A stretch of DNA of 64,000 nt from Alphaproteobacteria bacterium (lineage in GTDB: Bacteria; Pseudomonadota; Alphaproteobacteria; SP197). Position 1 is the first letter of the stretch. Each line of letters begins with the position of its first letter. The notes beneath the pieces are model-generated. The model did no database searches, was not told the DNA's origin, and worked only from the letters and a program-made list of their open reading frames with translations. Positions 1-64,000 of this stretch are shown one piece after another. The translations under genes were made by a program, and so were the position numbers. The stretch covers positions 2,400,001 through 2,464,000 of the forward strand of contig OZ219747.1 in the NCBI GenBank assembly GCA_964291265.2. Reading direction: 5' to 3'.

Positions 1-777
1 ATCGACGATGCCGATGTCCATTCGCTCGTCGGACGCGTGACGGATCGCCGCATCGTCACCTATGGACTGGGTGCCCGGGCCGAGGTGCGGGGAACCGGAC
101 TGCGTCTCACCGGGACCGGTTACCGCTTCGATGCCGTGCTCACCGACCGCAGGACACATGTGGCGCGAACCCTTTGCGATCTCGATCTGCCGATGTGGGG
201 CCGCCACAACGTCACCAACGCACTCGCTGCCATCTCGGTGGCCCGGGAACTCGGCATTGACGACGATACGGTGAGGCGCGCCCTGGCCAGCTTTGCCGGG
301 GTGCGACGGCGCTTCACCCGCACCGGCGAAGCGCGCGGGGTGACGGTCATCGACGACTATGCCCACCATCCCGTCGAGATTGCCGCGGTCCTCGAGGCGG
401 CGCGCGAGGTGTTCCGGGGGCACGTCATCGCCGTGGTCCAGCCGCATCGCTACACTCGCCTTGCGAACCTGTTCGACGAGTTCTGCGCCTGCTTCAACAG
501 CGCCGATGCGGTCATCGTCGCCGACGTTCACGCCGCCGGCGAAACGCCGCTGGCCGGCGCCTCGCGCCAGCGCCTGGTGGAGGGCCTGCGTGAACGCGGC
601 CATCGCCAGGTCCTTTCTCTTGAGCGTCAGGAGGACCTGGCGGCCATGGTGGATCGCGTGACCGCGCCGGGAGACGCCGTGATCTGCATGGGCGCTGGTT
701 CCATCACGTCCTGGGCCGAAGCACTTCCGCGCCAACTCGAACTGCTGCCCGGCGGCGATGCGAGGGAGGCGTCATGA
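1..777 (+). CDS. murC: UDP-N-acetylmuramate--L-alanine ligase (5' truncated by window edge)
   Basis: Frame open from base 1; motifs GRHNVTNALAA, GVRRRF, DDYAHHPVEI, QPHRYTR, MGAGSIT; upstream of murB. Confidence 0.97.
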   Translation: MDDADVHSLVGRVTDRRIVTYGLGARAEVRGTGLRLTGTGYRFDAVLTDRRTHVARTLCDLDLPMWGRHNVTNALAAISVARELGIDDDTVRRALASFAGVRRRFTRTGEARGVTVIDDYAHHPVEIAAVLEAAREVFRGHVIAVVQPHRYTRLANLFDEFCACFNSADAVIVADVHAAGETPLAGASRQRLVEGLRERGHRQVLSLERQEDLAAMVDRVTAPGDAVICMGAGSITSWAEALPRQLELLPGGDAREAS

Positions 778-1700
778 TCGCCGAGGCGGCCGCTCACGCT
801 GCCCTGCCGGATGTCAGGGGCACCTATCGCCGGGGCGCCGACCTGTCGCGCACGACCTGGTTTGGCGTCGGTGGGCAGGCGGATGTCCTCTACCGCCCCG
901 CAGACGAGGATGATCTCGTCCATTTCATGGCGACACGGCCGGCCGGGCTGGCGGTCACCGTCCTGGGTGTCGGCTCCAATGTCCTGGTGCGGGATCACGG
1001 GATTGCCGGGGTCACCATCCGCCTTGGCCGTGGATTCACGGGCATCGCCGTGGAAGGGGGCGAGGTGCATGCGGGGGCCGCGGCTCTCGATGTCCATGTG
1101 GCGCGCCAGGCGGCAGCCGCCGGCATTGCCGGGCTCGAGTTTCTCGCTGGTGTGCCAGGCACGATTGGCGGCGCCATCGCGATGAATGCCGGCGCCTACG
1201 GCTGCGAGGTCGCGGATGTTCTCGTCCGGGTTCGCGCCGTCGGCCCCGACGGCGTCGTGCACGACCTCGATGCCGCGGAACTCGGGCATGGCTACCGGCA
1301 CTGCGGGCTCGCGGGAGAGTGGGTTTTCGTCTCCTGCGTGCTGCGCGGCGAACCAGGCGCCAGGCCGGCCATAGAGGCACGGATCCGGGAAATCCAGGAG
1401 CGCCGCGCCCTGACCCAGCCGACGAAGGAACGGACCGGCGGCAGCACGTTCCGCAATCCGCCGCCACCCTTCGAACGGGCCTGGGAACTCATCGACCGGG
1501 CCGGGTGCCGCGGTCTGCGCCGGGGCGGGGCGATGGTCTCGGAGAAACACTGCAATTTTCTCGTCAACACCGGCGCGGCATCGGCAACGGATCTCGAGGC
1601 CTTGGCCGAGGACGTGCGGCGGCGCGTCCGCACATCCCAGGGTGTGTGCCTGGAATGGGAGATACGGCGCCTCGGGCGGCTGCCCGGAGAGGCGCCGTGA
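774..1700 (+). CDS. murB: UDP-N-acetylenolpyruvoylglucosamine reductase
   Basis: GVGSNVLV, GLEFLAGVPGTIGGAIAMNAGAYG, TGGSTFRNP, SEKHCNFLVN, LEWEI. Confidence 0.97.
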   Translation: MIAEAAAHAALPDVRGTYRRGADLSRTTWFGVGGQADVLYRPADEDDLVHFMATRPAGLAVTVLGVGSNVLVRDHGIAGVTIRLGRGFTGIAVEGGEVHAGAAALDVHVARQAAAAGIAGLEFLAGVPGTIGGAIAMNAGAYGCEVADVLVRVRAVGPDGVVHDLDAAELGHGYRHCGLAGEWVFVSCVLRGEPGARPAIEARIREIQERRALTQPTKERTGGSTFRNPPPPFERAWELIDRAGCRGLRRGGAMVSEKHCNFLVNTGAASATDLEALAEDVRRRVRTSQGVCLEWEIRRLGRLPGEAP

Positions 1701-1755
1701 ACCGCGTCAGCCGCGGCCGGCGGGCCGCCTTCCGGGTCCGCTTCGGAGATGCTCC

Positions 1756-2676
1756 GTGAGGCCACACGTCGCAGTCCTGATGGGCGGTTGGAGCGCCGAG
1801 CGCGAGGTGTCGCTCGTCACCGGTCGACGCTGCGCCGACACTCTCGCATCCGCCGGCCACGAGGTCACCTGCATCGATGTCGACCGTGACATCGGCCATC
1901 GCCTGAGGGCGCTCGATCCTCCTCCCGACGTGGTGTTCAACGCCCTGCACGGCAGGTTTGGCGAGGACGGGTGCATCCAGGGCCTGTTGGAGACCATGGG
2001 ACTCCGCTACACTCACTCGGGTCCGCTGGCCTCGGCCCTGGCCATGGACAAGCCGATGGCCAAGCGCCTTTTCGCCTCCGCCGGCATTCCCTGCCCCGAC
2101 GGGCGCACGGCGCACCGCACGGAGGCCGGCCGCCCTGCCGGCTGGCAGAGACCCTTTGTCGTGAAACCCGGCCGCGAGGGATCGAGTGTCGGCGTGCGGC
2201 GCGTGCTGGCGGCGTGCAACGACGATCGGCTGCGCGACGCCGACTTTCGCTACGGCGACGACGTCATGATCGAATCCTACATCCCGGGGCGCGAACTCAC
2301 CGTCTGCGTGCTCGGCGAGAGGGCTCTCGGTGTCACGGAAGTCCTGACCGGCGAGGGATTCTACGACTATCGCAACAAGTACACCGAAGGGCATTCACGG
2401 CACGTCCTGCCGGCGCCCGTGCCCTGTGACGTCGCGGCCAGGGCCATGGAGATGGCGCTGGCCGCGCACCGTCTGCTCGGCTGCCACGCCGTGTCGCGGG
2501 CGGACTTCCGCTACGACGACACCAGGGGCGGGTCCGGCGGCCTCTACCTTCTCGAGATCAACACCCAGCCCGGCATGACGCCGGTGTCCCTGGTTCCCGA
2601 ACAGGCCGCCCATGCGGGAATGGACTTCGAGGAACTCGTGTGCTGGATCACGGAGCAGGCCCGATGCGAAGGATGA
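1756..2676 (+). CDS. ddl: D-alanine--D-alanine ligase
   Basis: VAVLMGGWSAEREVSL, FNALHGRFGEDG, EGSSVGV, LEINTQPGMT; GTG at 1756 with GGAG upstream. Confidence 0.96.
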   Translation: MRPHVAVLMGGWSAEREVSLVTGRRCADTLASAGHEVTCIDVDRDIGHRLRALDPPPDVVFNALHGRFGEDGCIQGLLETMGLRYTHSGPLASALAMDKPMAKRLFASAGIPCPDGRTAHRTEAGRPAGWQRPFVVKPGREGSSVGVRRVLAACNDDRLRDADFRYGDDVMIESYIPGRELTVCVLGERALGVTEVLTGEGFYDYRNKYTEGHSRHVLPAPVPCDVAARAMEMALAAHRLLGCHAVSRADFRYDDTRGGSGGLYLLEINTQPGMTPVSLVPEQAAHAGMDFEELVCWITEQARCEG

Positions 2677-3482
2677 CGCAGAGGAAGGCCTCCCGGCGTC
2701 TCTGGTGGGTGCTCGTGCGGCGTGTCGGACCGATCGTCCTCGTCGCCGCCCTGGTGTCGGGCGCCTGGGTGACAGGTCATCTCGCAACAGCCTGGCGCAG
2801 CGTGCTCGACACGGCGGTGGAGACGTCGATCACGGCCGGCTTCGAAGTCCGTCATGTCCTGGTTTCAGGCCGCTCGAAGACGGATCGCCAGACGCTCGTG
2901 GAAGCGCTGGGAATCGAGATCGGCGAGGCGCTGTTCGCCATCGACCTGGAGGCAGCGAGGGCCCGGGTCGCCACGCTCGCCTGGGTGCGTGACGCCTCCA
3001 TCAGGCGCCGCATGCCCGATGCCGTTGTCGTCGAACTCATCGAGCGTCGTCCGCTGGCCATCTGGCAACACCGGGGCGAGCTCTCTGTCATCGACTCCGT
3101 CGGCCAGATGATCGGTGGAGCCCGGCCGGAGGATCACTCCGGGCTGTTCCTCGTGGTGGGCCCGGGCGCCCCGGCCGCAGCCGCGGACCTCCTGGCGCTG
3201 CTCGCCCTGACGCCGGATCTGGCGCCCCGTGTGCTCGCCGCCGTACGCATCGGCCAGCGCCGCTGGAAGCTCCATCTCGACGGTGGAATCGACATTCACC
3301 TCCCCGAGGAAGGGGTGGAGGAGGCGTGGCTGGCGCTGGCTGGCATGGAGAGGAGCAGCGGACTGCTTTCCAGGGACGTCATGACCATCGATCTGCGCCT
3401 GGCCGATCGTCTCGTGGTGCGCCTCACCGAGGAGGCGCGGGAGCGTCTCGATCATGAGATGACGCGAGGAGAGGATACATGA
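2664..3482 (+). CDS. ftsQ: Cell division protein FtsQ/DivIB
   Basis: N-terminal TM, POTRA-like WVRDASIRRRMPD, C-terminal IDLRLADR; between ddl and ftsA; start approximate. Confidence 0.93.
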   Translation: MRRMTQRKASRRLWWVLVRRVGPIVLVAALVSGAWVTGHLATAWRSVLDTAVETSITAGFEVRHVLVSGRSKTDRQTLVEALGIEIGEALFAIDLEAARARVATLAWVRDASIRRRMPDAVVVELIERRPLAIWQHRGELSVIDSVGQMIGGARPEDHSGLFLVVGPGAPAAAADLLALLALTPDLAPRVLAAVRIGQRRWKLHLDGGIDIHLPEEGVEEAWLALAGMERSSGLLSRDVMTIDLRLADRLVVRLTEEARERLDHEMTRGEDT

Positions 3483-4711
3483 CGAATCCGGAACTCGTCG
3501 CTGCCGTCGACGTCGGCAGCAGCAAGGTCGCCTGCCTTGTGGCACGCGAGGACGAGAACGGCGGCCAGCGCATTCTCGGCGCCGGTCAGCAGGCGTCACG
3601 CGGCGTTCTCTCGGGCACCGTGGTCAACATGGAGGCGGCCGAACACTCCGTGGCGGCGGCGGTGACCCTCGCCGAGCAGTGCGCCGGGGAGACACTGCGC
3701 CGGGTATGGGTCGGTGTTTCCGGTGGTCAGCCGCGATCGGAGACCGTCGCCGTCGACGTCAGCATCGCCGGCCACGAGGTTGGCGACGCCGACCTGCGCA
3801 GGGTGGTCAACAAGACTCGCCAGGCGGCGCACCACCCCTCGCGGGAGCTGCTGCACGCCATTCCTGTGGGATATGCCATCGATGGAAGCCATGGCATCCG
3901 CGATCCCAGGGGCATGGTCGGGGAGCGTCTCGGCGTCAGGGTCCATCTCGTCTCCTCGGAACGCGGGCCCATGGCCAATCTCGAAACCTGCATCGGTCGC
4001 TGCCATCTCGACATCGCCGGCCATGCCGCTTCGGCCTGTGCCGCAGCGCTCGGCTGCCTGGTGGAAGACGAGATGGAGATGGGTGTGACGGTCATCGATT
4101 TCGGGGGTGGAACCACCGACCTGGCGATGTTCATGGAGGGCGAATGTGTTCACGTGGATTCCATGCCCGTGGGCGGTCAGCACGTCACGTCCGACATCGC
4201 CGAGGCCCTTTCGACCCCCACGGAGACGGCAGAGAGGATCAAGACGCTTCATGGCAGCGTGCTCTCGTTCGAGAGCGACAGCCACGAGACCTTCGAGATC
4301 CCCCTGATCGGCGAACGCGACGGCGCGGTGCGGGCCATCACGAGGGCCGAGCTGACCGCCATCATCCGCCCCCGCGTCGAGCACATGCTCCAGATGCTGA
4401 AAGGCCGCCTCGACGCCGAGGAGATTGCCCGGCGTGCCTCCCGCCGCCTGGTGCTCACCGGCGGCGCAGCGAAGCTCCAGGGCCTGGGCGAACTCGCGGT
4501 GCGCCACCTCGGCCGCCAGGTCCGTGCAGGACATCCCATCTGGCTCAAGGGCCTGGACGGGCGAACCACGGACCCCGCCTTCACGGCCTGTGCCGGCCTG
4601 CTGCGGTATGCGGCGCGGGGTGGCGAACTGGGGCGCAGTGAATTCAGCAGCTGGCACGCGAGGAGAGGTCCCTTCGACCGCCTCGGCCAGTGGCTGCGAC
4701 TGGCGTCATGA
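3479..4711 (+). CDS. ftsA: Cell division protein FtsA
   Basis: [38 protein letters not shown]. Confidence 0.96.
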
Positions 4712-4805
4712 TGCATGCCGCCGGAAACATCAACACCCCTGTCGGCTCCGTTGCGGGCCCGGGGTGAGGAGTGCAACACAGCATGCGGATACGGAGGAGA
4801 TAGCG

Positions 4806-6269
4806 ATGGTCATTGATGTTGGATTCCCTGAGATAGAGTGCATCAAGCCGCGGATCACGGTGTTCGGCATCGGCGGCGCGGGAGGCAATGCGGTCAACAA
4901 CATGATCGTCAACGGTCTCTCAGGTGTCGACTTCGTCGTCGCCAACACCGATTCACAGGCCCTCGATCGTTCCCGCGCCGACAGGAGGATCCAGTTCGGC
5001 GCCTCGGTCACCCAGGGGCTTGGCGCGGGGTCGAGGCCCGACATAGGCAAGGCGGCGGCCGAAGAGGCCTTAGGCGAGATCTCCCAGCATCTCGCCATGT
5101 CGCACATGGTCTTCATCACCGCCGGCATGGGTGGGGGGACCGGCACCGGAGCGGCGCCCGTCGTGGCCCGCGCCGCCCGCGAGAACGGCATGCTTGCCGT
5201 CGGCTTCGTCACCATGCCCTTCGATTTCGAGGGGCGGGAGCGTCATCGCATTGCCGAAGCCGGGGCGCTGGAGCTGCAGGAGGAAGTCGACACGCTGGTC
5301 GTCATTCCCAACCAGAACCTGTTCCGCGTGGCCAACGAGGCGACAACCTTCGCCGACGCCTTCCAGATGGCCGACGACGTGCTTCACACGGGTGTGCGCG
5401 GCATCACGGACCTGATGGTCCAGCCCGGGATGATCAACCTGGATTTCGCGGATGTCCGCCGGATCATGGGTGAGCGCGGCAAGGCGATGATGGGAACCGG
5501 CGAGGCGTCGGGCGAGAAACGTGCGCTCGACGCGGCGGAAGCGGCCATCTCGAATCCCCTTCTCGACGAGGTGTCGATGAAGGGCGCCAGCGGTGTCCTC
5601 ATCAACGTCACCGGGGGAGGCGACCTGAAACTCTTCGAGGTCGATGAGGCGGCCCGGCGCATCACCCAGGAAGTCGACCCCGATGCCCACGTCATCATCG
5701 GCACCGCCCACGACGATTCCCTCGATGGCGCGATGCGGGTCTCGCTTGTCGCCACGGGAATCCGCATGACCGAGGCGACACGTGTGGAATCCGCTCCCCT
5801 CATCGTCGAGGATTTCGCCGAACCGGGGGTGGGCGATGAGGAGGAGGCAGCCGGGGATCCCGAGCTGCAGCACGTGCGTTTCACGGCCATCTCCGGCGGC
5901 AAGTCCCTCGAGGCGGGCGCGGTGGAGGGCGGCGATTCCTGGTCCTTCGGGGACGAGGAGGCGGTGGCGGTTGCCGGGCACGCCGGCGTGGAAGCGTCCC
6001 GCGTGAGGGAAGGCGACGATGCTCGCGCCGATCAAGCGCCCCTCTTGCACGGCGCCGAGGTGGCGCCGGTGACGCGCAAGCCTTCCTTCGTCGAGTGGGT
6101 GACGAGGAGCAAGCGCGGGTCGACGCAGGGCGACCGGTCCGGTGAGCCGGCGGCAGACCTCCACCATGCGGACGGTTCCCGTACCGGTGACCGTCCCTCG
6201 TTGCTGCGCGAGTCCTACGGCGATGAGGACAACCTGAACATCCCGTCATTCCTGCGTCGCAAGGATTGA
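4806..6269 (+). CDS. ftsZ: Cell division protein FtsZ
   Basis: [11 protein letters not shown], tubulin signature [17 protein letters not shown]-terminal LNIPSFLRR; ATG 4806 with GGAGGAG RBS. Confidence 0.98.
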
Positions 6270-6492
6270 TGACAAGGACCGCAGTTCCCGGTTCACGCCC
6301 GATGCACATGATGCGAGCGTATCGTGAAAGCGCCGGACATGGCCGAGGCAGGTCGCCTCGGAGAACTTGATGCCGAAGATCGCGTGCACGAGCGAGACGG
6401 CACGGCGCAGGGCTGAGCATCTGGGCGACCAGCAGGTTGATGACGGGGGCCTTGATGCTGACGCCGTATGAGCACGGGGCCCGGCACTTCTC

Positions 6493-9400
6493 CTACCAGT
6501 TGAGGGCGCCGCGCAGCATGAGGCTGTCTTCGCTGACCGGCCCCGGCCGGTGCGCGCCCTCGAGGCCGAGGGAGAGTCCCGCGCCGAGGCGGTAGCGGGT
6601 GCCGAGCCGCAGGGTGCGCCCGCCGGTCTCCGCCAGGCTCATCCCGGCCCAGGGGGTGAGCACCGCGAGAGGCCCCGGACCGGCAAGGCCGAAGCCGTGG
6701 CCCACCTCCGCCTCCAGGCGGCCCTCTGCCGATGTCGTACCCGATGCCGCCGCGGGCAGGCCGTGGTCGAACAGTTCTCCCAGATCACTCTCGGTGCGCC
6801 CGTGCGCGGGACCGAAGGCGAGGAAGGTTCCAAGCCCGTCGGCCCCGGGGGCGAGGCGCACCAGGGCGCTCACACCCCACTCGTCACGGTCCGCCTCGTG
6901 GGCCGCCAGGAGCCGCGTGCGCAGCTCCGCCGTCAGACCCTCCGCCGGGTCCCGCCATGTCACGCTCGCCCCGGCCTCGAGGCCCGCCCCCTCGGCGGCG
7001 TCGCCCGCGTCATGGCGCACCCCCGCCTCCAGGGCCGGGGTCAGCGTCGCACCGCTTGCCAGCGCGTGCTCGTGCGACCCCTCCAGCAGCAGCCGCAGGC
7101 GGGTCGTCCTCGCCGTCAGCCCCGCCAGGCCGTCATCGGACCCCGTGCGCAGGCGCGCCAGCGCGCCCTCGCCCTTGACCGCAAGGCGCGTCATGCCGCC
7201 CTCGATGAGGTCCGCATGCTCAATGAGGACGCTGCGGGCGCCCGCCGCCGCGCTCCACTGCGCCAGGTCCGTGCTGCGCACCGGCGCCCCCTCCTCGGCA
7301 ATCCGCACCTCGCCGGTCCCGTAGCCGAGGCTCGCCCACAGGGTCGAGCCGTCCGCCAGCAACCACGCCGCATAGGGATGCACCGACGTGATCGTGGTCT
7401 CGTGGACGCCCTTCACCTGGTCCGTCTGCGTGTCCAGCTCGCCCCGCACATGGGAGAGCGCCGCCCCGGCCAGAAGGTCGGGGCGCAGGCGCACGTCCGC
7501 CCCCAGCTGCGCCGACCACAGGCCGCCGTCCCACGACACGCCGCCTTGCGAACCCGACAGCGACAGCCACTCGCCCCGGCCCCACACGGCCAGCGGCGGC
7601 GCGGAGGCCTCGCCCTCGGCGCCCGCCGCCAGGGTGAAGGAGGCGCCGTCCAGCACCTCCGCCATGCTCGGGCCGGGCTCCTCCGGGTGCGGCGACGCCC
7701 ACGCGTCCTCCACCGGTGACGGCAGGGCGCCGAACTGCACCGTGCCGCCCCCCTCGCCGGAGGCCACCGCCTCGATGCGACCCGTCACCGCCCCCAGGGT
7801 CTGCGACATCGCCGCCGCCGCCACGTGCGGCAGCACCGCCGCATTCACCCGGTTCGACCTTGCCATGGACCCCGCCGCCCGGTCGCGCAGAACGCCAAGC
7901 GCCGTGGCGTCGTTCCCCACCACGTAGTCCGCCGCATCGTTCAGCGTGATGCGGTAGGCTTCCGCGCCTTCCGCATCCGCATCGGCCGCCGTCGGGATCG
8001 TCACCACGCCCGTTCGCCGCCCCGCGGCGCCGAACACCGCATCGAACGAACGCGGACCCAGACCGCCCGGAACGTCACCGGCATCGAAGCCGCCGCCGTC
8101 CCGGGACGCCAGGGTCAGGCTCACCCGCAGACTGCCCGTCAGCGCCCGGTCGGCGCTCACCACGAGGCGGATGGCCTCGCCCTCGGTCACCGCCGCCGGA
8201 TCCTGCGCCAGGGTCAGCACCGGCAAGAGCGTCGTGTCCGTCACCGTCACCGCCACCGAATCGATGGTCACCGAAGCGTAGCCCCCGCCGCTCGCACCAT
8301 GGGTCAGCGTCGCCGTGTCGTCGGTCGTGTCCTCGTCACGGGCCGCGCGCACCGTCACCTCTTGCGCCGTGTCCCAGTTGGCCGTGGTGAAGGTCAGGCT
8401 CGCCGGTTCCACCGTCACCTCGCCCGAGGCGCCGCCCACCGTCACCGTGACCTCGCCCGAGGGTTCCGTGTCCAGCACCACCGTGTAGGCCGCACTGCTC
8501 CCCTCCGCCACCGTCAGCGCGGTCGGCGTCACCGTCACGCTTGCGTCTGCGGTGGGCGTCGTGCCGCCTCCGCCACCGCCGCCTCCGCCGGGCGCCACCG
8601 GCGCCGCCGGCGTCGCCGTCACCGGCGCATCCGGACCGGCGCCGTTGCCGGCCCCGTTCACCGCGCGCACCTCGAACTGGTAGGCAGTGCCGTTCGTCAG
8701 ACCGCTCACCTCGTAGCTGGTGGTGCCCGCAGCGGAGCCGGGAATGTCCTCCCACGCGCCCCAGTCGTCGCTGCCGGACTTCCGCCGCACCTGCCACTTG
8801 GTGATGGTCGGATTGTCCGGGTCGGTCCAGCTCAGCGTCACCGAAGCGTTGCCCGCCGCGCCGGCAAGGCCGGCCGGCTTCCCGGGCGCCACATCCTTCT
8901 CCGCCACGCTCACCACCACAGAGGCGATGGTCACCGAGGCGTAGCCGCCGCCAGAGGCGCTGTGGGTCAGCGTTACGGCGGCGTCCGTCGTCGTGTCCGT
9001 GTCCGTGCCTGCGTTCACCGTCACCGTCTGCGGCTGGTTCCAGTTGGCTCTGGTGAAGGTCAGCGACGCGCCCGTCACCGTCACGTCCCCCGACGCGCCC
9101 GCCACCGTGATCGTCACATCCGATGACGGCGGCGTGTTCAGCCGCATCGTGTACGTCCTGCTGCCGCCTTCCGCCACCGTCAGCGCCGCCGTCGACACCG
9201 TCACCCCCGGCGTATCGGCCACCGTCACGTCCACCGTGCCCGCGTCGGGAATCGCATCCGCAGAAGCTCCCGTCAGACGGAAGGCGTGGTTGATCACCGC
9301 CGTGCCGTTCGCCACCCCGGTCACCGTCACCGTCCGCGCCGTGCTGTAGTTGCTGGTGGTGAAGGTCAGGCTCGCCGGACTGACCCGCGCCGCCGCCGTG

Positions 9401-12046
9401 TCGTCGCTCGTCACCCGCAGTGTCCCCGCATAGGCCTTCGTCAGCGCCACCGTGTAGGTCGCCGTGGAACCGGGCGCCACCGTCACCGGCGTCCCGGTCA
9501 GCGTGAGCGCCGCCGTGGTGTCGTCCTTGAAGGTCACCGTACGGATGTTCGACCAGGGACCCTGAAGGTTACCCGTTCCCCCGGCGACCCCCGCCATGCG
9601 ATAGCCCGTCGCCCGAACCCGGACCTCGACCGATGCCCCGTCAGGATAGTTCAGCAGAAGCCGATTGTTGCGAGAGCCCGGATTCTGTCTGGCACTCGCC
9701 TGGTTGAGACTGTGATCCGTCCAGGTGCTTGCCCCCTTCAGCCGGGTCTGCGCTCTCCACCAATGGAACTTGGCCGCGTCTTTCACATAGTCGTCCGCAT
9801 CCGATAACTCGTTCGAGCCGCCGGCATGGGTCCAGGTCAGGTCGATCTGCCCGTTCGTCGTCGAAGTCGCCGCCGTCAGCACCGGGGCCGCCGGATCGGT
9901 CTTAGCCGTCACCTGATCCGACCACACCGACTGCTCCCCGGGACGGACCGCCGCGAACAGGCGGAACGTGTAGTCCGTGCCCTTCGTCAGACCCGTCACC
10001 CGGACGCTCGTCCTGCTTGCGCCCGTGAGCGTCGTGGTCGTGCTCCAGCCGCCCGTGCTCTTGTACTGATAGCCCCAGCTCGTGATCGGAATGCCCGTCA
10101 AGGCGCTCCAGCTCAGGGTGACCGAGGCATCGCCCCCTGCCGCCGTCAGAACCGGCTTGGGAACCGTATTCGTCGGCGTCGCCTTCACCTGGTCCGACCA
10201 CACCGACTGCACCCCGGGACTGACTGCCGCAAACAGCCGGAACGTGTATTCCGTGCCGATCGTCAGTCCCGTCACCGTGGTGCTCGTCGTGCTGCCGCCC
10301 GTGACCGTCCGGGTCCTGATCCAGCTGCCGCCCGCGGGCTTGTACTGATAGCCCCAGCTCGCTACCGTCACACCCGACAGCGCGCTCCAGCTCAGGGTGA
10401 CCCTGGCGTAACCCGCTTCGGCGCTCAGCACCGGCTTGGGAACCGCCGCCGACGCCGACGGCGTCGCCTCCACCACCGCCGACGCGGCGCCGTTGCCGCC
10501 GCTGTTCCGCGCCCGGATGCGGAAGCGGTACTCGCTGTCGTTCGTCAGACCCGTCACCGTGTAGCTCACCGTGTCGGCGTCCGAACCGGGAATCGCGGTC
10601 CAACTGCCCCAGGCGGCGGTCCCCTTCCTCTGCTGCACCCGATACCGCGTGATCGAATCGTCGTCCGGATCGGTCCATCTCAGCGTCACCTGCCCGTTGC
10701 CCGCCTCCGCCGACAACCCCGCCGGGGCAGAGGGCGCCATGGTCGTGGTTGTTACGTCGTTGTCAGTGATGGTGAGAATGAGCATGTTGCTGTTCTGCGT
10801 CCAGCCATCCGAACGTGCCAGACTGTTGGGGACAAGCCTCAGGGCGACGGTTTCCCCGGTTCCCTCATCGACCGTGTCGCCCAGTATGCCGATTTTGAAA
10901 CTTCCATTCGTCCCGATGTTAACATTTACAAATGCGTTGTCGCCGAATACACCGGGATAACAGATATCCGCACCGCTGGACGGAGAACTGCAAGATGTGG
11001 TGCCAACATTGGTGTTGTCGGTTGCCGTGCTGCTGGCGGCAACAAACTCAACATCAAATCTCACTCTAGTTGGCGTGCCTTCCCCGAGCTTGACGTTGAT
11101 CGTCACATCCTTCTTGCCGGAATCGCCCTCGGTGATCGTGGTTGACGCGGTCGATATGGTGACGGTCTTGGAAGCGGGCGCGGGGTCGGTGATGGTGACG
11201 GTGGTGGAGGTCGTGACCGCCGTGGCGGTGCCGTCCTGGCCCCTCCAGCTCCAGGTGACCGTATGCGTGCCCTTGCCCAGACTGGCGCAAGGATTGAGGT
11301 TGACGCCGCGCCCCTTCGTGATGCCGGCGGGAGCCTGCGTGATCTCGACGCCGAGGCTCGCGTCGGAGAGCACCGAATGCGCGGTCACGGCCGCCTTTCC
11401 CTGACGCGCCTCCAGGTACGTGACCGTACCTTGCGAGACCGAAAGCAGATTGTAGCACACCTGAGTCGTCGTCTCGGCGGTCCTGATGGTACTGTCCGGG
11501 CCGGAGACCAGCGTCGGGGCCGGCACCTGCGGTGTGGCGCTCGCTTCGCTGCTTTGACGGAAAGCTGTATTGGCAGCAGTCTGCGCGTAGACAATGAACT
11601 GATAAAGGGTTCCGTTCGTCAGGCCCGTTACCGTGTGGCTTCTGGTGCTGCCGTCGGAACCTGGAATAGCGATGGGTGTCCCAGCCCAACTATATGTGCC
11701 GCCATTGATCTTGTACCCCCAACCGGTTAGCACGCTCCCGCTGCCGGTATACGTCCAGTTCAGCGTCACCTGTTCGTCGCCCGCCGTGGCGGTGAGGACC
11801 GGCGATTGCGCCTGCGCGTACTGGGGCGCGAGGGCGGTGGCCAGCGCGATGAGGAAGAGGGCAGCGAATGCCGCCTTCAGGAGGCGGGCGGTTCTTTCGA
11901 GGGCGCCCACCGGCTCAGCTCCGCGCCCTGACTCTTGAGGGGGGGGGGGTACGACGAGTACGGGTTCGCGCGCGTGCGAGGCGCTCAGCACCCCGCCTGA
12001 AGAGCCGCAGGTAATGCATCCCGATATCGTAGGACATCCCCGTCAT
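6493..12046 (-). CDS. Large autotransporter adhesin: signal peptide, multiple fibronectin type III and Calx-beta/Ig-like repeats, C-terminal beta-barrel. Best start ATG 12046 is out of frame at a C11 tract; the long ORF itself is 6493..11991
   Basis: Signal peptide ending AQA|QS; Fn3 repeats (VTLSW...GLTNGT.Y.F.VRA.N..G.G); SLTFTTANW repeats; barrel region ending in terminal Trp (LRGALNW). Confidence 0.88.
9910..10444. repeat. Tandem duplication of an Fn3 domain-coding unit (~276-279 bp period)
   Basis: ccgaccacaccgactgc at 9918 and 10194; accggcttgggaacc at 10151 and 10430; near-identical peptides VPKPVL...QSVWSDQV. Confidence 0.9.
11939..11949. repeat. G11 (C11 on coding strand) homopolymer in 5' end of autotransporter gene
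   Basis: actcttga-GGGGGGGGGGG-tacg; the longest homopolymer noticed in the window. Confidence 0.92.
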
Positions 12047-12411
12047 GACCTTGTCCTCCCGTGCCCGTACCGAATTCCACGCCGCCACCCCGCAGGACTG
12101 CAACGAACCCGTCTGTGCAATCCGTAACCCATCCGCAGGTTGGACGCAACATACGTGCCGCGCCCTCCGCCACCGGGGACCAGGCGATCAAGGATGGCCC
12201 GTTCCGTGTCCGCATCGCGCATCGCCTCGGCTCACCGGGCCCGCACCATCGGCCTCGCCGCCAATGGCGTCGCCGCGCACGGCTGCCGAAGGATCCGCCC
12301 GCGTTGGCGCACCGCACCCGCGCGGCTGCCCCCGCGGTCACGGGTCAAGCCGTCCGCTTGCCCCGCATCGGCTTGGTCGGCGTGCGGTCCAGCCCCCTTT
12401 GCCCGACCCGG

Positions 12412-14701
12412 TCAGTTCTCCGGCGCTCGTGCGCCGACTTCCAGCCGCACCAGAAAAACGACCAGCAGAATGGCGCCGAGAGCGAACACGACATCGCCCG
12501 GAACGCGCATCCAGACCAGGGCTTCCATCAAGGGCGAATGCAGGAGTTCCGGCGTTCGGGCATGCCAGTAGCCCTGATCGAATGAAACCAGCGCCTGCAC
12601 GATTCCCTGGGGCAGCACGGAGCCGAACACCATCAGCGCGAGACCGCCGTTGAACAGCCAGAATACCCACGTCAGGGTCCGGTCCGACCAGCCGGCGGCC
12701 GCCTGCGGCAGGTCGCGCCGGCACAGGAGCAGCAACCCGATCCCGAGCATGCCGTAGACGCCGAACAGGGCCGCATGGCCGTGGGCCGGAGTGGTGAGAA
12801 GCCCCTGCAGGTAATAGAGGGACAGCGGTGGATTGATGAGAAATCCCAGCGCGCCGGCGCCCACCAGATTCCAGAAGGCGACGGCGAGGAAGAACATCAG
12901 CGGAAGGTGGTAGCGCCGCGCCCACGGAGCCATCCGTTCCGCCCGCCAGTGATCGTGGGCCTCGAACCCGATGAGTGCAAGGGGCACCACTTCGAGGGCG
13001 GAGAACACCGCTCCGAGCGCCAGCACCGACTCCGGGGTGCCGGCGAAATACAGGTGATGGAACGTGCCGAGCACGCCGCCGCCGAGGAAGATCATGGCCG
13101 AGAACATGACGTAGATGGCCGCGGTCGCGGCCCGGAGCAGGCGCATGTGAACGAAGACCCACGCAACCCACGCCGTGGCGAAGACCTTGAACACGCCCTC
13201 GACCCAGAGAGGCACGACCCACCATCGCCAGTACTCCGCGATCGTCAGGTGGGTGTCGCGTCCGTAGAGAAAGCCGGCCCCGAACAGCAGCGCCACGCCG
13301 GCCGTCGACAGCAGCAGCAGCACCAGCAGATGCCGGTCCTGACGCGCCTGCCGGATCGCCGGAACCAGGGCTCGCAGCATCAGGCCCAGCCAGATGAGCA
13401 GGCCCGCGAAGATCAGGATCTGCCAGAATCGTCCCATGTCGATGTATTCGTAGCCCTGATGGCCGAACCAGTAGACCCACAGAGGGTCTGTCATGTGTCC
13501 GGTCAGGGTCAGCCACTGTCCGGCAAACGAACCGACGACGGCAACGACCAGGGCGGCCAGGAGCACGTCGACGCCCAGTCGCAGGTAGCGAGGTTCCGAT
13601 CCCGCGATCATGGGGGCAAGGTAGAGTCCGGCCCCGAGCCAGGCCGTCGCGATCCACAACACGGCGAGCTGGACATGCCAGGTCCGGGTCAGCGTGTAGG
13701 GCGCGATGTCGGAGATCGGGATTCCGTAGAAGTCATGGCCATCCACCGCATAGTGCGCGGTGACGGTGCCCGTCACGATCTGCAGGCCGAGCAGGAGCGC
13801 GACGACCCACACGTACCGGACGACGACCTGCATCGACGCCGTCGGCTGCATGCCCGCGACCGGATTGGTTCCGGGACAGCCGTCTCCGGGATCCATGTCC
13901 CGCTGCCACTCGTCGCGTTCGCGCAGGAAGAACCAGCAGAGTGCACCGACCCCGCCGATGAGCAGCACCACCGACACGAAGGTCCAGATGAACATCGAAC
14001 CGGTGGGCTGGTTGCCGACCAGCGGCTCGTGCGGCCAGTTGTTGGTGTAGGTGACGTCGTCGTCCGGACGCAGGGTCGACGCGGCCCACGCTGTCCACCA
14101 CCACCACGCCACCAATGCCCGGATCTCGTCGTCCGGGAGCGCTCCCAGAGGCTGATCGGGAATGGCGAAGGCCTCCCGCAGGGCCCCGGCCTCGGGGTTG
14201 TCGCCGGTACCGCCGAAGAGCGCGGCGTAGTGCAGGATGATCGCCTCGACCGCCGCCGCGCGTTCCGGGGGGATGACGATGCGGCCGGATACGGGGTCGT
14301 GGGTATTCGTCCGCAGGCGCGCGGCGTGGGCGGCAATCCGTGCCTCCTGTTCCGGTCCGGAGAGGCTTGCGAAATCCCCATCCGCCTCGAGCATGGCCAC
14401 GGATTCGCGGTGGAGCACGTTGGCCGTCCAGTCCGGTGCGAGGTAGCATCCGTGCCCCCAGACCGAGCCCAGCTCCATGCCGCCCAGGCGGCGCCAGACA
14501 TCGCGCCCCCCTGTGAATGTCCGCGCGGCTGAACAGCACGGAAGTCCGACCGCCGGCATCCGTGACGATCTCGGAGGGTACCGGCGGCGCCAGTTGAAAG
14601 GCCCTGCCGCCGATCAGAAGCAGAACCCCGAACATGACGACCATGAACACCTCGAAGATCGCCCAGAGACGGGGCATGGTGAAGATGTCCCGATAGTTCA
14701 T
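12412..14701 (-). pseudogene. norB: Quinol-dependent nitric oxide reductase (qNOR/NorZ type), frameshifted, with active-site substitutions
   Basis: Start MNYRDIF at 14701 with AAGGAG RBS; frame switch at a 6-base run 14506-14511; motifs GSVWGHG.Y.APDW, YTNNWPHEPLVGN, WHVQLAVLWIA, GTFHHLY, HGHAALFG; HLWVEG reads PLWVEG. Confidence 0.88.
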
Positions 14702-15667
14702 GATGCTTCTCCTTGGGGTTGGTCCGGGCTGCGGCAACGGCTGCTCCCGGGTCGCGGCGAGGGGAGGGAGTCGAGGCCGGCCCGCCCTGCGGGCGAAGGT
14801 CGCAAAGGCCGGTGCGCTTCCCCTGGCGCGATGCGATCGCTGTACCGCCTGCCCCGCCGCACCTCGAGCCTCGTCGCCGCCCCCATCCGGCACGCTGGCG
14901 AGAGCCCGCATGGTTCCGCCGGACACGATCGGGTCCCTGCAGGACTTGCGGGCGCGGTCCGGCGGCGCCGGGCCCTCGCCCTGCGGCGCCTGCCCGCCGG
15001 ATTCGGACGTCCATTCCCGGCCTTGCGCGACGGGCCGGGCCCGGTGTCCGCGGCGCCCGATGCCTTCCTGCACGGCCCGCTCGCAGGGCGGCAGGGCCTG
15101 GGCGGGTCTGCAGGCCGCCTGCAGCGGGTTTCCGATCGCCGGCCCCGCCGTCGGCCGGAGGATTCCCAACTCGGACAGCATCGTCGAACATGGCAGCCAC
15201 ACCAGCAAGATGCGGTTGAATGTCGCAGCGGGGCAAGGACAGTCCGCGCCGGCCCCGAACGCAACTGCGTTGCCCCTGGCGCGGTCCCGGAGAGGGGAGT
15301 GAAGTGACAAGGAAGTGATCGACGTGGTTCGGTGGGTGAAGCTGCCGCACCGCAAGGCTCATCCAGCCAGCCGGAACCGAGTGTGGCATGGCCTGCGGCA
15401 ACGCCCGTGGTGAAGCGGACAAGGGGGGTGAAGCAGCGCCATCGAGCCTCGAAAGCGCCGCATGTGGGCGCCTTCGTTACGCAGCCGATGTCACCTCGCG
15501 GTCGGCAACGGGGCATGGTGCAGGGTCAGGCGAAACCTGCCGGCGCCCGCCGGTGGACTGTAACATTGCGCAAGCAAGCGTGAATTGAAGGGTCCGGTGA
15601 CGCCTGATAGGGATGTTCACGGGTGCCATACCCGCACCGGGGACGACACCGTGGGGAGTGAGTTCTC

Positions 15668-16543
15668 TTGAAGCAGCACACCATAGCGAATCCGGCGACC
15701 TGGACGGGTATGGGCGTCCACTTCGGCAGGAATGTGACCATGACCGCCCTGCCGGGAACGGCGGATCAGGGCGTGTGCTTCGTGCGCACCGATCTCTCGA
15801 ATGGCGGCCGCGTGATTCCGGTGCGTCACGATCGGGTCGTCAGCACGGATCATTCGACGACCCTGGGCAATGACAGCGGTGCGACAGTGTCGACCGTCGA
15901 GCACTTCATGGCCGCCCTGGCCTTCACCGGAATCGACAATCTGACTGTGGAGATCGATGGTGCCGAAGTGCCGCTCATGGACGGCAGTTCGCTCGAGTTC
16001 GTCAGGAACATCGAGGCCGCGGGCGTGCATGAGCAGGAAGCGCCGCGCCACTACATCCGCGTCCTCGAGGAAGTCGAGGTGCGCCGCCGCGGCGGATGGG
16101 CGCGCCTTTCTCCCCTGGACGGTCGCACCGTGTCGTGCGCCATCGATTTTCCCGACCCGGCCATCGGTTATCAGGAGGCCGCCCTCTCACTTGACGGCAA
16201 CAGTGCGCGCTCACCGGTGGTGGCTGCCCGGACCTTTGCCACCATGGACGACATCAGGAGGCTGAGGGAGCGGGGCCTTGCCCGGCTCGAGGCGGATGAT
16301 GTCGGAGACCTCGAATGTGTCGTCGTCGTCGACGGTGACCGCATTCTCAACCGCGGCGGTCTGCGTTCCGCCACCGAGTGCGCCGAGCACAAGGTTCTCG
16401 ACGCAGTCGGCGACATGGCGCTGGCGCCGGCGCCGATTCTCGGCGCCTTCGAGGGCTATTGCTCGGGCCACGCTCTCAACGTGGAACTGCTGACGGCGCT
16501 GCTGGCGGACCGGGCGGCCTGGGAAAGCACCCTCGACGACTGA
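15668..16543 (+). CDS. lpxC: UDP-3-O-acyl-N-acetylglucosamine deacetylase
   Basis: TVEHFMAAL, EVPLMDGSS, ARTF, HKVLDAVGD, SGHALN; TTG start. Confidence 0.95.
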   Translation: MKQHTIANPATWTGMGVHFGRNVTMTALPGTADQGVCFVRTDLSNGGRVIPVRHDRVVSTDHSTTLGNDSGATVSTVEHFMAALAFTGIDNLTVEIDGAEVPLMDGSSLEFVRNIEAAGVHEQEAPRHYIRVLEEVEVRRRGGWARLSPLDGRTVSCAIDFPDPAIGYQEAALSLDGNSARSPVVAARTFATMDDIRRLRERGLARLEADDVGDLECVVVVDGDRILNRGGLRSATECAEHKVLDAVGDMALAPAPILGAFEGYCSGHALNVELLTALLADRAAWESTLDD

Positions 16544-17457
16544 CCGTCGGACCGTGACCGGCCCTGATTCGCGGTGACCGCAGCGGCCATGTAGTTGACG
16601 GTGCTGTCGGACGACAGGCGCCAGCGGTTGTCGATCACGTGAAACGAAAGGCCGGTGACATCGGTCAGCCGGGCGCCGGAACGGCGGCACTGGCGGACCA
16701 GTTCCACGGGCCTGACGAAGCGCGAGACGTCGTGGGTTCCCCGCGGCACGAGGCGGACAATGTACTCCGCCGTGATCTTGGCCAGGACAAGGGAACGCAG
16801 TGTCCGGTTGAGGGTCGAGAAGATGATGAGCCCGCCGGGCTTCACGCAACGCACCGCAGCCGTGACGAAACTCTCGAGGCTGGCCACGTGCTCGACGATT
16901 TCCAGTGCGAGAAGGGCGTCGTAGGCGGGCCGGGCGAGGGCCAGGTCCTCGAGCGTTCCCTGACGCCATTCGATGCCGAGGCCGGAACGCCGGGCGTGCT
17001 GGCGGGCCACGGCAATCGCTTCGCCTGACGCATCAAGGCCCGTCATCGCGGCGCCGAGACGGGCGAGTGGCTCGCTCACGAGGCCGCCGCCGCATCCGGC
17101 ATCGAGGACGGCCAGCCCCTCGAGAGGGCGCGGATGGTCGTCGTCGAGGCCGAAATGGCGGATGAACCGGCGGCGGATGTAGGAGAGGCGTACCGGATTG
17201 AGACGGTGGAGCATGGCCAGGGGGCCGTCCTCGTCCCACCACTGGTCCGCGAGTTCGGAAAAGGCGCGGACTTCCGAATCGTCGACCGTGGTGTCTCCGC
17301 GGAGCTGCCGGAGCAGATCGAGGTAGTCGGCCCGCCGCCAGCGGTAGCGTTGTCCGCGCCCCGCGTTCAATCCGTGACGCCGCAGCAGGCGGCGGGCCGC
17401 GGCCGGTGTCAGGCCGAGGGCCCGGGCGAGCTCCGCCGTGCCATACCACTCGGACAT
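16456..17457 (-). CDS. ubiG: Ubiquinone biosynthesis O-methyltransferase with ~55-aa N-terminal HTH-like extension
   Basis: TVDDSEVRAF...WWDEDGP..MLHRLNPVR, LDAGCGGGL, LEIVEHV, STLNRT, VPRGTHD. Confidence 0.93.
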   Translation of the reverse strand: MSEWYGTAELARALGLTPAAARRLLRRHGLNAGRGQRYRWRRADYLDLLRQLRGDTTVDDSEVRAFSELADQWWDEDGPLAMLHRLNPVRLSYIRRRFIRHFGLDDDHPRPLEGLAVLDAGCGGGLVSEPLARLGAAMTGLDASGEAIAVARQHARRSGLGIEWRQGTLEDLALARPAYDALLALEIVEHVASLESFVTAAVRCVKPGGLIIFSTLNRTLRSLVLAKITAEYIVRLVPRGTHDVSRFVRPVELVRQCRRSGARLTDVTGLSFHVIDNRWRLSSDSTVNYMAAAVTANQGRSRSDGQSSRVLSQAARSASSAVSSSTLRAWPEQ

Positions 17458-17552
17458 TGTCTTGCGTCCCCTGTGCCTTTGCGAGTATGCAGGCGCGGCA
17501 TCGCGCCGTGAAGCCCGGATCGGTCACTGCGGCGCCTTTCCCGGGCCCGGTC

Positions 17553-18776
17553 ATGTCTCTCGTCGTCCAGAAATTCGGTGGCACGTCGCTTGGCGACATG
17601 AAGCGGATGGCAAGGGCCGCCTGTCACGTGAAGGCGGCCCTTGGATGCGGCCATCGCGTCGTCGTGGTGGTGTCCGCCATGGCTGGCGAGACTGACCGGC
17701 TCGTCGCCCTGGCGAGGACTGCCGGCGGGGCTGCCGAGAGCGCCGAACATGATGCCGTCGTCGCCAGCGGCGAGCAGGTGTCGGCGGGACTTCTCGCCCT
17801 GATGCTGCGTGACGCCGGGATTCCCGCGCGTTCGTTTCACGGCTGGCAGGTGCCGCTGATCACGGATTCGTCCCCTTCCCGGGCACGTGTGCTGCGCCTC
17901 GATCCCGAAGCACTGGGCGCCTGCCTGGAGGCGGGCGGGGTTCCTGTCGTGACGGGATTCCAGGGGGTCACGACCGACGGGCGCATCACCACCCTGGGCC
18001 GCGGCGGATCGGACCTGACCGCGGTGACGCTTGCCGCCCGTCTCGATGCCGAACGATGCGACATCTTCACCGACGTGGACGGTGTCTTCACCTGTGATCC
18101 GCGCATCGTTGCCAGGGCCCGCAAGCTCGATATGATCACCTGCGAGGAAATGCTTGAACTCGCGTCGCAGGGCGCGAAGGTTCTGCATGCCCGCTCCGTG
18201 GCCGTGGCCATGAATCACCGCGTCCGCCTGCAGGTGCTCTCCAGCTTCACCGGGGCTCCGGGAACCATGGTTGTCGACGAGGACGAGATCGTGGAACAGC
18301 AGGTCGTCAGCGCCATAGCCTACAGCAAGGATGATGCGAAGATCACGATGATCGGCCTGCCCGATCGTCCCGGTGTCGCCGCGGCACTCTTCGGGCCGCT
18401 GAGCGAAGCCGGCATCAATGTCGACATGATCGTCCAGAACATCTCTCCCGACGGCGAGACGACGGACCTGACCTTCACCGTCGCCGAGGGCGACCTCGGA
18501 CAGGCGCTCGATGTTCTCGCCGAATCGAACCGTGGTCTCGGTGCTGGCGACATCGTTCCCGATTCCTCCGTGGCCAAGGTCTCGGTCGTCGGTGTCGGCA
18601 TGCGCAGCCACGCCGGTGTCGCCGGCAGGATGTTCGCCGCGCTGGCCGACAAGGGCATCAACATCCAGCTGATCTCCACATCCGAGATCAAGATCAGCGT
18701 GCTCATCGCCGAGGACTACCTGGAACTGGCCCTCAGATCCCTGCACTCGGCCTATGGCCTTGATGTCTCCGATTGA
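17553..18776 (+). CDS. lysC: Aspartate kinase
   Basis: VQKFGGTS, VVVVSAM, TTLGRGGSD, two ACT domains, STSEIKIS. Confidence 0.97.
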   Translation: MSLVVQKFGGTSLGDMKRMARAACHVKAALGCGHRVVVVVSAMAGETDRLVALARTAGGAAESAEHDAVVASGEQVSAGLLALMLRDAGIPARSFHGWQVPLITDSSPSRARVLRLDPEALGACLEAGGVPVVTGFQGVTTDGRITTLGRGGSDLTAVTLAARLDAERCDIFTDVDGVFTCDPRIVARARKLDMITCEEMLELASQGAKVLHARSVAVAMNHRVRLQVLSSFTGAPGTMVVDEDEIVEQQVVSAIAYSKDDAKITMIGLPDRPGVAAALFGPLSEAGINVDMIVQNISPDGETTDLTFTVAEGDLGQALDVLAESNRGLGAGDIVPDSSVAKVSVVGVGMRSHAGVAGRMFAALADKGINIQLISTSEIKISVLIAEDYLELALRSLHSAYGLDVSD

Positions 18777-18787
18777 GCCGGCCGGTG

Positions 18788-19840
18788 ATGCGCCATAGCG
18801 GACACGAGCGTCTGGCGGCTCTCTGGGAACCCGGACGCAGGCTGCTTGGCGTCGAGAGAGCGATCATGGGCGGCGCCATGACCTGGGTTTCGGAAAGAAA
18901 CTTCGTCGCCGCCGTGGCGGCTGCCGGAGGGTTCGGGGTGATCGCCTGCGGCGCCATGAATCCCGAGCAGCTCGATGACGAGATCACCGGCACGTGGAGG
19001 CTCACCGATCGTCCGTTCGGCGTCAATCTCATTGTCATGCACCCCGATCTTGACCGGCTGATCGATGTCTGCGTTGCCCGCACCGTCACCCATATCGTGC
19101 TGGCGGGAGGACTTCCCCGGGCCGCCACGATCAGGCGTATCAGGGAGGCCGGACTGCGTGTCCTTGCCTTCGCCCCGGCGCTGGCCATCGCACGGCGCCT
19201 GGTGCGCGGCGGAATCGACGGGATCGTGATCGAGGGGATGGAGGCGGGTGGGCACATCGGCCCGGTGTCGACCAGCGTTCTGGCCCAGGAGACTCTTCCC
19301 CATATCGATGGTGTCCCGGTCTTCGTGGCCGGTGGCATCGGTCGCGGCGAGGCGATCGCCAGCTACCTCAGGATGGGGGCGGCGGGCGTCCAGCTCGGCA
19401 CCCGCCTTGTCTGCGCCCGCGAGTCCGTGGCCCATGACAACTTCAAGAAGGCCTTCCTGCGCGCCAGTGCCCGCGATGCGCAGCCCTCGCGGCAGCTCGA
19501 TGCCCGGTTTCCGGTCATCCCGGTGCGTGCCATCATCAATGACGGGGTGAAGAACTTCATGGAGAAGCAGCGCGAGGTGATCACGCGCCATGACTGCGGC
19601 GAGATCGACCAGACCGCGGCACAGCTCGAAATCGAACACTTCTGGGCCGGCGCACTCAGACGTGCCGTCATCGAGGGTGACGTGAAGAACGGGTCCCTCA
19701 TGGCTGGCCAGAGTGTCGGCATGGTGACACGCGAGCAGTCGATGGCCGACATCATGGATGAGCTCGTCGAGCAGGCCGCGCAGGCCCTCTCGGACCAGGG
19801 ACAGATCCCGGCATTGCCGCCGCCGCCGGAGCGGTGGTAG
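18788..19840 (+). CDS. Nitronate monooxygenase / FabK-like NAD(P)H-dependent flavin oxidoreductase
   Basis: GGAMTWVS, PFGVNLI, EGMEAGGHIG, VAGGIG, GVQLGTR, SLMAGQSVG. Confidence 0.88.
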   Translation: MRHSGHERLAALWEPGRRLLGVERAIMGGAMTWVSERNFVAAVAAAGGFGVIACGAMNPEQLDDEITGTWRLTDRPFGVNLIVMHPDLDRLIDVCVARTVTHIVLAGGLPRAATIRRIREAGLRVLAFAPALAIARRLVRGGIDGIVIEGMEAGGHIGPVSTSVLAQETLPHIDGVPVFVAGGIGRGEAIASYLRMGAAGVQLGTRLVCARESVAHDNFKKAFLRASARDAQPSRQLDARFPVIPVRAIINDGVKNFMEKQREVITRHDCGEIDQTAAQLEIEHFWAGALRRAVIEGDVKNGSLMAGQSVGMVTREQSMADIMDELVEQAAQALSDQGQIPALPPPPERW

Positions 19841-19878
19841 CATTCCCGCCGGCAGGCATCACATTCCCTGGCTCCCCG

Positions 19879-21243
19879 ATGACACACATTGAATTTCCCG
19901 GCGATGTCGACTCTCCTGATGCCGGGATCAGGGTGAGCCGGCGTATCGCCGACGAACTGCGGTGCACGCGCGTCCTGCGCAACCTCTCCATCGAGGATGT
20001 CGCGGCGACACTGAGGATCAGGGACGGCTTCATCGAGGCCATGGAAGAGGATCGATTCGATGATCTTCCGGGATCCGCCTACATTTCCGGGTTTCTGAGG
20101 ACCTACGCCAATTACCTCGGCCTCGATGGCGATCAGCTGGTGGCCTGGTTCAAGGACGACAACCAATCGACTTTCGCACCCAGGGAAATGGGGTTGCCGG
20201 TTCCGGTCTCGGAAGTCAGGCGGCCGACATTTCCGATCATCACGGTATCGCTCGTCGCCGCCGTCGGCATCGCGGTGGCCTGGTATGTCATTCAGGAACG
20301 ACAGTCGATCGATATCGATCTCGTGCCCGAGGTCCCCGGGTCGATCGTCGAGAACACATCGACCGGCCTCTCGGACGATGCGGGATCGAATGCCCTGGAT
20401 GGTGACGACGTGTTTGACGCCGTCGGAGAGGCCGCCACCGCGGAGCCTGACGCCGAAACCAAGCAGGTGGCCGGGGCCGGCGGTCCCCCGGACACCGTCG
20501 GCACGGCGGGCGACGGCGATGCCGCGGACCTTGCGTCCGACGCCGTGGTCGGCAGTCCGGACGATGCGGGATCGGATGCCCTGGATGGTGACGAGGTGTT
20601 TGACGCCGTCGGAGAGGCGGCGACCGCGGCCGACGTTCCCCCGGACACCGTCGGCACGGCGGGTGACGGCGATGCCGCGGACCTTGCGCCCGACGCCGTG
20701 GTCGGCAGTCCGGACGGTGCCGCTGCCGGCGAGGCAGCGGACATTCGCCCGAGCATCGTCGATGACGGTGCGAACGACGCCGTGACGGACGGCGGGACGG
20801 ACACGAGACAGGGCGAGGCCGGTGTGGCCCTCCAGGACCTGGCCGATGCCACGGGTGTCGAGAGCGGCGGCGATGAGTCGTGGGACGCCGCCGTGTTCGC
20901 CTCCGGGGACACTGTTCAGGAGCCGGCGGCCGTCGCTGAGGAAGAGGCGGACGATCAGCACACGGTCTACGGGACACCGGGCGCCGGTTCGCGCATCGAG
21001 TTGCGAGCCATCGATGAAACCTGGGTCCAGATCACGGCGCCCGACGGCGTGGCCGTGCTCACCCATATCCTGCTGCCCGGAGATGTCTATCACGTGCCCC
21101 ACGGCGACGGTCTCATGCTCGATACGGGAAATGCCGGCGGTCTCGAGATACGGGTTGACGGAGAGCTCATGCCCCCGCTTGGCGGGACCGGAGCCGTGGT
21201 GCGTGACGTCCTGTTGTCCGTCGAAACCCTGATCCGGCGATGA
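19879..21243 (+). CDS. rodZ: RodZ-like protein (N-terminal HTH, TM, acidic linker, C-terminal DUF4115-like domain)
   Basis: [36 protein letters not shown]; TM; WVQIT...[12 protein letters not shown]...LG..G.VVR; upstream of ispG. Confidence 0.85.
20372..20710 (+). repeat. Imperfect in-frame tandem duplication in rodZ linker (186 bp + 153 bp)
   Basis: cggacgatgcgggatcg at 20372 and 20558; [21 protein letters not shown]...[24 protein letters not shown] twice. Confidence 0.92.
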
Positions 21244-21304
21244 TGGCGCCTTGTCTGGAAGGAGCGGGCGGAGTATCAGTCAACGGCCAACCGGAACGCG
21301 AACC

Positions 21305-22411
21305 ATGAAGGACATTCCGAGACCACCCAGGCGGTGCAGTCGGACCGTCATGGTGGGTCAGGTTGCGGTGGGAGGCGATGCGCCGATTGCCGTGCAGTCG
21401 ATGACCAACACGCTCACGAGCGATGTTGCGTCGACATCCTCCCAGATAAGCGCACTCGCTGTCGCCGGTGCCGACATCGTGCGCGTGTCGTGCCCCGACG
21501 AGGACTCGACGGCGGCCCTGCGCAAGATCGTTGCCGAATCACCCGTGCCCCTGGTGGCCGATATCCACTTTCACCACCGGCGCGCCATCGAGGCAGCCAA
21601 GGCCGGCGCGTCCTGTCTGCGCATCAATCCCGGCAACGTCGGTTCGAGCGATCGGGTGAAGGACGTGGTGAAGGCCGCCCGGGACCACGGCTGCTCGATG
21701 AGAATCGGCGTCAATGCCGGTTCACTCGAGCGTGACCTTCTCGAGCGATTCCGCGGCCCCACGCCCGAAGCCATGGTCGAGAGCGCTCTTGGACATGCCC
21801 GCATTCTCGAGGACAACGACTTCCTTGATTTCAAGATCAGCGTCAAGGCGTCCGGAGTCGGGCTGGCGACCACGGCATACCGGATGCTCGCGGCGCGCTG
21901 CGACTATCCCCTCCATCTCGGCATCACGGAGGCCGGCGGCCTTGTTGCCGGCACCGTCAAGTCGTCGGTCGGAATCGGCATGTTGCTGGCCGAGGGCATC
22001 GGCGACACCATCAGGGTGTCGCTTGCCGCCGACCCGGTCGAGGAAGTGACCGTCGGCTGGGAGATCCTCAAGGCGCTGGATCTGCGCCGACGCGGCGTCA
22101 CCGTCATTGCGTGCCCGTCGTGCGCCCGCCAGCAGTTCGATGTGCCGGAGACCGTCAGCCGTCTCGAGCGGCGCCTTGCGCATGTCGATGCTGCGATGTC
22201 GGTGTCGATCATCGGTTGCGTGGTGAACGGACCCGGTGAAGCGCGCCTCTCCGACATCGGTCTGACGGGCGGCGGCAAGGAGCGACATCTCGTCTACATG
22301 TCGGGCAAGGCCGATCACAAGGTGTCCACCGGGGATCTTGTCGAACATGTGGCAACGCTCGTGGAGCAACGCGCCGAACAGATTCGCCACGAAGCCAGCT
22401 CCAGTGACTGA
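21305..22411 (+). CDS. ispG: 4-hydroxy-3-methylbut-2-en-1-yl diphosphate synthase
   Basis: [44 protein letters not shown]. Confidence 0.97.
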
Positions 22412-22425
22412 ACGTCCCGGTGCTC

Positions 22426-23676
22426 ATGGGTGAAAGGCTGCAGCCGGTCCGGGGAACCCGCGATCTCCTGCCCGCGGACTGCCGGTCGCACGCGCGTGTC
22501 GAGGATGTCTGCCGCCGCATCGCCGAGCGCTATGGCTACGGCGAGATTCGCACGCCGATCCTCGAGGCCACGCAGGTCTTCTCCCGGACGCTTGGCGATG
22601 CGACCGATGTCGTTCAGAAGGAGATGTACACCTTTGACGACCGCAATGGCGACAGCATCACCCTGCGTCCGGAGAACACGGCAGGTGTGGCAAGGGCACT
22701 GCTTTCCAACGGTCTGCTCGATTCCATGCCGCTCAGGTTGCACTACGCCGGTGCGATGTTTCGCCACGAACGCCCGCAGAGGGGCCGATACCGTCAGTTT
22801 CACCAGACCGGGGTCGAACTCTTCGGCGTGGCCGAGCCCCTGGGTGATGTCGAGGTCATTGCCCTGGCCCGCGATGTTCTCGACGAACTCGGACTTCTCC
22901 AGGACACCGTCCTCGAGATCAGCACGCTGGGCGACGCCGCAAGCCGTCAACACCACATGCGGGCCCTGGTGGCATACTTCAACGATCATGGCAGCCAGCT
23001 GAGCGACATCTCGGTCAGGCGCCTCGAGCGCAACCCCTTGCGTATTCTCGATTCGAAGGAGCCACGTGACCGGGACCTGATCGCCGATGCGCCGGTCATC
23101 CTCGATTACCTCGGCGACGATGCCCGTCGCTTCTTCGACCAGGTGCTCGAGGGGCTCGATACCCTGTCGATCGCCTGCGAGGTCAATCCGCGGATTGTTC
23201 GCGGCTTCGACTACTACTGTCACACCGCCTTCGAATTCGTGACCGCGAAGCTCGGTGCCCAGGGAACGGTGATCGGTGGCGGCCGCTACGACGGCCTGAT
23301 GGAGCAGATGGGAGGGCCTCCGGTCCCCGGTGTCGGCTGGGCGTCCGGAATCGAGCGGCTCGCCCTGCTCGCCGGCGAACCTCCCGGGCCCCGGCGGCCC
23401 ATTGCCATCATCGGCCTCGGTGAACCCGCCACCAGGCAGGTGCTCGTGATGGCCCACGAGCTGCGCCGGCAAGGGCATCGCGTCGATCTTGCATACCGTG
23501 GCAACCTGCGGCGGCGCATGCAGCGCGCCCACAAGGTGGGCGCCAGCCATGCGGTCATCGTCGGCGATGCCGAACTGGCGCGCGGGGTCGCGTTGGTGCG
23601 CGATCTCGACAGCGGCGAGCAGCATGAATGCTCCCTTGACCGCCTGGGAGAAGGCCTGCCACGCCCGGGTGCGTGA
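22426..23676 (+). CDS. hisS: Histidine--tRNA ligase
   Basis: RGTRD, KEMYTF, LRPENTA, FRHERPQRGRYRQFHQ, GGGRYDGL, GIERL. Confidence 0.98.
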   Translation: MGERLQPVRGTRDLLPADCRSHARVEDVCRRIAERYGYGEIRTPILEATQVFSRTLGDATDVVQKEMYTFDDRNGDSITLRPENTAGVARALLSNGLLDSMPLRLHYAGAMFRHERPQRGRYRQFHQTGVELFGVAEPLGDVEVIALARDVLDELGLLQDTVLEISTLGDAASRQHHMRALVAYFNDHGSQLSDISVRRLERNPLRILDSKEPRDRDLIADAPVILDYLGDDARRFFDQVLEGLDTLSIACEVNPRIVRGFDYYCHTAFEFVTAKLGAQGTVIGGGRYDGLMEQMGGPPVPGVGWASGIERLALLAGEPPGPRRPIAIIGLGEPATRQVLVMAHELRRQGHRVDLAYRGNLRRRMQRAHKVGASHAVIVGDAELARGVALVRDLDSGEQHECSLDRLGEGLPRPGA

Positions 23677-24782
23677 TCATGGCGCCCAGGATCCACATTT
23701 CGGTTGTCGTGAGGGGACCGGCTGCAGTCCCGCATCAGGGGCATGACGCGCTCATGAAGCACCTGAGGGACTCGGGAGTCACCGAAGCCCTCATCATCCG
23801 GACACCTGCGGGTATCGACCTTCACGTCATGGCGGCGGGTGCCGACGAGCTTCGCCGCCTCCTTGAGGGGTTTCCGGGGGCGGGCGCCGGCGACGGGATG
23901 GTGACCGGAACCGACGCCCTTCGCCGCCTTCTCCATTCTGCCGCCCGCACAGATGATCCGGTCCTGGCCGGCGCCGTCGACGAGCTCAAGGAAAGTCACA
24001 GGCGGGCATGGCAGGCCGGCATGATCGGTGGAGCCCTGCAGGATCGTCTGCAGCTCGCCTACCGGGTGGCGCGGCAGATGCGCGGCGACAGCCTGCTCCG
24101 GGATCGCCCCTTGTCGATCGTGTCGTCCGCGGTCCGCGTCGCCCGGGACATCCACGGCGACCTCGCGAGGGTCCGCGGGCTCCTGATCGGCACGGAGGAA
24201 GCCGGAGAGATGATTGCCGCGCGACTCCTCGAAAGCGGTCTGGAGACGCTTGTGGTGATGCACGAGCGCCGTCATCTCGCAGCCGCCCTCGCCGGGCGCC
24301 TCGGCGCGACACCTGCCGAGGCGGAAGGGCTTGAGGCCGAACTCGTTCATGCCGACATCGTCATCCTGTCCGCGGGCGGCGGTGACCACACCCTCGGCGC
24401 AGCGGATGTCTCGAAGGCACTGGCGGTGCGGCGGGCGCGGCCCGTCTTCCTTGTCGACGCCGGCGTTCCCCCTGAAGCCGATCCGGCCATCGAGTTTCTC
24501 GACGATGTGTTCTACTACACCCTTGATCATCTTGAACGCGCAACCTTCGAGGGAGGGCGCCAGCGCCCGCAACAGGACGAAGCGGCTGCAGTCGCCGTCG
24601 AAACCGCCGTCGCCTCCTTTGGCGCACATGCTTCCGGCAGCGTCGACATGGAGAAAGCGGGACGGATGAGACACATCCTCGAACAGGCTCGCGGCAGGGT
24701 CCTTGCCGAGACCCCTGATGCCGATGCCTTCGAGGCGACAGCCGCCCTTGTCGACCTTGTGGTCCGTGAGATCGACACATGA
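23673..24782 (+). CDS. hemA: Glutamyl-tRNA reductase-like protein lacking catalytic motifs
   Basis: SIVSSAV..A, ADIVILS, PVFLVDAGVP..ADPAI..LDDVFYYTLDHL match HemA; directly upstream of prfA-prmC; TCNR motif replaced by TPAG. Confidence 0.72.
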   Translation: MIMAPRIHISVVVRGPAAVPHQGHDALMKHLRDSGVTEALIIRTPAGIDLHVMAAGADELRRLLEGFPGAGAGDGMVTGTDALRRLLHSAARTDDPVLAGAVDELKESHRRAWQAGMIGGALQDRLQLAYRVARQMRGDSLLRDRPLSIVSSAVRVARDIHGDLARVRGLLIGTEEAGEMIAARLLESGLETLVVMHERRHLAAALAGRLGATPAEAEGLEAELVHADIVILSAGGGDHTLGAADVSKALAVRRARPVFLVDAGVPPEADPAIEFLDDVFYYTLDHLERATFEGGRQRPQQDEAAAVAVETAVASFGAHASGSVDMEKAGRMRHILEQARGRVLAETPDADAFEATAALVDLVVREIDT

Positions 24783-25849
24783 GCCTGGAAGACAGTCTCG
24801 GGAAGGTCGTCCTGCGCCATGCCGAACTGGCGGCGCGACTCGCCGGGGAGACACCCGGGGGAGAGGAGTACGTCGGCATGGCGCGGGAGTTCGCCGAACT
24901 GGCTCCCGTGGTCGAGGTGGTCCAGGCGCTTGCAGAAGCCAGGCGGCAGGGCGCCGATCTCGCCGTCATGGTCGACAGCGAGGCGGACGAGGAGATGCGT
25001 CAGCTCGCCCGGGAGGAACACGCGGTGCTTCGCGAGCGCATTGCCGAACTCGAACAGTCGGTTCGCCTTGCCCTGCTGCCGCGTGACGAAGCAGATGGAC
25101 GCGATGTCGTTCTCGAGGTGCGTGCCGGCGCCGGGGGTGAGGAGGCGATGCTGTTTGCCGGCGTCCTGGTGGAGATGTATCGCCGGTATGCGATGACCAG
25201 GGACTGGACATTCGAAACTCTCTCCAGAACGACATCCAACACCGGCGGGGTCAGGGAGTGCATTGCACTGGTCCGCGGGCGTGACGTGTTCGCCCGGTTG
25301 AAGTTCGAATCCGGCGTCCACCGTGTGCAGCGAGTCCCGACGACGGAGTCCCAGGGCAGGATTCACACATCGACGGCCACCGTCGCCATTCTTCCCGAGG
25401 CGGCGGAGGTCGACGTCAGGATTGACGTGAACGACCTCAGGGTCGACACATTCCGAGCCTCGGGGGCTGGTGGCCAGCACGTCAACAAGACAGACAGCGC
25501 CGTCAGGATCACACACCTTCCCACGGGCATCGTGGTGTCCCAGCAGAGCGACCGGTCCCAGCACAGGAACCGGGCCAGGGCCATGACCGTCCTGAGGTCC
25601 CGTCTCTACGACCTCGAGCGCCGGCAGCGCGCTTCCGCCGAAGCGCGGGCGCGAAGGGAACAGGTGGGCAGCGGTGACCGTTCGGAGCGCATCCGGACCT
25701 ACAACTATCCCCAGGGGCGCATCAGCGATCACCGGATCAATCTCACGCTCTTCAGGCTCGAGGACGTCGTTTCCGGCCAGGCTCTCGACGAGGTCATCGA
25801 ACCGCTGATGTCCAGCGACCGGGCAACGCGCCTGGCAGAGCTTCGCTGA
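24779..25849 (+). CDS. prfA: Peptide chain release factor 1
   Basis: KFESGVHRVQRVPTTE, GAGGQHVN, DRSERIRTYNYPQGR. Confidence 0.98.
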   Translation: MSLEDSLGKVVLRHAELAARLAGETPGGEEYVGMAREFAELAPVVEVVQALAEARRQGADLAVMVDSEADEEMRQLAREEHAVLRERIAELEQSVRLALLPRDEADGRDVVLEVRAGAGGEEAMLFAGVLVEMYRRYAMTRDWTFETLSRTTSNTGGVRECIALVRGRDVFARLKFESGVHRVQRVPTTESQGRIHTSTATVAILPEAAEVDVRIDVNDLRVDTFRASGAGGQHVNKTDSAVRITHLPTGIVVSQQSDRSQHRNRARAMTVLRSRLYDLERRQRASAEARARREQVGSGDRSERIRTYNYPQGRISDHRINLTLFRLEDVVSGQALDEVIEPLMSSDRATRLAELR

Positions 25850-25850
25850 C

Positions 25851-26687
25851 GTGGCGGCGGCCAGGCTTCATGATGCCCTGCGGCGAGCGACAGCGAAGCT
25901 GCGCACCGCCGGTGTCGAAAACCCTGCCAGGGAAGCCCGGCTTCTGGCAGGGCTTGCTGCCGGACGTGACGAACCGCAGACGCTTTCTTGCGGGGAGCAG
26001 CGCACTCTCGCCACCCTCGTCGACCGGCGGGCGCAGCGTGAGCCCTTCGCGCAGATTGCCGGGTTTCGCGAGTTCTGGAGCCTCGACTTCGAGGTCACCG
26101 CGGACACCCTGACTCCGCGTCCGGACAGCGAAACACTGATCGAATGCTGTCTTGACCGCCTGGGGCGCCATCCCCCGGCACGTGTTCTTGATCTTGGAAC
26201 CGGAACGGGATGTCTTCTGGTCACGCTCCTCGTGACGTGGACCGGCAGCACGGGCCTTGGACTCGACGTCAGTGAGCGGGCTTGTGCCGTGGCGGCCCGC
26301 AACGTGCGCCGACATGGGGTTGGCGATCGCGCCTGGATCATGTGTGGAGACTGGCTCGCCGCCCTTGGCTCGACTTTCGACCTCGTCGTCGCCAATCCTC
26401 CCTACGTGTCGAGCGGGGACATCGCCGGTCTTGATCCGGAAATCGCCCTCCACGAGCCCGGCGTGGCCATCGATGGCGGCGTGGACGGCTACGCCTGCCA
26501 TCGGCGGATTGTGCCGCGCCTCGCCACACTTCTCTCAAGGGACGGCATCGCCGTGGTCGAACATGGCCCCGACCAGCGGGACGGACTCGCGGCTCTCGCC
26601 GATGACAGCGGTCTTGACGTGGTGGGAGCACTCGACGATTGTGGCCGTCGGCACCGTGTCCTCGTCATGGCGCATCGAGATCAGTGA
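25851..26687 (+). CDS. prmC: Release factor glutamine methyltransferase
   Basis: PRPDSETL, LDLGTGTGC, NPPY; follows prfA. Confidence 0.96.
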   Translation: MAAARLHDALRRATAKLRTAGVENPAREARLLAGLAAGRDEPQTLSCGEQRTLATLVDRRAQREPFAQIAGFREFWSLDFEVTADTLTPRPDSETLIECCLDRLGRHPPARVLDLGTGTGCLLVTLLVTWTGSTGLGLDVSERACAVAARNVRRHGVGDRAWIMCGDWLAALGSTFDLVVANPPYVSSGDIAGLDPEIALHEPGVAIDGGVDGYACHRRIVPRLATLLSRDGIAVVEHGPDQRDGLAALADDSGLDVVGALDDCGRRHRVLVMAHRDQ

Positions 26688-26873
26688 AGAAATTCCTTGG
26701 AAAGCTCCGCCGGATTGTATACCGTCCTGTGACGGACAGGGATTTGCCGTCGGCGACAATGTGTGTCACCGTCGAGTGTGGAACCGGCACGTGACTCCGC
26801 GGAACACCGTACTCAGGCACCCGGCAAGACTGTCGTTTCCAACCCAACAGAAACCGTCGAGAGCGAGTTTTCC

Positions 26874-27386
26874 ATGAGATCAGGTGGATCGGGCAGGCGT
26901 TTCCGCAACAATCGCGGCAATGCGCGTCGTGCCGGAGGGAACAACCGCAACCAGTCACTCGAAAGTACCGGCCCCGACGTCAAGGTACGGGGAACAGCCC
27001 AGCAGATTGCCGACAGGTATCTCATGCTGGCGCGTGACGCATCGTCATCCGGTGATCTGGTGGTGGCGGAGAACTGCCTGCAGCACGCAGAGCACTATCA
27101 GAGAATCGTCAATCAGCACGCCGAGCGTGCCGCCGAACAGCAGCGTGAACGCGAGGAGCGGGCCGAACGGCAGCACCGACCACCTGACGACCAGTCCCAG
27201 GGAGAGTCGGCGGCGTCCTGCTCGCCCGCTCCAGAGGGCGAGGCAGCGGCCTCACTTGAGGGCAAGGTGGTCGAAAAGGGCCGTGATCATTCCCGGTCAC
27301 GGACACGGCGCAGAGCCAACGGCGCCGGACGCGACGACGATTCCGCACCGGCCTCGTCCGAAGGCGAGCAGCCGGTCATCACCTGA
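26874..27386 (+). CDS. DUF4167 domain protein
   Basis: ESTGPDVKVRGTAQQIADRYLMLARDA.SSGD.V.AEN.LQHAEHY; prmC-DUF4167-clpB context typical of Alphaproteobacteria. Confidence 0.9.
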   Translation: MRSGGSGRRFRNNRGNARRAGGNNRNQSLESTGPDVKVRGTAQQIADRYLMLARDASSSGDLVVAENCLQHAEHYQRIVNQHAERAAEQQREREERAERQHRPPDDQSQGESAASCSPAPEGEAAASLEGKVVEKGRDHSRSRTRRRANGAGRDDDSAPASSEGEQPVIT

Positions 27387-27460
27387 CAGGATATCTGCCG
27401 CCGTCAGTCCTGAAGGACAGGCGACTCCCTTCTTCGTCGAGGAACTCCCGTCATGCCCCT

Positions 27461-27500
27461 GAACCCTTGTGTTGCAGAAATGCAACACCACATGGGGTTC
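27461..27500 (+). promoter_or_regulatory. Palindrome GTGTTGCA-gaaa-TGCAACAC overlapping a sigma32-like promoter upstream of clpB
   Basis: Perfect 8-bp inverted repeat 27469-27488; CTTG-N18-CCACAT resembles the alphaproteobacterial RpoH consensus. Confidence 0.5.
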
Positions 27501-27521
27501 AGATTGCAGGGGTGATGATCG

Positions 27522-30116
27522 ATGGATCTTGGGAATTTCACGGAAAGGTCGCGCGGATTCATTCGGGCGGCCCACGGTCTCGCCGAGGCGCGAGGGCATC
27601 AGCACATCGTTCCGTGTCATCTGGCGAGGGAGCTTCTCGCCGATCGCCAGGGGCTTGCGGCGGAGCTGATGCGCACCGCCGGCGCCGATCCGGAAAGGGC
27701 GCTGGCCGACATCGAAACAGCGCTCCAGCGCCTGCCAAGGATAACCGGAGGCGGGGCTCAGCATCTCTACGCCTCCACGGAGTTCCTCAGGATCATCGAG
27801 GACGCGGGCAAACGCGCCGCGGAGACCGGCGACAGCTTCGTCACGGCGGAACGCATGTTCGAGGCCCTGGTCCGTCCCGACAGCGACACGGGCAAGATCC
27901 TCGCCGCAGCCGGATTGACGCCTGCGGCGCTCGCCTCCGCCATCGCCGGCATGCGCAAGGGGCGCACCGCGGACAGCCAGACTTCCGAGGAGTCGTTCGA
28001 GGCTCTCCGCAAGTATGCCCGGGACCTGACGGCGGCAGCCCGGGAGGGGGATCTCGATCCGGTCATCGGCCGCGACGAGGAGATTCGCCGCACCATGCAG
28101 GTGCTGTCCCGCAGGACCAAGAACAACCCCGTGCTGATCGGCGAACCGGGAGTGGGAAAGACGGCCATCGTCGAGGGTCTCGCCCAGCGCATCGTCAATC
28201 ACGACGTGCCTGAGTCCCTTGCCAACCGAACCGTGATAGCCCTTGACCTGGGGTCGATGGTCGCCGGATCGAAGTTCCGGGGAGAGTTCGAGGAGCGCAT
28301 GAAGGCCGTTCTCGGAGAGATCGAGGACTCGTCGGGAGACATCATCTGCTTCATCGACGAGCTGCACACCCTCATCGGCGCCGGAGCGGCTGATGGCGCG
28401 ATGGATGCCTCCAACCTGCTCAAGCCCCTGCTTGCCCGCGGCAAGCTCCACTGTGTCGGCGCCACGACTCTCGACGAGTACCGCCAGCATATCGAGAAGG
28501 ACGCCGCGCTCGCACGTCGTTTTCAGCCGGTCCTGGTCGAAGAACCGGGTGTCGAGGCTACGGTCTCCATCCTTCGTGGTCTCAAGGAGAAGTACGAATT
28601 GCACCACGGCGTGCGAATCAGCGACGGCGCGACAGTCGCTGCGGCGCGGCTCTCCAACCGCTATATCACCGACCGTTTCCTCCCCGACAAGGCCATTGAC
28701 CTCGTCGATGAAGCGGCCAGCAGGCTGAGAATGGAAATCGACTCCAGGCCCGAGGAGATCGACGAGCTCGAGCGCCGCATCATCCAGCTCAAGATCGAAC
28801 GCGAGGCTCTTGGCCGGGAGGATGACCGGGTATCGCGTGAACGTCTGGAACGACTCGAGAGGGAGCTCGCCGACCTGGAGGGCCGCGCCTATGCGCTCAA
28901 CGCCGAATGGCAAAAGGAGCGGGACAGGCTGGAGGAGATGCGTCAACTCAAGGAGGGCCTCGATGAGGCCCGCCTGGAGCTCGAGCAGGTGCAGCGCCAG
29001 GGCGATCTGGCGCGTGCCGGAGAGGTGGCCTACAGCGTGATACCCGATCTCGAGCGCCGTCTTGCAGCCATGGGGGAAGCAGAAAGCGGCCAGATGCCCG
29101 GCGAGGAGGTCACGGAAGAGGCCATCGCTTCGGTGGTGTCGAAGTGGACCGGCATACCCGTTGAGCGCATGCTCGAAGGAGAGCGCGAACGGCTGGTCGA
29201 CATGGAGCGTTCGCTTTCGGCCCGTGTGGTCGGCCAGAACGAGGCGCTCGGCGTTGTCGCCAACGCCGTGAGGCGGTCGCGCGCCGGACTGCAGGATCCT
29301 CTGCGGCCGATCGGCAGCTTCATGTTTCTCGGTCCCACGGGAGTCGGCAAGACCGAACTCGTCAAGGCGCTTGCCGAGTTCCTGTTCGACGACGAGGCCG
29401 CGTTGGTGCGCATCGACATGTCCGAGTACATGGAAAAACACGCCGTGGCGAGGATGATAGGGGCGCCACCGGGATATGTCGGATACGAGGAAGGCGGGGT
29501 GCTGACCGAGGCGGTACGCCGGCGGCCCTACCGCGTGGTGCTCTTCGACGAGATCGAGAAGGCGCACGCGGATGTCTTCAACATTCTCCTGCAGGTCCTC
29601 GACGACGGCCGCCTGACAGACGGACACGGCCGTACCGTCGACTTCAGGAACACGGTGATCGTCATGACATCCAACACCGGAGCCGGATTTCTCGCGGAGA
29701 TCGCCGGGGAGGGGGATGACGAACGGGCGAGGGAACTGGTGATGGCGGAACTCAGGACGCAGTTTCGCCCGGAGTTTCTCAACCGTCTGGACGAGATCAT
29801 CTTCTTCCGCCGGCTTGGCCGGGAACAGATGTCCGCCATTGTCGACATCCAGCTTCGCCGTGTCGGCTCGCTTCTCGAGGACCGCAACATCACCATCGAT
29901 GTGGATGAGGGGGCGCGTGAATGGCTCGCCGGGGCAGGGTACGATCCGGCCAATGGCGCCCGTCCGCTCAAGCGCGTGCTGCAACGTGCGCTGCAGGACG
30001 CGCTTGCTGCCCTGATTCTCGAGGGCGAGGTCGCCGATGGTTCGGTCGTCAGGGTCACCGTCGGCGACTCGGGCCTGGTGCTCGAACCTGGTGCCGTACC
30101 CTGCAAGGCAGCCTGA
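27522..30116 (+). CDS. clpB: ATP-dependent chaperone ClpB
   Basis: [13 protein letters not shown], two Walker A motifs ([16 protein letters not shown]), coiled-coil middle domain, [11 protein letters not shown]. Confidence 0.98.
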
Positions 30117-30240
30117 TGCGTCACCGGTCACGTGCGGGAGACGGGGTTCTCCCCCTTGACGGCAGGGATCCGGCGGTCGGGGCCACCGGTCAAGCGCCCG
30201 GTCTGTCCACCGGCGCCGTTTCCGGCACCCATGCGTTCAT

Positions 30241-31155
30241 TCACGTCCTGCCTTCTCTCGCCAGGTGTTGCGCAAGGGCAGCGATATGGTCGGGGCTCAT
30301 GCCACAGCAGCCACCGATCGCCGTGACGCCGCGATCGAGATAGGTGGTGGCTTCGCGCGCAAACGCATCGGGTTCGACCTCATCGTCGAACTGCCAGTTG
30401 GGCATCCTGAAACTCCCGGAATGAGGGTAGGCGAAGAGAGGTCCCGACCAGACATCCTTCAATCGATCAAGGCCGGGAGGAGTATCGGGTATCTCGCTGT
30501 GCATGATGCCGGCGGCGTGGGCGTCACCCGCGCCAAGACAGTCGTCACGGATGCGCTCGAATGCGAGGTCGGTGCGCTCGTTGAGCCCGAGGACCCGGTC
30601 ATGCGCGGTGCGTACGCTGAAGCCGACCCACACGGGAAGGCCGGTGGCCGTGGCGGCGCTGACGGCCAGGGGAGAGATGGAGGTATCGAGCATCATCTCC
30701 GTGATGAGCAGGTCGCAGCCGGCCGCGACGAGGGTCTCGGCCTGCAGCGCATAGCTCCGTCGAGCCTCGTTCGTCGAGGGCCAGGCGCCGAGCCCGGCAT
30801 GGAAGCTCGACAGAGAGCCGGCGATCCAGATCCGGCGGTCCGGCGCCGCCTCTGCGACGGCTTCCCGCACGAGTTCGCAGGCGAGGTGATTGAGAGCGAG
30901 TGCCTCGGCCTCGGCGAAGCCGGCATGAGCGAGGACGTGGGGAGCCGCGGCGTAGGAATTGACAATCAGGATGTCCGCGCCGGCATCGATGAAGTCCCGG
31001 TGGATCGTGCGGATCATGTCCGGGTGGGTCTTCAGGGCCGATCCGGCCCACGACTGGGCATGCATGGGCACCCCCCGGCGCTCGAGTTCGGTGCCCATGC
31101 CGCCGTCGATGACAAGGATATCGCCGGTCTCGACGCGCTCCCGGATGGTGCCCAT
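30241..31155 (-). CDS. Homocysteine S-methyltransferase family protein
   Basis: IDGGMGTEL, IHRDFIDAGADI, AGSLS, IGGCCG; ATG 31155 with GGAGG RBS. Confidence 0.88.
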   Translation of the reverse strand: MGTIRERVETGDILVIDGGMGTELERRGVPMHAQSWAGSALKTHPDMIRTIHRDFIDAGADILIVNSYAAAPHVLAHAGFAEAEALALNHLACELVREAVAEAAPDRRIWIAGSLSSFHAGLGAWPSTNEARRSYALQAETLVAAGCDLLITEMMLDTSISPLAVSAATATGLPVWVGFSVRTAHDRVLGLNERTDLAFERIRDDCLGAGDAHAAGIMHSEIPDTPPGLDRLKDVWSGPLFAYPHSGSFRMPNWQFDDEVEPDAFAREATTYLDRGVTAIGGCCGMSPDHIAALAQHLAREGRT

Positions 31156-31699
31156 GATCGTCCCTCCCGACATGTCTCCAGGGCAGGGTATAGCGCTTGA
31201 CCGCCTCGACAAGAAGGACGCTCTTGGCGCTTGCGGATGTCGTCAGGCATGTTCGGCCGAACGCACGGCGGCACGTTGCCGGCCCCGATTGCCGGCACGG
31301 CGGCAGGAGGGTCGTGTCGAAAGGTGTTTTCCGGATTCCCCGACCGAACACGATCAACAGGGCATCGGGCGGCTCCGAAGCCACGGCACCCGGGCTCCGT
31401 TCTTCACCCCCTCCGAATGAACTGCCGCAGAACGGAGAGGTCTTGGTTTTCCTTCGCCCCGCGATGCGGAGGACCGGGCAGACCGCATGCCGGATGACCG
31501 GACGCTTCGCCAGGCTCCCATTGATGGCAGGCCCGGAATGGTGATTCGAGCCGCGATCGCGCGGGCCGCATGCAGATGACTTGTCGACCGGAACGGCGTA
31601 TGACCTGCGCTGGCACGGCAAATGGCAGGCCTGGAGGGGCGGTGAAGGCCCTTCGGCGATGAGGCCTGCCCGCAGATGATCGATTGCTGACCGTGGAGG

Positions 31700-33448
31700 A
31701 TGATCCGGATGCTCACCAGGCTCACCATCCGCAACTTCAAGCGTTTCGGCGCCGTCGATGTCGATCTGGGGAGTCCGGTCGTGTTCGTCGGCCCGAACAA
31801 TTCGGGCAAGACCTCGGTCCTGCAGGCCCTTGTCCTGTGGGAGTTCGGCCTGAAGCGGTGGAACGAGAAGCGTGCCGGAAAGAGCGCGCCCGACAGACGT
31901 CCGGGCGTGACGGTCAATCGCAAGGACCTGTTTGCCATTCCACACCCCAGCGCCCTCCAACTGTGGCGCGGCCTGCACGTGCGCGATGTGCGGAGAGTCG
32001 AAAACCGGCAGCAAACGGACAACGTGCGGATTGAACTCATCGTCGAAGGGGTGGATGAGGACAGGTCCTGGGCATGCGGCCTCGAGTTCGATTACGCCAA
32101 CGAAGAGTCGTTCTACTGCCGCCCCTTGCGCCTCGACCACGACAGACCGCCAGGAAGAATGCCTGTGCCGCGCGAGGCCGCATTCGTTCGCGTTGCATTT
32201 CTGCCTCCCATGTCGGAGCTCGCTGCCAGTGAGACGCGCCTTGACCAGGGGGCCGTCAATGTGAGGGTGGGAGAGGGCCGCACCGCCGAGATACTCCGCA
32301 ACCTGTGCCATCGCGTCGTCGAGGAGGATCCAGACCGATGGGACACGCTGGTGGGACGGATGCAGGATCATTTCGGTGTGAAGCTCGACAGGCCTCTCTA
32401 TGTGGCGGAGAGGGGCGAAATCACCATGGGATACCGGGAGCGTGGCGCGGCCCTTGATCTGTCGTCAAGTGGGCGGGGACTGCAGCAGACGCTGCTGATA
32501 CTCTCCTACATGTATGCCAACCCAGGCGCCGTCGTGCTGCTGGACGAGCCGGATGCGCACCTCGAGATCCTTCGCCAGCGCCATGTCTACAACCTGATAT
32601 CGGAGGTTGCCATGGAGGGCGGCAACCAGGTCGTCGCGGCAAGCCATTCGGAGGTGCTCCTGAATGAAGCCGCCGGCAAGGATCTCGTCATCGCTTTCGT
32701 CGGCAAGCCGCATCGCATTGGTGACAAGACAGGCGAAGTGGCCAAGGCTCTCGGTGACATCGGATTCGACCAGTACTGCCAGGCTGAACAGACGGGTTGG
32801 GTCCTCTACCTCGAGGGCCCGACGGATCTTGCCATGCTGCGCTCCTTCGCCAGGCGCCTGGGGAAGCGTGACGCCGTCCGGGCGCTCGAGAAACCGTTTG
32901 TCCACTACGTCGGGAACAATCCACGTGCTGCGGCGCGTCATTTTCACGGCCTCAGGGAAGCGCTCCCGAAGCTGCAGGGAATCGCACTCTTCGACCGTCT
33001 CGATGGTGGCGGGCCCGTCAGGCCGCCGTTCCCGCACCTCGTCTGGAGGCGGCGCGAGTTCGAGAACTACCTCACCACCGAAGCAACCCTCGATGCCTAC
33101 GCCTGCGCGTCCGTCATGGAGAAAGGCGCATTGCCCCTCTTCACGGCGGCGGAAGTCGACACGCGGCGGACGGCCATGCGCGAGGCGATATCCGAGGTGA
33201 GCGGTGCGCTGGCCACCCTGCACGGCAGGTCACCCTGGGACGCGGATGTCAAGGCAAGCGACGAGGTCCTGACTCCGGTGTTCCGGGCGTACTTTGCCAG
33301 GCTGGACCTGCCCGACCTCATGAACAAGAAGAGTTTCCATGAGCTTGCCGACCATGTTCCCGATGATGGAATTGACCCCGAGATCGGCGAAAAACTGGAT
33401 GCGATCGTTGCCGTATGCGCCGATGCCATACCGGCTGCGGAAGACTGA
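31700..33448 (+). CDS. ABC-type ATPase fused to a TOPRIM-like domain (OLD/AAA_21-like)
   Basis: IRNFKRF, Walker A GPNNSGKT, signature-like SSGRG, Walker B LLDEPDAHL, ASHS; C-terminal LYLEGPTD...FDRLD...REFENYL. Confidence 0.82.
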   Translation: MIRMLTRLTIRNFKRFGAVDVDLGSPVVFVGPNNSGKTSVLQALVLWEFGLKRWNEKRAGKSAPDRRPGVTVNRKDLFAIPHPSALQLWRGLHVRDVRRVENRQQTDNVRIELIVEGVDEDRSWACGLEFDYANEESFYCRPLRLDHDRPPGRMPVPREAAFVRVAFLPPMSELAASETRLDQGAVNVRVGEGRTAEILRNLCHRVVEEDPDRWDTLVGRMQDHFGVKLDRPLYVAERGEITMGYRERGAALDLSSSGRGLQQTLLILSYMYANPGAVVLLDEPDAHLEILRQRHVYNLISEVAMEGGNQVVAASHSEVLLNEAAGKDLVIAFVGKPHRIGDKTGEVAKALGDIGFDQYCQAEQTGWVLYLEGPTDLAMLRSFARRLGKRDAVRALEKPFVHYVGNNPRAAARHFHGLREALPKLQGIALFDRLDGGGPVRPPFPHLVWRRREFENYLTTEATLDAYACASVMEKGALPLFTAAEVDTRRTAMREAISEVSGALATLHGRSPWDADVKASDEVLTPVFRAYFARLDLPDLMNKKSFHELADHVPDDGIDPEIGEKLDAIVAVCADAIPAAED

Positions 33449-33501
33449 GCACCCTTCGGGATGCGGTGAGACCAGGCAGCCGGTTCCCTCCTCCTGGCGT
33501 G

Positions 33502-34311
33502 TCAGGGCGCCAGGAGGACCTCATGGAGACAGCTGGCGATTCCCCGCTGCGGATTCCACTGGGGCGGATTGCCGAGGGAGACCTCCTGGAACGGAATGCC
33601 GTCGAGCCAGGTGGTGGAGCGCAGGTGGAGATGGCCGTAGATCACGGCGCGGGCGCTGTACCGGAGGTGCCATCCCCTCGTTCTGCGCGTGCCGCACCAC
33701 GGGCTGAAACGCGGAATGCGAGGCAGGCGGGCGTGCTGCTCCTCGAGGGGGAAATGATTGACGAGGATCGTCGGCTGGCCGGAGGGAAGGGACTCGAGCC
33801 GGCACGCGGCCCTGGCGCAGAGATGGGCGCACCATGAGGCACGGTCGGAAAAGGGGTCGGGATGGAGAAAGGACTCGTCGGCACACACGACACCGTCCTC
33901 ACGCGCCCAGGCGATGACCTGATCGGCGGCCACGGCCTCCGGGCGAAAACTGTAGTCGTAGAGAAGGAAGAGCGGCACAACGACGGTGCTCTCTCCCGCT
34001 CCGGCATAGATCGGCCAGGGATCGTCCGGCGTCGTGATGCCGTGCGAGCGGGCCATGGCTACCAGCTTGTCATAGAGCGCCTTGCCGCGCTGATCGTCGT
34101 TTCTGGACCACAGTTCGTGGTTGCCGGGAATCCAGATGACCTTCGCGAACTTCCGCTTCAGGACCTGGAAGCACCAGTCGAGGTGGAGGGAGCCGTTCGT
34201 CACGTCACCAGCCACGATGAGCCAGTCCTCCGGCTTGTCCGGAAGCTCCTCGAGGGCGGCCCGGTTGACCGGATGCGTGAGGTGGAGGTCGGAGATGGCC
34301 CAGAGTGTCAT
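33502..34311 (-). CDS. Calcineurin-like metallophosphoesterase (PptH-like)
   Basis: ISDLH, VAGDV, PGNHELW, LLYDYSF, NHFPL, YGHLH. Confidence 0.88.
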   Translation of the reverse strand: MTLWAISDLHLTHPVNRAALEELPDKPEDWLIVAGDVTNGSLHLDWCFQVLKRKFAKVIWIPGNHELWSRNDDQRGKALYDKLVAMARSHGITTPDDPWPIYAGAGESTVVVPLFLLYDYSFRPEAVAADQVIAWAREDGVVCADESFLHPDPFSDRASWCAHLCARAACRLESLPSGQPTILVNHFPLEEQHARLPRIPRFSPWCGTRRTRGWHLRYSARAVIYGHLHLRSTTWLDGIPFQEVSLGNPPQWNPQRGIASCLHEVLLAP

Positions 34312-34790
34312 GATTCGGCGGACCGCGCCGCCTGGTAGCGCCCCATGACCTCGGGAGGCCACGCCGCCCGCGGATCGTAGAAGGCGTCGAAGACCGGCGC
34401 ACCGTCGGCAATGTGCACCCACGGGCGACGGGTCGAGGTGTAGATGTGAACGTCCGGCGCCATGACTCCCTGGTCGTCGAGCGTGCCGACGCGGACGAAG
34501 GAGATCGCCGTGCCCGAGGCGCCGTAGTGACTCCACAACGCAACCCGGCACCGCGGACATCGCACGATCTTCTGGCCCTTGCCGCTTGCGCTCGGCGTGT
34601 CAACCGTCTCGGGCGCGCCGCTCAGAATCTCGACAAGGCTTCTTTCGATCATGGCGTTGAGCGCGAAGGCGGAACCGGTTTCGCGCTGGCACCATGTGCA
34701 GTGGCAGCAGTGAACAATGAGTGGCGTGCCGGTGACGCGGTACCTGACAGCGGCGCAGCTGCAACCGCCTTCAACAGGTGACGGTGTCAT
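34308..34790 (-). CDS. GFA/CENP-V family zinc protein
   Basis: GGCSCAAVRY, HCCHCTWCQRETGSAF, RCPRC, VGTLDD, PDVHIY; GGAGGG RBS. Confidence 0.9.
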   Translation of the reverse strand: MTPSPVEGGCSCAAVRYRVTGTPLIVHCCHCTWCQRETGSAFALNAMIERSLVEILSGAPETVDTPSASGKGQKIVRCPRCRVALWSHYGASGTAISFVRVGTLDDQGVMAPDVHIYTSTRRPWVHIADGAPVFDAFYDPRAAWPPEVMGRYQAARSAES

Positions 34791-34952
34791 GATCCCTCCC
34801 TCTCGGCGCTTGCGCGGCTTCTGACGGGGATTCCGTCGATTCCGCTCGCATTGTCTGATGGTTCCGGGTGTGTGCTCCTCGACCGGCTGGCAAGAAATCG
34901 GCCAAGGGGCTTGTCTCCGCGACGATGATCTCCGCCCCCGCAAACAAATCAA

Positions 34953-35170
34953 TGTCGCACGTTTCCTTCCCGGGCCCAGTCGCACGTTTTCTTCCCGTGT
35001 TCCATGCTTTCCTGCGTCCATGTCTGGATTTTCCTCGATGCGGTCGAGGCCAAGCGCTGCCGCCCGGAGGGATGCCGGCATTGCGGCGGTCGGCTCCACA
35101 GCGCGCGGTATCCGCCCAAGCCGCACGCGCCTGCGCCTTTCCGCAGACACTGTCGCGGCCGCTGCACCCG
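34953..35170 (+). mobile_element. Probable relic transposon end plus decayed first gene
   Basis: TGT followed by 19-bp direct repeats (34954-34972, 34979-34997; 1 mismatch), then a Zn-ribbon-like fragment [18 protein letters not shown]. Confidence 0.45.
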
Positions 35171-35255
35171 TCTCACGAGGCGCGCTCCTGGTGGACGGCG
35201 GCGGAACACCTGTCCTATAAGGCACTCCTCGTCTTCAACAGCCGGAATGTCCTTC

Positions 35256-35675
35256 ATGAAGGAGCGTACACTCTCGATCATCAAGCCTGACGCCACCCGT
35301 CGCAACCTCACGGGCAGGATCAATGCCATGCTCGAAGATGCCGGACTGCGGATTGTCGCCCAGAAACGCACCCGGCTCACCGTTGACGAGGCCAGGACCT
35401 TCTATGCCGTGCACCGGGAACGCGCCTTCTTTGATACCCTTGTCACGTTCATGACCTCGGGGCCGGTGGTCGTGCAGGTGCTGGAGGGCCCGGATGCCGT
35501 CGCCCGCTACCGGGAGACCATGGGAGCGACCAACCCCGACCAGGCCGCGGACGGGACCATTCGCAAGGTGTTTGCCGAATCCGTGGAGGCCAACTCGGTT
35601 CATGGGTCCGATTCGCCGGACAACGCGGCAACCGAGATTGCCTTCTTCTTTTCGGCGCGTGACATCGTCGGTTGA
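35256..35675 (+). CDS. ndk: Nucleoside diphosphate kinase
   Basis: [35 protein letters not shown]. Confidence 0.97.
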
Positions 35676-35684
35676 GAGACTCCT

Positions 35685-36329
35685 TCAGGACGCCGGGTTG
35701 ATCAGCATGTCGTCTGGCCGTACCGGAGCATCGACAACGACGCACTCCTCGACGACCCTGGCACGGCCCTGCAGCACGAGATTGAGGGCCAGGGGATAGA
35801 TCCTGTGTTCCGCCACGAGGACGCGGTCGGCGAGACTCTTCTCGTCGTCTCCCGAAAGCACCGGGACGGCGGCCTGGGCGATGATGGGGCCGGCGTCTGG
35901 TCGAGGGCGGACGAAGTGCACCGTGCAGCCGGTGATCATGACGCCGCTCTCCAGGACGCGGCGATGACAGGCGGTTCCGGGAAAGGCGGGGAGCAGGGAA
36001 GGGTGAATGTTGAGGATGCGGTCGCGCCAGGCCTGCGTGAAACCGGGTGTCAGGATCCGCATGAATCCGGCAAGGCAGATCAGGCTGCACCCTGCCTGGT
36101 TCGCCACGTGGTCGAGTTCGGCATCGAAGGCTTCCCTGCTCGCATAGTCGGACGCTTCGACGACACGGTGGTCGATGCCGGCTTTCCGCGCCTTCTCCAG
36201 GCCCGGAGCCCTGGACCGGCTGGACGCGACGACGCCGATGTCTCCGGCGAGATCGCCCCTGGACCGGGCATCGATCAATGCCTGGAGGTTGGAGCCGCGT
36301 CCCGAGATGAAGACGGCAATCCTCGTCAT
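35685..36329 (-). CDS. purN: Phosphoribosylglycinamide formyltransferase
   Basis: ISGRGSNLQAL, LAGFMRIL, NIHPSLLP, GCTVHFV, EHRIYP. Confidence 0.97.
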   Translation of the reverse strand: MTRIAVFISGRGSNLQALIDARSRGDLAGDIGVVASSRSRAPGLEKARKAGIDHRVVEASDYASREAFDAELDHVANQAGCSLICLAGFMRILTPGFTQAWRDRILNIHPSLLPAFPGTACHRRVLESGVMITGCTVHFVRPRPDAGPIIAQAAVPVLSGDDEKSLADRVLVAEHRIYPLALNLVLQGRARVVEECVVVDAPVRPDDMLINPAS

Positions 36330-37381
36330 GCCAGCCAGCCGTCGTGAGCATCAATCAGGACACGCGGTTCACCATCCGCCGATTCGAGGGCGCCGATGAC
36401 CGACACGGTCTCGCCATGGCCTTTCAGGATGCTCTCGACATGCGCTCCGCCATCCCTTGCCGCCACCAGCACCATGCCGACGCCGCAATTAAACGTGCGC
36501 AGCATCTCGCCATCATCGATGGTGTCCCTCGCCAGCCAGGAAAACACCGGGTCCACCGGCCAGCTGCCGACCTCGATGTGCGCGGCGAGGCCGGCGGGGA
36601 GAATCCGGGGAACGTTCTCGACGAGGCCACCGCCGGTGATGTGGGCAATTCCCTTGACATGACCTGTGGAGATGGCTGCAAGAACGCTCCTGACGTAGAT
36701 GCGGGTGGGTCGCAGCAGCACGTCGGCCAGACGCTGACGAGGGGCGAAGGGGGCTGCGCCATCGAGCGGGACCGTCCGTTCGTCGAGAATCCGGCGGACG
36801 AGCGAGAACCCGTTGGAGTGGATGCCGTCCGAGGCGAGAGCCAGAAGGATATCGCCGGCCTCCATGGTGCTCCCGGGAAGCAGGGTGCCGCGTTCCGCAG
36901 CGCCCACACAGAACCCGGCGAGATCGTAGTCCCCGACGGCGTAGATGCCGGGCATTTCGGCTGTTTCCCCTCCGATGAGGGCGCACCCCGCCATCCTGCA
37001 ACCGGCGGCGATGCCGGCTATGACCGTCGCGCCGGTCTGCGCATCGAGTTCACCCATGGCGAGGTAATCGAGAAAGAACAGGGGTTCTGCACCCTGGGCC
37101 AGGACATCGTTGACGCTCATGGCCACGCAGTCGATGCCTATGGTGTCGTGGATGCCGGTGTCCATGGCGAGACGCAACTTGGTGCCGACACCGTCCGTGG
37201 CCGAGACCAGCACCGGGTCGCGGTATCCCGCCGACCGCAGATCGAAGAGACCGCCGAAGCCACCGAGCCTGGCGTCGGCGCCGGGACGCCGCGTGGACGC
37301 GGCGAGGGGTGTCGCGGCATCGACGATGCGGCGCCCGGCATCGAGACTGACCCCTGCATCCTGGTAGGTGAGACCCGTCAT
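36326..37381 (-). CDS. purM: Phosphoribosylaminoimidazole (AIR) synthetase
   Basis: TYQDAGV, TDGVGTKL, GGETAEMPG, HSNGFSL, AHITGGG, RTFNCGVG. Confidence 0.97.
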   Translation of the reverse strand: MTGLTYQDAGVSLDAGRRIVDAATPLAASTRRPGADARLGGFGGLFDLRSAGYRDPVLVSATDGVGTKLRLAMDTGIHDTIGIDCVAMSVNDVLAQGAEPLFFLDYLAMGELDAQTGATVIAGIAAGCRMAGCALIGGETAEMPGIYAVGDYDLAGFCVGAAERGTLLPGSTMEAGDILLALASDGIHSNGFSLVRRILDERTVPLDGAAPFAPRQRLADVLLRPTRIYVRSVLAAISTGHVKGIAHITGGGLVENVPRILPAGLAAHIEVGSWPVDPVFSWLARDTIDDGEMLRTFNCGVGMVLVAARDGGAHVESILKGHGETVSVIGALESADGEPRVLIDAHDGWLA

Positions 37382-37536
37382 GCCGGTCGCTCCCTCACAC
37401 ATGGCTTCGCCGGGCGGCATGCGACATCCGGCAACGACGAGACCGTTGTCCCGGTCTCGCACCCCACCCGCGGCACTGGTAGGATGGCTGCACATTACGT
37501 CATGACCGCATCATTGCAACGAGAGGCCGGCTGACC

Positions 37537-38598
37537 ATGCCTTTGAAGATGTGGAGGCTTGGCCTTGTCACGTGTGCCGTGTTCGTTGCCGCGCCGCCGC
37601 TGGTGGCTGACGGGGAAGTCTTCACGATTTCCGGTGTGGTCGTCGACGAAACGGCCGAAGACACCCGTCTGGCCCGCATGCGGGCTCTTCGCTCGGCTCT
37701 GCACATCGCCTGGAGCGATCTCGCGAGGCGTCTCGTTCGAGGCGACCCCGAGGCCATCCTCGACCAGGAAGACGCCACGCTCGACACTCTCGTGCAGGGT
37801 CTTGAATTCGATGACGAGAAGATGTCGGCAGGACGCTACCAGGCGGTCATCCGCGTCCGGTTCCAGGCGGACGCGGTGCTGGAGATTCTCGGTCGGTCCG
37901 GTGTCAGCCACCTCGGCACACCGGGACCGGTTCTCGTGGTGCTGCCGGTGCTGCAGGCAGGCCCGCAACGTGTCCTCTGGGAAGATTCGAATGCCTGGCT
38001 TTCCGCCTGGCAGCGCTCCAGTGGCGGAAACAGTGCCGTCGAACTCGTCGTGCCCGGCGGGGACCTTCGGGATATCGGTCTCATCGATGCTGCGGGCGCA
38101 CTCTCGCAGGACTGGAGTCTCCTGGCGCCGCTGGTGTCGCGCCATCGCGCAGACGGGGTTCTCGTCGCTCATGCCAGGAAGGACGGGAACATCTTTCGTC
38201 AACGGCTCACCTGGATTGACGAGGACGGAGCAGACCCCGTCCTCATGGCGCGCAACGTGCCGCAGACATGGTCGATGGAGGCTCTCGGCCGCGCGGTCGA
38301 GGCGAGCCGTGCCGGTATCGACGAGCACTGGGCAGCCATGGCGCTGGCGCCGGCCGGTCCGGTCGTTGCCGTCTTCGCCGACATCCCCGTGACAAGCCTC
38401 ACGGAGTGGGTCGATGTGCGCGATCGCCTCGAGAGCGCCCCGGCCCTGCAGGCGGTGGTTCCGCTTCTCGTCTCGACGACGAGAGTACGCGCCAGACTGC
38501 TCTACACCGGAACCCGCGGGGACCTTCTCTTGCGCATGCGTCGAGCCGGCCTCGATGTCGATGCCCGGGCGGGCCTCCTGACCATTGTGAAGCGGTGA
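37537..38598 (+). CDS. DUF2066-like exported protein
   Basis: Signal peptide, VFTISGVVVD, LWEDSNAW; divergent from purM and upstream of hdaA (conserved context). Confidence 0.7.
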   Translation: MPLKMWRLGLVTCAVFVAAPPLVADGEVFTISGVVVDETAEDTRLARMRALRSALHIAWSDLARRLVRGDPEAILDQEDATLDTLVQGLEFDDEKMSAGRYQAVIRVRFQADAVLEILGRSGVSHLGTPGPVLVVLPVLQAGPQRVLWEDSNAWLSAWQRSSGGNSAVELVVPGGDLRDIGLIDAAGALSQDWSLLAPLVSRHRADGVLVAHARKDGNIFRQRLTWIDEDGADPVLMARNVPQTWSMEALGRAVEASRAGIDEHWAAMALAPAGPVVAVFADIPVTSLTEWVDVRDRLESAPALQAVVPLLVSTTRVRARLLYTGTRGDLLLRMRRAGLDVDARAGLLTIVKR

Positions 38599-39278
38599 AC
38601 CAGTACGTCTTCGAATACGATCACCAACCGGCCTTCGATGAGGCGGAGTTCCTCGTCGCCGACAGCAATGCCGAAGCCAGGGCCTGGATCGATCGTTGGC
38701 CGGACTGGGATGGTCGGGGTCTCGCCATCTGGGGCCCCAGAGGGTCGGGCAAGTCACACCTGGCGGACATCTGGCGTCGAAGGAGCGGCGCCAGGCAGGT
38801 GAACGCTGCCGAGATTGACCCGGACTTCTTCGCCTCCTGGCAATGCAGCAATCTGGTCCTGCAGGAGCCGGCAGGCGGCTTCAGCGAATCCGGTCTGCTG
38901 CATGTCGTCAATCTCGTGAAAGAGGAGGGCGGGTACCTCCTCATCACGGATACGGCGCCGCCCGCTCGTTGGCGCGTCTCTTTGCCCGATCTTCGTTCGC
39001 GGCTGGCGGCATTGCCGGCGGTGGCGATCGGCCGACCGGAGGACGACCTGATTGCCGCCGTGCTGTCGAAACAGTTCCGCGACCGCCAGATCACGGTCGG
39101 TGACGGAGTTATCTCATATCTCGTCGTGCGCATGGAACGGTCCTTTGACGCCATCGGCGTCATCGTCGAGACTCTCGACCGGCTGTCGCTCGTCGAGAAG
39201 AGGCCGATCACCGTGCCCCGGGCCAGGCGTGCGCTCGAGACGGCATTTCTGAACTCATCACCCGACGGGGAGACATGA
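38595..39278 (+). CDS. hdaA: DnaA regulatory inactivator HdaA
   Basis: N-terminal clamp-binding-like QYVFEY, FLVADSN, GPRGSGKSHL, LPDLRSRL, RMERSF. Confidence 0.88.
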   Translation: MNQYVFEYDHQPAFDEAEFLVADSNAEARAWIDRWPDWDGRGLAIWGPRGSGKSHLADIWRRRSGARQVNAAEIDPDFFASWQCSNLVLQEPAGGFSESGLLHVVNLVKEEGGYLLITDTAPPARWRVSLPDLRSRLAALPAVAIGRPEDDLIAAVLSKQFRDRQITVGDGVISYLVVRMERSFDAIGVIVETLDRLSLVEKRPITVPRARRALETAFLNSSPDGET

Positions 39279-40060
39279 CGATGAAGACAGGTCTGGCAGG
39301 CCGCAAGGCCATCGTGTGTGCATCGAGCAAGGGCCTGGGACGGGCCTGCGCCGAGGCCTTGGCCGCCGAAGGGTGCGACGTGCTGATCAACGGCCGCACG
39401 GTCGAGACGGTGACCGAGACGGCGGCGGCGATCAGGAAGGCATGCCCGGAAGTCGAAGTCAGGGAAGTCCCCGGCGATGTCACGCAGGGAGATGTGCAGG
39501 AGGCCCTGGTTCATGCTTGGGATGCGCCTGACATTCTCGTCAACAATGCCGGCGGCCCACCGCCTGGCGATTTTCGCGCGTGGGAGAGGGGGGACTGGAT
39601 CCGCGCTCTCGATGCCAACATGCTGACCGCCATCATGCTGATCAGGGCGACGGTGGACGGCATGATGGAGCGGGGATTCGGGCGCATCGTCAACATCACG
39701 TCGGCGGCGGTGAAGTCGCCCATCGAGACACTCGGCCTGTCCAACGGCGCGCGTGCCGGATTGACAGGATTCTGTGCCGGTCTCGCTCGCCAGACCGTGG
39801 CCCGCAACGTGACCATCAACGGTCTGCTCCCGGGGCCCTTCGCGACCGACCGGTTGCGCCAGACCATGACCGGGCGCATGGAGTCGGGAATGAGCCTGGA
39901 GGAAGCCATGGCGCGCGAGGCCCGCGGCAATCCGGCGGGGCGTTTCGGTGAACCGGATGAATTCGGCGCGGCCTGCGTGTTCCTGTGCAGCGCAAGGGCC
40001 GGGTTCATCACCGGCCAGAATCTGGTGCTCGACGGCGGCGCCTTCAGGGGCACGCTCTAG
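39275..40060 (+). CDS. Short-chain dehydrogenase/reductase
   Basis: ASSKGLG, DILVNNAGGPPPG, LSNGAR, FITGQNLVLDGG. Confidence 0.9.
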   Translation: MTMKTGLAGRKAIVCASSKGLGRACAEALAAEGCDVLINGRTVETVTETAAAIRKACPEVEVREVPGDVTQGDVQEALVHAWDAPDILVNNAGGPPPGDFRAWERGDWIRALDANMLTAIMLIRATVDGMMERGFGRIVNITSAAVKSPIETLGLSNGARAGLTGFCAGLARQTVARNVTINGLLPGPFATDRLRQTMTGRMESGMSLEEAMAREARGNPAGRFGEPDEFGAACVFLCSARAGFITGQNLVLDGGAFRGTL

Positions 40061-40264
40061 GCGCTCGGGCAGGGGAGATCATTCGCCTGTCTGCGTGGCG
40101 CGAGCGCTGTCCCATCCAACTTTGGACGAAGCGTTCGCAAGGCGCGATGCGGAAAACAACGTCCTGGGCTCTCGATGCGCATCTGTTCATCGCCGAAGCC
40201 GGCTGGGATGCGAGGCCTCGCGGGATTCCCGGATCCGGCATCATCGCCCGTGGCGTGCGGCGGG

Positions 40265-41134
40265 TCAGCGTCGCCTCGCGAAAGACCTTCTCACGAGGGA
40301 GGGAATCGGTCGCAGGAAGGATTCGACGTACCGGGCGCGGGACAGAATGACCCGTTCAGCCAGCGGGTCGCGGCGGTCGAGTTCCGCTCTGAGTTTCCCG
40401 GCAATCGTGACGATCACGGCGCATTCCATGGAAAAACGCAGCCCCCGGACCCGGTCGGGCAACGGTGCTGCCCGTTCCAGCAGGTCTCCGGTGGCAGCAA
40501 GGCAGCGGTCGAGAACACGGCGCATGGCGGCTGTCGAGCGGCCGCGGTCAAGGGCCTCGACGCCGATGCCGGCTTCGCGAAACCACGCAAGGGGGATGTA
40601 GACCCTGTCGAGGCGGGTGCGATCCGTCTTGCAGTCCTGCAGGTGATTGAGCACCTGAAGGGCGCTGCAGAGACTGTCCGAAGCCTCGTAGGCAGAGTCC
40701 GGTTCGCCGTGGAGGTCGATGAGGTAGCGTCCCACGGGCGCCGCCGAGCGAGAGCAGTAGTTCAGGAGATCGTCCCAGGTTTCGTAGCGCCATGTCGTTG
40801 CGTCCTGGCGAAAGGCGTCCAGAAGATCGATCGCGTGGCGGTTCGACACACCGGTCTCACCGAGACTTCGGGCGAGAGCGAGCGCCGAAGAGGGCGCAGC
40901 GGAGTCTGCCCGAGGGTTGACGAGGGCCCGGGCGAAGAGGTCGAGGCGGGCGATCTTGTCGTCCGTCCCGAGTTCCGGGTTGTCGGCAATGTCGTCGGCG
41001 GCCCGGGCGAAGGCGTAGAAGAGATGCGCATGGCGGCGGAAGGGGCGGGCCATCAGACGCGAGGCAACGGGAAAGTTCTCGTCTCCGGCATCCTTGCCGG
41101 ATGGGGTTTCGGGCTGTTCCCGCAAACGCGTCAC
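40265..41134 (-). CDS. hpnC: Squalene synthase HpnC (hydroxysqualene synthase)
   Basis: [54 protein letters not shown]; GTG overlaps rnhA stop. Confidence 0.9.
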
Positions 41135-41619
41135 GGTGCGCCCTGCTGTCGGGCGCCCCTGTTGGCGTGTCGCTGCATTCCCTTGCGCGCCAAGCGGTCG
41201 GCGCATTCGTTGCCGGGATCGCCGGCATGCCCCCTGACCCATTGCCAGTCGACCTTGTAACGGGCGATCAGTGAATCGAGCGTGCGCCACAGGTCGGCAT
41301 TCTTGACCGGCTGGCGGCTGGCGGTGGTCCAGCCGTTGGCCTTCCAGCGGTGAATCCACGATGTGATTCCCTGGCGCAGGTACTGGCTGTCGGTGAAGAG
41401 GGTGACCGGGGCCGGTCGGCAGAGCGCTTCCAGGGCGCGGATTGCTGCGGTCAGTTCCATGCGGTTGGAGGTGGTCCAGTCTTCCCCGCCGCAGATTTCC
41501 TTCCTGTGCCCGTGCCACTCGAGCAATGCCCCCCAGCCTCCCGGTCCGGGATTGCCGGAACAGGCGCCGTCGGTGTGGATCACGATGTAGTCGGGCGCCG
41601 AGGTCACGGGTTCAGCCAA
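41131..41619 (-). CDS. rnhA: Ribonuclease HI
   Basis: [39 protein letters not shown]. Confidence 0.97.
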
Positions 41620-42554
41620 GGGTGGTTGCGGTGATAGCGCATGACCCTGAGGAACTCGCCAGGGTCCTTCGGTGTCACAATGGCCCCTCCCACGGGATTG
41701 AGCCAGTCATAGAGTCGGGTCAGCAGGAAGCGCAGGGCGGCGCCCCGCGCCAGCAGGGAGAGAGCAGATCTTTCCGCCTCTTCGAGAGGTCGGCGGGAGG
41801 CGTAGCCATCGATCAGGGAACGTCCCCTGGCGGCATCGAACCGCGCCGCACCGGTGAAGCACCATGCGTTGAGGCATACCGCGACATCGTAGGCGAGGAG
41901 ATCGTTGCAGGCGAAGTAGAAGTCGATCAGACCCGTCAGCCGCGGTCCGCGGAAGAACACGTTGTCGCTGAAGAGGTCGGCGTGGATAACGCCGTGTGGC
42001 AGGTCCCGGGGCCAGCATTCATGGAGTATGTCGAGTTCCCTGGAGATCTCGTCGGCAAGACCCGGTTCCACCTCGTCGGCCCGCTCGCGGCACTGACCCG
42101 CCAGAGTGTTCCATGACTCCAGTCCCAGGGCGTTGGGACGATGCATGGCAAAGTCGGCTCCCGCGAGATGCATCTCCGCCAGCGCGTTTCCCACGGCGCT
42201 GCAGTGACGGGACTCGATGACCCCCGGCGACACGCCCTCGAGGAAACTGATCAGGGCAGCCGCCTTGCCAGCGAGCCGCTTGAGCGCGCGTCCCCTGCAG
42301 TCCCTGATCGGAGTGGGACAGGGCACACCACGAGCGGCGAGATGTTCCATGAGACCAAGAAAGAATGGCAGATCCTTCTCCTTCACCCGCTTCTCGTAGA
42401 GGGTGAGGATGTAGGGTCCGGAGTCGGTCATGACAAGGTAGTTGCTGTTCTCGACGCCTTCCGCGATACCCTTCATGGCAAGGATGTTGCCGACATCGTA
42501 GTCGGCGAGAAAGACAGCGAGTTCCTCGGTCGCGACATCGGTGTAGACGGCCAT
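41604..42554 (-). CDS. thrB: Homoserine kinase (type II)
   Basis: [48 protein letters not shown]. Confidence 0.95.
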
Positions 42555-42566
42555 CGAACCGCCCGT

Positions 42567-43499
42567 TCAGCGGGCCAGGGCGTGTGGCAGTCTGAAGTGG
42601 ACATCCTCCTCGGAGACCCGGACGTCCCTGATTGTCACATCATGGTGGTCGCGCAGATACCCGAGCACGTCCTGAACGAGAGTCTCGGGCGCCGATGCAC
42701 CGGCCGTGAGACCGAGTGTCGACACGCCATCGAGATCAAGACCCGCCAGGTGGCAGGCATTCTCGATGAGACAGGCCCTTCCCGCCCCGGCCTTCAGCGC
42801 CTCTTCGACGAGCCTGGAGGAGTTCGACGATGCGGCGGACCCTACCACCAGAACCAGGTCGCTTTCGGGAGCGATGGCCCGCACGGCGGCCTGCCGATTG
42901 GTGGTGGCATAGCAGATGTCCTGTCGATGTGGTCCGTGGATGCCGGGAAAGCGTCTGCGGAGCACGTCGACGATATCCCTGGTGTCATCGACCGAGAGCG
43001 TTGTCTGGGTGATGTAGGCGAGTTCCTGATCGCCGCCGGGGTCCACGGATTCTGCTTCCTCGCGATTCTGCACCAGAAGGATGCTGTCTTCCGGCAGCTG
43101 CCCCATGGTGCCCACCACTTCCGGGTGCCCCTCGTGGCCGACGAGAATCATCCTGCGGCCCTTGCGGTGATGTTTCTGCGCCTCGATGTGGACCTTGGTG
43201 ACGAGCGGGCATGTCGCATCGAAGTGGACGAGGTTCCGCCGGCGCGCTTCCTCCGGCACCGCTTTCGGCACGCCGTGTGCCGAGAACACCACGGGCCGGT
43301 CGGTCTGCTCGATCTCTTCGAGTTCCTCGACGAACACCACACCCTTGGCTTCGAGGGACGCCACCACATGCCGGTTGTGGACGATTTCGTGCCGCACGTA
43401 GACCGGAGCGCCGTAGAGTTCGAGCGTTCGCTCGACGATCTCGATCGCCCGGTCGACACCGGCACAGCAACCCCTGGGACTGGCAAGGAGTATCTCCAT
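42567..43499 (-). CDS. ispH: 4-hydroxy-3-methylbut-2-enyl diphosphate reductase
   Basis: PRGCCAGVDRA, HEIVHN, FSAHG, DATCPLVTKVH, DICYATTNRQ, SSNS. Confidence 0.97.
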   Translation of the reverse strand: MEILLASPRGCCAGVDRAIEIVERTLELYGAPVYVRHEIVHNRHVVASLEAKGVVFVEELEEIEQTDRPVVFSAHGVPKAVPEEARRRNLVHFDATCPLVTKVHIEAQKHHRKGRRMILVGHEGHPEVVGTMGQLPEDSILLVQNREEAESVDPGGDQELAYITQTTLSVDDTRDIVDVLRRRFPGIHGPHRQDICYATTNRQAAVRAIAPESDLVLVVGSAASSNSSRLVEEALKAGAGRACLIENACHLAGLDLDGVSTLGLTAGASAPETLVQDVLGYLRDHHDVTIRDVRVSEEDVHFRLPHALAR

Positions 43500-43587
43500 G
43501 ATCACATCGTTCTGCTTGTTTGCGGCGGCGCCGGGTTCTATTCTGGGACGCTAGACCATAACTTGCCGTGTGAGAGAAGGACAAGGC

Positions 43588-43830
43588 ATGAGTGAAGGTG
43601 CCGTCGTGGCCGCGAAATCTCCTTTCAAGGTGGAGCTCAAGGAAGGCGAAAGGCAGTTCTGGTGCAGTTGCGGTCGCAGCGCCCGGCAGCCTTTTTGCGA
43701 TGGTTCCCACAAGGGAACCGGCTTCGTGCCCATCACCTTCATCCCCGACAAGACGGGCACGGCCTGGCTGTGCGCCTGCAAGCGGACCGGGAACCGTCCC
43801 TACTGTGACGGTACCCACGGTTCTCTCTAG
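43588..43830 (+). CDS. CDGSH iron-sulfur domain protein (two motifs)
   Basis: WCSCGRS..QPFCDGSH and LCACKRT...PYCDGTH. Confidence 0.93.
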   Translation: MSEGAVVAAKSPFKVELKEGERQFWCSCGRSARQPFCDGSHKGTGFVPITFIPDKTGTAWLCACKRTGNRPYCDGTHGSL

Positions 43831-43870
43831 GACCGTCCGTTCGTCGCGGTCCGCAGGCGGAACCGGAACC

Positions 43871-44443
43871 ATGCGATGCCGCCTGCCCCTGTCGGCAGCA
43901 TGTCGGCGACTTGTCACCGGGATTTGCCGGGGTTGGGCCATCGGGTCGTGTCTTCTCGTGCTGCCCGTCCTGCTCCATGCCTGTGCCGGTGAGGAGGTGT
44001 TGTCGGTCGAGGCCACCTGTCCCGACCTGCTGCTGGTGGCCGAGGCATCGCGTCTCGTCATCCATGGCGAAGGGGATGACGCGCCCGGCCATGTCGCGAG
44101 CATCGGCGGGCTGAGATGGTCATGTTCGTTCCTGCCGGAGAGTCACCGCGTGCGCCTCACCGCACATCTCGAAATCCGTGTGACGACAATGCCGCGCGAT
44201 GCGCCACGGGATGTCTCCTTCCCCTTGTTCGTGGCGCTCGAGGATCGGGAGGGCAGGATCATTTCCAAGAAGGCGGTCGAATCGCCCGTGCGCATTCTCC
44301 CGGGTTCGGGGGAGATCGTCTACAGCCAGGCGATCGATCAGGAGTTTGCCTATGCCCGCATGAGCGATGTCGCCGCGCACACGGTCTACACCGGTTTCCA
44401 GGTGAGTCCCGAGGACCTGGCACGGTCCCGGACGGGATCGTGA
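43871..44443 (+). CDS. Putative lipoprotein, hypothetical
   Basis: Hydrophobic stretch then LLHAC lipobox-like motif; FPLFVA...YTGFQ; start uncertain. Confidence 0.6.
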   Translation: MRCRLPLSAACRRLVTGICRGWAIGSCLLVLPVLLHACAGEEVLSVEATCPDLLLVAEASRLVIHGEGDDAPGHVASIGGLRWSCSFLPESHRVRLTAHLEIRVTTMPRDAPRDVSFPLFVALEDREGRIISKKAVESPVRILPGSGEIVYSQAIDQEFAYARMSDVAAHTVYTGFQVSPEDLARSRTGS

Positions 44444-44535
44444 ACATCCTCGAGCCTGCATGCTGAGGCCGAGTCCCGGGATGTCGGTCCGGGACCTTTG
44501 CATGCGGCCGTGATTCAGCACAAGGACCCTGATCG

Positions 44536-45828
44536 ATGGCGAACGTCGTGGTTGTCGGCTCCCAGTGGGGAGACGAGGGCAAGGGAAAGATCGTCGACTG
44601 GCTTTCGGAACGCGCCGACGTCGTGGTGCGCTTCCAGGGCGGACACAATGCCGGCCACACACTCGAGGTGGGGAACCGTGTCTTCAGGCTGTCGTTGCTG
44701 CCCTCGGGCGTGGTGCGGCCCGGCAAGCTCTCGATTATCGGGAACGGCGTGGTCATCGACCCCTGGGCTCTCTTCCGCGAAATCGGGAAGATCGGCGAAC
44801 AGGGCGTGTCGGTCACACCCGAAAGCCTGCTGATTTCGGAGAGCGCCCATCTCATCCTGCCGTTTCATGGTGAACTCGACCGAGCCCGGGAGGCGGCGCG
44901 GCGCGATGCCGCCATCGGCACGACCGGGCGGGGTATCGGTCCGGCCTACGAGGACCGGGTGGCGCGTCGGGGCCTGCGCGTGTGTGACCTTGCCGATGAC
45001 GGGACACTCCAGGCGAAGCTCTCCGGTCTTGTCGATCATCACGACGTGCTGCGCCGTTCGCTGGGACTCGATGCGGTCGACCGGGACACGCTGATCACGG
45101 ACCTGCAGCGGGTTGCCGGGCCCCTGCTGGAGTTCTCCCGCCCCGTCTGGAAGGAACTCGATCAACTCCGCCGCAGCGGCAGACGCATTCTGTTCGAGGG
45201 AGCGCAAGGTCATTTTCTCGATGTCGATCACGGAACCTTTCCCTACGTGACATCGTCGAACACCCTGGCTGCTGCCGCGGCAACGGGCTCCGGGATTGGT
45301 TCCCACGCCCTTCACTATGTCCTGGGCATCACCAAGGCCTACACCACCAGGGTGGGTGCAGGACCCTTTCCCACGGAACAGGAGAACGATGTCGGCCGCA
45401 TACTCCGGGAGCGCGGCCAGGAGTTCGGTACGGTGACGGGACGGCCGCGGCGTTGTGGCTGGTTCGATGCCGTCATGGTTCGGCAGGCCATCAAGGTCGG
45501 TGGCATCCGGGGAATTGCATTGACCAAGCTCGACGTGCTGGACGGCATCGACGAAATCAGGGTCTGCACGAGGTATCGATGGCAGGGCCGCGATCTTGAC
45601 CATCTCCCTGCCATGTCGGTCCGGCAGGCCGAGGTGGAGGCGCGCTACGAGACCTTGGACGGTTGGCGGGAGAACACCCGAGGCGCTCGCTCATGGGGGG
45701 AGCTGCCGGCGACCTGCATCAAGTACGTCCGCCGCATCGAGGAACTGATCGAGGCTCCCGTGGCCCTTCTGTCAACCGGTCCGAATCGCGACGACACGAT
45801 TCGCGTGACCGATCCCTTTGCTGACTGA
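44536..45828 (+). CDS. purA: Adenylosuccinate synthetase
   Basis: [47 protein letters not shown]. Confidence 0.98.
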
Positions 45829-45831
45829 CGT

Positions 45832-46719
45832 TCAGGCGTCGGCGACACGCATGCGTTCCGCCGCCGCCTTGTGCATGGCCTTCTGGATCTTCTCGAACGC
45901 ACGGGCCTCGATCTGGCGAACCCTCTCCCGGCTGATGCCATACTCGCGCGAGAGATCCTCGAGGGTCTTGGGGTCTTCCGAGAGGCGGCGTTCGACAAGG
46001 ATGTGGCGTTCGCGGACGTTCAGGATCTCCATGGCGTCGGCGAGGAGTTCACGGCGTGTTTCCAGTTCCTCCGACTCGCCGAGGGTCTCTTCCTGGTTCT
46101 TCCGGTCATCGACCAGAAAGTCCATCCATTCGCCGTCGCCGCCTGGCTGCAGCGGAGCATTCAGGGAGTGATCCGGACCGGAAAGACGCCGGTTCATGCT
46201 GATGACGTCCTGCTCCGTCACGTCGAGACGCGATGCGATTTCCTGCACTGTCTCGAGGGGCAGATCTCCATCATCGATCGCCTGAAGCTGGCGCTTGATT
46301 TTCCGCAGGTTGAAGAACAGTTTCTTCTGCGCCGCAGTCGTGCCGATCTTGACCAGCGACCAGGAGTGAAGGATGTACTCCTGGATGGCGGCACGGATCC
46401 ACCACATGGCATAGGTGGCAAGACGGAAGCCCCTGTCAGGGTCGAACCGCTTGACCGCCTGCATGAGGCCGACATTGCCCTCGGAAATGAGTTCGGCCAG
46501 AGGAAGGCCGTAGCCCCGGTAACCCATGGCGATCTTGGCGACAAGGCGCAGATGGCTGGTGACAAGCCGGTGGGCCGCATCGACATCGCCGGCGTCGCGC
46601 CACCGCTTGGCCAGCTCGAACTCCTGGTCGGCCTCCAGCATCGGGAATTTCCTGATTTCCCTCAGATAACCGGAGAGACTGCTTTCCGGCGTCAGCGCCG
46701 GAAGATCTGCACGCGCCAT
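45832..46719 (-). CDS. rpoH: RNA polymerase sigma factor sigma32
   Basis: [22 protein letters not shown], RpoH box [18 protein letters not shown]. Confidence 0.97.
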
Positions 46720-46751
46720 GAGTTCCTTGTTCCCTTGAGCGCCGCCATCGT

Positions 46752-46877
46752 ACCACGGCTGCGAAGTTCTTCATGCATGCGCCGCCTGCACTGCAGGACT
46801 GTCTGCGGCGCATTGCATTCGATGCAGGACCGGGGACGGCTGTCGCGATCCTGGAACCGTTTCCGCGCAGCCGTGGT
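46752..46877. promoter_or_regulatory. Nested inverted repeats upstream of rpoH
   Basis: accacggctgcg (46752-46763) / cgcagccgtggt (46866-46877); inner atgcgccgc/gcggcgcat and cctgca-c-tgcagg. Confidence 0.5.
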
Positions 46878-46990
46878 GGCGACTCCTCCACGCCCATGAC
46901 CTTCGCGTCCCTCACGATCCGCAGTCCTTGTGGCCCCGAGTTCCGGGCAGGGCCTCGAGATGCTCGCCCGACCTGAAGAGGCCGGGCCGG

Positions 46991-47920
46991 CTAGTCCCGG
47001 CCTGCCTGCGGACTGTCGAGGCAGTCGATGAAGGCGAGGATGTCCGGGGGAAGTTCGGAGCGGTACTCGAGGTAGTCGCCCGTTGCCGGATGATGGAACC
47101 CGAGGGTGGCCGCATGGAGGGCCTGGCGCGCCATGCGCGCGGACCTGCCGCCATAGAGAGTATCGCCCAGCACGGGGTGACCTTTCGAGGCCGTGTGAAC
47201 GCGAATCTGGTGCGTTCTTCCGGTGGCGAGAGAACACCGCAGAAGTGTCGCTGAACGGCCCCAGTTGCGGTGTGTCCGGTAGCGCGTCAGAGCCGGCTTG
47301 CCTCCTTCCCGGACGGCCATGCGCTTGCGATGGCGGGCATCGCGCCCGATGGCGCCGGTGATCTCTCCGGCAGGAGGAAGCATGCGCCCCCTGACGAGGG
47401 CAAGGTACTCCCTCGCGATGCGGCGGGCGGACAGCTCCGCCGAGAGCCTGATGTGGGCATCGTCGGTCTTGGCAACGACCATCAGACCGCTGGTGTCCTT
47501 GTCGAGGCGGTGAACGATGCCCGGACGGGCTTCTCCGCCGATGCCGGAAAGGGAGTCCCCGCAGTGGGACAGCAATGCGTGGACGAGGGTTCCACTGGCA
47601 TGACCGGCGCCGGGATGGACCACGAGTCCGGCCGGCTTGTCGATGACGAGAAGATGATCGTCCTCGTGGATGATGACGAGCGGAATGTCCTCGGCCGCCA
47701 GGGCGGGCTCGGCCGGCGGCGGCACCCGAAGAACAAGGAGGTCCTCCGGTTTGACCCCCAGGGATGTCTCCGTTACCGTCCGGCCGCCGCTGGTCAGACA
47801 TCCCTTCTGGATGAGGGCCTTGATCCGGGTTCGCGACAGGTTCGCAAAGGCCTGGGCGAGGACCCTGTCGATCCTGTCTCCCGCCTCTTCGGTGGTGACG
47901 GTATGTTCGCGTATCTCCAT
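46991..47920 (-). CDS. rluD: RluA/RluD family 23S rRNA pseudouridine synthase
   Basis: S4-like N-terminus, KPAGLVVHPGAG, HRLDKDTSG, TGRTHQIRVH, QALHA; upstream of rpoH. Confidence 0.92.
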   Translation of the reverse strand: MEIREHTVTTEEAGDRIDRVLAQAFANLSRTRIKALIQKGCLTSGGRTVTETSLGVKPEDLLVLRVPPPAEPALAAEDIPLVIIHEDDHLLVIDKPAGLVVHPGAGHASGTLVHALLSHCGDSLSGIGGEARPGIVHRLDKDTSGLMVVAKTDDAHIRLSAELSARRIAREYLALVRGRMLPPAGEITGAIGRDARHRKRMAVREGGKPALTRYRTHRNWGRSATLLRCSLATGRTHQIRVHTASKGHPVLGDTLYGGRSARMARQALHAATLGFHHPATGDYLEYRSELPPDILAFIDCLDSPQAGRD

Positions 47921-47962
47921 CGTGACGCCACCATAATCCGAGAATCCCTGTCGGGAACCAGA

Positions 47963-48262
47963 ATGGAACGCTTCCTGTCCATGATCAAAGCCGTTGTCAT
48001 CGGGCTTGGCGTCCTCATCGTCGTGCTCACGGGCGTCCTTGTCGCCGGTGTCCTCGACCGGGGCAGCGACACCACGCCGATCGGTGACCACAGGGACGGC
48101 GCCGTCGCCCTGCCGGCGGGTTCCAGGGTGCTTTCCATCGCCTCGGATGACAGTCGGCTGTCGCTGCTCCTCGAACTGGCGTCCGGTTCCCGGGTTGTCC
48201 TGACCATCGATGGCCTCACCGGGGAACCGCTCTCCACGCTCGAGCTCATTCCCCGCCCCTGA
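47963..48262 (+). CDS. Small membrane-anchored hypothetical protein
   Basis: KAVVIGLGVLIVV TM then LPAGSRVLSI; divergent from rluD. Confidence 0.7.
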   Translation: MERFLSMIKAVVIGLGVLIVVLTGVLVAGVLDRGSDTTPIGDHRDGAVALPAGSRVLSIASDDSRLSLLLELASGSRVVLTIDGLTGEPLSTLELIPRP

Positions 48263-48473
48263 TCAGGTGCGCACCCCTGGTCGCCGTTGACGCAGGGGGC
48301 CATGGTGCCGTCGAGGCCGGTCCTGTCAGGGGGCGGCGGACCTGAGTTCCCCATTCCCGTTGGTTCGGGGCTCCCCGCCGTGGTCAGTGGACGTATCCTG
48401 CGTTCATGCGTCCTCTGTGTTGTGTGCGCCTGGCGCCGGGGGGTAGGTTGTCGTGACGGACCGGGAACCGTTC

Positions 48474-50075
48474 ATGGCGAGGTACTTTCTGACGAAGACG
48501 CCGGTTGATCCGGGTTCCCTTGTGGAGGTCGGTGGGGCTCCGGTTCTGGCGCGCCATGATGTGCTGATGCAGGCGTTGTCGGGGGTGGCGGAGCCTGCGA
48601 GCGCGAGTGTTCTGGCGGAGCCTGTGCTCAGTCTTGGCAACGACCGGGCGGCGGCGACGGTGTCGTGGTACACCAGCCATGCCGGTGAGGCGCAGCGTCT
48701 GTCGGACCTGGACCCTGACCGCCGTGAGGCGGTGGAGTCTGTGTTGCGCGTGCGCCTGGCGGATGTTGCCCGTGGCCTGTCGGATCCCACGTTCGGGGCC
48801 CTGGTGGGCGGTGCGCTCAATGTGATGGACCCTGGCGATGTGTGGGTTGTGTCAGGTCAGCCGGTTGTGGTGGGCTGGGGCATGGCGCCCGGTGATGTGG
48901 CGCGGGATCGGCATTTTGCGGCGACCATGGGGCGGTGGCTTGCGTTGGCGCCGCGGGATGCGCCGTTGCCGCCTGCGGAGAGGGCTGATGTGCCGCCACC
49001 CCCTCCTCCTCCGCCCGTGGTGACGGCAGGGGGAGGCGGCGTCTGGCGCTGGGTGCCTCTGGCGCTGCTGTTGCTCGTGACGGCGGCGGTGCTGGTGTGG
49101 TTGCTTCTGCCGGGCACGCGGGTGCTGCCTCCGGAGCCCCGGGAAGGAGTTGTGGGGGATGCCGAGGCGCTGCGCATGGTGCGCGAGGCGAACGCCGCCC
49201 TGGAGAGCCGGATCGTGGAACTCGAGATGGCGATTGCCGGTGCGGTGTGTCTTGCCGATGGCGAGCTGGAGTTGCCGGACGGGCGCCGTCCCGAGGACAT
49301 CCTGCCGCCGCTTCCCGGAGTTGCCGAGGCGCCGTCGGGTTCCCGCCGGGGCGAGTCGGAGGCGTCCCTGGCGGAGCCGGCGACGCTTCTGGAGTTGATC
49401 GAGGAGCGCACGGTCATGGTGGTGGCCGGTGACGGTGAGAGGCTGAGCCTGGGGAGCGGTTTCTTTGTTGCCGGGGATCTGGTGATGACCAACGAGCACG
49501 TGGTGTCGGGCAAGGGGGGGATCGGTGTTCTCAACAGGTCTCTTGGGTTCCTGCATCGGGCCGAGGTTGTGGGCCTTGACGGTCCCATTGAGGCGACGGG
49601 CGGCGACTTTGCGCTGTTGCGCGTGGCGGATGCGGACCAGCCGTTCTTTTCCTTCGTGGAGGCCGAGGGTTCGCTGCGTCTTCAGTCTGTCATTGCGGCG
49701 GGCTATCCCGATCTCATCGTGAGTTCGGATGCGGCGTTCATTGCCCTGATGGAGGGTGATGCCGCCTCGATTCCGGATGTGGCGCTGACGGAGGGGATTG
49801 TCAGCGCGGAACAGGCTCTCCGGGCGGCCCCGGGTGTTGTGGCGGACGTGTTGATTCACACGGCGGACATATCCAGGGGCAATTCCGGCGGTCCGCTGAT
49901 TGACCGGTGTGGCCGCGTGGTGGGGGTCAACACGCTGACGCGTTCGGACGACGAGGTGATGCGGCGTCTCGACATTGCGCTGCGGGCGTCGGGCGCCGTG
50001 GACTTTCTTGAGGCGGCGGGTGTTCCCGTGGTGTCGGGCGGGGAGGCGTGCGCGCCCGCGGCGCCTGACGGGTGA
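48474..50075 (+). CDS. SrfA-like N-terminal domain + TM + coiled coil + trypsin-like serine protease
   Basis: SWY...PVVVGWG domain, poly-Pro linker, TM; triad motifs TNEHVV, DFALL, GNSGGP. Confidence 0.85.
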   Translation: MARYFLTKTPVDPGSLVEVGGAPVLARHDVLMQALSGVAEPASASVLAEPVLSLGNDRAAATVSWYTSHAGEAQRLSDLDPDRREAVESVLRVRLADVARGLSDPTFGALVGGALNVMDPGDVWVVSGQPVVVGWGMAPGDVARDRHFAATMGRWLALAPRDAPLPPAERADVPPPPPPPPVVTAGGGGVWRWVPLALLLLVTAAVLVWLLLPGTRVLPPEPREGVVGDAEALRMVREANAALESRIVELEMAIAGAVCLADGELELPDGRRPEDILPPLPGVAEAPSGSRRGESEASLAEPATLLELIEERTVMVVAGDGERLSLGSGFFVAGDLVMTNEHVVSGKGGIGVLNRSLGFLHRAEVVGLDGPIEATGGDFALLRVADADQPFFSFVEAEGSLRLQSVIAAGYPDLIVSSDAAFIALMEGDAASIPDVALTEGIVSAEQALRAAPGVVADVLIHTADISRGNSGGPLIDRCGRVVGVNTLTRSDDEVMRRLDIALRASGAVDFLEAAGVPVVSGGEACAPAAPDG

Positions 50076-50902
50076 GGGGGCGTGGCGGCCTTGTGGCGGC
50101 GTTGGTCGGGGTGCCGGTGCTTGTCGTGCTGGCGCTGTGGATTGCCTCGCTTCTTCTGGAGAGTTGCGCCCTTGGTCCACTGACCCGCTGGCTGGGCGCC
50201 TGTCCGTCGGCGGCGGTCGGCGTCTCGGGTGACCTCGATGCCGAGATGGAGCACACCGGCCGCCTGGAGGACCGGGTGCGTCGGCTTGAACGCCATCTGG
50301 CGCTGTTGCGCGACTGTCCCCGGGTGCTGCCGGAGCCGCCCCCCGCAGGCCCGCAGCCCGTGCCTGCGCAGGAGCCTTCTGCGCCCCCGGAAGAACCGCT
50401 CCCCGCAGACGATTCCGACCCGCCGGAGGAGGACCGGTTGCCGGCGGCAGACGAGGAGTCGTCGGAATTCGACGAGAGGCTGGAAGACCAGGAGGGAGAG
50501 GTCAGCGAGGAGTTGACGGTGACGCTCATCTGGAATGATGAATCCGATCTCGACCTTGAAGTGCACTGCCCCGGAGGCGGGGCGGTGGGGGTCGTTGCGC
50601 AGGGCTGTGGCGGCGGCATTCTCGACGTGGACGCCAACGGATATGGATCCGGAGGCCTGAGGATGATGGCAAGGCCTGTGGAGAACATCCGTTTTCGCAG
50701 AGAGGCGCCGGAAGGAGAATACTGGGTCCGCATCTTCATTGCGGAAGCCTACGAGACGTCCCGAGGAGATGATCGCCGGCGCAACCTGGGACGCCATCCG
50801 TTCAGTGTCAGGGTCATCTCGCGGGGAGAAGCGACAGTGTTCGAGGGTTTTCATGAAGGCCTCGGTCGTGGTGATGTCTGGCTGAGTTTCACCCACGAGT
50901 GA
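50072..50902 (+). CDS. Membrane-anchored YfaP/DUF2135-like protein
   Basis: N-terminal TM, coiled coil, Pro/acidic linker, VTLIWNDESDLDLEVHCP...LDVDAN...PVENI. Confidence 0.75.
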   Translation: MRGRGGLVAALVGVPVLVVLALWIASLLLESCALGPLTRWLGACPSAAVGVSGDLDAEMEHTGRLEDRVRRLERHLALLRDCPRVLPEPPPAGPQPVPAQEPSAPPEEPLPADDSDPPEEDRLPAADEESSEFDERLEDQEGEVSEELTVTLIWNDESDLDLEVHCPGGGAVGVVAQGCGGGILDVDANGYGSGGLRMMARPVENIRFRREAPEGEYWVRIFIAEAYETSRGDDRRRNLGRHPFSVRVISRGEATVFEGFHEGLGRGDVWLSFTHE

Positions 50903-50918
50903 GGGAAACACCGCATCG

Positions 50919-52112
50919 ATGCCCGAAACCCTTGTGACCCGTACCTATGCGGAGGGCCTGAGACCGCTCGGGACCGCATCGCAACGCAACCCCGCGCTGA
51001 TCGCGGAGACCTTGCGGGTCCATCTCACCCCGGCCCACGTCCTGCTCTTCTGCGAGCCGTCACCGACGCCGGACGGCGTGGCGACGGACTGGTACGCGCA
51101 GTGCGTCGGGGCTGTGCGACAACTCGACAGTCTCGAGGGGGACGAGGCTTCCACTGCCCGCACGCGGCTGGGCGAGCTGGTCGGGGATATCCTCGCCCTT
51201 GCCGATCGTCTGGAGGCTGTCGGCGGCCAGTCGGACCGGCGTCTGGCGGAGGCACTGCGCAATGGCGTGGAGGTGCCGGCCAGCGATGCCATCTGGCTCA
51301 TGGGCGATCAGCCCCTCCTTGTCACCTGGGGCTACGCGCGCGATATCGACAAGGCGCCTCGTGGCATCATACGCCGGTTCATACCCGCAAGACCTCCTCC
51401 GCCCCCGCCACCCCCGTCCAGGGTCGTCGGGGATGCCGTGGCCGCGCCCGGCCGGCAAGGATCCGCGCCCGACGTCCTGTGGTGGCTGGGCTGGCTTCTC
51501 CTGACGGTGCTCGTCATGCTGGTGTTCTGGCTGCTGGTCGCGCCTTGCGCCGTGGTGCTGCCGGGCCTGGCGCCCTTCGGCAGGTGTCCGCCCGTCCCCT
51601 CGATGGCGCTCGTGGAGGAACGGCAAGTCCTCGACACACTCGAGAATCGCGTCGCCATGCTGGAACGTGAACTCGCTCTTCTCGACGGAAACTGCCGGGA
51701 AGAGCCCGACGAGGCGACCGATATCGTCCTCCAGGAAGGCGGGACCATGGGGGCCGTCAACATCATCCTGTCCTGGCAGGGCAGCGCCGATCTCGACCTT
51801 TCGGTGAGCTGCCCCGGTGGCGGAGTGATCGATTTCCGGAACAAGCAGGCCTGTGGCGGCGAGCTCGACATCGATGCCAACGTCGGCTTCACGATGCCGG
51901 CACCGGTCGAGAACGTCGTTTTCGACGACATGCCGAGCGCCGGAACCTACCCGGTCCAGGTCCATCTCCATGATTACCGGAACGATGACCCGGGCGCGCC
52001 GAGGCACTTCACGCTGACCGTCGTCATTGACGGCGAGGAAACGGTTCACAATGGTACTGTCGACGGTGACAATGCACGTTGGCGCACGGACATCGTGATG
52101 GGAGGCGTCTGA
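50919..52112 (+). CDS. SrfA-like N-terminal domain + TM + YfaP/DUF2135-like domain
   Basis: DWYA...PLLVTWG, poly-Pro, TM, ILSWQGSADLDLSVSCP...LDIDAN...PVENV. Confidence 0.78.
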   Translation: MPETLVTRTYAEGLRPLGTASQRNPALIAETLRVHLTPAHVLLFCEPSPTPDGVATDWYAQCVGAVRQLDSLEGDEASTARTRLGELVGDILALADRLEAVGGQSDRRLAEALRNGVEVPASDAIWLMGDQPLLVTWGYARDIDKAPRGIIRRFIPARPPPPPPPPSRVVGDAVAAPGRQGSAPDVLWWLGWLLLTVLVMLVFWLLVAPCAVVLPGLAPFGRCPPVPSMALVEERQVLDTLENRVAMLERELALLDGNCREEPDEATDIVLQEGGTMGAVNIILSWQGSADLDLSVSCPGGGVIDFRNKQACGGELDIDANVGFTMPAPVENVVFDDMPSAGTYPVQVHLHDYRNDDPGAPRHFTLTVVIDGEETVHNGTVDGDNARWRTDIVMGGV

Positions 52113-55100
52113 TGAGGGAGAAGGAAGCGATCCTTCGCCCGGTTTCCGACTGGGGAGACACGATCACGCTGATCCCCTTCAGCGGGGTCCAGATGCTCGA
52201 CTTCGGATTCAACCTCGACGGCGTGCCGTTTCGTTCCCGACGCTTCATTGAACGGGTCACGCACCAGGAAGGCGGTGACGCCGCCTGCGATCTCATCCCT
52301 CTCGTCGACGAGGAAGACCGCAACGAAGGGATTCGTGCGGCCGGGAACATCGATGACGTCGAGTATGGCTTGCGGGCAGTGCAGGGCCTTGAACCCTTCC
52401 TCGAGAAGTGGGTTCCGGTGCCGATCCTGCGTGTCAGGCCGGGTCTGGGTTCCGACCGCAGCGAGCGCCATGATGACGGCCCTTTCGGATGGGCGCGGTT
52501 GCGGGTGGTCGAACTCGAGCGCAGCGATCCCGATACCGGCCATTCGCACCGCATCCAGATCGCGTTCGACACGACGCTGGTCGACGAGGGACCGGGGGGA
52601 CGCTATCTGCAGCCCCTCTTCAAGGACAGCGAGGACGAGCGGGAGTTTCGCCTGGTCAGCAGTGCCGACCACGTCACGCCGTTCCTGACATATGTCCAGG
52701 ACGACGAAACCCTGTCCGGGAAGGTGGATACCCAGGCCTGGGTGGCGGACTGGATCGAGGAAATCTTCATCGAGTTCAAGAAGGCAAGAGTCGGCAGACG
52801 CGCCCTCAGGGACGAGGATTTTCCCTACCGTCTCGAACATCTTGCACGGTTCCTGACCCTCCTGGCATTCATCGATTCCGCAGTCAGGGTGCCACGCTTC
52901 AAGCTCGTCGACGTGGTCTCGGACGAAGCCAGGCATGCACCGCTCGATGTCGACCTAGTCCTCGACATCGGCAACAGCAGGACCTGTGGCATTCTCATCG
53001 AGAGCGCGGCTGGCCAGACTTCGGTCGATCTTTCGAACTCCTATAGTCTGGAGATTCGCGACCTGTCGAGACCGGAGCTTCACTCGACTGGTGTGATCGA
53101 CAGCAGGGTCGAATTCGCCGCGGCGGAGTTCGGACGCGAACACATCGCCCGGCGCTCCGGACGCCGGGATGCCTTCCAGTGGCCCTCGATCGTGCGAACC
53201 GGACCGGAAGCCAATCGCATGGTTCGCCAGGAGGAAGGCACCGAGACGGCCTCGGGCCTGTCGTCGCCCAAGCGCTATCTCTGGGACCTCGAGCCATCGG
53301 TGAGCGAATGGCGATTCCAGAATCACATGGACGCGCAGAACATGCCGCGCATCGCCCGGTCCGCGTGCCGCTATCTCAACGACAACGGCGATGTCATCGA
53401 GCAGGTCAGGCGCGACGTCTCGGACCGTCTGCGTGACCGCAAGGACGCGAAGGTCGACATGGCGGTCAGGCCCAGGTTTTCCCGCTCGGCGCTCTACGGA
53501 TTCCTTGTCGGAGAACTGATCAGTCATGCGCTGGTGCAGATCAACGACCCGGCCTCCAGGGCCCGGCGGGCACGTTCTGCCGTCCCCCGGCGCCTGCGCA
53601 CCGTCATCCTCACCCTGCCTTCGGCGACACCCATGCAGGAGCAGGCGATCATCCGTTCCAGAGCCGAGGGAGCGGTTCGTCTGATCTGGTCCATTCTCGG
53701 CTTCGGAGAGGACGCCGCGGCCACCTGTTCCCGGCCAAGGCTGGTTGTTGACTGGGATGAAGCGAGTTGCACCCAGCTGGTCTGGCTCTACACCGAGATC
53801 GCCCGCAAGTTCGAAGGCAGGATCGACGAATACATGGCGCTCAAGGGACGGCCCAGAGTCCAGGAAGACGGCGGAGCCCCGGAAAACTCCATCCGCCTCG
53901 CCTGCATCGACATCGGCGGCGGCACCACCGATCTCATGGTGACCTCCTACTTCGGCGAGCGCGACAAGCTCATGATCCCGCGTCAGGTATTTCGCGAGGG
54001 TTTTCGCATTGCCGGCGACGATGTCACGCGCGAGGTGGTGGCATCGATCGTCCTGGGCCGCATCGCCGATTCCATCGAGGCCGCAGGCGGCGCCTGGGTC
54101 CGCGAGCGACTGTGCGAGCTCTTTGGCGGCGATGTGGGCGGCATGGATCAACGGATGCGCCAGATGCGCCGGCAGTTTTCCCTGAGGATTCTGGCGCCGC
54201 TGGCGGTTGCCACGCTGCACGCATGCGAGAACATCGCAGAGGATGCCACGTTCGAAATCCGCGTGGCGGACGTCCTCGGGTATCGTGAAGACGGGAATGG
54301 AACGCTGGAGCTCGACGTGCCCTCAGGTCTTGTCGCCTACCTCGAAGACCCGGTTCGGGAGGCCGGGGCACGCGACTGGCGCCTTGCCGATGCCACGATG
54401 AGGATTCGCCGTTTCGAGGTTGATGCATCGGTACGCGGCGTTCTGCAGAAGGCCCTGCAGGACATGGGCAGGGTGATCGACCATCTCGGCGTCGACGTGA
54501 TCCTGCTGACCGGGCGGCCCTCCAGGCTTCCGGCTGTCCGGGCACTGATCCGTGACATGATGATCGTGCCGCCGGACCGCCTGGTGTCCATGCATCGCTA
54601 CCGCGTCGAGGAGTGGTATCCCTTCCGCGATCCCGTGACCAACCAGGTCGGCGACCCGAAGAGCACGGTGGCGGTGGGAGGCATGCTGTGCGCTCTCAGT
54701 TCAAGCCGCATCGCCAGTTTCCGCCTGCGCTCCGAGCACCTGCAGATGCGCTCCACGGCCCGATTCGTCGGCGTCATGCATACCGCCGGGCAGATCTTCG
54801 ACAGGGACGTGCTCTTTGCCGAGGACGACGGCATGGCGCCGGGCGATGCTGTCGAGGATGAGGCGGTGCTTGCCGCCTACAACCCGGTTCACGTGGGCTT
54901 CCGCCAGATTGCCGATGAGAGGTGGACGACAACGCCGCTCTACCTCCTCGACTTTGCCAATGAGAGTGTGTTGAAACGCCCCCTCCCGGTGCGGGTGACA
55001 CTGAGACGGCGTGACTCCCATGCGGACCCCGAGAACCCCGATCACGTTCTGCGTCTCGAGGCGGCGAGGGAGGCGTTTGTGGTTGACTACGTCGAGGATG

Positions 55101-55204
55101 GCGCAGGCGATGCCTGTCACCGCGACGATGTCAGGCTGCGTCTGCAGACGCTCGGGCCCGAGGACCACTACTGGCTCGACACCGGCATCGTCCGGCTGGC
55201 GTGA
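52112..55204 (+). CDS. srfB: Virulence factor SrfB family protein (actin/Hsp70-like ATPase motifs)
   Basis: ITLIPFSGVQMLDF, GPFGWAR, LDIGNSRTCGILIE, SSPKRYLWD, WDEASC.Q, IDIGGGTTDL, LTGRPSRLP, YWLDTG. Confidence 0.92.
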   Translation: MREKEAILRPVSDWGDTITLIPFSGVQMLDFGFNLDGVPFRSRRFIERVTHQEGGDAACDLIPLVDEEDRNEGIRAAGNIDDVEYGLRAVQGLEPFLEKWVPVPILRVRPGLGSDRSERHDDGPFGWARLRVVELERSDPDTGHSHRIQIAFDTTLVDEGPGGRYLQPLFKDSEDEREFRLVSSADHVTPFLTYVQDDETLSGKVDTQAWVADWIEEIFIEFKKARVGRRALRDEDFPYRLEHLARFLTLLAFIDSAVRVPRFKLVDVVSDEARHAPLDVDLVLDIGNSRTCGILIESAAGQTSVDLSNSYSLEIRDLSRPELHSTGVIDSRVEFAAAEFGREHIARRSGRRDAFQWPSIVRTGPEANRMVRQEEGTETASGLSSPKRYLWDLEPSVSEWRFQNHMDAQNMPRIARSACRYLNDNGDVIEQVRRDVSDRLRDRKDAKVDMAVRPRFSRSALYGFLVGELISHALVQINDPASRARRARSAVPRRLRTVILTLPSATPMQEQAIIRSRAEGAVRLIWSILGFGEDAAATCSRPRLVVDWDEASCTQLVWLYTEIARKFEGRIDEYMALKGRPRVQEDGGAPENSIRLACIDIGGGTTDLMVTSYFGERDKLMIPRQVFREGFRIAGDDVTREVVASIVLGRIADSIEAAGGAWVRERLCELFGGDVGGMDQRMRQMRRQFSLRILAPLAVATLHACENIAEDATFEIRVADVLGYREDGNGTLELDVPSGLVAYLEDPVREAGARDWRLADATMRIRRFEVDASVRGVLQKALQDMGRVIDHLGVDVILLTGRPSRLPAVRALIRDMMIVPPDRLVSMHRYRVEEWYPFRDPVTNQVGDPKSTVAVGGMLCALSSSRIASFRLRSEHLQMRSTARFVGVMHTAGQIFDRDVLFAEDDGMAPGDAVEDEAVLAAYNPVHVGFRQIADERWTTTPLYLLDFANESVLKRPLPVRVTLRRRDSHADPENPDHVLRLEAAREAFVVDYVEDGAGDACHRDDVRLRLQTLGPEDHYWLDTGIVRLA

Positions 55205-55219
55205 GGGATGGGGCATGTC

Positions 55220-57880
55220 ATGAGCGAGCGCGCTGAAGGACTGGCGAAACGCTGCCTCGCGGTGGCGGATCTGGCAAGCCGGGCCGGCGCCTGGATCAGC
55301 GATGACGCCAACCGGGAAAAGGTCGGCGCCCAGGGGCCTGCATTCGCCCGGGACTTCCGCCGCGCACGGGTTCGCGCCGACAAGCTTGCCACGGCAGCCG
55401 GCCGGAACATGTGCGTGGGTGTCTATGGACCGAGCCAGGCCGGCAAGTCCTATCTCATTTCGGTGCTCGCAAGGCCAAGGGGCGGAGATCTCGTGGCGGC
55501 CTTCGACGGCGCCAGGCGCCCCGTCACCTACCTCGACGAGATCAATCCGGAGGGACAGGGAGAATCGACGGGCCTCGTCACCAGGTTCACCACACGCAAG
55601 GTGCCGGCGCCTCCGGGTTATCCGGTCGGGGTCAGCCTGCTTTCGGAAGCGGACATCGCAAGGGTGTTGATCAACTCCTTTGCCGAGGATGGCGACAACA
55701 CGGAGACCCCACCGTCGGCGGAAGAGATCGAACAGTTGCTGGAGACGGCACGAGGGCAGGCAGGCGACCCGGGTCAGGCCATGACCATCGAGGAGATGTG
55801 GGATGTGCAGGATTACGTCGTCAGTCACTTCGGTCACCTCGCCTACTTCGCTCCCCTGGCCGACTACTGGAACCGTGCGGCCGACCTTGTGCCGCGGGTC
55901 AACCTGGCCACGCGAGCCGGTCTCCTCGCCGTTTTCTGGGGGCGCCATGCGCCCCTGACGGACCTCTACCTCGCGCTCGCCGGACATCTTGAAGCGCTCG
56001 GCGGAGTCCGCGATGCCTTCGTTCCTCTCGAGGCCCTCGTTCCACGCGAAACGTCGATCATCGATGTTCAGACCCTGAAGGACCTGGACCGCAAGGCGCA
56101 CGGCAATCTCGATCCGGTCGAGGTGACAACCGGGGACGGTGCCGTGGCACGCATCGGGAGGGGACATCTGTGTGCCATGGTGGCCGAGATGATCATTCCC
56201 ATGGCGGGTGTGCCGTGGGAGTTCATGCACAGGACCGATCTTCTCGACTTTCCCGGCACACGGAATCGCTTCACCCATGATCTCGGCCGGTTCCTTGCCG
56301 AGGGCGAATCGCCGGTCTCCCAGCTCTTCCTGCGCGGCAAGGTCGCCTATCTCTTCGATCGCTATGTTGCCGAACAGGAAATGACCTCGATGATCCTGTG
56401 CATCGGCGACGGCAACATGGAGGCGAAGGATCTTCCGGGACTTGTCGAGAACTGGGTGGCTGCAACCCATGGCGACACGCCTGCCCGGCGGGCCGAGGCA
56501 CGGTGCATCCTGTTCTTCGTGCTCACCAAGTTCGATACACTGCTCGTCGAATCCGGCGGTTCAGGTGATGATCCGACGACGCGGTTCGAAAGGCGTATCC
56601 AGAATTCAATGGTGGAACCCTTCGGAAAGATGGCTGACGCCTGGATCAACGAATGGTTGCCGCAAACGCCCTTCAACAACACCTACTGGATGCGCAATCC
56701 GACCTACGAAGCGCCGTTGATCGCCTATGATGCGGACCGTCGCGAAGCCGCCATTCGCGAGGACATGATGGAACGACTCGAGACCCTGCGTCAGGGGGCG
56801 GTGGCGGCGCCGCTGGTCCAGCGTCATTTCTCCGATCCCCAGGCGGCCTGGGAGGCGGCGCTGACGATCGACGATGGGGGTGTCGGCCGACTGGCGGAAG
56901 CGCTGGCCGATGTCTGCCACATCGAGACCAAGCTTGACCAGATCAGTGATCAGCTGGATATCCTGATCGACGGCATCCAGCGTCCGCTCTCCCGGTTCCA
57001 TGTCTCCTCGGATCTCAAGGAGAGGCTGGCTCTGAGGCAGGAGGCGGCCGACACCGTCCTCGATAGTCTCGACATGTGCTTTGACGACAACCGGTTCGCC
57101 GAACTCCTCGAGGATCTGATGATCGACCCGGCGGTCGCTGCCGACCGCATGGCGCGCGTGCCCGGCGGTATTTTCATTGTCGCCGAAGGTCAGCAGCCCC
57201 CGCCCGGTGATTCGGTGGCCGCTGGCGGTCGGTCGGCAAGGCCCCGCCCCGGAGGGCGGCGGCAGGCGGAGGCGAAACCTCCCGTCGACACCGCAGAGGG
57301 ACCAAGGACAAGGCGCATGACCATGGAGGCCTTCCAGGCGGAACGTGCGCTGACGACGTGGATCGATGGCCTGCATGATCTCGCCGTCCGCCCGGAGTGG
57401 CGGCGGCGGTTCAGTCTGACCGAGCAGACGGCGAGCGACCTCGTGGCCGAACTCATCGAGGCGGCCCGACGCCTCCCTCTCCATGACGACATCGTGACCG
57501 CGCTCAGGAAGTGGAATTTCTCCCTCCACTCGGACCGCCGTGCCGCGCCTGCGGCGGCGATCGCGGCCGAGGCCATCAACTCCTTTGTTGCCCGTCTCGG
57601 CATGGACAGATTACCGCAGGACAGGCGTCCGCAGGTTGAACTGGAAGGGAACAGGACACGGCCGGTGTTCGGGGAGCGGCCCTCCAGGGATGATGTCACG
57701 TCCTTCTCGTTTGCTTACGGCACCGGCACCGAGGATCGGTTTGTCGACTGGACCCATGGCCTCTTCCGGGTCTTCGAGGACAATGCCCGGTGCGTTGGCG
57801 GAGAGACCGTGGATACGGAGCAGAACCTCGTGCTCGGCGAGATTGTCGCAAGGCTTGAGGCGAACAGGATGGCGACATGA
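55220..57880 (+). CDS. srfC: Virulence factor SrfC family protein (P-loop GTPase-like)
   Basis: GVYGPSQAGKSYLIS, INPEG.GESTGLVTRFT, DLLDFPG.R, LRGKVAYLFDRY, TKFD. Confidence 0.92.
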   Translation: MSERAEGLAKRCLAVADLASRAGAWISDDANREKVGAQGPAFARDFRRARVRADKLATAAGRNMCVGVYGPSQAGKSYLISVLARPRGGDLVAAFDGARRPVTYLDEINPEGQGESTGLVTRFTTRKVPAPPGYPVGVSLLSEADIARVLINSFAEDGDNTETPPSAEEIEQLLETARGQAGDPGQAMTIEEMWDVQDYVVSHFGHLAYFAPLADYWNRAADLVPRVNLATRAGLLAVFWGRHAPLTDLYLALAGHLEALGGVRDAFVPLEALVPRETSIIDVQTLKDLDRKAHGNLDPVEVTTGDGAVARIGRGHLCAMVAEMIIPMAGVPWEFMHRTDLLDFPGTRNRFTHDLGRFLAEGESPVSQLFLRGKVAYLFDRYVAEQEMTSMILCIGDGNMEAKDLPGLVENWVAATHGDTPARRAEARCILFFVLTKFDTLLVESGGSGDDPTTRFERRIQNSMVEPFGKMADAWINEWLPQTPFNNTYWMRNPTYEAPLIAYDADRREAAIREDMMERLETLRQGAVAAPLVQRHFSDPQAAWEAALTIDDGGVGRLAEALADVCHIETKLDQISDQLDILIDGIQRPLSRFHVSSDLKERLALRQEAADTVLDSLDMCFDDNRFAELLEDLMIDPAVAADRMARVPGGIFIVAEGQQPPPGDSVAAGGRSARPRPGGRRQAEAKPPVDTAEGPRTRRMTMEAFQAERALTTWIDGLHDLAVRPEWRRRFSLTEQTASDLVAELIEAARRLPLHDDIVTALRKWNFSLHSDRRAAPAAAIAAEAINSFVARLGMDRLPQDRRPQVELEGNRTRPVFGERPSRDDVTSFSFAYGTGTEDRFVDWTHGLFRVFEDNARCVGGETVDTEQNLVLGEIVARLEANRMAT

Positions 57881-58794
57881 CGTTCAGGATCATTCCGGAC
57901 CCCCGCCACCCGCTGGGAGGACACGCCCTTCTCACCATGGACGAGGGACAATCGACCGGCAACGGTCAGCTGACCATCCGCCGGTCCTATGACTTGCGCT
58001 ACCTCGGAGCATCGGGCTGGCAATTGGCCAAGGCAACGCTCGGGCCTCTGGAGTCCGCCGCGAACGGCCTCATTCTCGGTCCCGATGTGGTGCGTCATGT
58101 TGACGAATTCGACAACCTCGAGATCACGTTCGAGGGCGGCAGCGCCGGCAGCGTCGTATGGCCCGGCAGCGTCCTTCTTGCTCCCGATGCGGCGCGCGAC
58201 GGCGGTTTCGCCAGGAGCGTGACTGAACACGCACCGGATGTTCCCGTGGTGGCGGCAGGGCAGACGGAAACTGAAGGAGAAGGTGAACCACCACCGGCCG
58301 ACAGCCCTCACGCCTCACGTCGTGGCGCCTGCGTCGTCCTTGCCCTGGTGGTCGTGGTCCTCGGGATAGCAGCGGCTCTCTACGTTCTGCGGGACGATAT
58401 CGTCGAGCCGCAGACGGCGAAGACGGGGCTGCCGTGCAGCGATGATGCCGTGACCGGTGTCGCGGAGACAGACTTGCTGCTTGAATGGGTCGAGCGATGC
58501 GGGACCGACGAGGGAGTCGCTCCGCAAACGCGGTTGTCGGTTGTCGAAAGACTGATTGGCAAGACACCGGATGCGCTTGTCGTCATGGGCGGCTGGTACG
58601 ATCCGGCCCTTGAATCCGATTCGTCCCCCTTCGAAAGGCCAGCCCTCGAGATTGCGGCGCGCTACTACGCCGACGCCGCCGACGCCGGGGTTGATGGCGC
58701 ACAGGGTCTTCTCGATGACGTCTGCGGGCGTCTCGATGCGGACAACTTCATGCAGAACGACGCCATTGATCTCTACTGTGGAGGAGGGCAGTGA
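57877..58794 (+). CDS. Bitopic membrane protein with Sel1-like helical C-terminus
   Basis: YLGASGWQ...LGPDVV N-domain, TM, ALVVMGGWYDP...AARYYADAADAG; coupled to srfC. Confidence 0.65.
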   Translation: MTFRIIPDPRHPLGGHALLTMDEGQSTGNGQLTIRRSYDLRYLGASGWQLAKATLGPLESAANGLILGPDVVRHVDEFDNLEITFEGGSAGSVVWPGSVLLAPDAARDGGFARSVTEHAPDVPVVAAGQTETEGEGEPPPADSPHASRRGACVVLALVVVVLGIAAALYVLRDDIVEPQTAKTGLPCSDDAVTGVAETDLLLEWVERCGTDEGVAPQTRLSVVERLIGKTPDALVVMGGWYDPALESDSSPFERPALEIAARYYADAADAGVDGAQGLLDDVCGRLDADNFMQNDAIDLYCGGGQ

Positions 58795-60737
58795 TGCGTC
58801 TGCGCCTCATGGTGCTCGCCGTTGTTGCGGTCCTGGCGGGTGTGGTCGGTTCGGCCGTTGAAGCCCAGGGGGAGAGGCCGCTCCTGATCGATGGCACGAA
58901 CACGCTCTATCAACGTGTTCTCACGCGCCCCGGCACACCACGCTTCGATGCGCCTCAAGGCGTTGTCCAGGACCTCTACCCTGCGTTCCAGCCTCTCTAT
59001 GTCTTTGGCCGTGAAGGTTCCTGGCTCCAGGTCGGGGGAGCGGCCGGGATGCCGGCCGAAGGATGGGTGAACGAGGACGCCACGATCGACTGGCGCTACA
59101 ATGTCGTTGCCGCATTCACAAGCACTGCAGGCAGGGAGCGCCAGCTCCTCTTTTCCGATCTCGCGTCACTGGACAGTCTGATCCAGAGCGAGGCCACGGT
59201 GTCGCTGGCCCGCGAGTTGAGGCAGACCATTGATGAAGGAGGGTCCGGGGAGACGTCGGGGGTGATCTCGATTGAACCGGCCGAATACGTCGACATCAAC
59301 GATGCCGAGACCTTCTATGTCCTGCCGATCCTCGAGTTCCACGAGGATTTCCATCCCATGAGCGCTGAGCTGTTTCTGAAGATGCGTGTCGCCTCGGTCC
59401 CGTTGCAGGACGAACCGATCGCCGAGCCTCCATTGCTGGAAGACTCCATCCGGGACTCTGATGCCGGCATCATGATCGTGCTCGACACCACCCGGTCGAT
59501 GGGGCCTTTCATTGCCGAAACCCTCGAGGTCATGGAGGAGGAGATCCGCAGGATTGCGAACACGGAAACCGGCGAGAGGGTGCATTTCGGCATCCTGGGC
59601 TTTCGTGACAATCCCGCCGCCGCCGAGGGAATCGAGTACCGGGTTCGCGTCTTTTGTCCCCTCGACAGGGACAACGCCGTTGATGCGCCACTTGCCGCGC
59701 TCTCGTCCATGGAGGTCGCCGGAGTGTCCACGCCCGGCTACAACGAGGACAGTCTTGCGGCCATCCGCCATGCCCTGGAGGAGACCGACTGGGCGCCAGG
59801 TGGCATGGAATTCGTCAAGAAACTCATCATCCTCGTGACCGATGCCGGGCCCAAGACTGCGCGGGATCCCAATGCCGAGACCGACATCAACGCTGCATCT
59901 CTTCAGGCGATGGCAAGGGAGCAGGATGTCGGCATCATCGTCATCCATCTCCTCACGCCGGATGGGGTGGCGAACCACGAGTACGCGGCGAACCACTACC
60001 GGGAACTTGCCGCGGCACTCGGCCATGTCTTCTATTATCCGGTGGCCGGTGGGCCGCAGGATTTTGGCACCGAAGTCCGTTCGACCATCACCGGGGTCAT
60101 GTCCCAGGTTTCCAGAAACCTCGAGGGTGAACTCACCGAGGTGCCAGAGCCTGACGAGACCGGTGCATTGCCCGAGGGGGCGGAACTCGATGTGCTCGGA
60201 CTGGCCATGGAACTTGCCTATCTCGGGCGTGTGCTCGAAACACGGGCGCCGGACGTGTTCGAGGCCTGGGTGGCGGACCGGGCGCTCGAGGACTCGCGCA
60301 AGGTCGCGGTCGAACCGCGCCTGCTGATTACGAAGAACCAGCTGTCGTCGCTGCGCGACGTGCTTGATGCCGTGCTCGAGGTCGGGGAGAACACCCAGAC
60401 GCGCGGTGCGGCGCACGATTTTTTCGGCCGACTTCAGGGCGCCGTATCGCGCATGGCCCAGGATCCCGACAGGTTGATCAACACCGATTTCGATACCCTT
60501 GGGAGCGCCTTTGGCGAATTTCTGGAGGGACTTCCCTATCAGAGCCGGGTGATGGAGATCACCCAGGAACGCTGGGACAGCATGGGAACGGGACGACGTC
60601 AGATCATCGATGACCTGAGAAGCCGTTTCCTGCTCTATGAACGCTGGCATGACGACCCCTCACTGTGGGTGGCGCTCTACGACGACGCGCCCGACGGCGA
60701 GCATGTCTATGCCATGCCCTTCGGAGCCCTGCCCTGA
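58791..60737 (+). CDS. Secreted vWA-domain protein resembling the periplasmic part of T6SS kinase PpkA (no kinase domain)
   Basis: Signal peptide (VEA|QG), PLLIDGTNTLYQRVLTRPG, MIDAS LDTTRSM, VTDAG, LEGLPYQS, C-terminal VYAMPFGALP. Confidence 0.82.
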   Translation: MMRLRLMVLAVVAVLAGVVGSAVEAQGERPLLIDGTNTLYQRVLTRPGTPRFDAPQGVVQDLYPAFQPLYVFGREGSWLQVGGAAGMPAEGWVNEDATIDWRYNVVAAFTSTAGRERQLLFSDLASLDSLIQSEATVSLARELRQTIDEGGSGETSGVISIEPAEYVDINDAETFYVLPILEFHEDFHPMSAELFLKMRVASVPLQDEPIAEPPLLEDSIRDSDAGIMIVLDTTRSMGPFIAETLEVMEEEIRRIANTETGERVHFGILGFRDNPAAAEGIEYRVRVFCPLDRDNAVDAPLAALSSMEVAGVSTPGYNEDSLAAIRHALEETDWAPGGMEFVKKLIILVTDAGPKTARDPNAETDINAASLQAMAREQDVGIIVIHLLTPDGVANHEYAANHYRELAAALGHVFYYPVAGGPQDFGTEVRSTITGVMSQVSRNLEGELTEVPEPDETGALPEGAELDVLGLAMELAYLGRVLETRAPDVFEAWVADRALEDSRKVAVEPRLLITKNQLSSLRDVLDAVLEVGENTQTRGAAHDFFGRLQGAVSRMAQDPDRLINTDFDTLGSAFGEFLEGLPYQSRVMEITQERWDSMGTGRRQIIDDLRSRFLLYERWHDDPSLWVALYDDAPDGEHVYAMPFGALP

Positions 60738-60748
60738 CAAGGGCGGCC

Positions 60749-61462
60749 ATGCGCTTCGTCCTCGAGCGCGTGTCGCGCACCCTGGAGAGTTCCACCCGCA
60801 GGTTCGAACTCGATATCCCGGCCTTCAAGGTGGATCGCGGCGAGGTGGTCGCCCTTGTCGGCGACAGCGGTTCGGGCAAGACGGCTATGATGGAGCTTCT
60901 CGCGCTCGCTGCGGCACCCGATGAAGGCGGGTGCTTCGTGCTGGCTGGCGATGAAGAGGTCGACATTGCCAGACTGTGGCGTCAGGCACGGTTGAAGGAT
61001 CTCGCCGCGACAAGGAGCCGGCATCTCGGATTCGTGGCCCAGACCGGCGGACTCCTCGAGTTTCTGACGGTGAGGGAGAATGTGGCTCTGGCTCAGGATG
61101 TCGCCCGCAGGCATGACCGTCAGCGTGTCGACCGGCTGGCCCGGACACTGGGCCTTGAGAGCGTCCTCGATGAACGCCCGGCCGGGCTGTCCATCGGACA
61201 GCGCCAGCGGACCGCGATCCTGCGCGCCCTCGCTCATCGTCCGTCCTTTGTCATCGCCGATGAACCGACCTCGGCGCTCGACCCCCGCACCGCCCGTGAA
61301 GTCATCGATCTCCTTCTCGAGACAGCGGCAGGCGAGGGGGCGGGCATCATTGTTTCGACCCACAACGTTGCGCTGATGTCCCACGCCGGCGTCGAGACTG
61401 TCCCTGTCGTGCCCGTTTCCGGAACGGCTCACTGGGTCAGTCGCGTGGAGCGCCGGCGATGA
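60749..61462 (+). CDS. ABC transporter ATP-binding protein (TagT/LolD-like)
   Basis: GDSGSGKT, QTGGLLEFLTVREN, LSIGQRQR, ADEPTSALD, STH. Confidence 0.9.
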   Translation: MRFVLERVSRTLESSTRRFELDIPAFKVDRGEVVALVGDSGSGKTAMMELLALAAAPDEGGCFVLAGDEEVDIARLWRQARLKDLAATRSRHLGFVAQTGGLLEFLTVRENVALAQDVARRHDRQRVDRLARTLGLESVLDERPAGLSIGQRQRTAILRALAHRPSFVIADEPTSALDPRTAREVIDLLLETAAGEGAGIIVSTHNVALMSHAGVETVPVVPVSGTAHWVSRVERRR

Positions 61463-62655
61463 TCCTCGTCCGCCTTGCCATCGCCGACCTCTGGCACGAC
61501 CGGATCATGGCGCTCTGCAACATGGCCGCCATCATCGGCATCGTGGCACCGCTTGGCATTCTCTCCGGCATCAAGACGGGTGTTGTCGATGCCCTCATCC
61601 ACGATCTCGCCACCCGCCCTGACATCCTGCGGGTCGCCATCTCGGGCAATCACGGGTTTGCACCGGGCGATATCGAGGAGGTGGCGGGCTGGCAGGAAAC
61701 CGGATTCGCGGTTCCGTCGTCGCGGTCCATAGCCCGGCGTCTCATGGTCCGTCGCGAAGGCGGAACCGTCATCCGCCGCGCCGCGCTCGTTGCCACAGGT
61801 GCGGGTGAACCCTGGCTCGCCGACAGTGAGGTCATCACCGAGGACGAGGTGGCGGCGAGTTCCGCTCTGGCACGGCGTCTCGACCTTGTCCCCGGTGATC
61901 GTCTCGAAGCGGTTGCGCGCCGTGGCGAGACCGGCGAGACCGTGCTGACACTGACGCTGAAGGTCGCAGCGGTGCTGCCCCGGGGCACGCTGGCCGGAGA
62001 CGGGTTGCTGATGACGCCCGCCCTCATGGACGACATCGAGGCCTTCTATGACGGCTACGCGGTGACACGTCTCGGCATGGACGAGGGCCGACCGCTGATC
62101 GAGAGAACGCGACTGGCCGAAAGCATGCGTCTCTATGCCGCAGATCTGTTATCCGTAGCTCCTCTCGAAGACCGTCTCGAGAAACGGTTCGGCATCGAGG
62201 CCTCGTCGGATGCCTCAGAGGTCGAAGCGACTCTCGATCTCGAACGCCGCCTCGGCCTTGCCCTCGATCTCGTGGTCGCTGCGGCGACCGCAGGGCTGTT
62301 TGCCGCCCTTGCGGCAAGCTTCTGGTCGATGACACGGGCACGCAGGCGGGGTCTTGCCGTGCTGGCGATGATCGGCATGCCACCGGCGCGTCTGGCCTGC
62401 TATCCGGTGTGTGTGGCGCTCGTGACGGCGCTCTTCGGCCTTGCCGGCACCGCCGGTCTCGTCATGGGCGGTGCGGTCGCAGCCACCCGCCTGTTCGGCG
62501 GGGATCTTCCGGGCGACGCATCCTTCATGCCGTCGCCTGGCGACGCAGCGCGCCTTTGCGCCGGTGTCCTCGTCATCTCCGCGGCGGCCTCCTTCCTCGC
62601 TGCCCGGGAGGCTGCCTGCACCCAACCCGGCGCCGTCTTCAGAGAGGAGGCATGA
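61459..62655 (+). CDS. ABC transporter permease (TagS/FtsX-MacB-like)
   Basis: LAIADLWHD N-terminus, 1 TM + periplasmic domain + 3 TMs, RLYA. Confidence 0.85.
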   Translation: MILVRLAIADLWHDRIMALCNMAAIIGIVAPLGILSGIKTGVVDALIHDLATRPDILRVAISGNHGFAPGDIEEVAGWQETGFAVPSSRSIARRLMVRREGGTVIRRAALVATGAGEPWLADSEVITEDEVAASSALARRLDLVPGDRLEAVARRGETGETVLTLTLKVAAVLPRGTLAGDGLLMTPALMDDIEAFYDGYAVTRLGMDEGRPLIERTRLAESMRLYAADLLSVAPLEDRLEKRFGIEASSDASEVEATLDLERRLGLALDLVVAAATAGLFAALAASFWSMTRARRRGLAVLAMIGMPPARLACYPVCVALVTALFGLAGTAGLVMGGAVAATRLFGGDLPGDASFMPSPGDAARLCAGVLVISAAASFLAAREAACTQPGAVFREEA

Positions 62656-64000
62656 CACTCCGGCACCTGATGGCGCGAGCGTTGCTGGCGGCCTCCCTGG
62701 TCGCTCCACCGGTGGCATCTGCCGCTGCGGAAACTGCCGTCACATGGGAAAGCCGGTTCTGGGACCGGACCGGCAACGCCGATCTGGTGCTGCCGTTGCC
62801 CTGTGGTGGCGCCATGGCCTTCCAGCGTGTCGACACGCCGGTTCCCGGAGGAAATCCGGCGAGCGACCGGCCGGTACAGATGGGCCTTGCCACGAGCGAG
62901 GCAGGTTATGTCGACTATCTGCGCCGCGCCTTCATCCGGGGCGGGTTCAGCAATCCCGAGGATGCCTCCGCGTTCTACTACATCGCCCGCTACGAACTCA
63001 CCCGCGATCAGCACGCGGCGCTCCTCGGCAACTGTTCCCGGCCCTCTCTTGCCGGCACGGTTCCGGCCTCCGGTCTTTCCTGGTTCGATGCTGTCGACGC
63101 GGCAAGGCGCATGACCGAATGGCTGCGTCAGAACGCGCCTCAGACACTGCCGCACGAGGACGGGACTCCAGGCTATGTCCGTCTGCCCACGGAGGTCGAG
63201 TGGGAATACGCCGTGAGGGGTGGGGCGGCTGTCGACGGGTCCGTCTTCAACCAGCGCACCTACCCTTTCGACGGACCCATGCGTGACCATGGCTGGCACC
63301 AGGGAGCGGATTCGGCACGTGGGCAACTGCGTCCCGTGGGCGTCCTCGATCCCAATCCACTCGGTCTGCACGAGGTTTATGGCAACGTCGAGGAGATCAT
63401 GCTCGAACCCTTTCGGCTCAACGCCCTGGGACGTCTGCACGGACAGGCAGGTGGTGTGGTCACCCGCGGCGGCTCGATCCTGTCGCGTGCCTCGGAACTG
63501 TCGAGCGGTCTGCGCCAGGAGTTTCCGGCCTATTCCATGGCGGGGGGCAAACCGGTGGCTCTCGACACCTTCGGGGTGCGGTTCGTGATCGGCATTCACC
63601 TGTCGCTGTCGACGGCACGGATCAACCGGTTGAGGAATGCCTGGCTCGATCGCTTCAACGACGGCGGCGACACCGACACCGACGCGAGCCTGACGGAGAT
63701 TCTCGACGTTCTGATCGCCGAGGAACTCGAACTCGAACGGCGCCTCGTCCTGGAAACGGCGCGTCTGCGCGCAACGGAGGACGCGCGCGAACGCGAGGCC
63801 AGCCGGCTTGAGGCCATGAAGGCGCTTGCCATCGGTGGTGCCGTCCTCGTGCAGTTCCTTCGCGAGGACAGTTCCGGGATCGAGCTTGCGATCCGTGCCA
63901 TCGCCACCTTTGACGCCGCCATCGATGAAGCAGAAGCCAGCGACGGACTCGTCGGCGATGAGGCAATCGATCGGCTCATCGACAAACGTGAAGCGGTGAG
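62652..64000 (+). CDS. Formylglycine-generating enzyme (SUMF1) family protein, TagR-like (3' truncated by window edge)
   Basis: Translated by hand (absent from ORF track because no stop is in the window): GGAGG RBS, signal peptide, DLVLPLPCGGAMAF, RLPTEVEWEYAVRGG, PNPLGLHEVYGNVEE. Confidence 0.88.
   Translation, partial: MTLRHLMARALLAASLVAPPVASAAAETAVTWESRFWDRTGNADLVLPLPCGGAMAFQRVDTPVPGGNPASDRPVQMGLATSEAGYVDYLRRAFIRGGFSNPEDASAFYYIARYELTRDQHAALLGNCSRPSLAGTVPASGLSWFDAVDAARRMTEWLRQNAPQTLPHEDGTPGYVRLPTEVEWEYAVRGGAAVDGSVFNQRTYPFDGPMRDHGWHQGADSARGQLRPVGVLDPNPLGLHEVYGNVEEIMLEPFRLNALGRLHGQAGGVVTRGGSILSRASELSSGLRQEFPAYSMAGGKPVALDTFGVRFVIGIHLSLSTARINRLRNAWLDRFNDGGDTDTDASLTEILDVLIAEELELERRLVLETARLRATEDAREREASRLEAMKALAIGGAVLVQFLREDSSGIELAIRAIATFDAAIDEAEASDGLVGDEAIDRLIDKREAV

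Follow-up and report, generated by a model that had tools for sequence, protein, structure and literature searches.

The stretch of DNA analysed here, termed the window, comprises 64,000 nucleotides, with positions counted from its first letter. Ten co-oriented open reading frames (ORFs) on the plus strand span positions 48474–64253, the last of which ends 253 nt beyond the window. With the starts as called, six of the nine junctions overlap by 1–4 nt and the other three are gaps of 3–16 nt, in agreement with the at least ten co-oriented, mostly overlapping genes described in a first-pass annotation. The genes are as follows:

g1, 48474..50075, plus strand: SrfA-N anchor with a trypsin-like protease domain (alternative GTG start at 48453)
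g2, 50072..50902, plus strand: TM-PPC/YfaP-like gene
g3, 50919..52112, plus strand: SrfA-N plus PPC/YfaP-like domain
g4, 52112..55204, plus strand: SrfB
g5, 55208..57880, plus strand: SrfC
g6, 57877..58794, plus strand: unnamed bitopic protein
g7, 58791 (or 58794)..60737, plus strand: vWA protein, PpkA periplasmic part
g8, 60749..61462, plus strand: TagT-like ABC ATPase
g9, 61459..62655, plus strand: TagS-like permease
g10, 62652..64253, plus strand: TagR-like protein (62652..64000 within the window)

The operon was taken to comprise exactly ten genes because the next features are an M23 peptidase gene on the opposite strand and an rRNA operon; these occupy the downstream position that was inspected for a T6SS with kinase and Fha, and none was present. 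An ORF at 64250–65521 was rejected as an eleventh gene, as it had no Pfam match and ran antisense to the M23 gene. Scanning of the operon end, to which this search was confined, revealed no sigma-70 promoter or terminator pattern. The flanks are of a housekeeping type, with rluA-like and rpoH-like genes (read from their ORF sequences) and the rRNA operon. The earlier statement that the window holds no T6SS structural genes could be extended genome-wide: searches of this 100%-complete genome detected no TssC, TssF, Hcp, VgrG, Hanks kinase or FHA. Profile matches also bore out the earlier family calls, except that YfaP (g2 and g3) is a distant likeness and Sel1-like (g6) derives from ESM-Atlas neighbours, not from Pfam. 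DUF2135 was matched by 7 of 32 family members (best E 4e-4), and its profile also matches the C-terminal PPC/P-type domain of subtilases.

The g1 product consists of an SrfA-N head, a proline-rich linker, one TM helix, a coiled coil and a trypsin-like protease domain, which is predicted to be periplasmic. It matched Trypsin_2 (E 3e-20) and, weakly and below the curated cut-off, SrfA_fam (NF040486; E 2e-7); the His/Asp/Ser motifs are kept in 55 of the 57 domains homologous to the g1 protease. The g3 product likewise has an SrfA-N head, a TM segment and a coiled coil, followed by a PPC/YfaP-like domain (SrfA_fam E 4e-15, under the curated cut-off). In both proteins, the NF040486 match covers the N-terminal part and a single TM segment is present. 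A separate gene in the genus, g2, combines an N-terminal TM/signal anchor, a coiled coil and a PPC/YfaP(DUF2135)-like domain. Among SrfA-N proteins, 137/143 carry a TM segment after the head, and the tips are interchangeable (trypsin, PPC/YfaP-like or lipocalin). The lipocalin-like SrfA-C tip of canonical SrfA is absent from the operon, in which g1 and g3 bear trypsin and PPC/YfaP-like tips. A head-less lipocalin-tip gene was located elsewhere in the same genome. SrfA-N is said to have a kinase-like fold (bioRxiv 10.64898/2026.09.18.752743); profile–profile comparison of SrfA-N and g6 with PpkA kinase domains, for which the kinase profile was shallow, gave no match. A protease recurs next to Tag modules, as a trypsin here and as an S41 enzyme in genome G022.

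The g4 product matched SrfB (PF07520, E 8e-303) and is followed by SrfC (g5; PF10139, E 2e-245). SrfB is predicted to be an Hsp70-type ATPase. Its model (pLDDT 87.7) comprises an extra 275-residue N-terminal domain, a nucleotide-binding domain and an SBD-β-like C-terminal part, and the closest structures were Hsp70/Hsp110 (Foldseek E 1e-15; VIA Z 21.8, rmsd 3.0 over 348 residues). Model and alignment together indicate an ASKHA fold with phosphate-1, phosphate-2 and adenosine motifs, and the phosphate-1, phosphate-2 and catalytic-Glu positions are invariant in 40 sequences. No J-domain or GrpE gene is found among the ten operon genes. SrfC is predicted to be a dynamin/mitofusin-like GTPase, with intact G1 (GxxxxGKS), G2 (T), G3 (DxxG) and G4 (TKxD) motifs and a helical neck/stalk in the model (pLDDT 86.4). 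All ten Foldseek matches at E ≤ 1e-3 were dynamin-family proteins and the top VIA match was Fzo1 (Z 14.4), with a loose overall fit to dynamins (best rmsd 5.7 over 351 residues). Neither SrfB nor SrfC has a predicted signal or TM segment, and PDB sequence searches with g7 and with the SrfB and SrfC profiles returned nothing significant. The predicted structures thus support the Hsp70/actin-like ATPase and GTPase pair that had been proposed from the letters alone.

The g7 product, a vWA protein with a signal peptide but neither a kinase domain nor a TM segment, equals the whole periplasmic part of PpkA. Its residues 1–622 align at 32–33% identity with the C-terminal part of kinases of about 1000 residues, which precede tagT-tagS-tagR in Pseudomonas-type T6SS clusters. 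Homologues of TagT, TagS and TagR follow as g8 (ABC_tran, LolD/DevA-like), g9 (an FtsX/LolE-type permease with four predicted TM segments) and g10 (an FGE-sulfatase fold plus a helical C-terminal domain), and g7–g10 thereby keep the order PpkA ectodomain, TagT, TagS, TagR of those clusters. With the register set against Pseudomonas orthologues, g10 has a counterpart, two residues shorter, of the loop through which TagR reportedly contacts PpkA. In P. aeruginosa, formation of a TagQ/TagR complex is favoured by damage, and the complex binds the PpkA ectodomain (PMC13713981). A gene for a tagQ-like glycine-zipper lipoprotein lies unlinked at C2:3965436-3966194, 1.5 Mb from the operon. Its product shares 59% identity with the operon-linked copy of G410 (the gene adjoins the operon in G410 and G402) and matched the gammaproteobacterial TagQ profile only at E 0.005. 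The lipoprotein is full-length in 10/10 srfB-positive congeners and weak in one other srfB-positive family member; among srfB-negative relatives, 1/21 gave a partial match. The unlinked tagQ thus follows srfB. Two points go beyond the first-pass annotation: g7 corresponds to the periplasmic part of PpkA itself, and the tagQ gene is located away from the operon.

Neighbourhood analysis confirmed that srf and tag co-occur elsewhere, in the same order in 50 of the 64 loci with enough downstream DNA, across classes. In 12 of the 64, srf lacks Tag genes, and Tag cassettes lack srf in G022 and in eight T6SS copies, as would be expected of two adjacent but separate modules (the srf core with g6, and the Tag cassette). 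An accessory to surface motility, suggested by the poor swarming of Salmonella srf mutants (PMC4219756), was considered along with it. We judge these readings the least probable: the g6/g7 junction is translationally coupled, the gene order is shared across classes and the unlinked tagQ tracks srfB. A swarming role in this genus was rejected, since no flagellin was found in any of 23 genomes of the genus.

The g6 product has a conserved N-terminal head of ~100 residues, a TM segment and a Sel1-like C-terminal domain. It occurs together with intact SrfC G1 and G3 in 57 of the 67 loci with room and beside a fragmented srfC in three. The other seven lack g6; SrfC residues ~450–530 are missing in all of them and G1/G3 fail in six, a link with SrfC degeneracy that comes from one family (f45) and may reflect a single event. 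In five loci whose genomes gave no g7 match with the query used, g6 is retained, and a g6–g7 contact is therefore not obligatory. A single SrfC-g6 fusion record was discarded as frameshift-scrambled, and no g6-vWA fusion was found among proteins of 808–2305 aa, which is weak evidence. Besides SrfA, the only link named at first, g6 likely connects sensor and output.

The best explanation of the operon, to which we assign a probability of about 45%, is a trans-envelope machine that responds to damage by repairing or remodelling the inner membrane, together with local proteolysis in the periplasm. TagQ/R/S/T-like proteins and the kinase-less PpkA ectodomain would sense an envelope breach and cluster the membrane anchors, which would recruit Hsp70-like SrfB and dynamin-like SrfC. 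The putative passage of the damage signal via TagQ/TagR to the PpkA ectodomain is borrowed by analogy from P. aeruginosa. As g7 is soluble, it would need a bitopic partner to receive its signal, most likely g6, whose head may dock SrfC while the SrfA-N heads dock SrfB. SrfC would act on the membrane, with SrfB assembling or recycling it, and the g1 protease and PPC-like partner domains could clear proteins that are damaged or foreign from the periplasm there. Repression of Salmonella srfABC, the reduced form, by the Rcs envelope-stress pathway (according to a passage in one review) and the cytotoxicity seen in Xenorhabdus were counted against repair.

So was the T6SS content of srfB genomes, which repair alone does not predict. 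TssC was found in 13/14 srfB-positive genomes, versus 77/386 others (90/400 overall), in six of seven families, and in 30 of 48 further srf genomes (48/54 covered, leaving out five short loci and L102; L047–L050 were dropped as duplicates of four other loci). Such an enrichment would suit a response to contact or attack, in which the same sensor, common to the H1-T6SS counter-attack pathway, is directed chiefly against T6SS or predator attack from outside, or else adjusts the cell's own T6SS in trans, and the protease degrades delivered effectors. We consider this unlikely, though the strongest competitor. In the 13 genomes, tssC never adjoins srf, lying on another contig or >100 kb away. Within the reach of the searches, action on the cell's own T6SS is excluded here: no TssC was found in any of the 33 family genomes, this one included, 12 of which carry srfB. 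Related genomes are not independent observations.

Among 401 genomes, seven stand-alone PpkA ectodomains were distributed over six families, and eight kinase fusions all belonged to one family; the fused copies lie near tssC, and the tag genes of that family track the T6SS. In the ABC tree, the T6SS copies group in a shallow clade whose sister is the srf-linked G136/G280. Rooting with six dipeptide-type ATPases as outgroup left the base as a polytomy, and the direction of kinase gain or loss was not established (AU p 0.21). Tentatively, the Tag/PpkA-ectodomain set could be an older, kinase-free, portable damage module with a widespread Hsp70–dynamin repair partner, from which kinase fusion in one family produced the H1-T6SS counter-attack switch, and Salmonella srfABC would be a stripped-down remnant whose GTPase is decaying.

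The combination of srfABC with tag/ppkA in the absence of a T6SS has appeared in print before (Campbell 2013; Sun 2019; a 2026 preprint), and the system is therefore not new. The ten-gene srfABC-tagQRST-ppkA neighbourhood was described without T6SS in host-associated Deltaproteobacteria in 2013 (PMC3608642) and is shared by Xenorhabdus and Haemophilus (PMC6950479; bioRxiv 10.64898/2026.09.18.752743). The earlier Srf-Tag interpretation consequently stands in part, supported by co-occurrence, folds and absence of T6SS but not as a novel combination. Both forms have srfA/B/C beside vWA/PpkA-like, ABC ATPase, permease and FGE genes, a bitopic SrfA and mostly no T6SS. The alphaproteobacterial form differs in its two SrfA-N anchors with trypsin and PPC/YfaP-like tips in place of a lipocalin SrfA-C, in the extra TM-PPC gene and in the displaced tagQ. 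The published papers take PpkA to be a kinase or regard the cassette as exporting a toxin, whereas the kinase domain is absent here. With H1-T6SS TagQRST-PpkA of P. aeruginosa, the locus shares the gene order and a tagQ-like lipoprotein, but its PpkA part lacks kinase and TM, its neighbours are SrfB and SrfC, and FHA and tss genes were not found. Salmonella-type loci share SrfA-N, SrfB with intact ATPase motifs and an SrfC homologue, but have only three genes, without g6 or tag, and their SrfC is shorter, with mostly degenerate GTPase motifs.

The exporter reading would make SrfABC a three-part toxin released by a vesicle route, with the ABC, vWA and FGE proteins as a dedicated Lol-like export/processing module. 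In Xenorhabdus, for which alone such a complex and toxicity are published, SrfABC lysates and proteins show cytotoxicity and the three co-precipitate (PMC6950479); vesicle export has been proposed (bioRxiv 10.64898/2026.09.18.752743), and a host-associated distribution was pointed out in 2013 (PMC3608642). We hold it improbable: SrfB and SrfC have neither signal nor TM segments, their NTPase motifs are invariant, the "export" genes are, one by one, relatives of Tag/PpkA, and the locus is also present in Roseobacteraceae, Roseomonadaceae, Devosia and Cereibacter from the environment. Moreover, the toxicity assays consulted relied on lysates or forced expression.

Comparably improbable is an anti-phage role, in which the system would sense the breach from phage injection or lysis and the dynamin would limit lysis or spread. 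Variable periplasmic tips, paralogue expansion, patchy presence of srfB (10/22 congeners) and plasmid carriage (144 records) favour it, and B. subtilis DynA delays phage lysis. However, PADLOC (2023 library) matched srf/tag proteins only through generic protease and ABC hits, the flanks are housekeeping genes, and recurring neighbours included, by inspection, no defence-type family.

The locus joins two questions, the role of SrfABC and that of TagS/T with the PpkA ectodomain. A lineage free of T6SS, kinase and flagellum keeps the whole set, and its core operon is shared by the culturable non-pathogens Cereibacter, Ruegeria and Sedimentitalea; damage sensing and dynamin recruitment are therefore directly testable. 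The comparison also suggests that Salmonella genetics examined a pared-down version of the system and that calling these genes "virulence factors" may be misleading; as a working view, an envelope-repair machine is likelier than the secreted toxin suggested by the gene names. SrfC lacks a sequence-level match to solved structures, and differs from the bacterial dynamin-like proteins BDLP, SynDLP and IniA in a large helical G-domain insertion, the lack of a predicted TM segment and its coupling to a periplasmic sensor. A predicted dynamin-like GTPase next to an Hsp70-type ATPase is nonetheless shared with the cyanobacterial dynamin-like "chaperone clade", which adjoins DnaK-domain genes (PMC5827413).

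The first-pass annotation had proposed a ten-gene, co-oriented operon, and ten + strand open reading frames were recovered, beginning at 48474 and with the tenth closing at 64253 in the contig:

g1 to g3, +, from 48474: SrfA-N protein with a trypsin tip; TM-PPC/YfaP-like protein; SrfA-N–YfaP-like protein
g4 and g5, +: SrfB; SrfC
g6, +: bitopic protein with a conserved head and a Sel1-like domain
g7 to g10, +, to 64253: Tag-like genes, namely vWA/PpkA-ectodomain-like, TagT-like ABC ATPase, TagS-like permease and TagR-like FGE-fold

Family scans bore out SrfB, SrfC, trypsin, VWA, ABC, FtsX and FGE, with SrfA-N (the N-terminal head of SrfA-type anchors) weak in g1 and g3. The absence of T6SS genes extended downstream, where g10 is followed by an M23 peptidase gene on the opposite strand and then an rRNA operon. 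TssC, TssF, Hcp, VgrG, Pkinase and FHA gave 0 matches in the host genome (listed as 100% complete), with positive controls detected. The peptidase gene (locus L001, 4421–7846, −) is a large LysM/M23 gene convergent with the operon's end, and its true start lies later because the ORF start overlaps the 16S region. In the g1 region (window positions 48001–50000), GC skew (0.163) and AT skew (−0.318) both reached their window extremes, unlike in the remaining operon, and this copy of g1 possibly has a separate origin. Another region of distinct skew (6493–11991, −) encodes a protein of 1832 aa with several fibronectin type III repeats (5 stretches matching Pfam fn3), possibly a host-interaction surface protein.

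The host operon belongs to the published srf-tag family. Host-associated Deltaproteobacteria were reported to carry a ten-gene srfABC-tagQRST-ppkA neighbourhood, with T6SS genes in only one of these bacteria (Campbell et al. 2013, PMC3608642). In Xenorhabdus, T6SS control genes adjoin srfABC, and SrfABC cytotoxicity and co-precipitation have been reported (Sun et al. 2019, PMC6950479). A 2026 preprint (10.64898/2026.09.18.752743) describes SrfA as bitopic, SrfA-N as a non-catalytic kinase-like fold and the cassette as a Lol-like exporter, and a P. syringae 'ppkA locus' table includes srfB (PMC7146990). Given these descriptions, the srf and tag pairing was already known, and what the analysis offers is a clear and testable way of re-reading two unexplained systems rather than a new one. 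The literature searched, with subscription papers mostly outside its reach, yielded neither SrfB as Hsp70-like or SrfC as dynamin-like nor a kinase-less PpkA at srf loci; it also yielded no description of the alphaproteobacterial variant that the host operon represents, and in two T6SS papers srf goes unmentioned.

In the most likely reading, held at a probability of roughly 0.45, breach-triggered Tag-like sensing would recruit SrfC and SrfB to the inner membrane, with protease clean-up. An envelope breach would promote a TagQ/TagR-like complex, TagST contributing ATPase activity; soluble g7 would then cluster, followed by bitopic g6 and the SrfA-type anchors, in a putative g7–g6–SrfC relay. 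SrfC and SrfB would be recruited locally, so that the inner membrane is sealed or remodelled, while a tethered protease would clean up.

For the output half, the suggested pairing of an Hsp70/actin-like ATPase with a GTPase is favoured by predicted models. That of SrfB (pLDDT 87.7) best matched Hsp70/Hsp110, beta-sandwich region included, ahead of MreB and FtsA, and its nucleotide motifs were invariant; that of SrfC (pLDDT 86.4) matched the dynamin-like GTPases mitofusin/Fzo1, SynDLP, BDLP and IniA, with partial fits. SrfC G1 and G3 were intact in 57/60 loci with g6, the 3 exceptions being fragmented genes. Where g6 was missing (7 loci, all of one family), SrfC shared a deletion of ~80 residues; G1/G3 failed in 6 of these loci, with the SrfB motifs still intact. 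A named Salmonella record has the three-gene layout and degenerate SrfC motifs of these loci, its srfC being interrupted. In cyanobacteria, dynamin genes are reported to adjoin DnaK-domain genes (PMC5827413).

For the sensor half, g7 corresponds to the entire post-TM part of the ~1000-aa kinases of Pseudomonas-type T6SS clusters, which are followed by g8, g9 and g10 homologues in the host's gene order. Kinase motifs were present in 5/5 of the ~1000-aa g7-matching proteins checked. Among 401 genomes, 15 full-length g7 matches were found: 8 of kinase length, all from one family, within ~15 kb of tssC and in genomes without detected srfB, and 7 stand-alone, from six families, with srfB in 6 of the genomes. 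In the seventh (G022), an S41 protease comes after a vWA-tagT-tagS-tagR-tagQ cassette that lacks a kinase (loci L148–L149, G022:C35 ~34500–43700), and neither srfB nor tssC was found in this genome. In P. aeruginosa, damage reportedly promotes the TagQ/TagR complex, and the PpkA ectodomain is bound through a TagR loop (PMC13713981), the equivalent of which is shorter in g10. A tagQ-like lipoprotein gene and a second lipoprotein gene lie 1.5 Mb from the operon (G000:C2:3964912–3966194), with transposase-like ORFs about 2 kb off; the same pair stands at the operon's end in a congener (G410). Across 32 host-family genomes, relatives that are not independent, the tagQ-like gene was found in 11/11 with srfB (one weak) and 1/21 without (partial). 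The host system would resemble the P. aeruginosa Tag sensor in manner of working but lies outside the Tag phosphorylation pathway, since no kinase, FHA or T6SS was found.

A TM was present in 137 of 143 SrfA-N proteins, whose tips (C-terminal, predicted periplasmic domains) were trypsin in 51 and YfaP-like in 48; the remaining 44 had a lipocalin-like tip, a second beta-domain, a vWA domain or a short tip. Catalytic motifs were kept in 55/57 trypsin domains. The YfaP-like domain shows distant kinship with DUF2135 and with subtilase C-terminal PPC/P-type domains, which would be in keeping with a protease accessory role. A head-less TM/coiled-coil/lipocalin gene, unlinked in the host (G000:C2:1607387–1608055, −), has counterparts adjoining about 20 srf loci.

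Some results count against the preferred breach-sensing reading: g6 was retained without detectable g7 in 5 genomes, and srfB genomes were strongly T6SS-enriched (13/14 vs 77/386; Fisher p 2e-8, overstated by kinship). T6SS was also present in 30/48 further srf genomes. T6SS genes adjoined srf in 0/13 genomes with both srfB and T6SS, and the host family is an exception to the enrichment, with TssC in 0/33 genomes. In trees, the T6SS Tag set formed a shallow clade beside the srf-linked genomes G136 and G280; srf monophyly was not rejected in a rooted test (p-AU 0.21). srfABC is reported to be under Cpx and Rcs regulation, and Salmonella srf mutants to swarm defectively (PMC4219756); in contrast to this swarming link, flagellin was found in 0/23 genomes of the host genus.

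The mapped set comprised 79 loci (the host's own, 10 from congeners, 54 from among the top-scoring of 836 matches and 14 drawn in an even phylum sample) and is biased toward alphaproteobacteria because of how loci were chosen. The anticipated srf/tag co-occurrence held: among 64 loci whose sequence runs on for 6.3 kb or more beyond srfC, 50 carried g6 and all four Tag-like genes, 2 lacked the FGE gene alone, 5 had g6 only and 7 had neither. Of 65 loci with room upstream, 48 had both trypsin and YfaP-like tips, and most had 2–3 SrfA-N genes. The g1+g2 pair is duplicated in tandem in L105 and L110 (G404, G411). A Rhodoblastus locus (L092, 3820–21958) has four g6-head paralogues with different periplasmic tips, and Tag genes are absent. 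A peptidoglycan-binding-domain-annotated gene at either end of Rhodobacterales-type operons (L126, 8489–9916, and 13 other loci) is a possible further member. One conjugative plasmid of Klebsiella has a complete srf-tag locus, tagQ included, flanked by IS1 and IS66 elements (L127, 8007–24323), and srfB is carried by 114 Klebsiella plasmid records.
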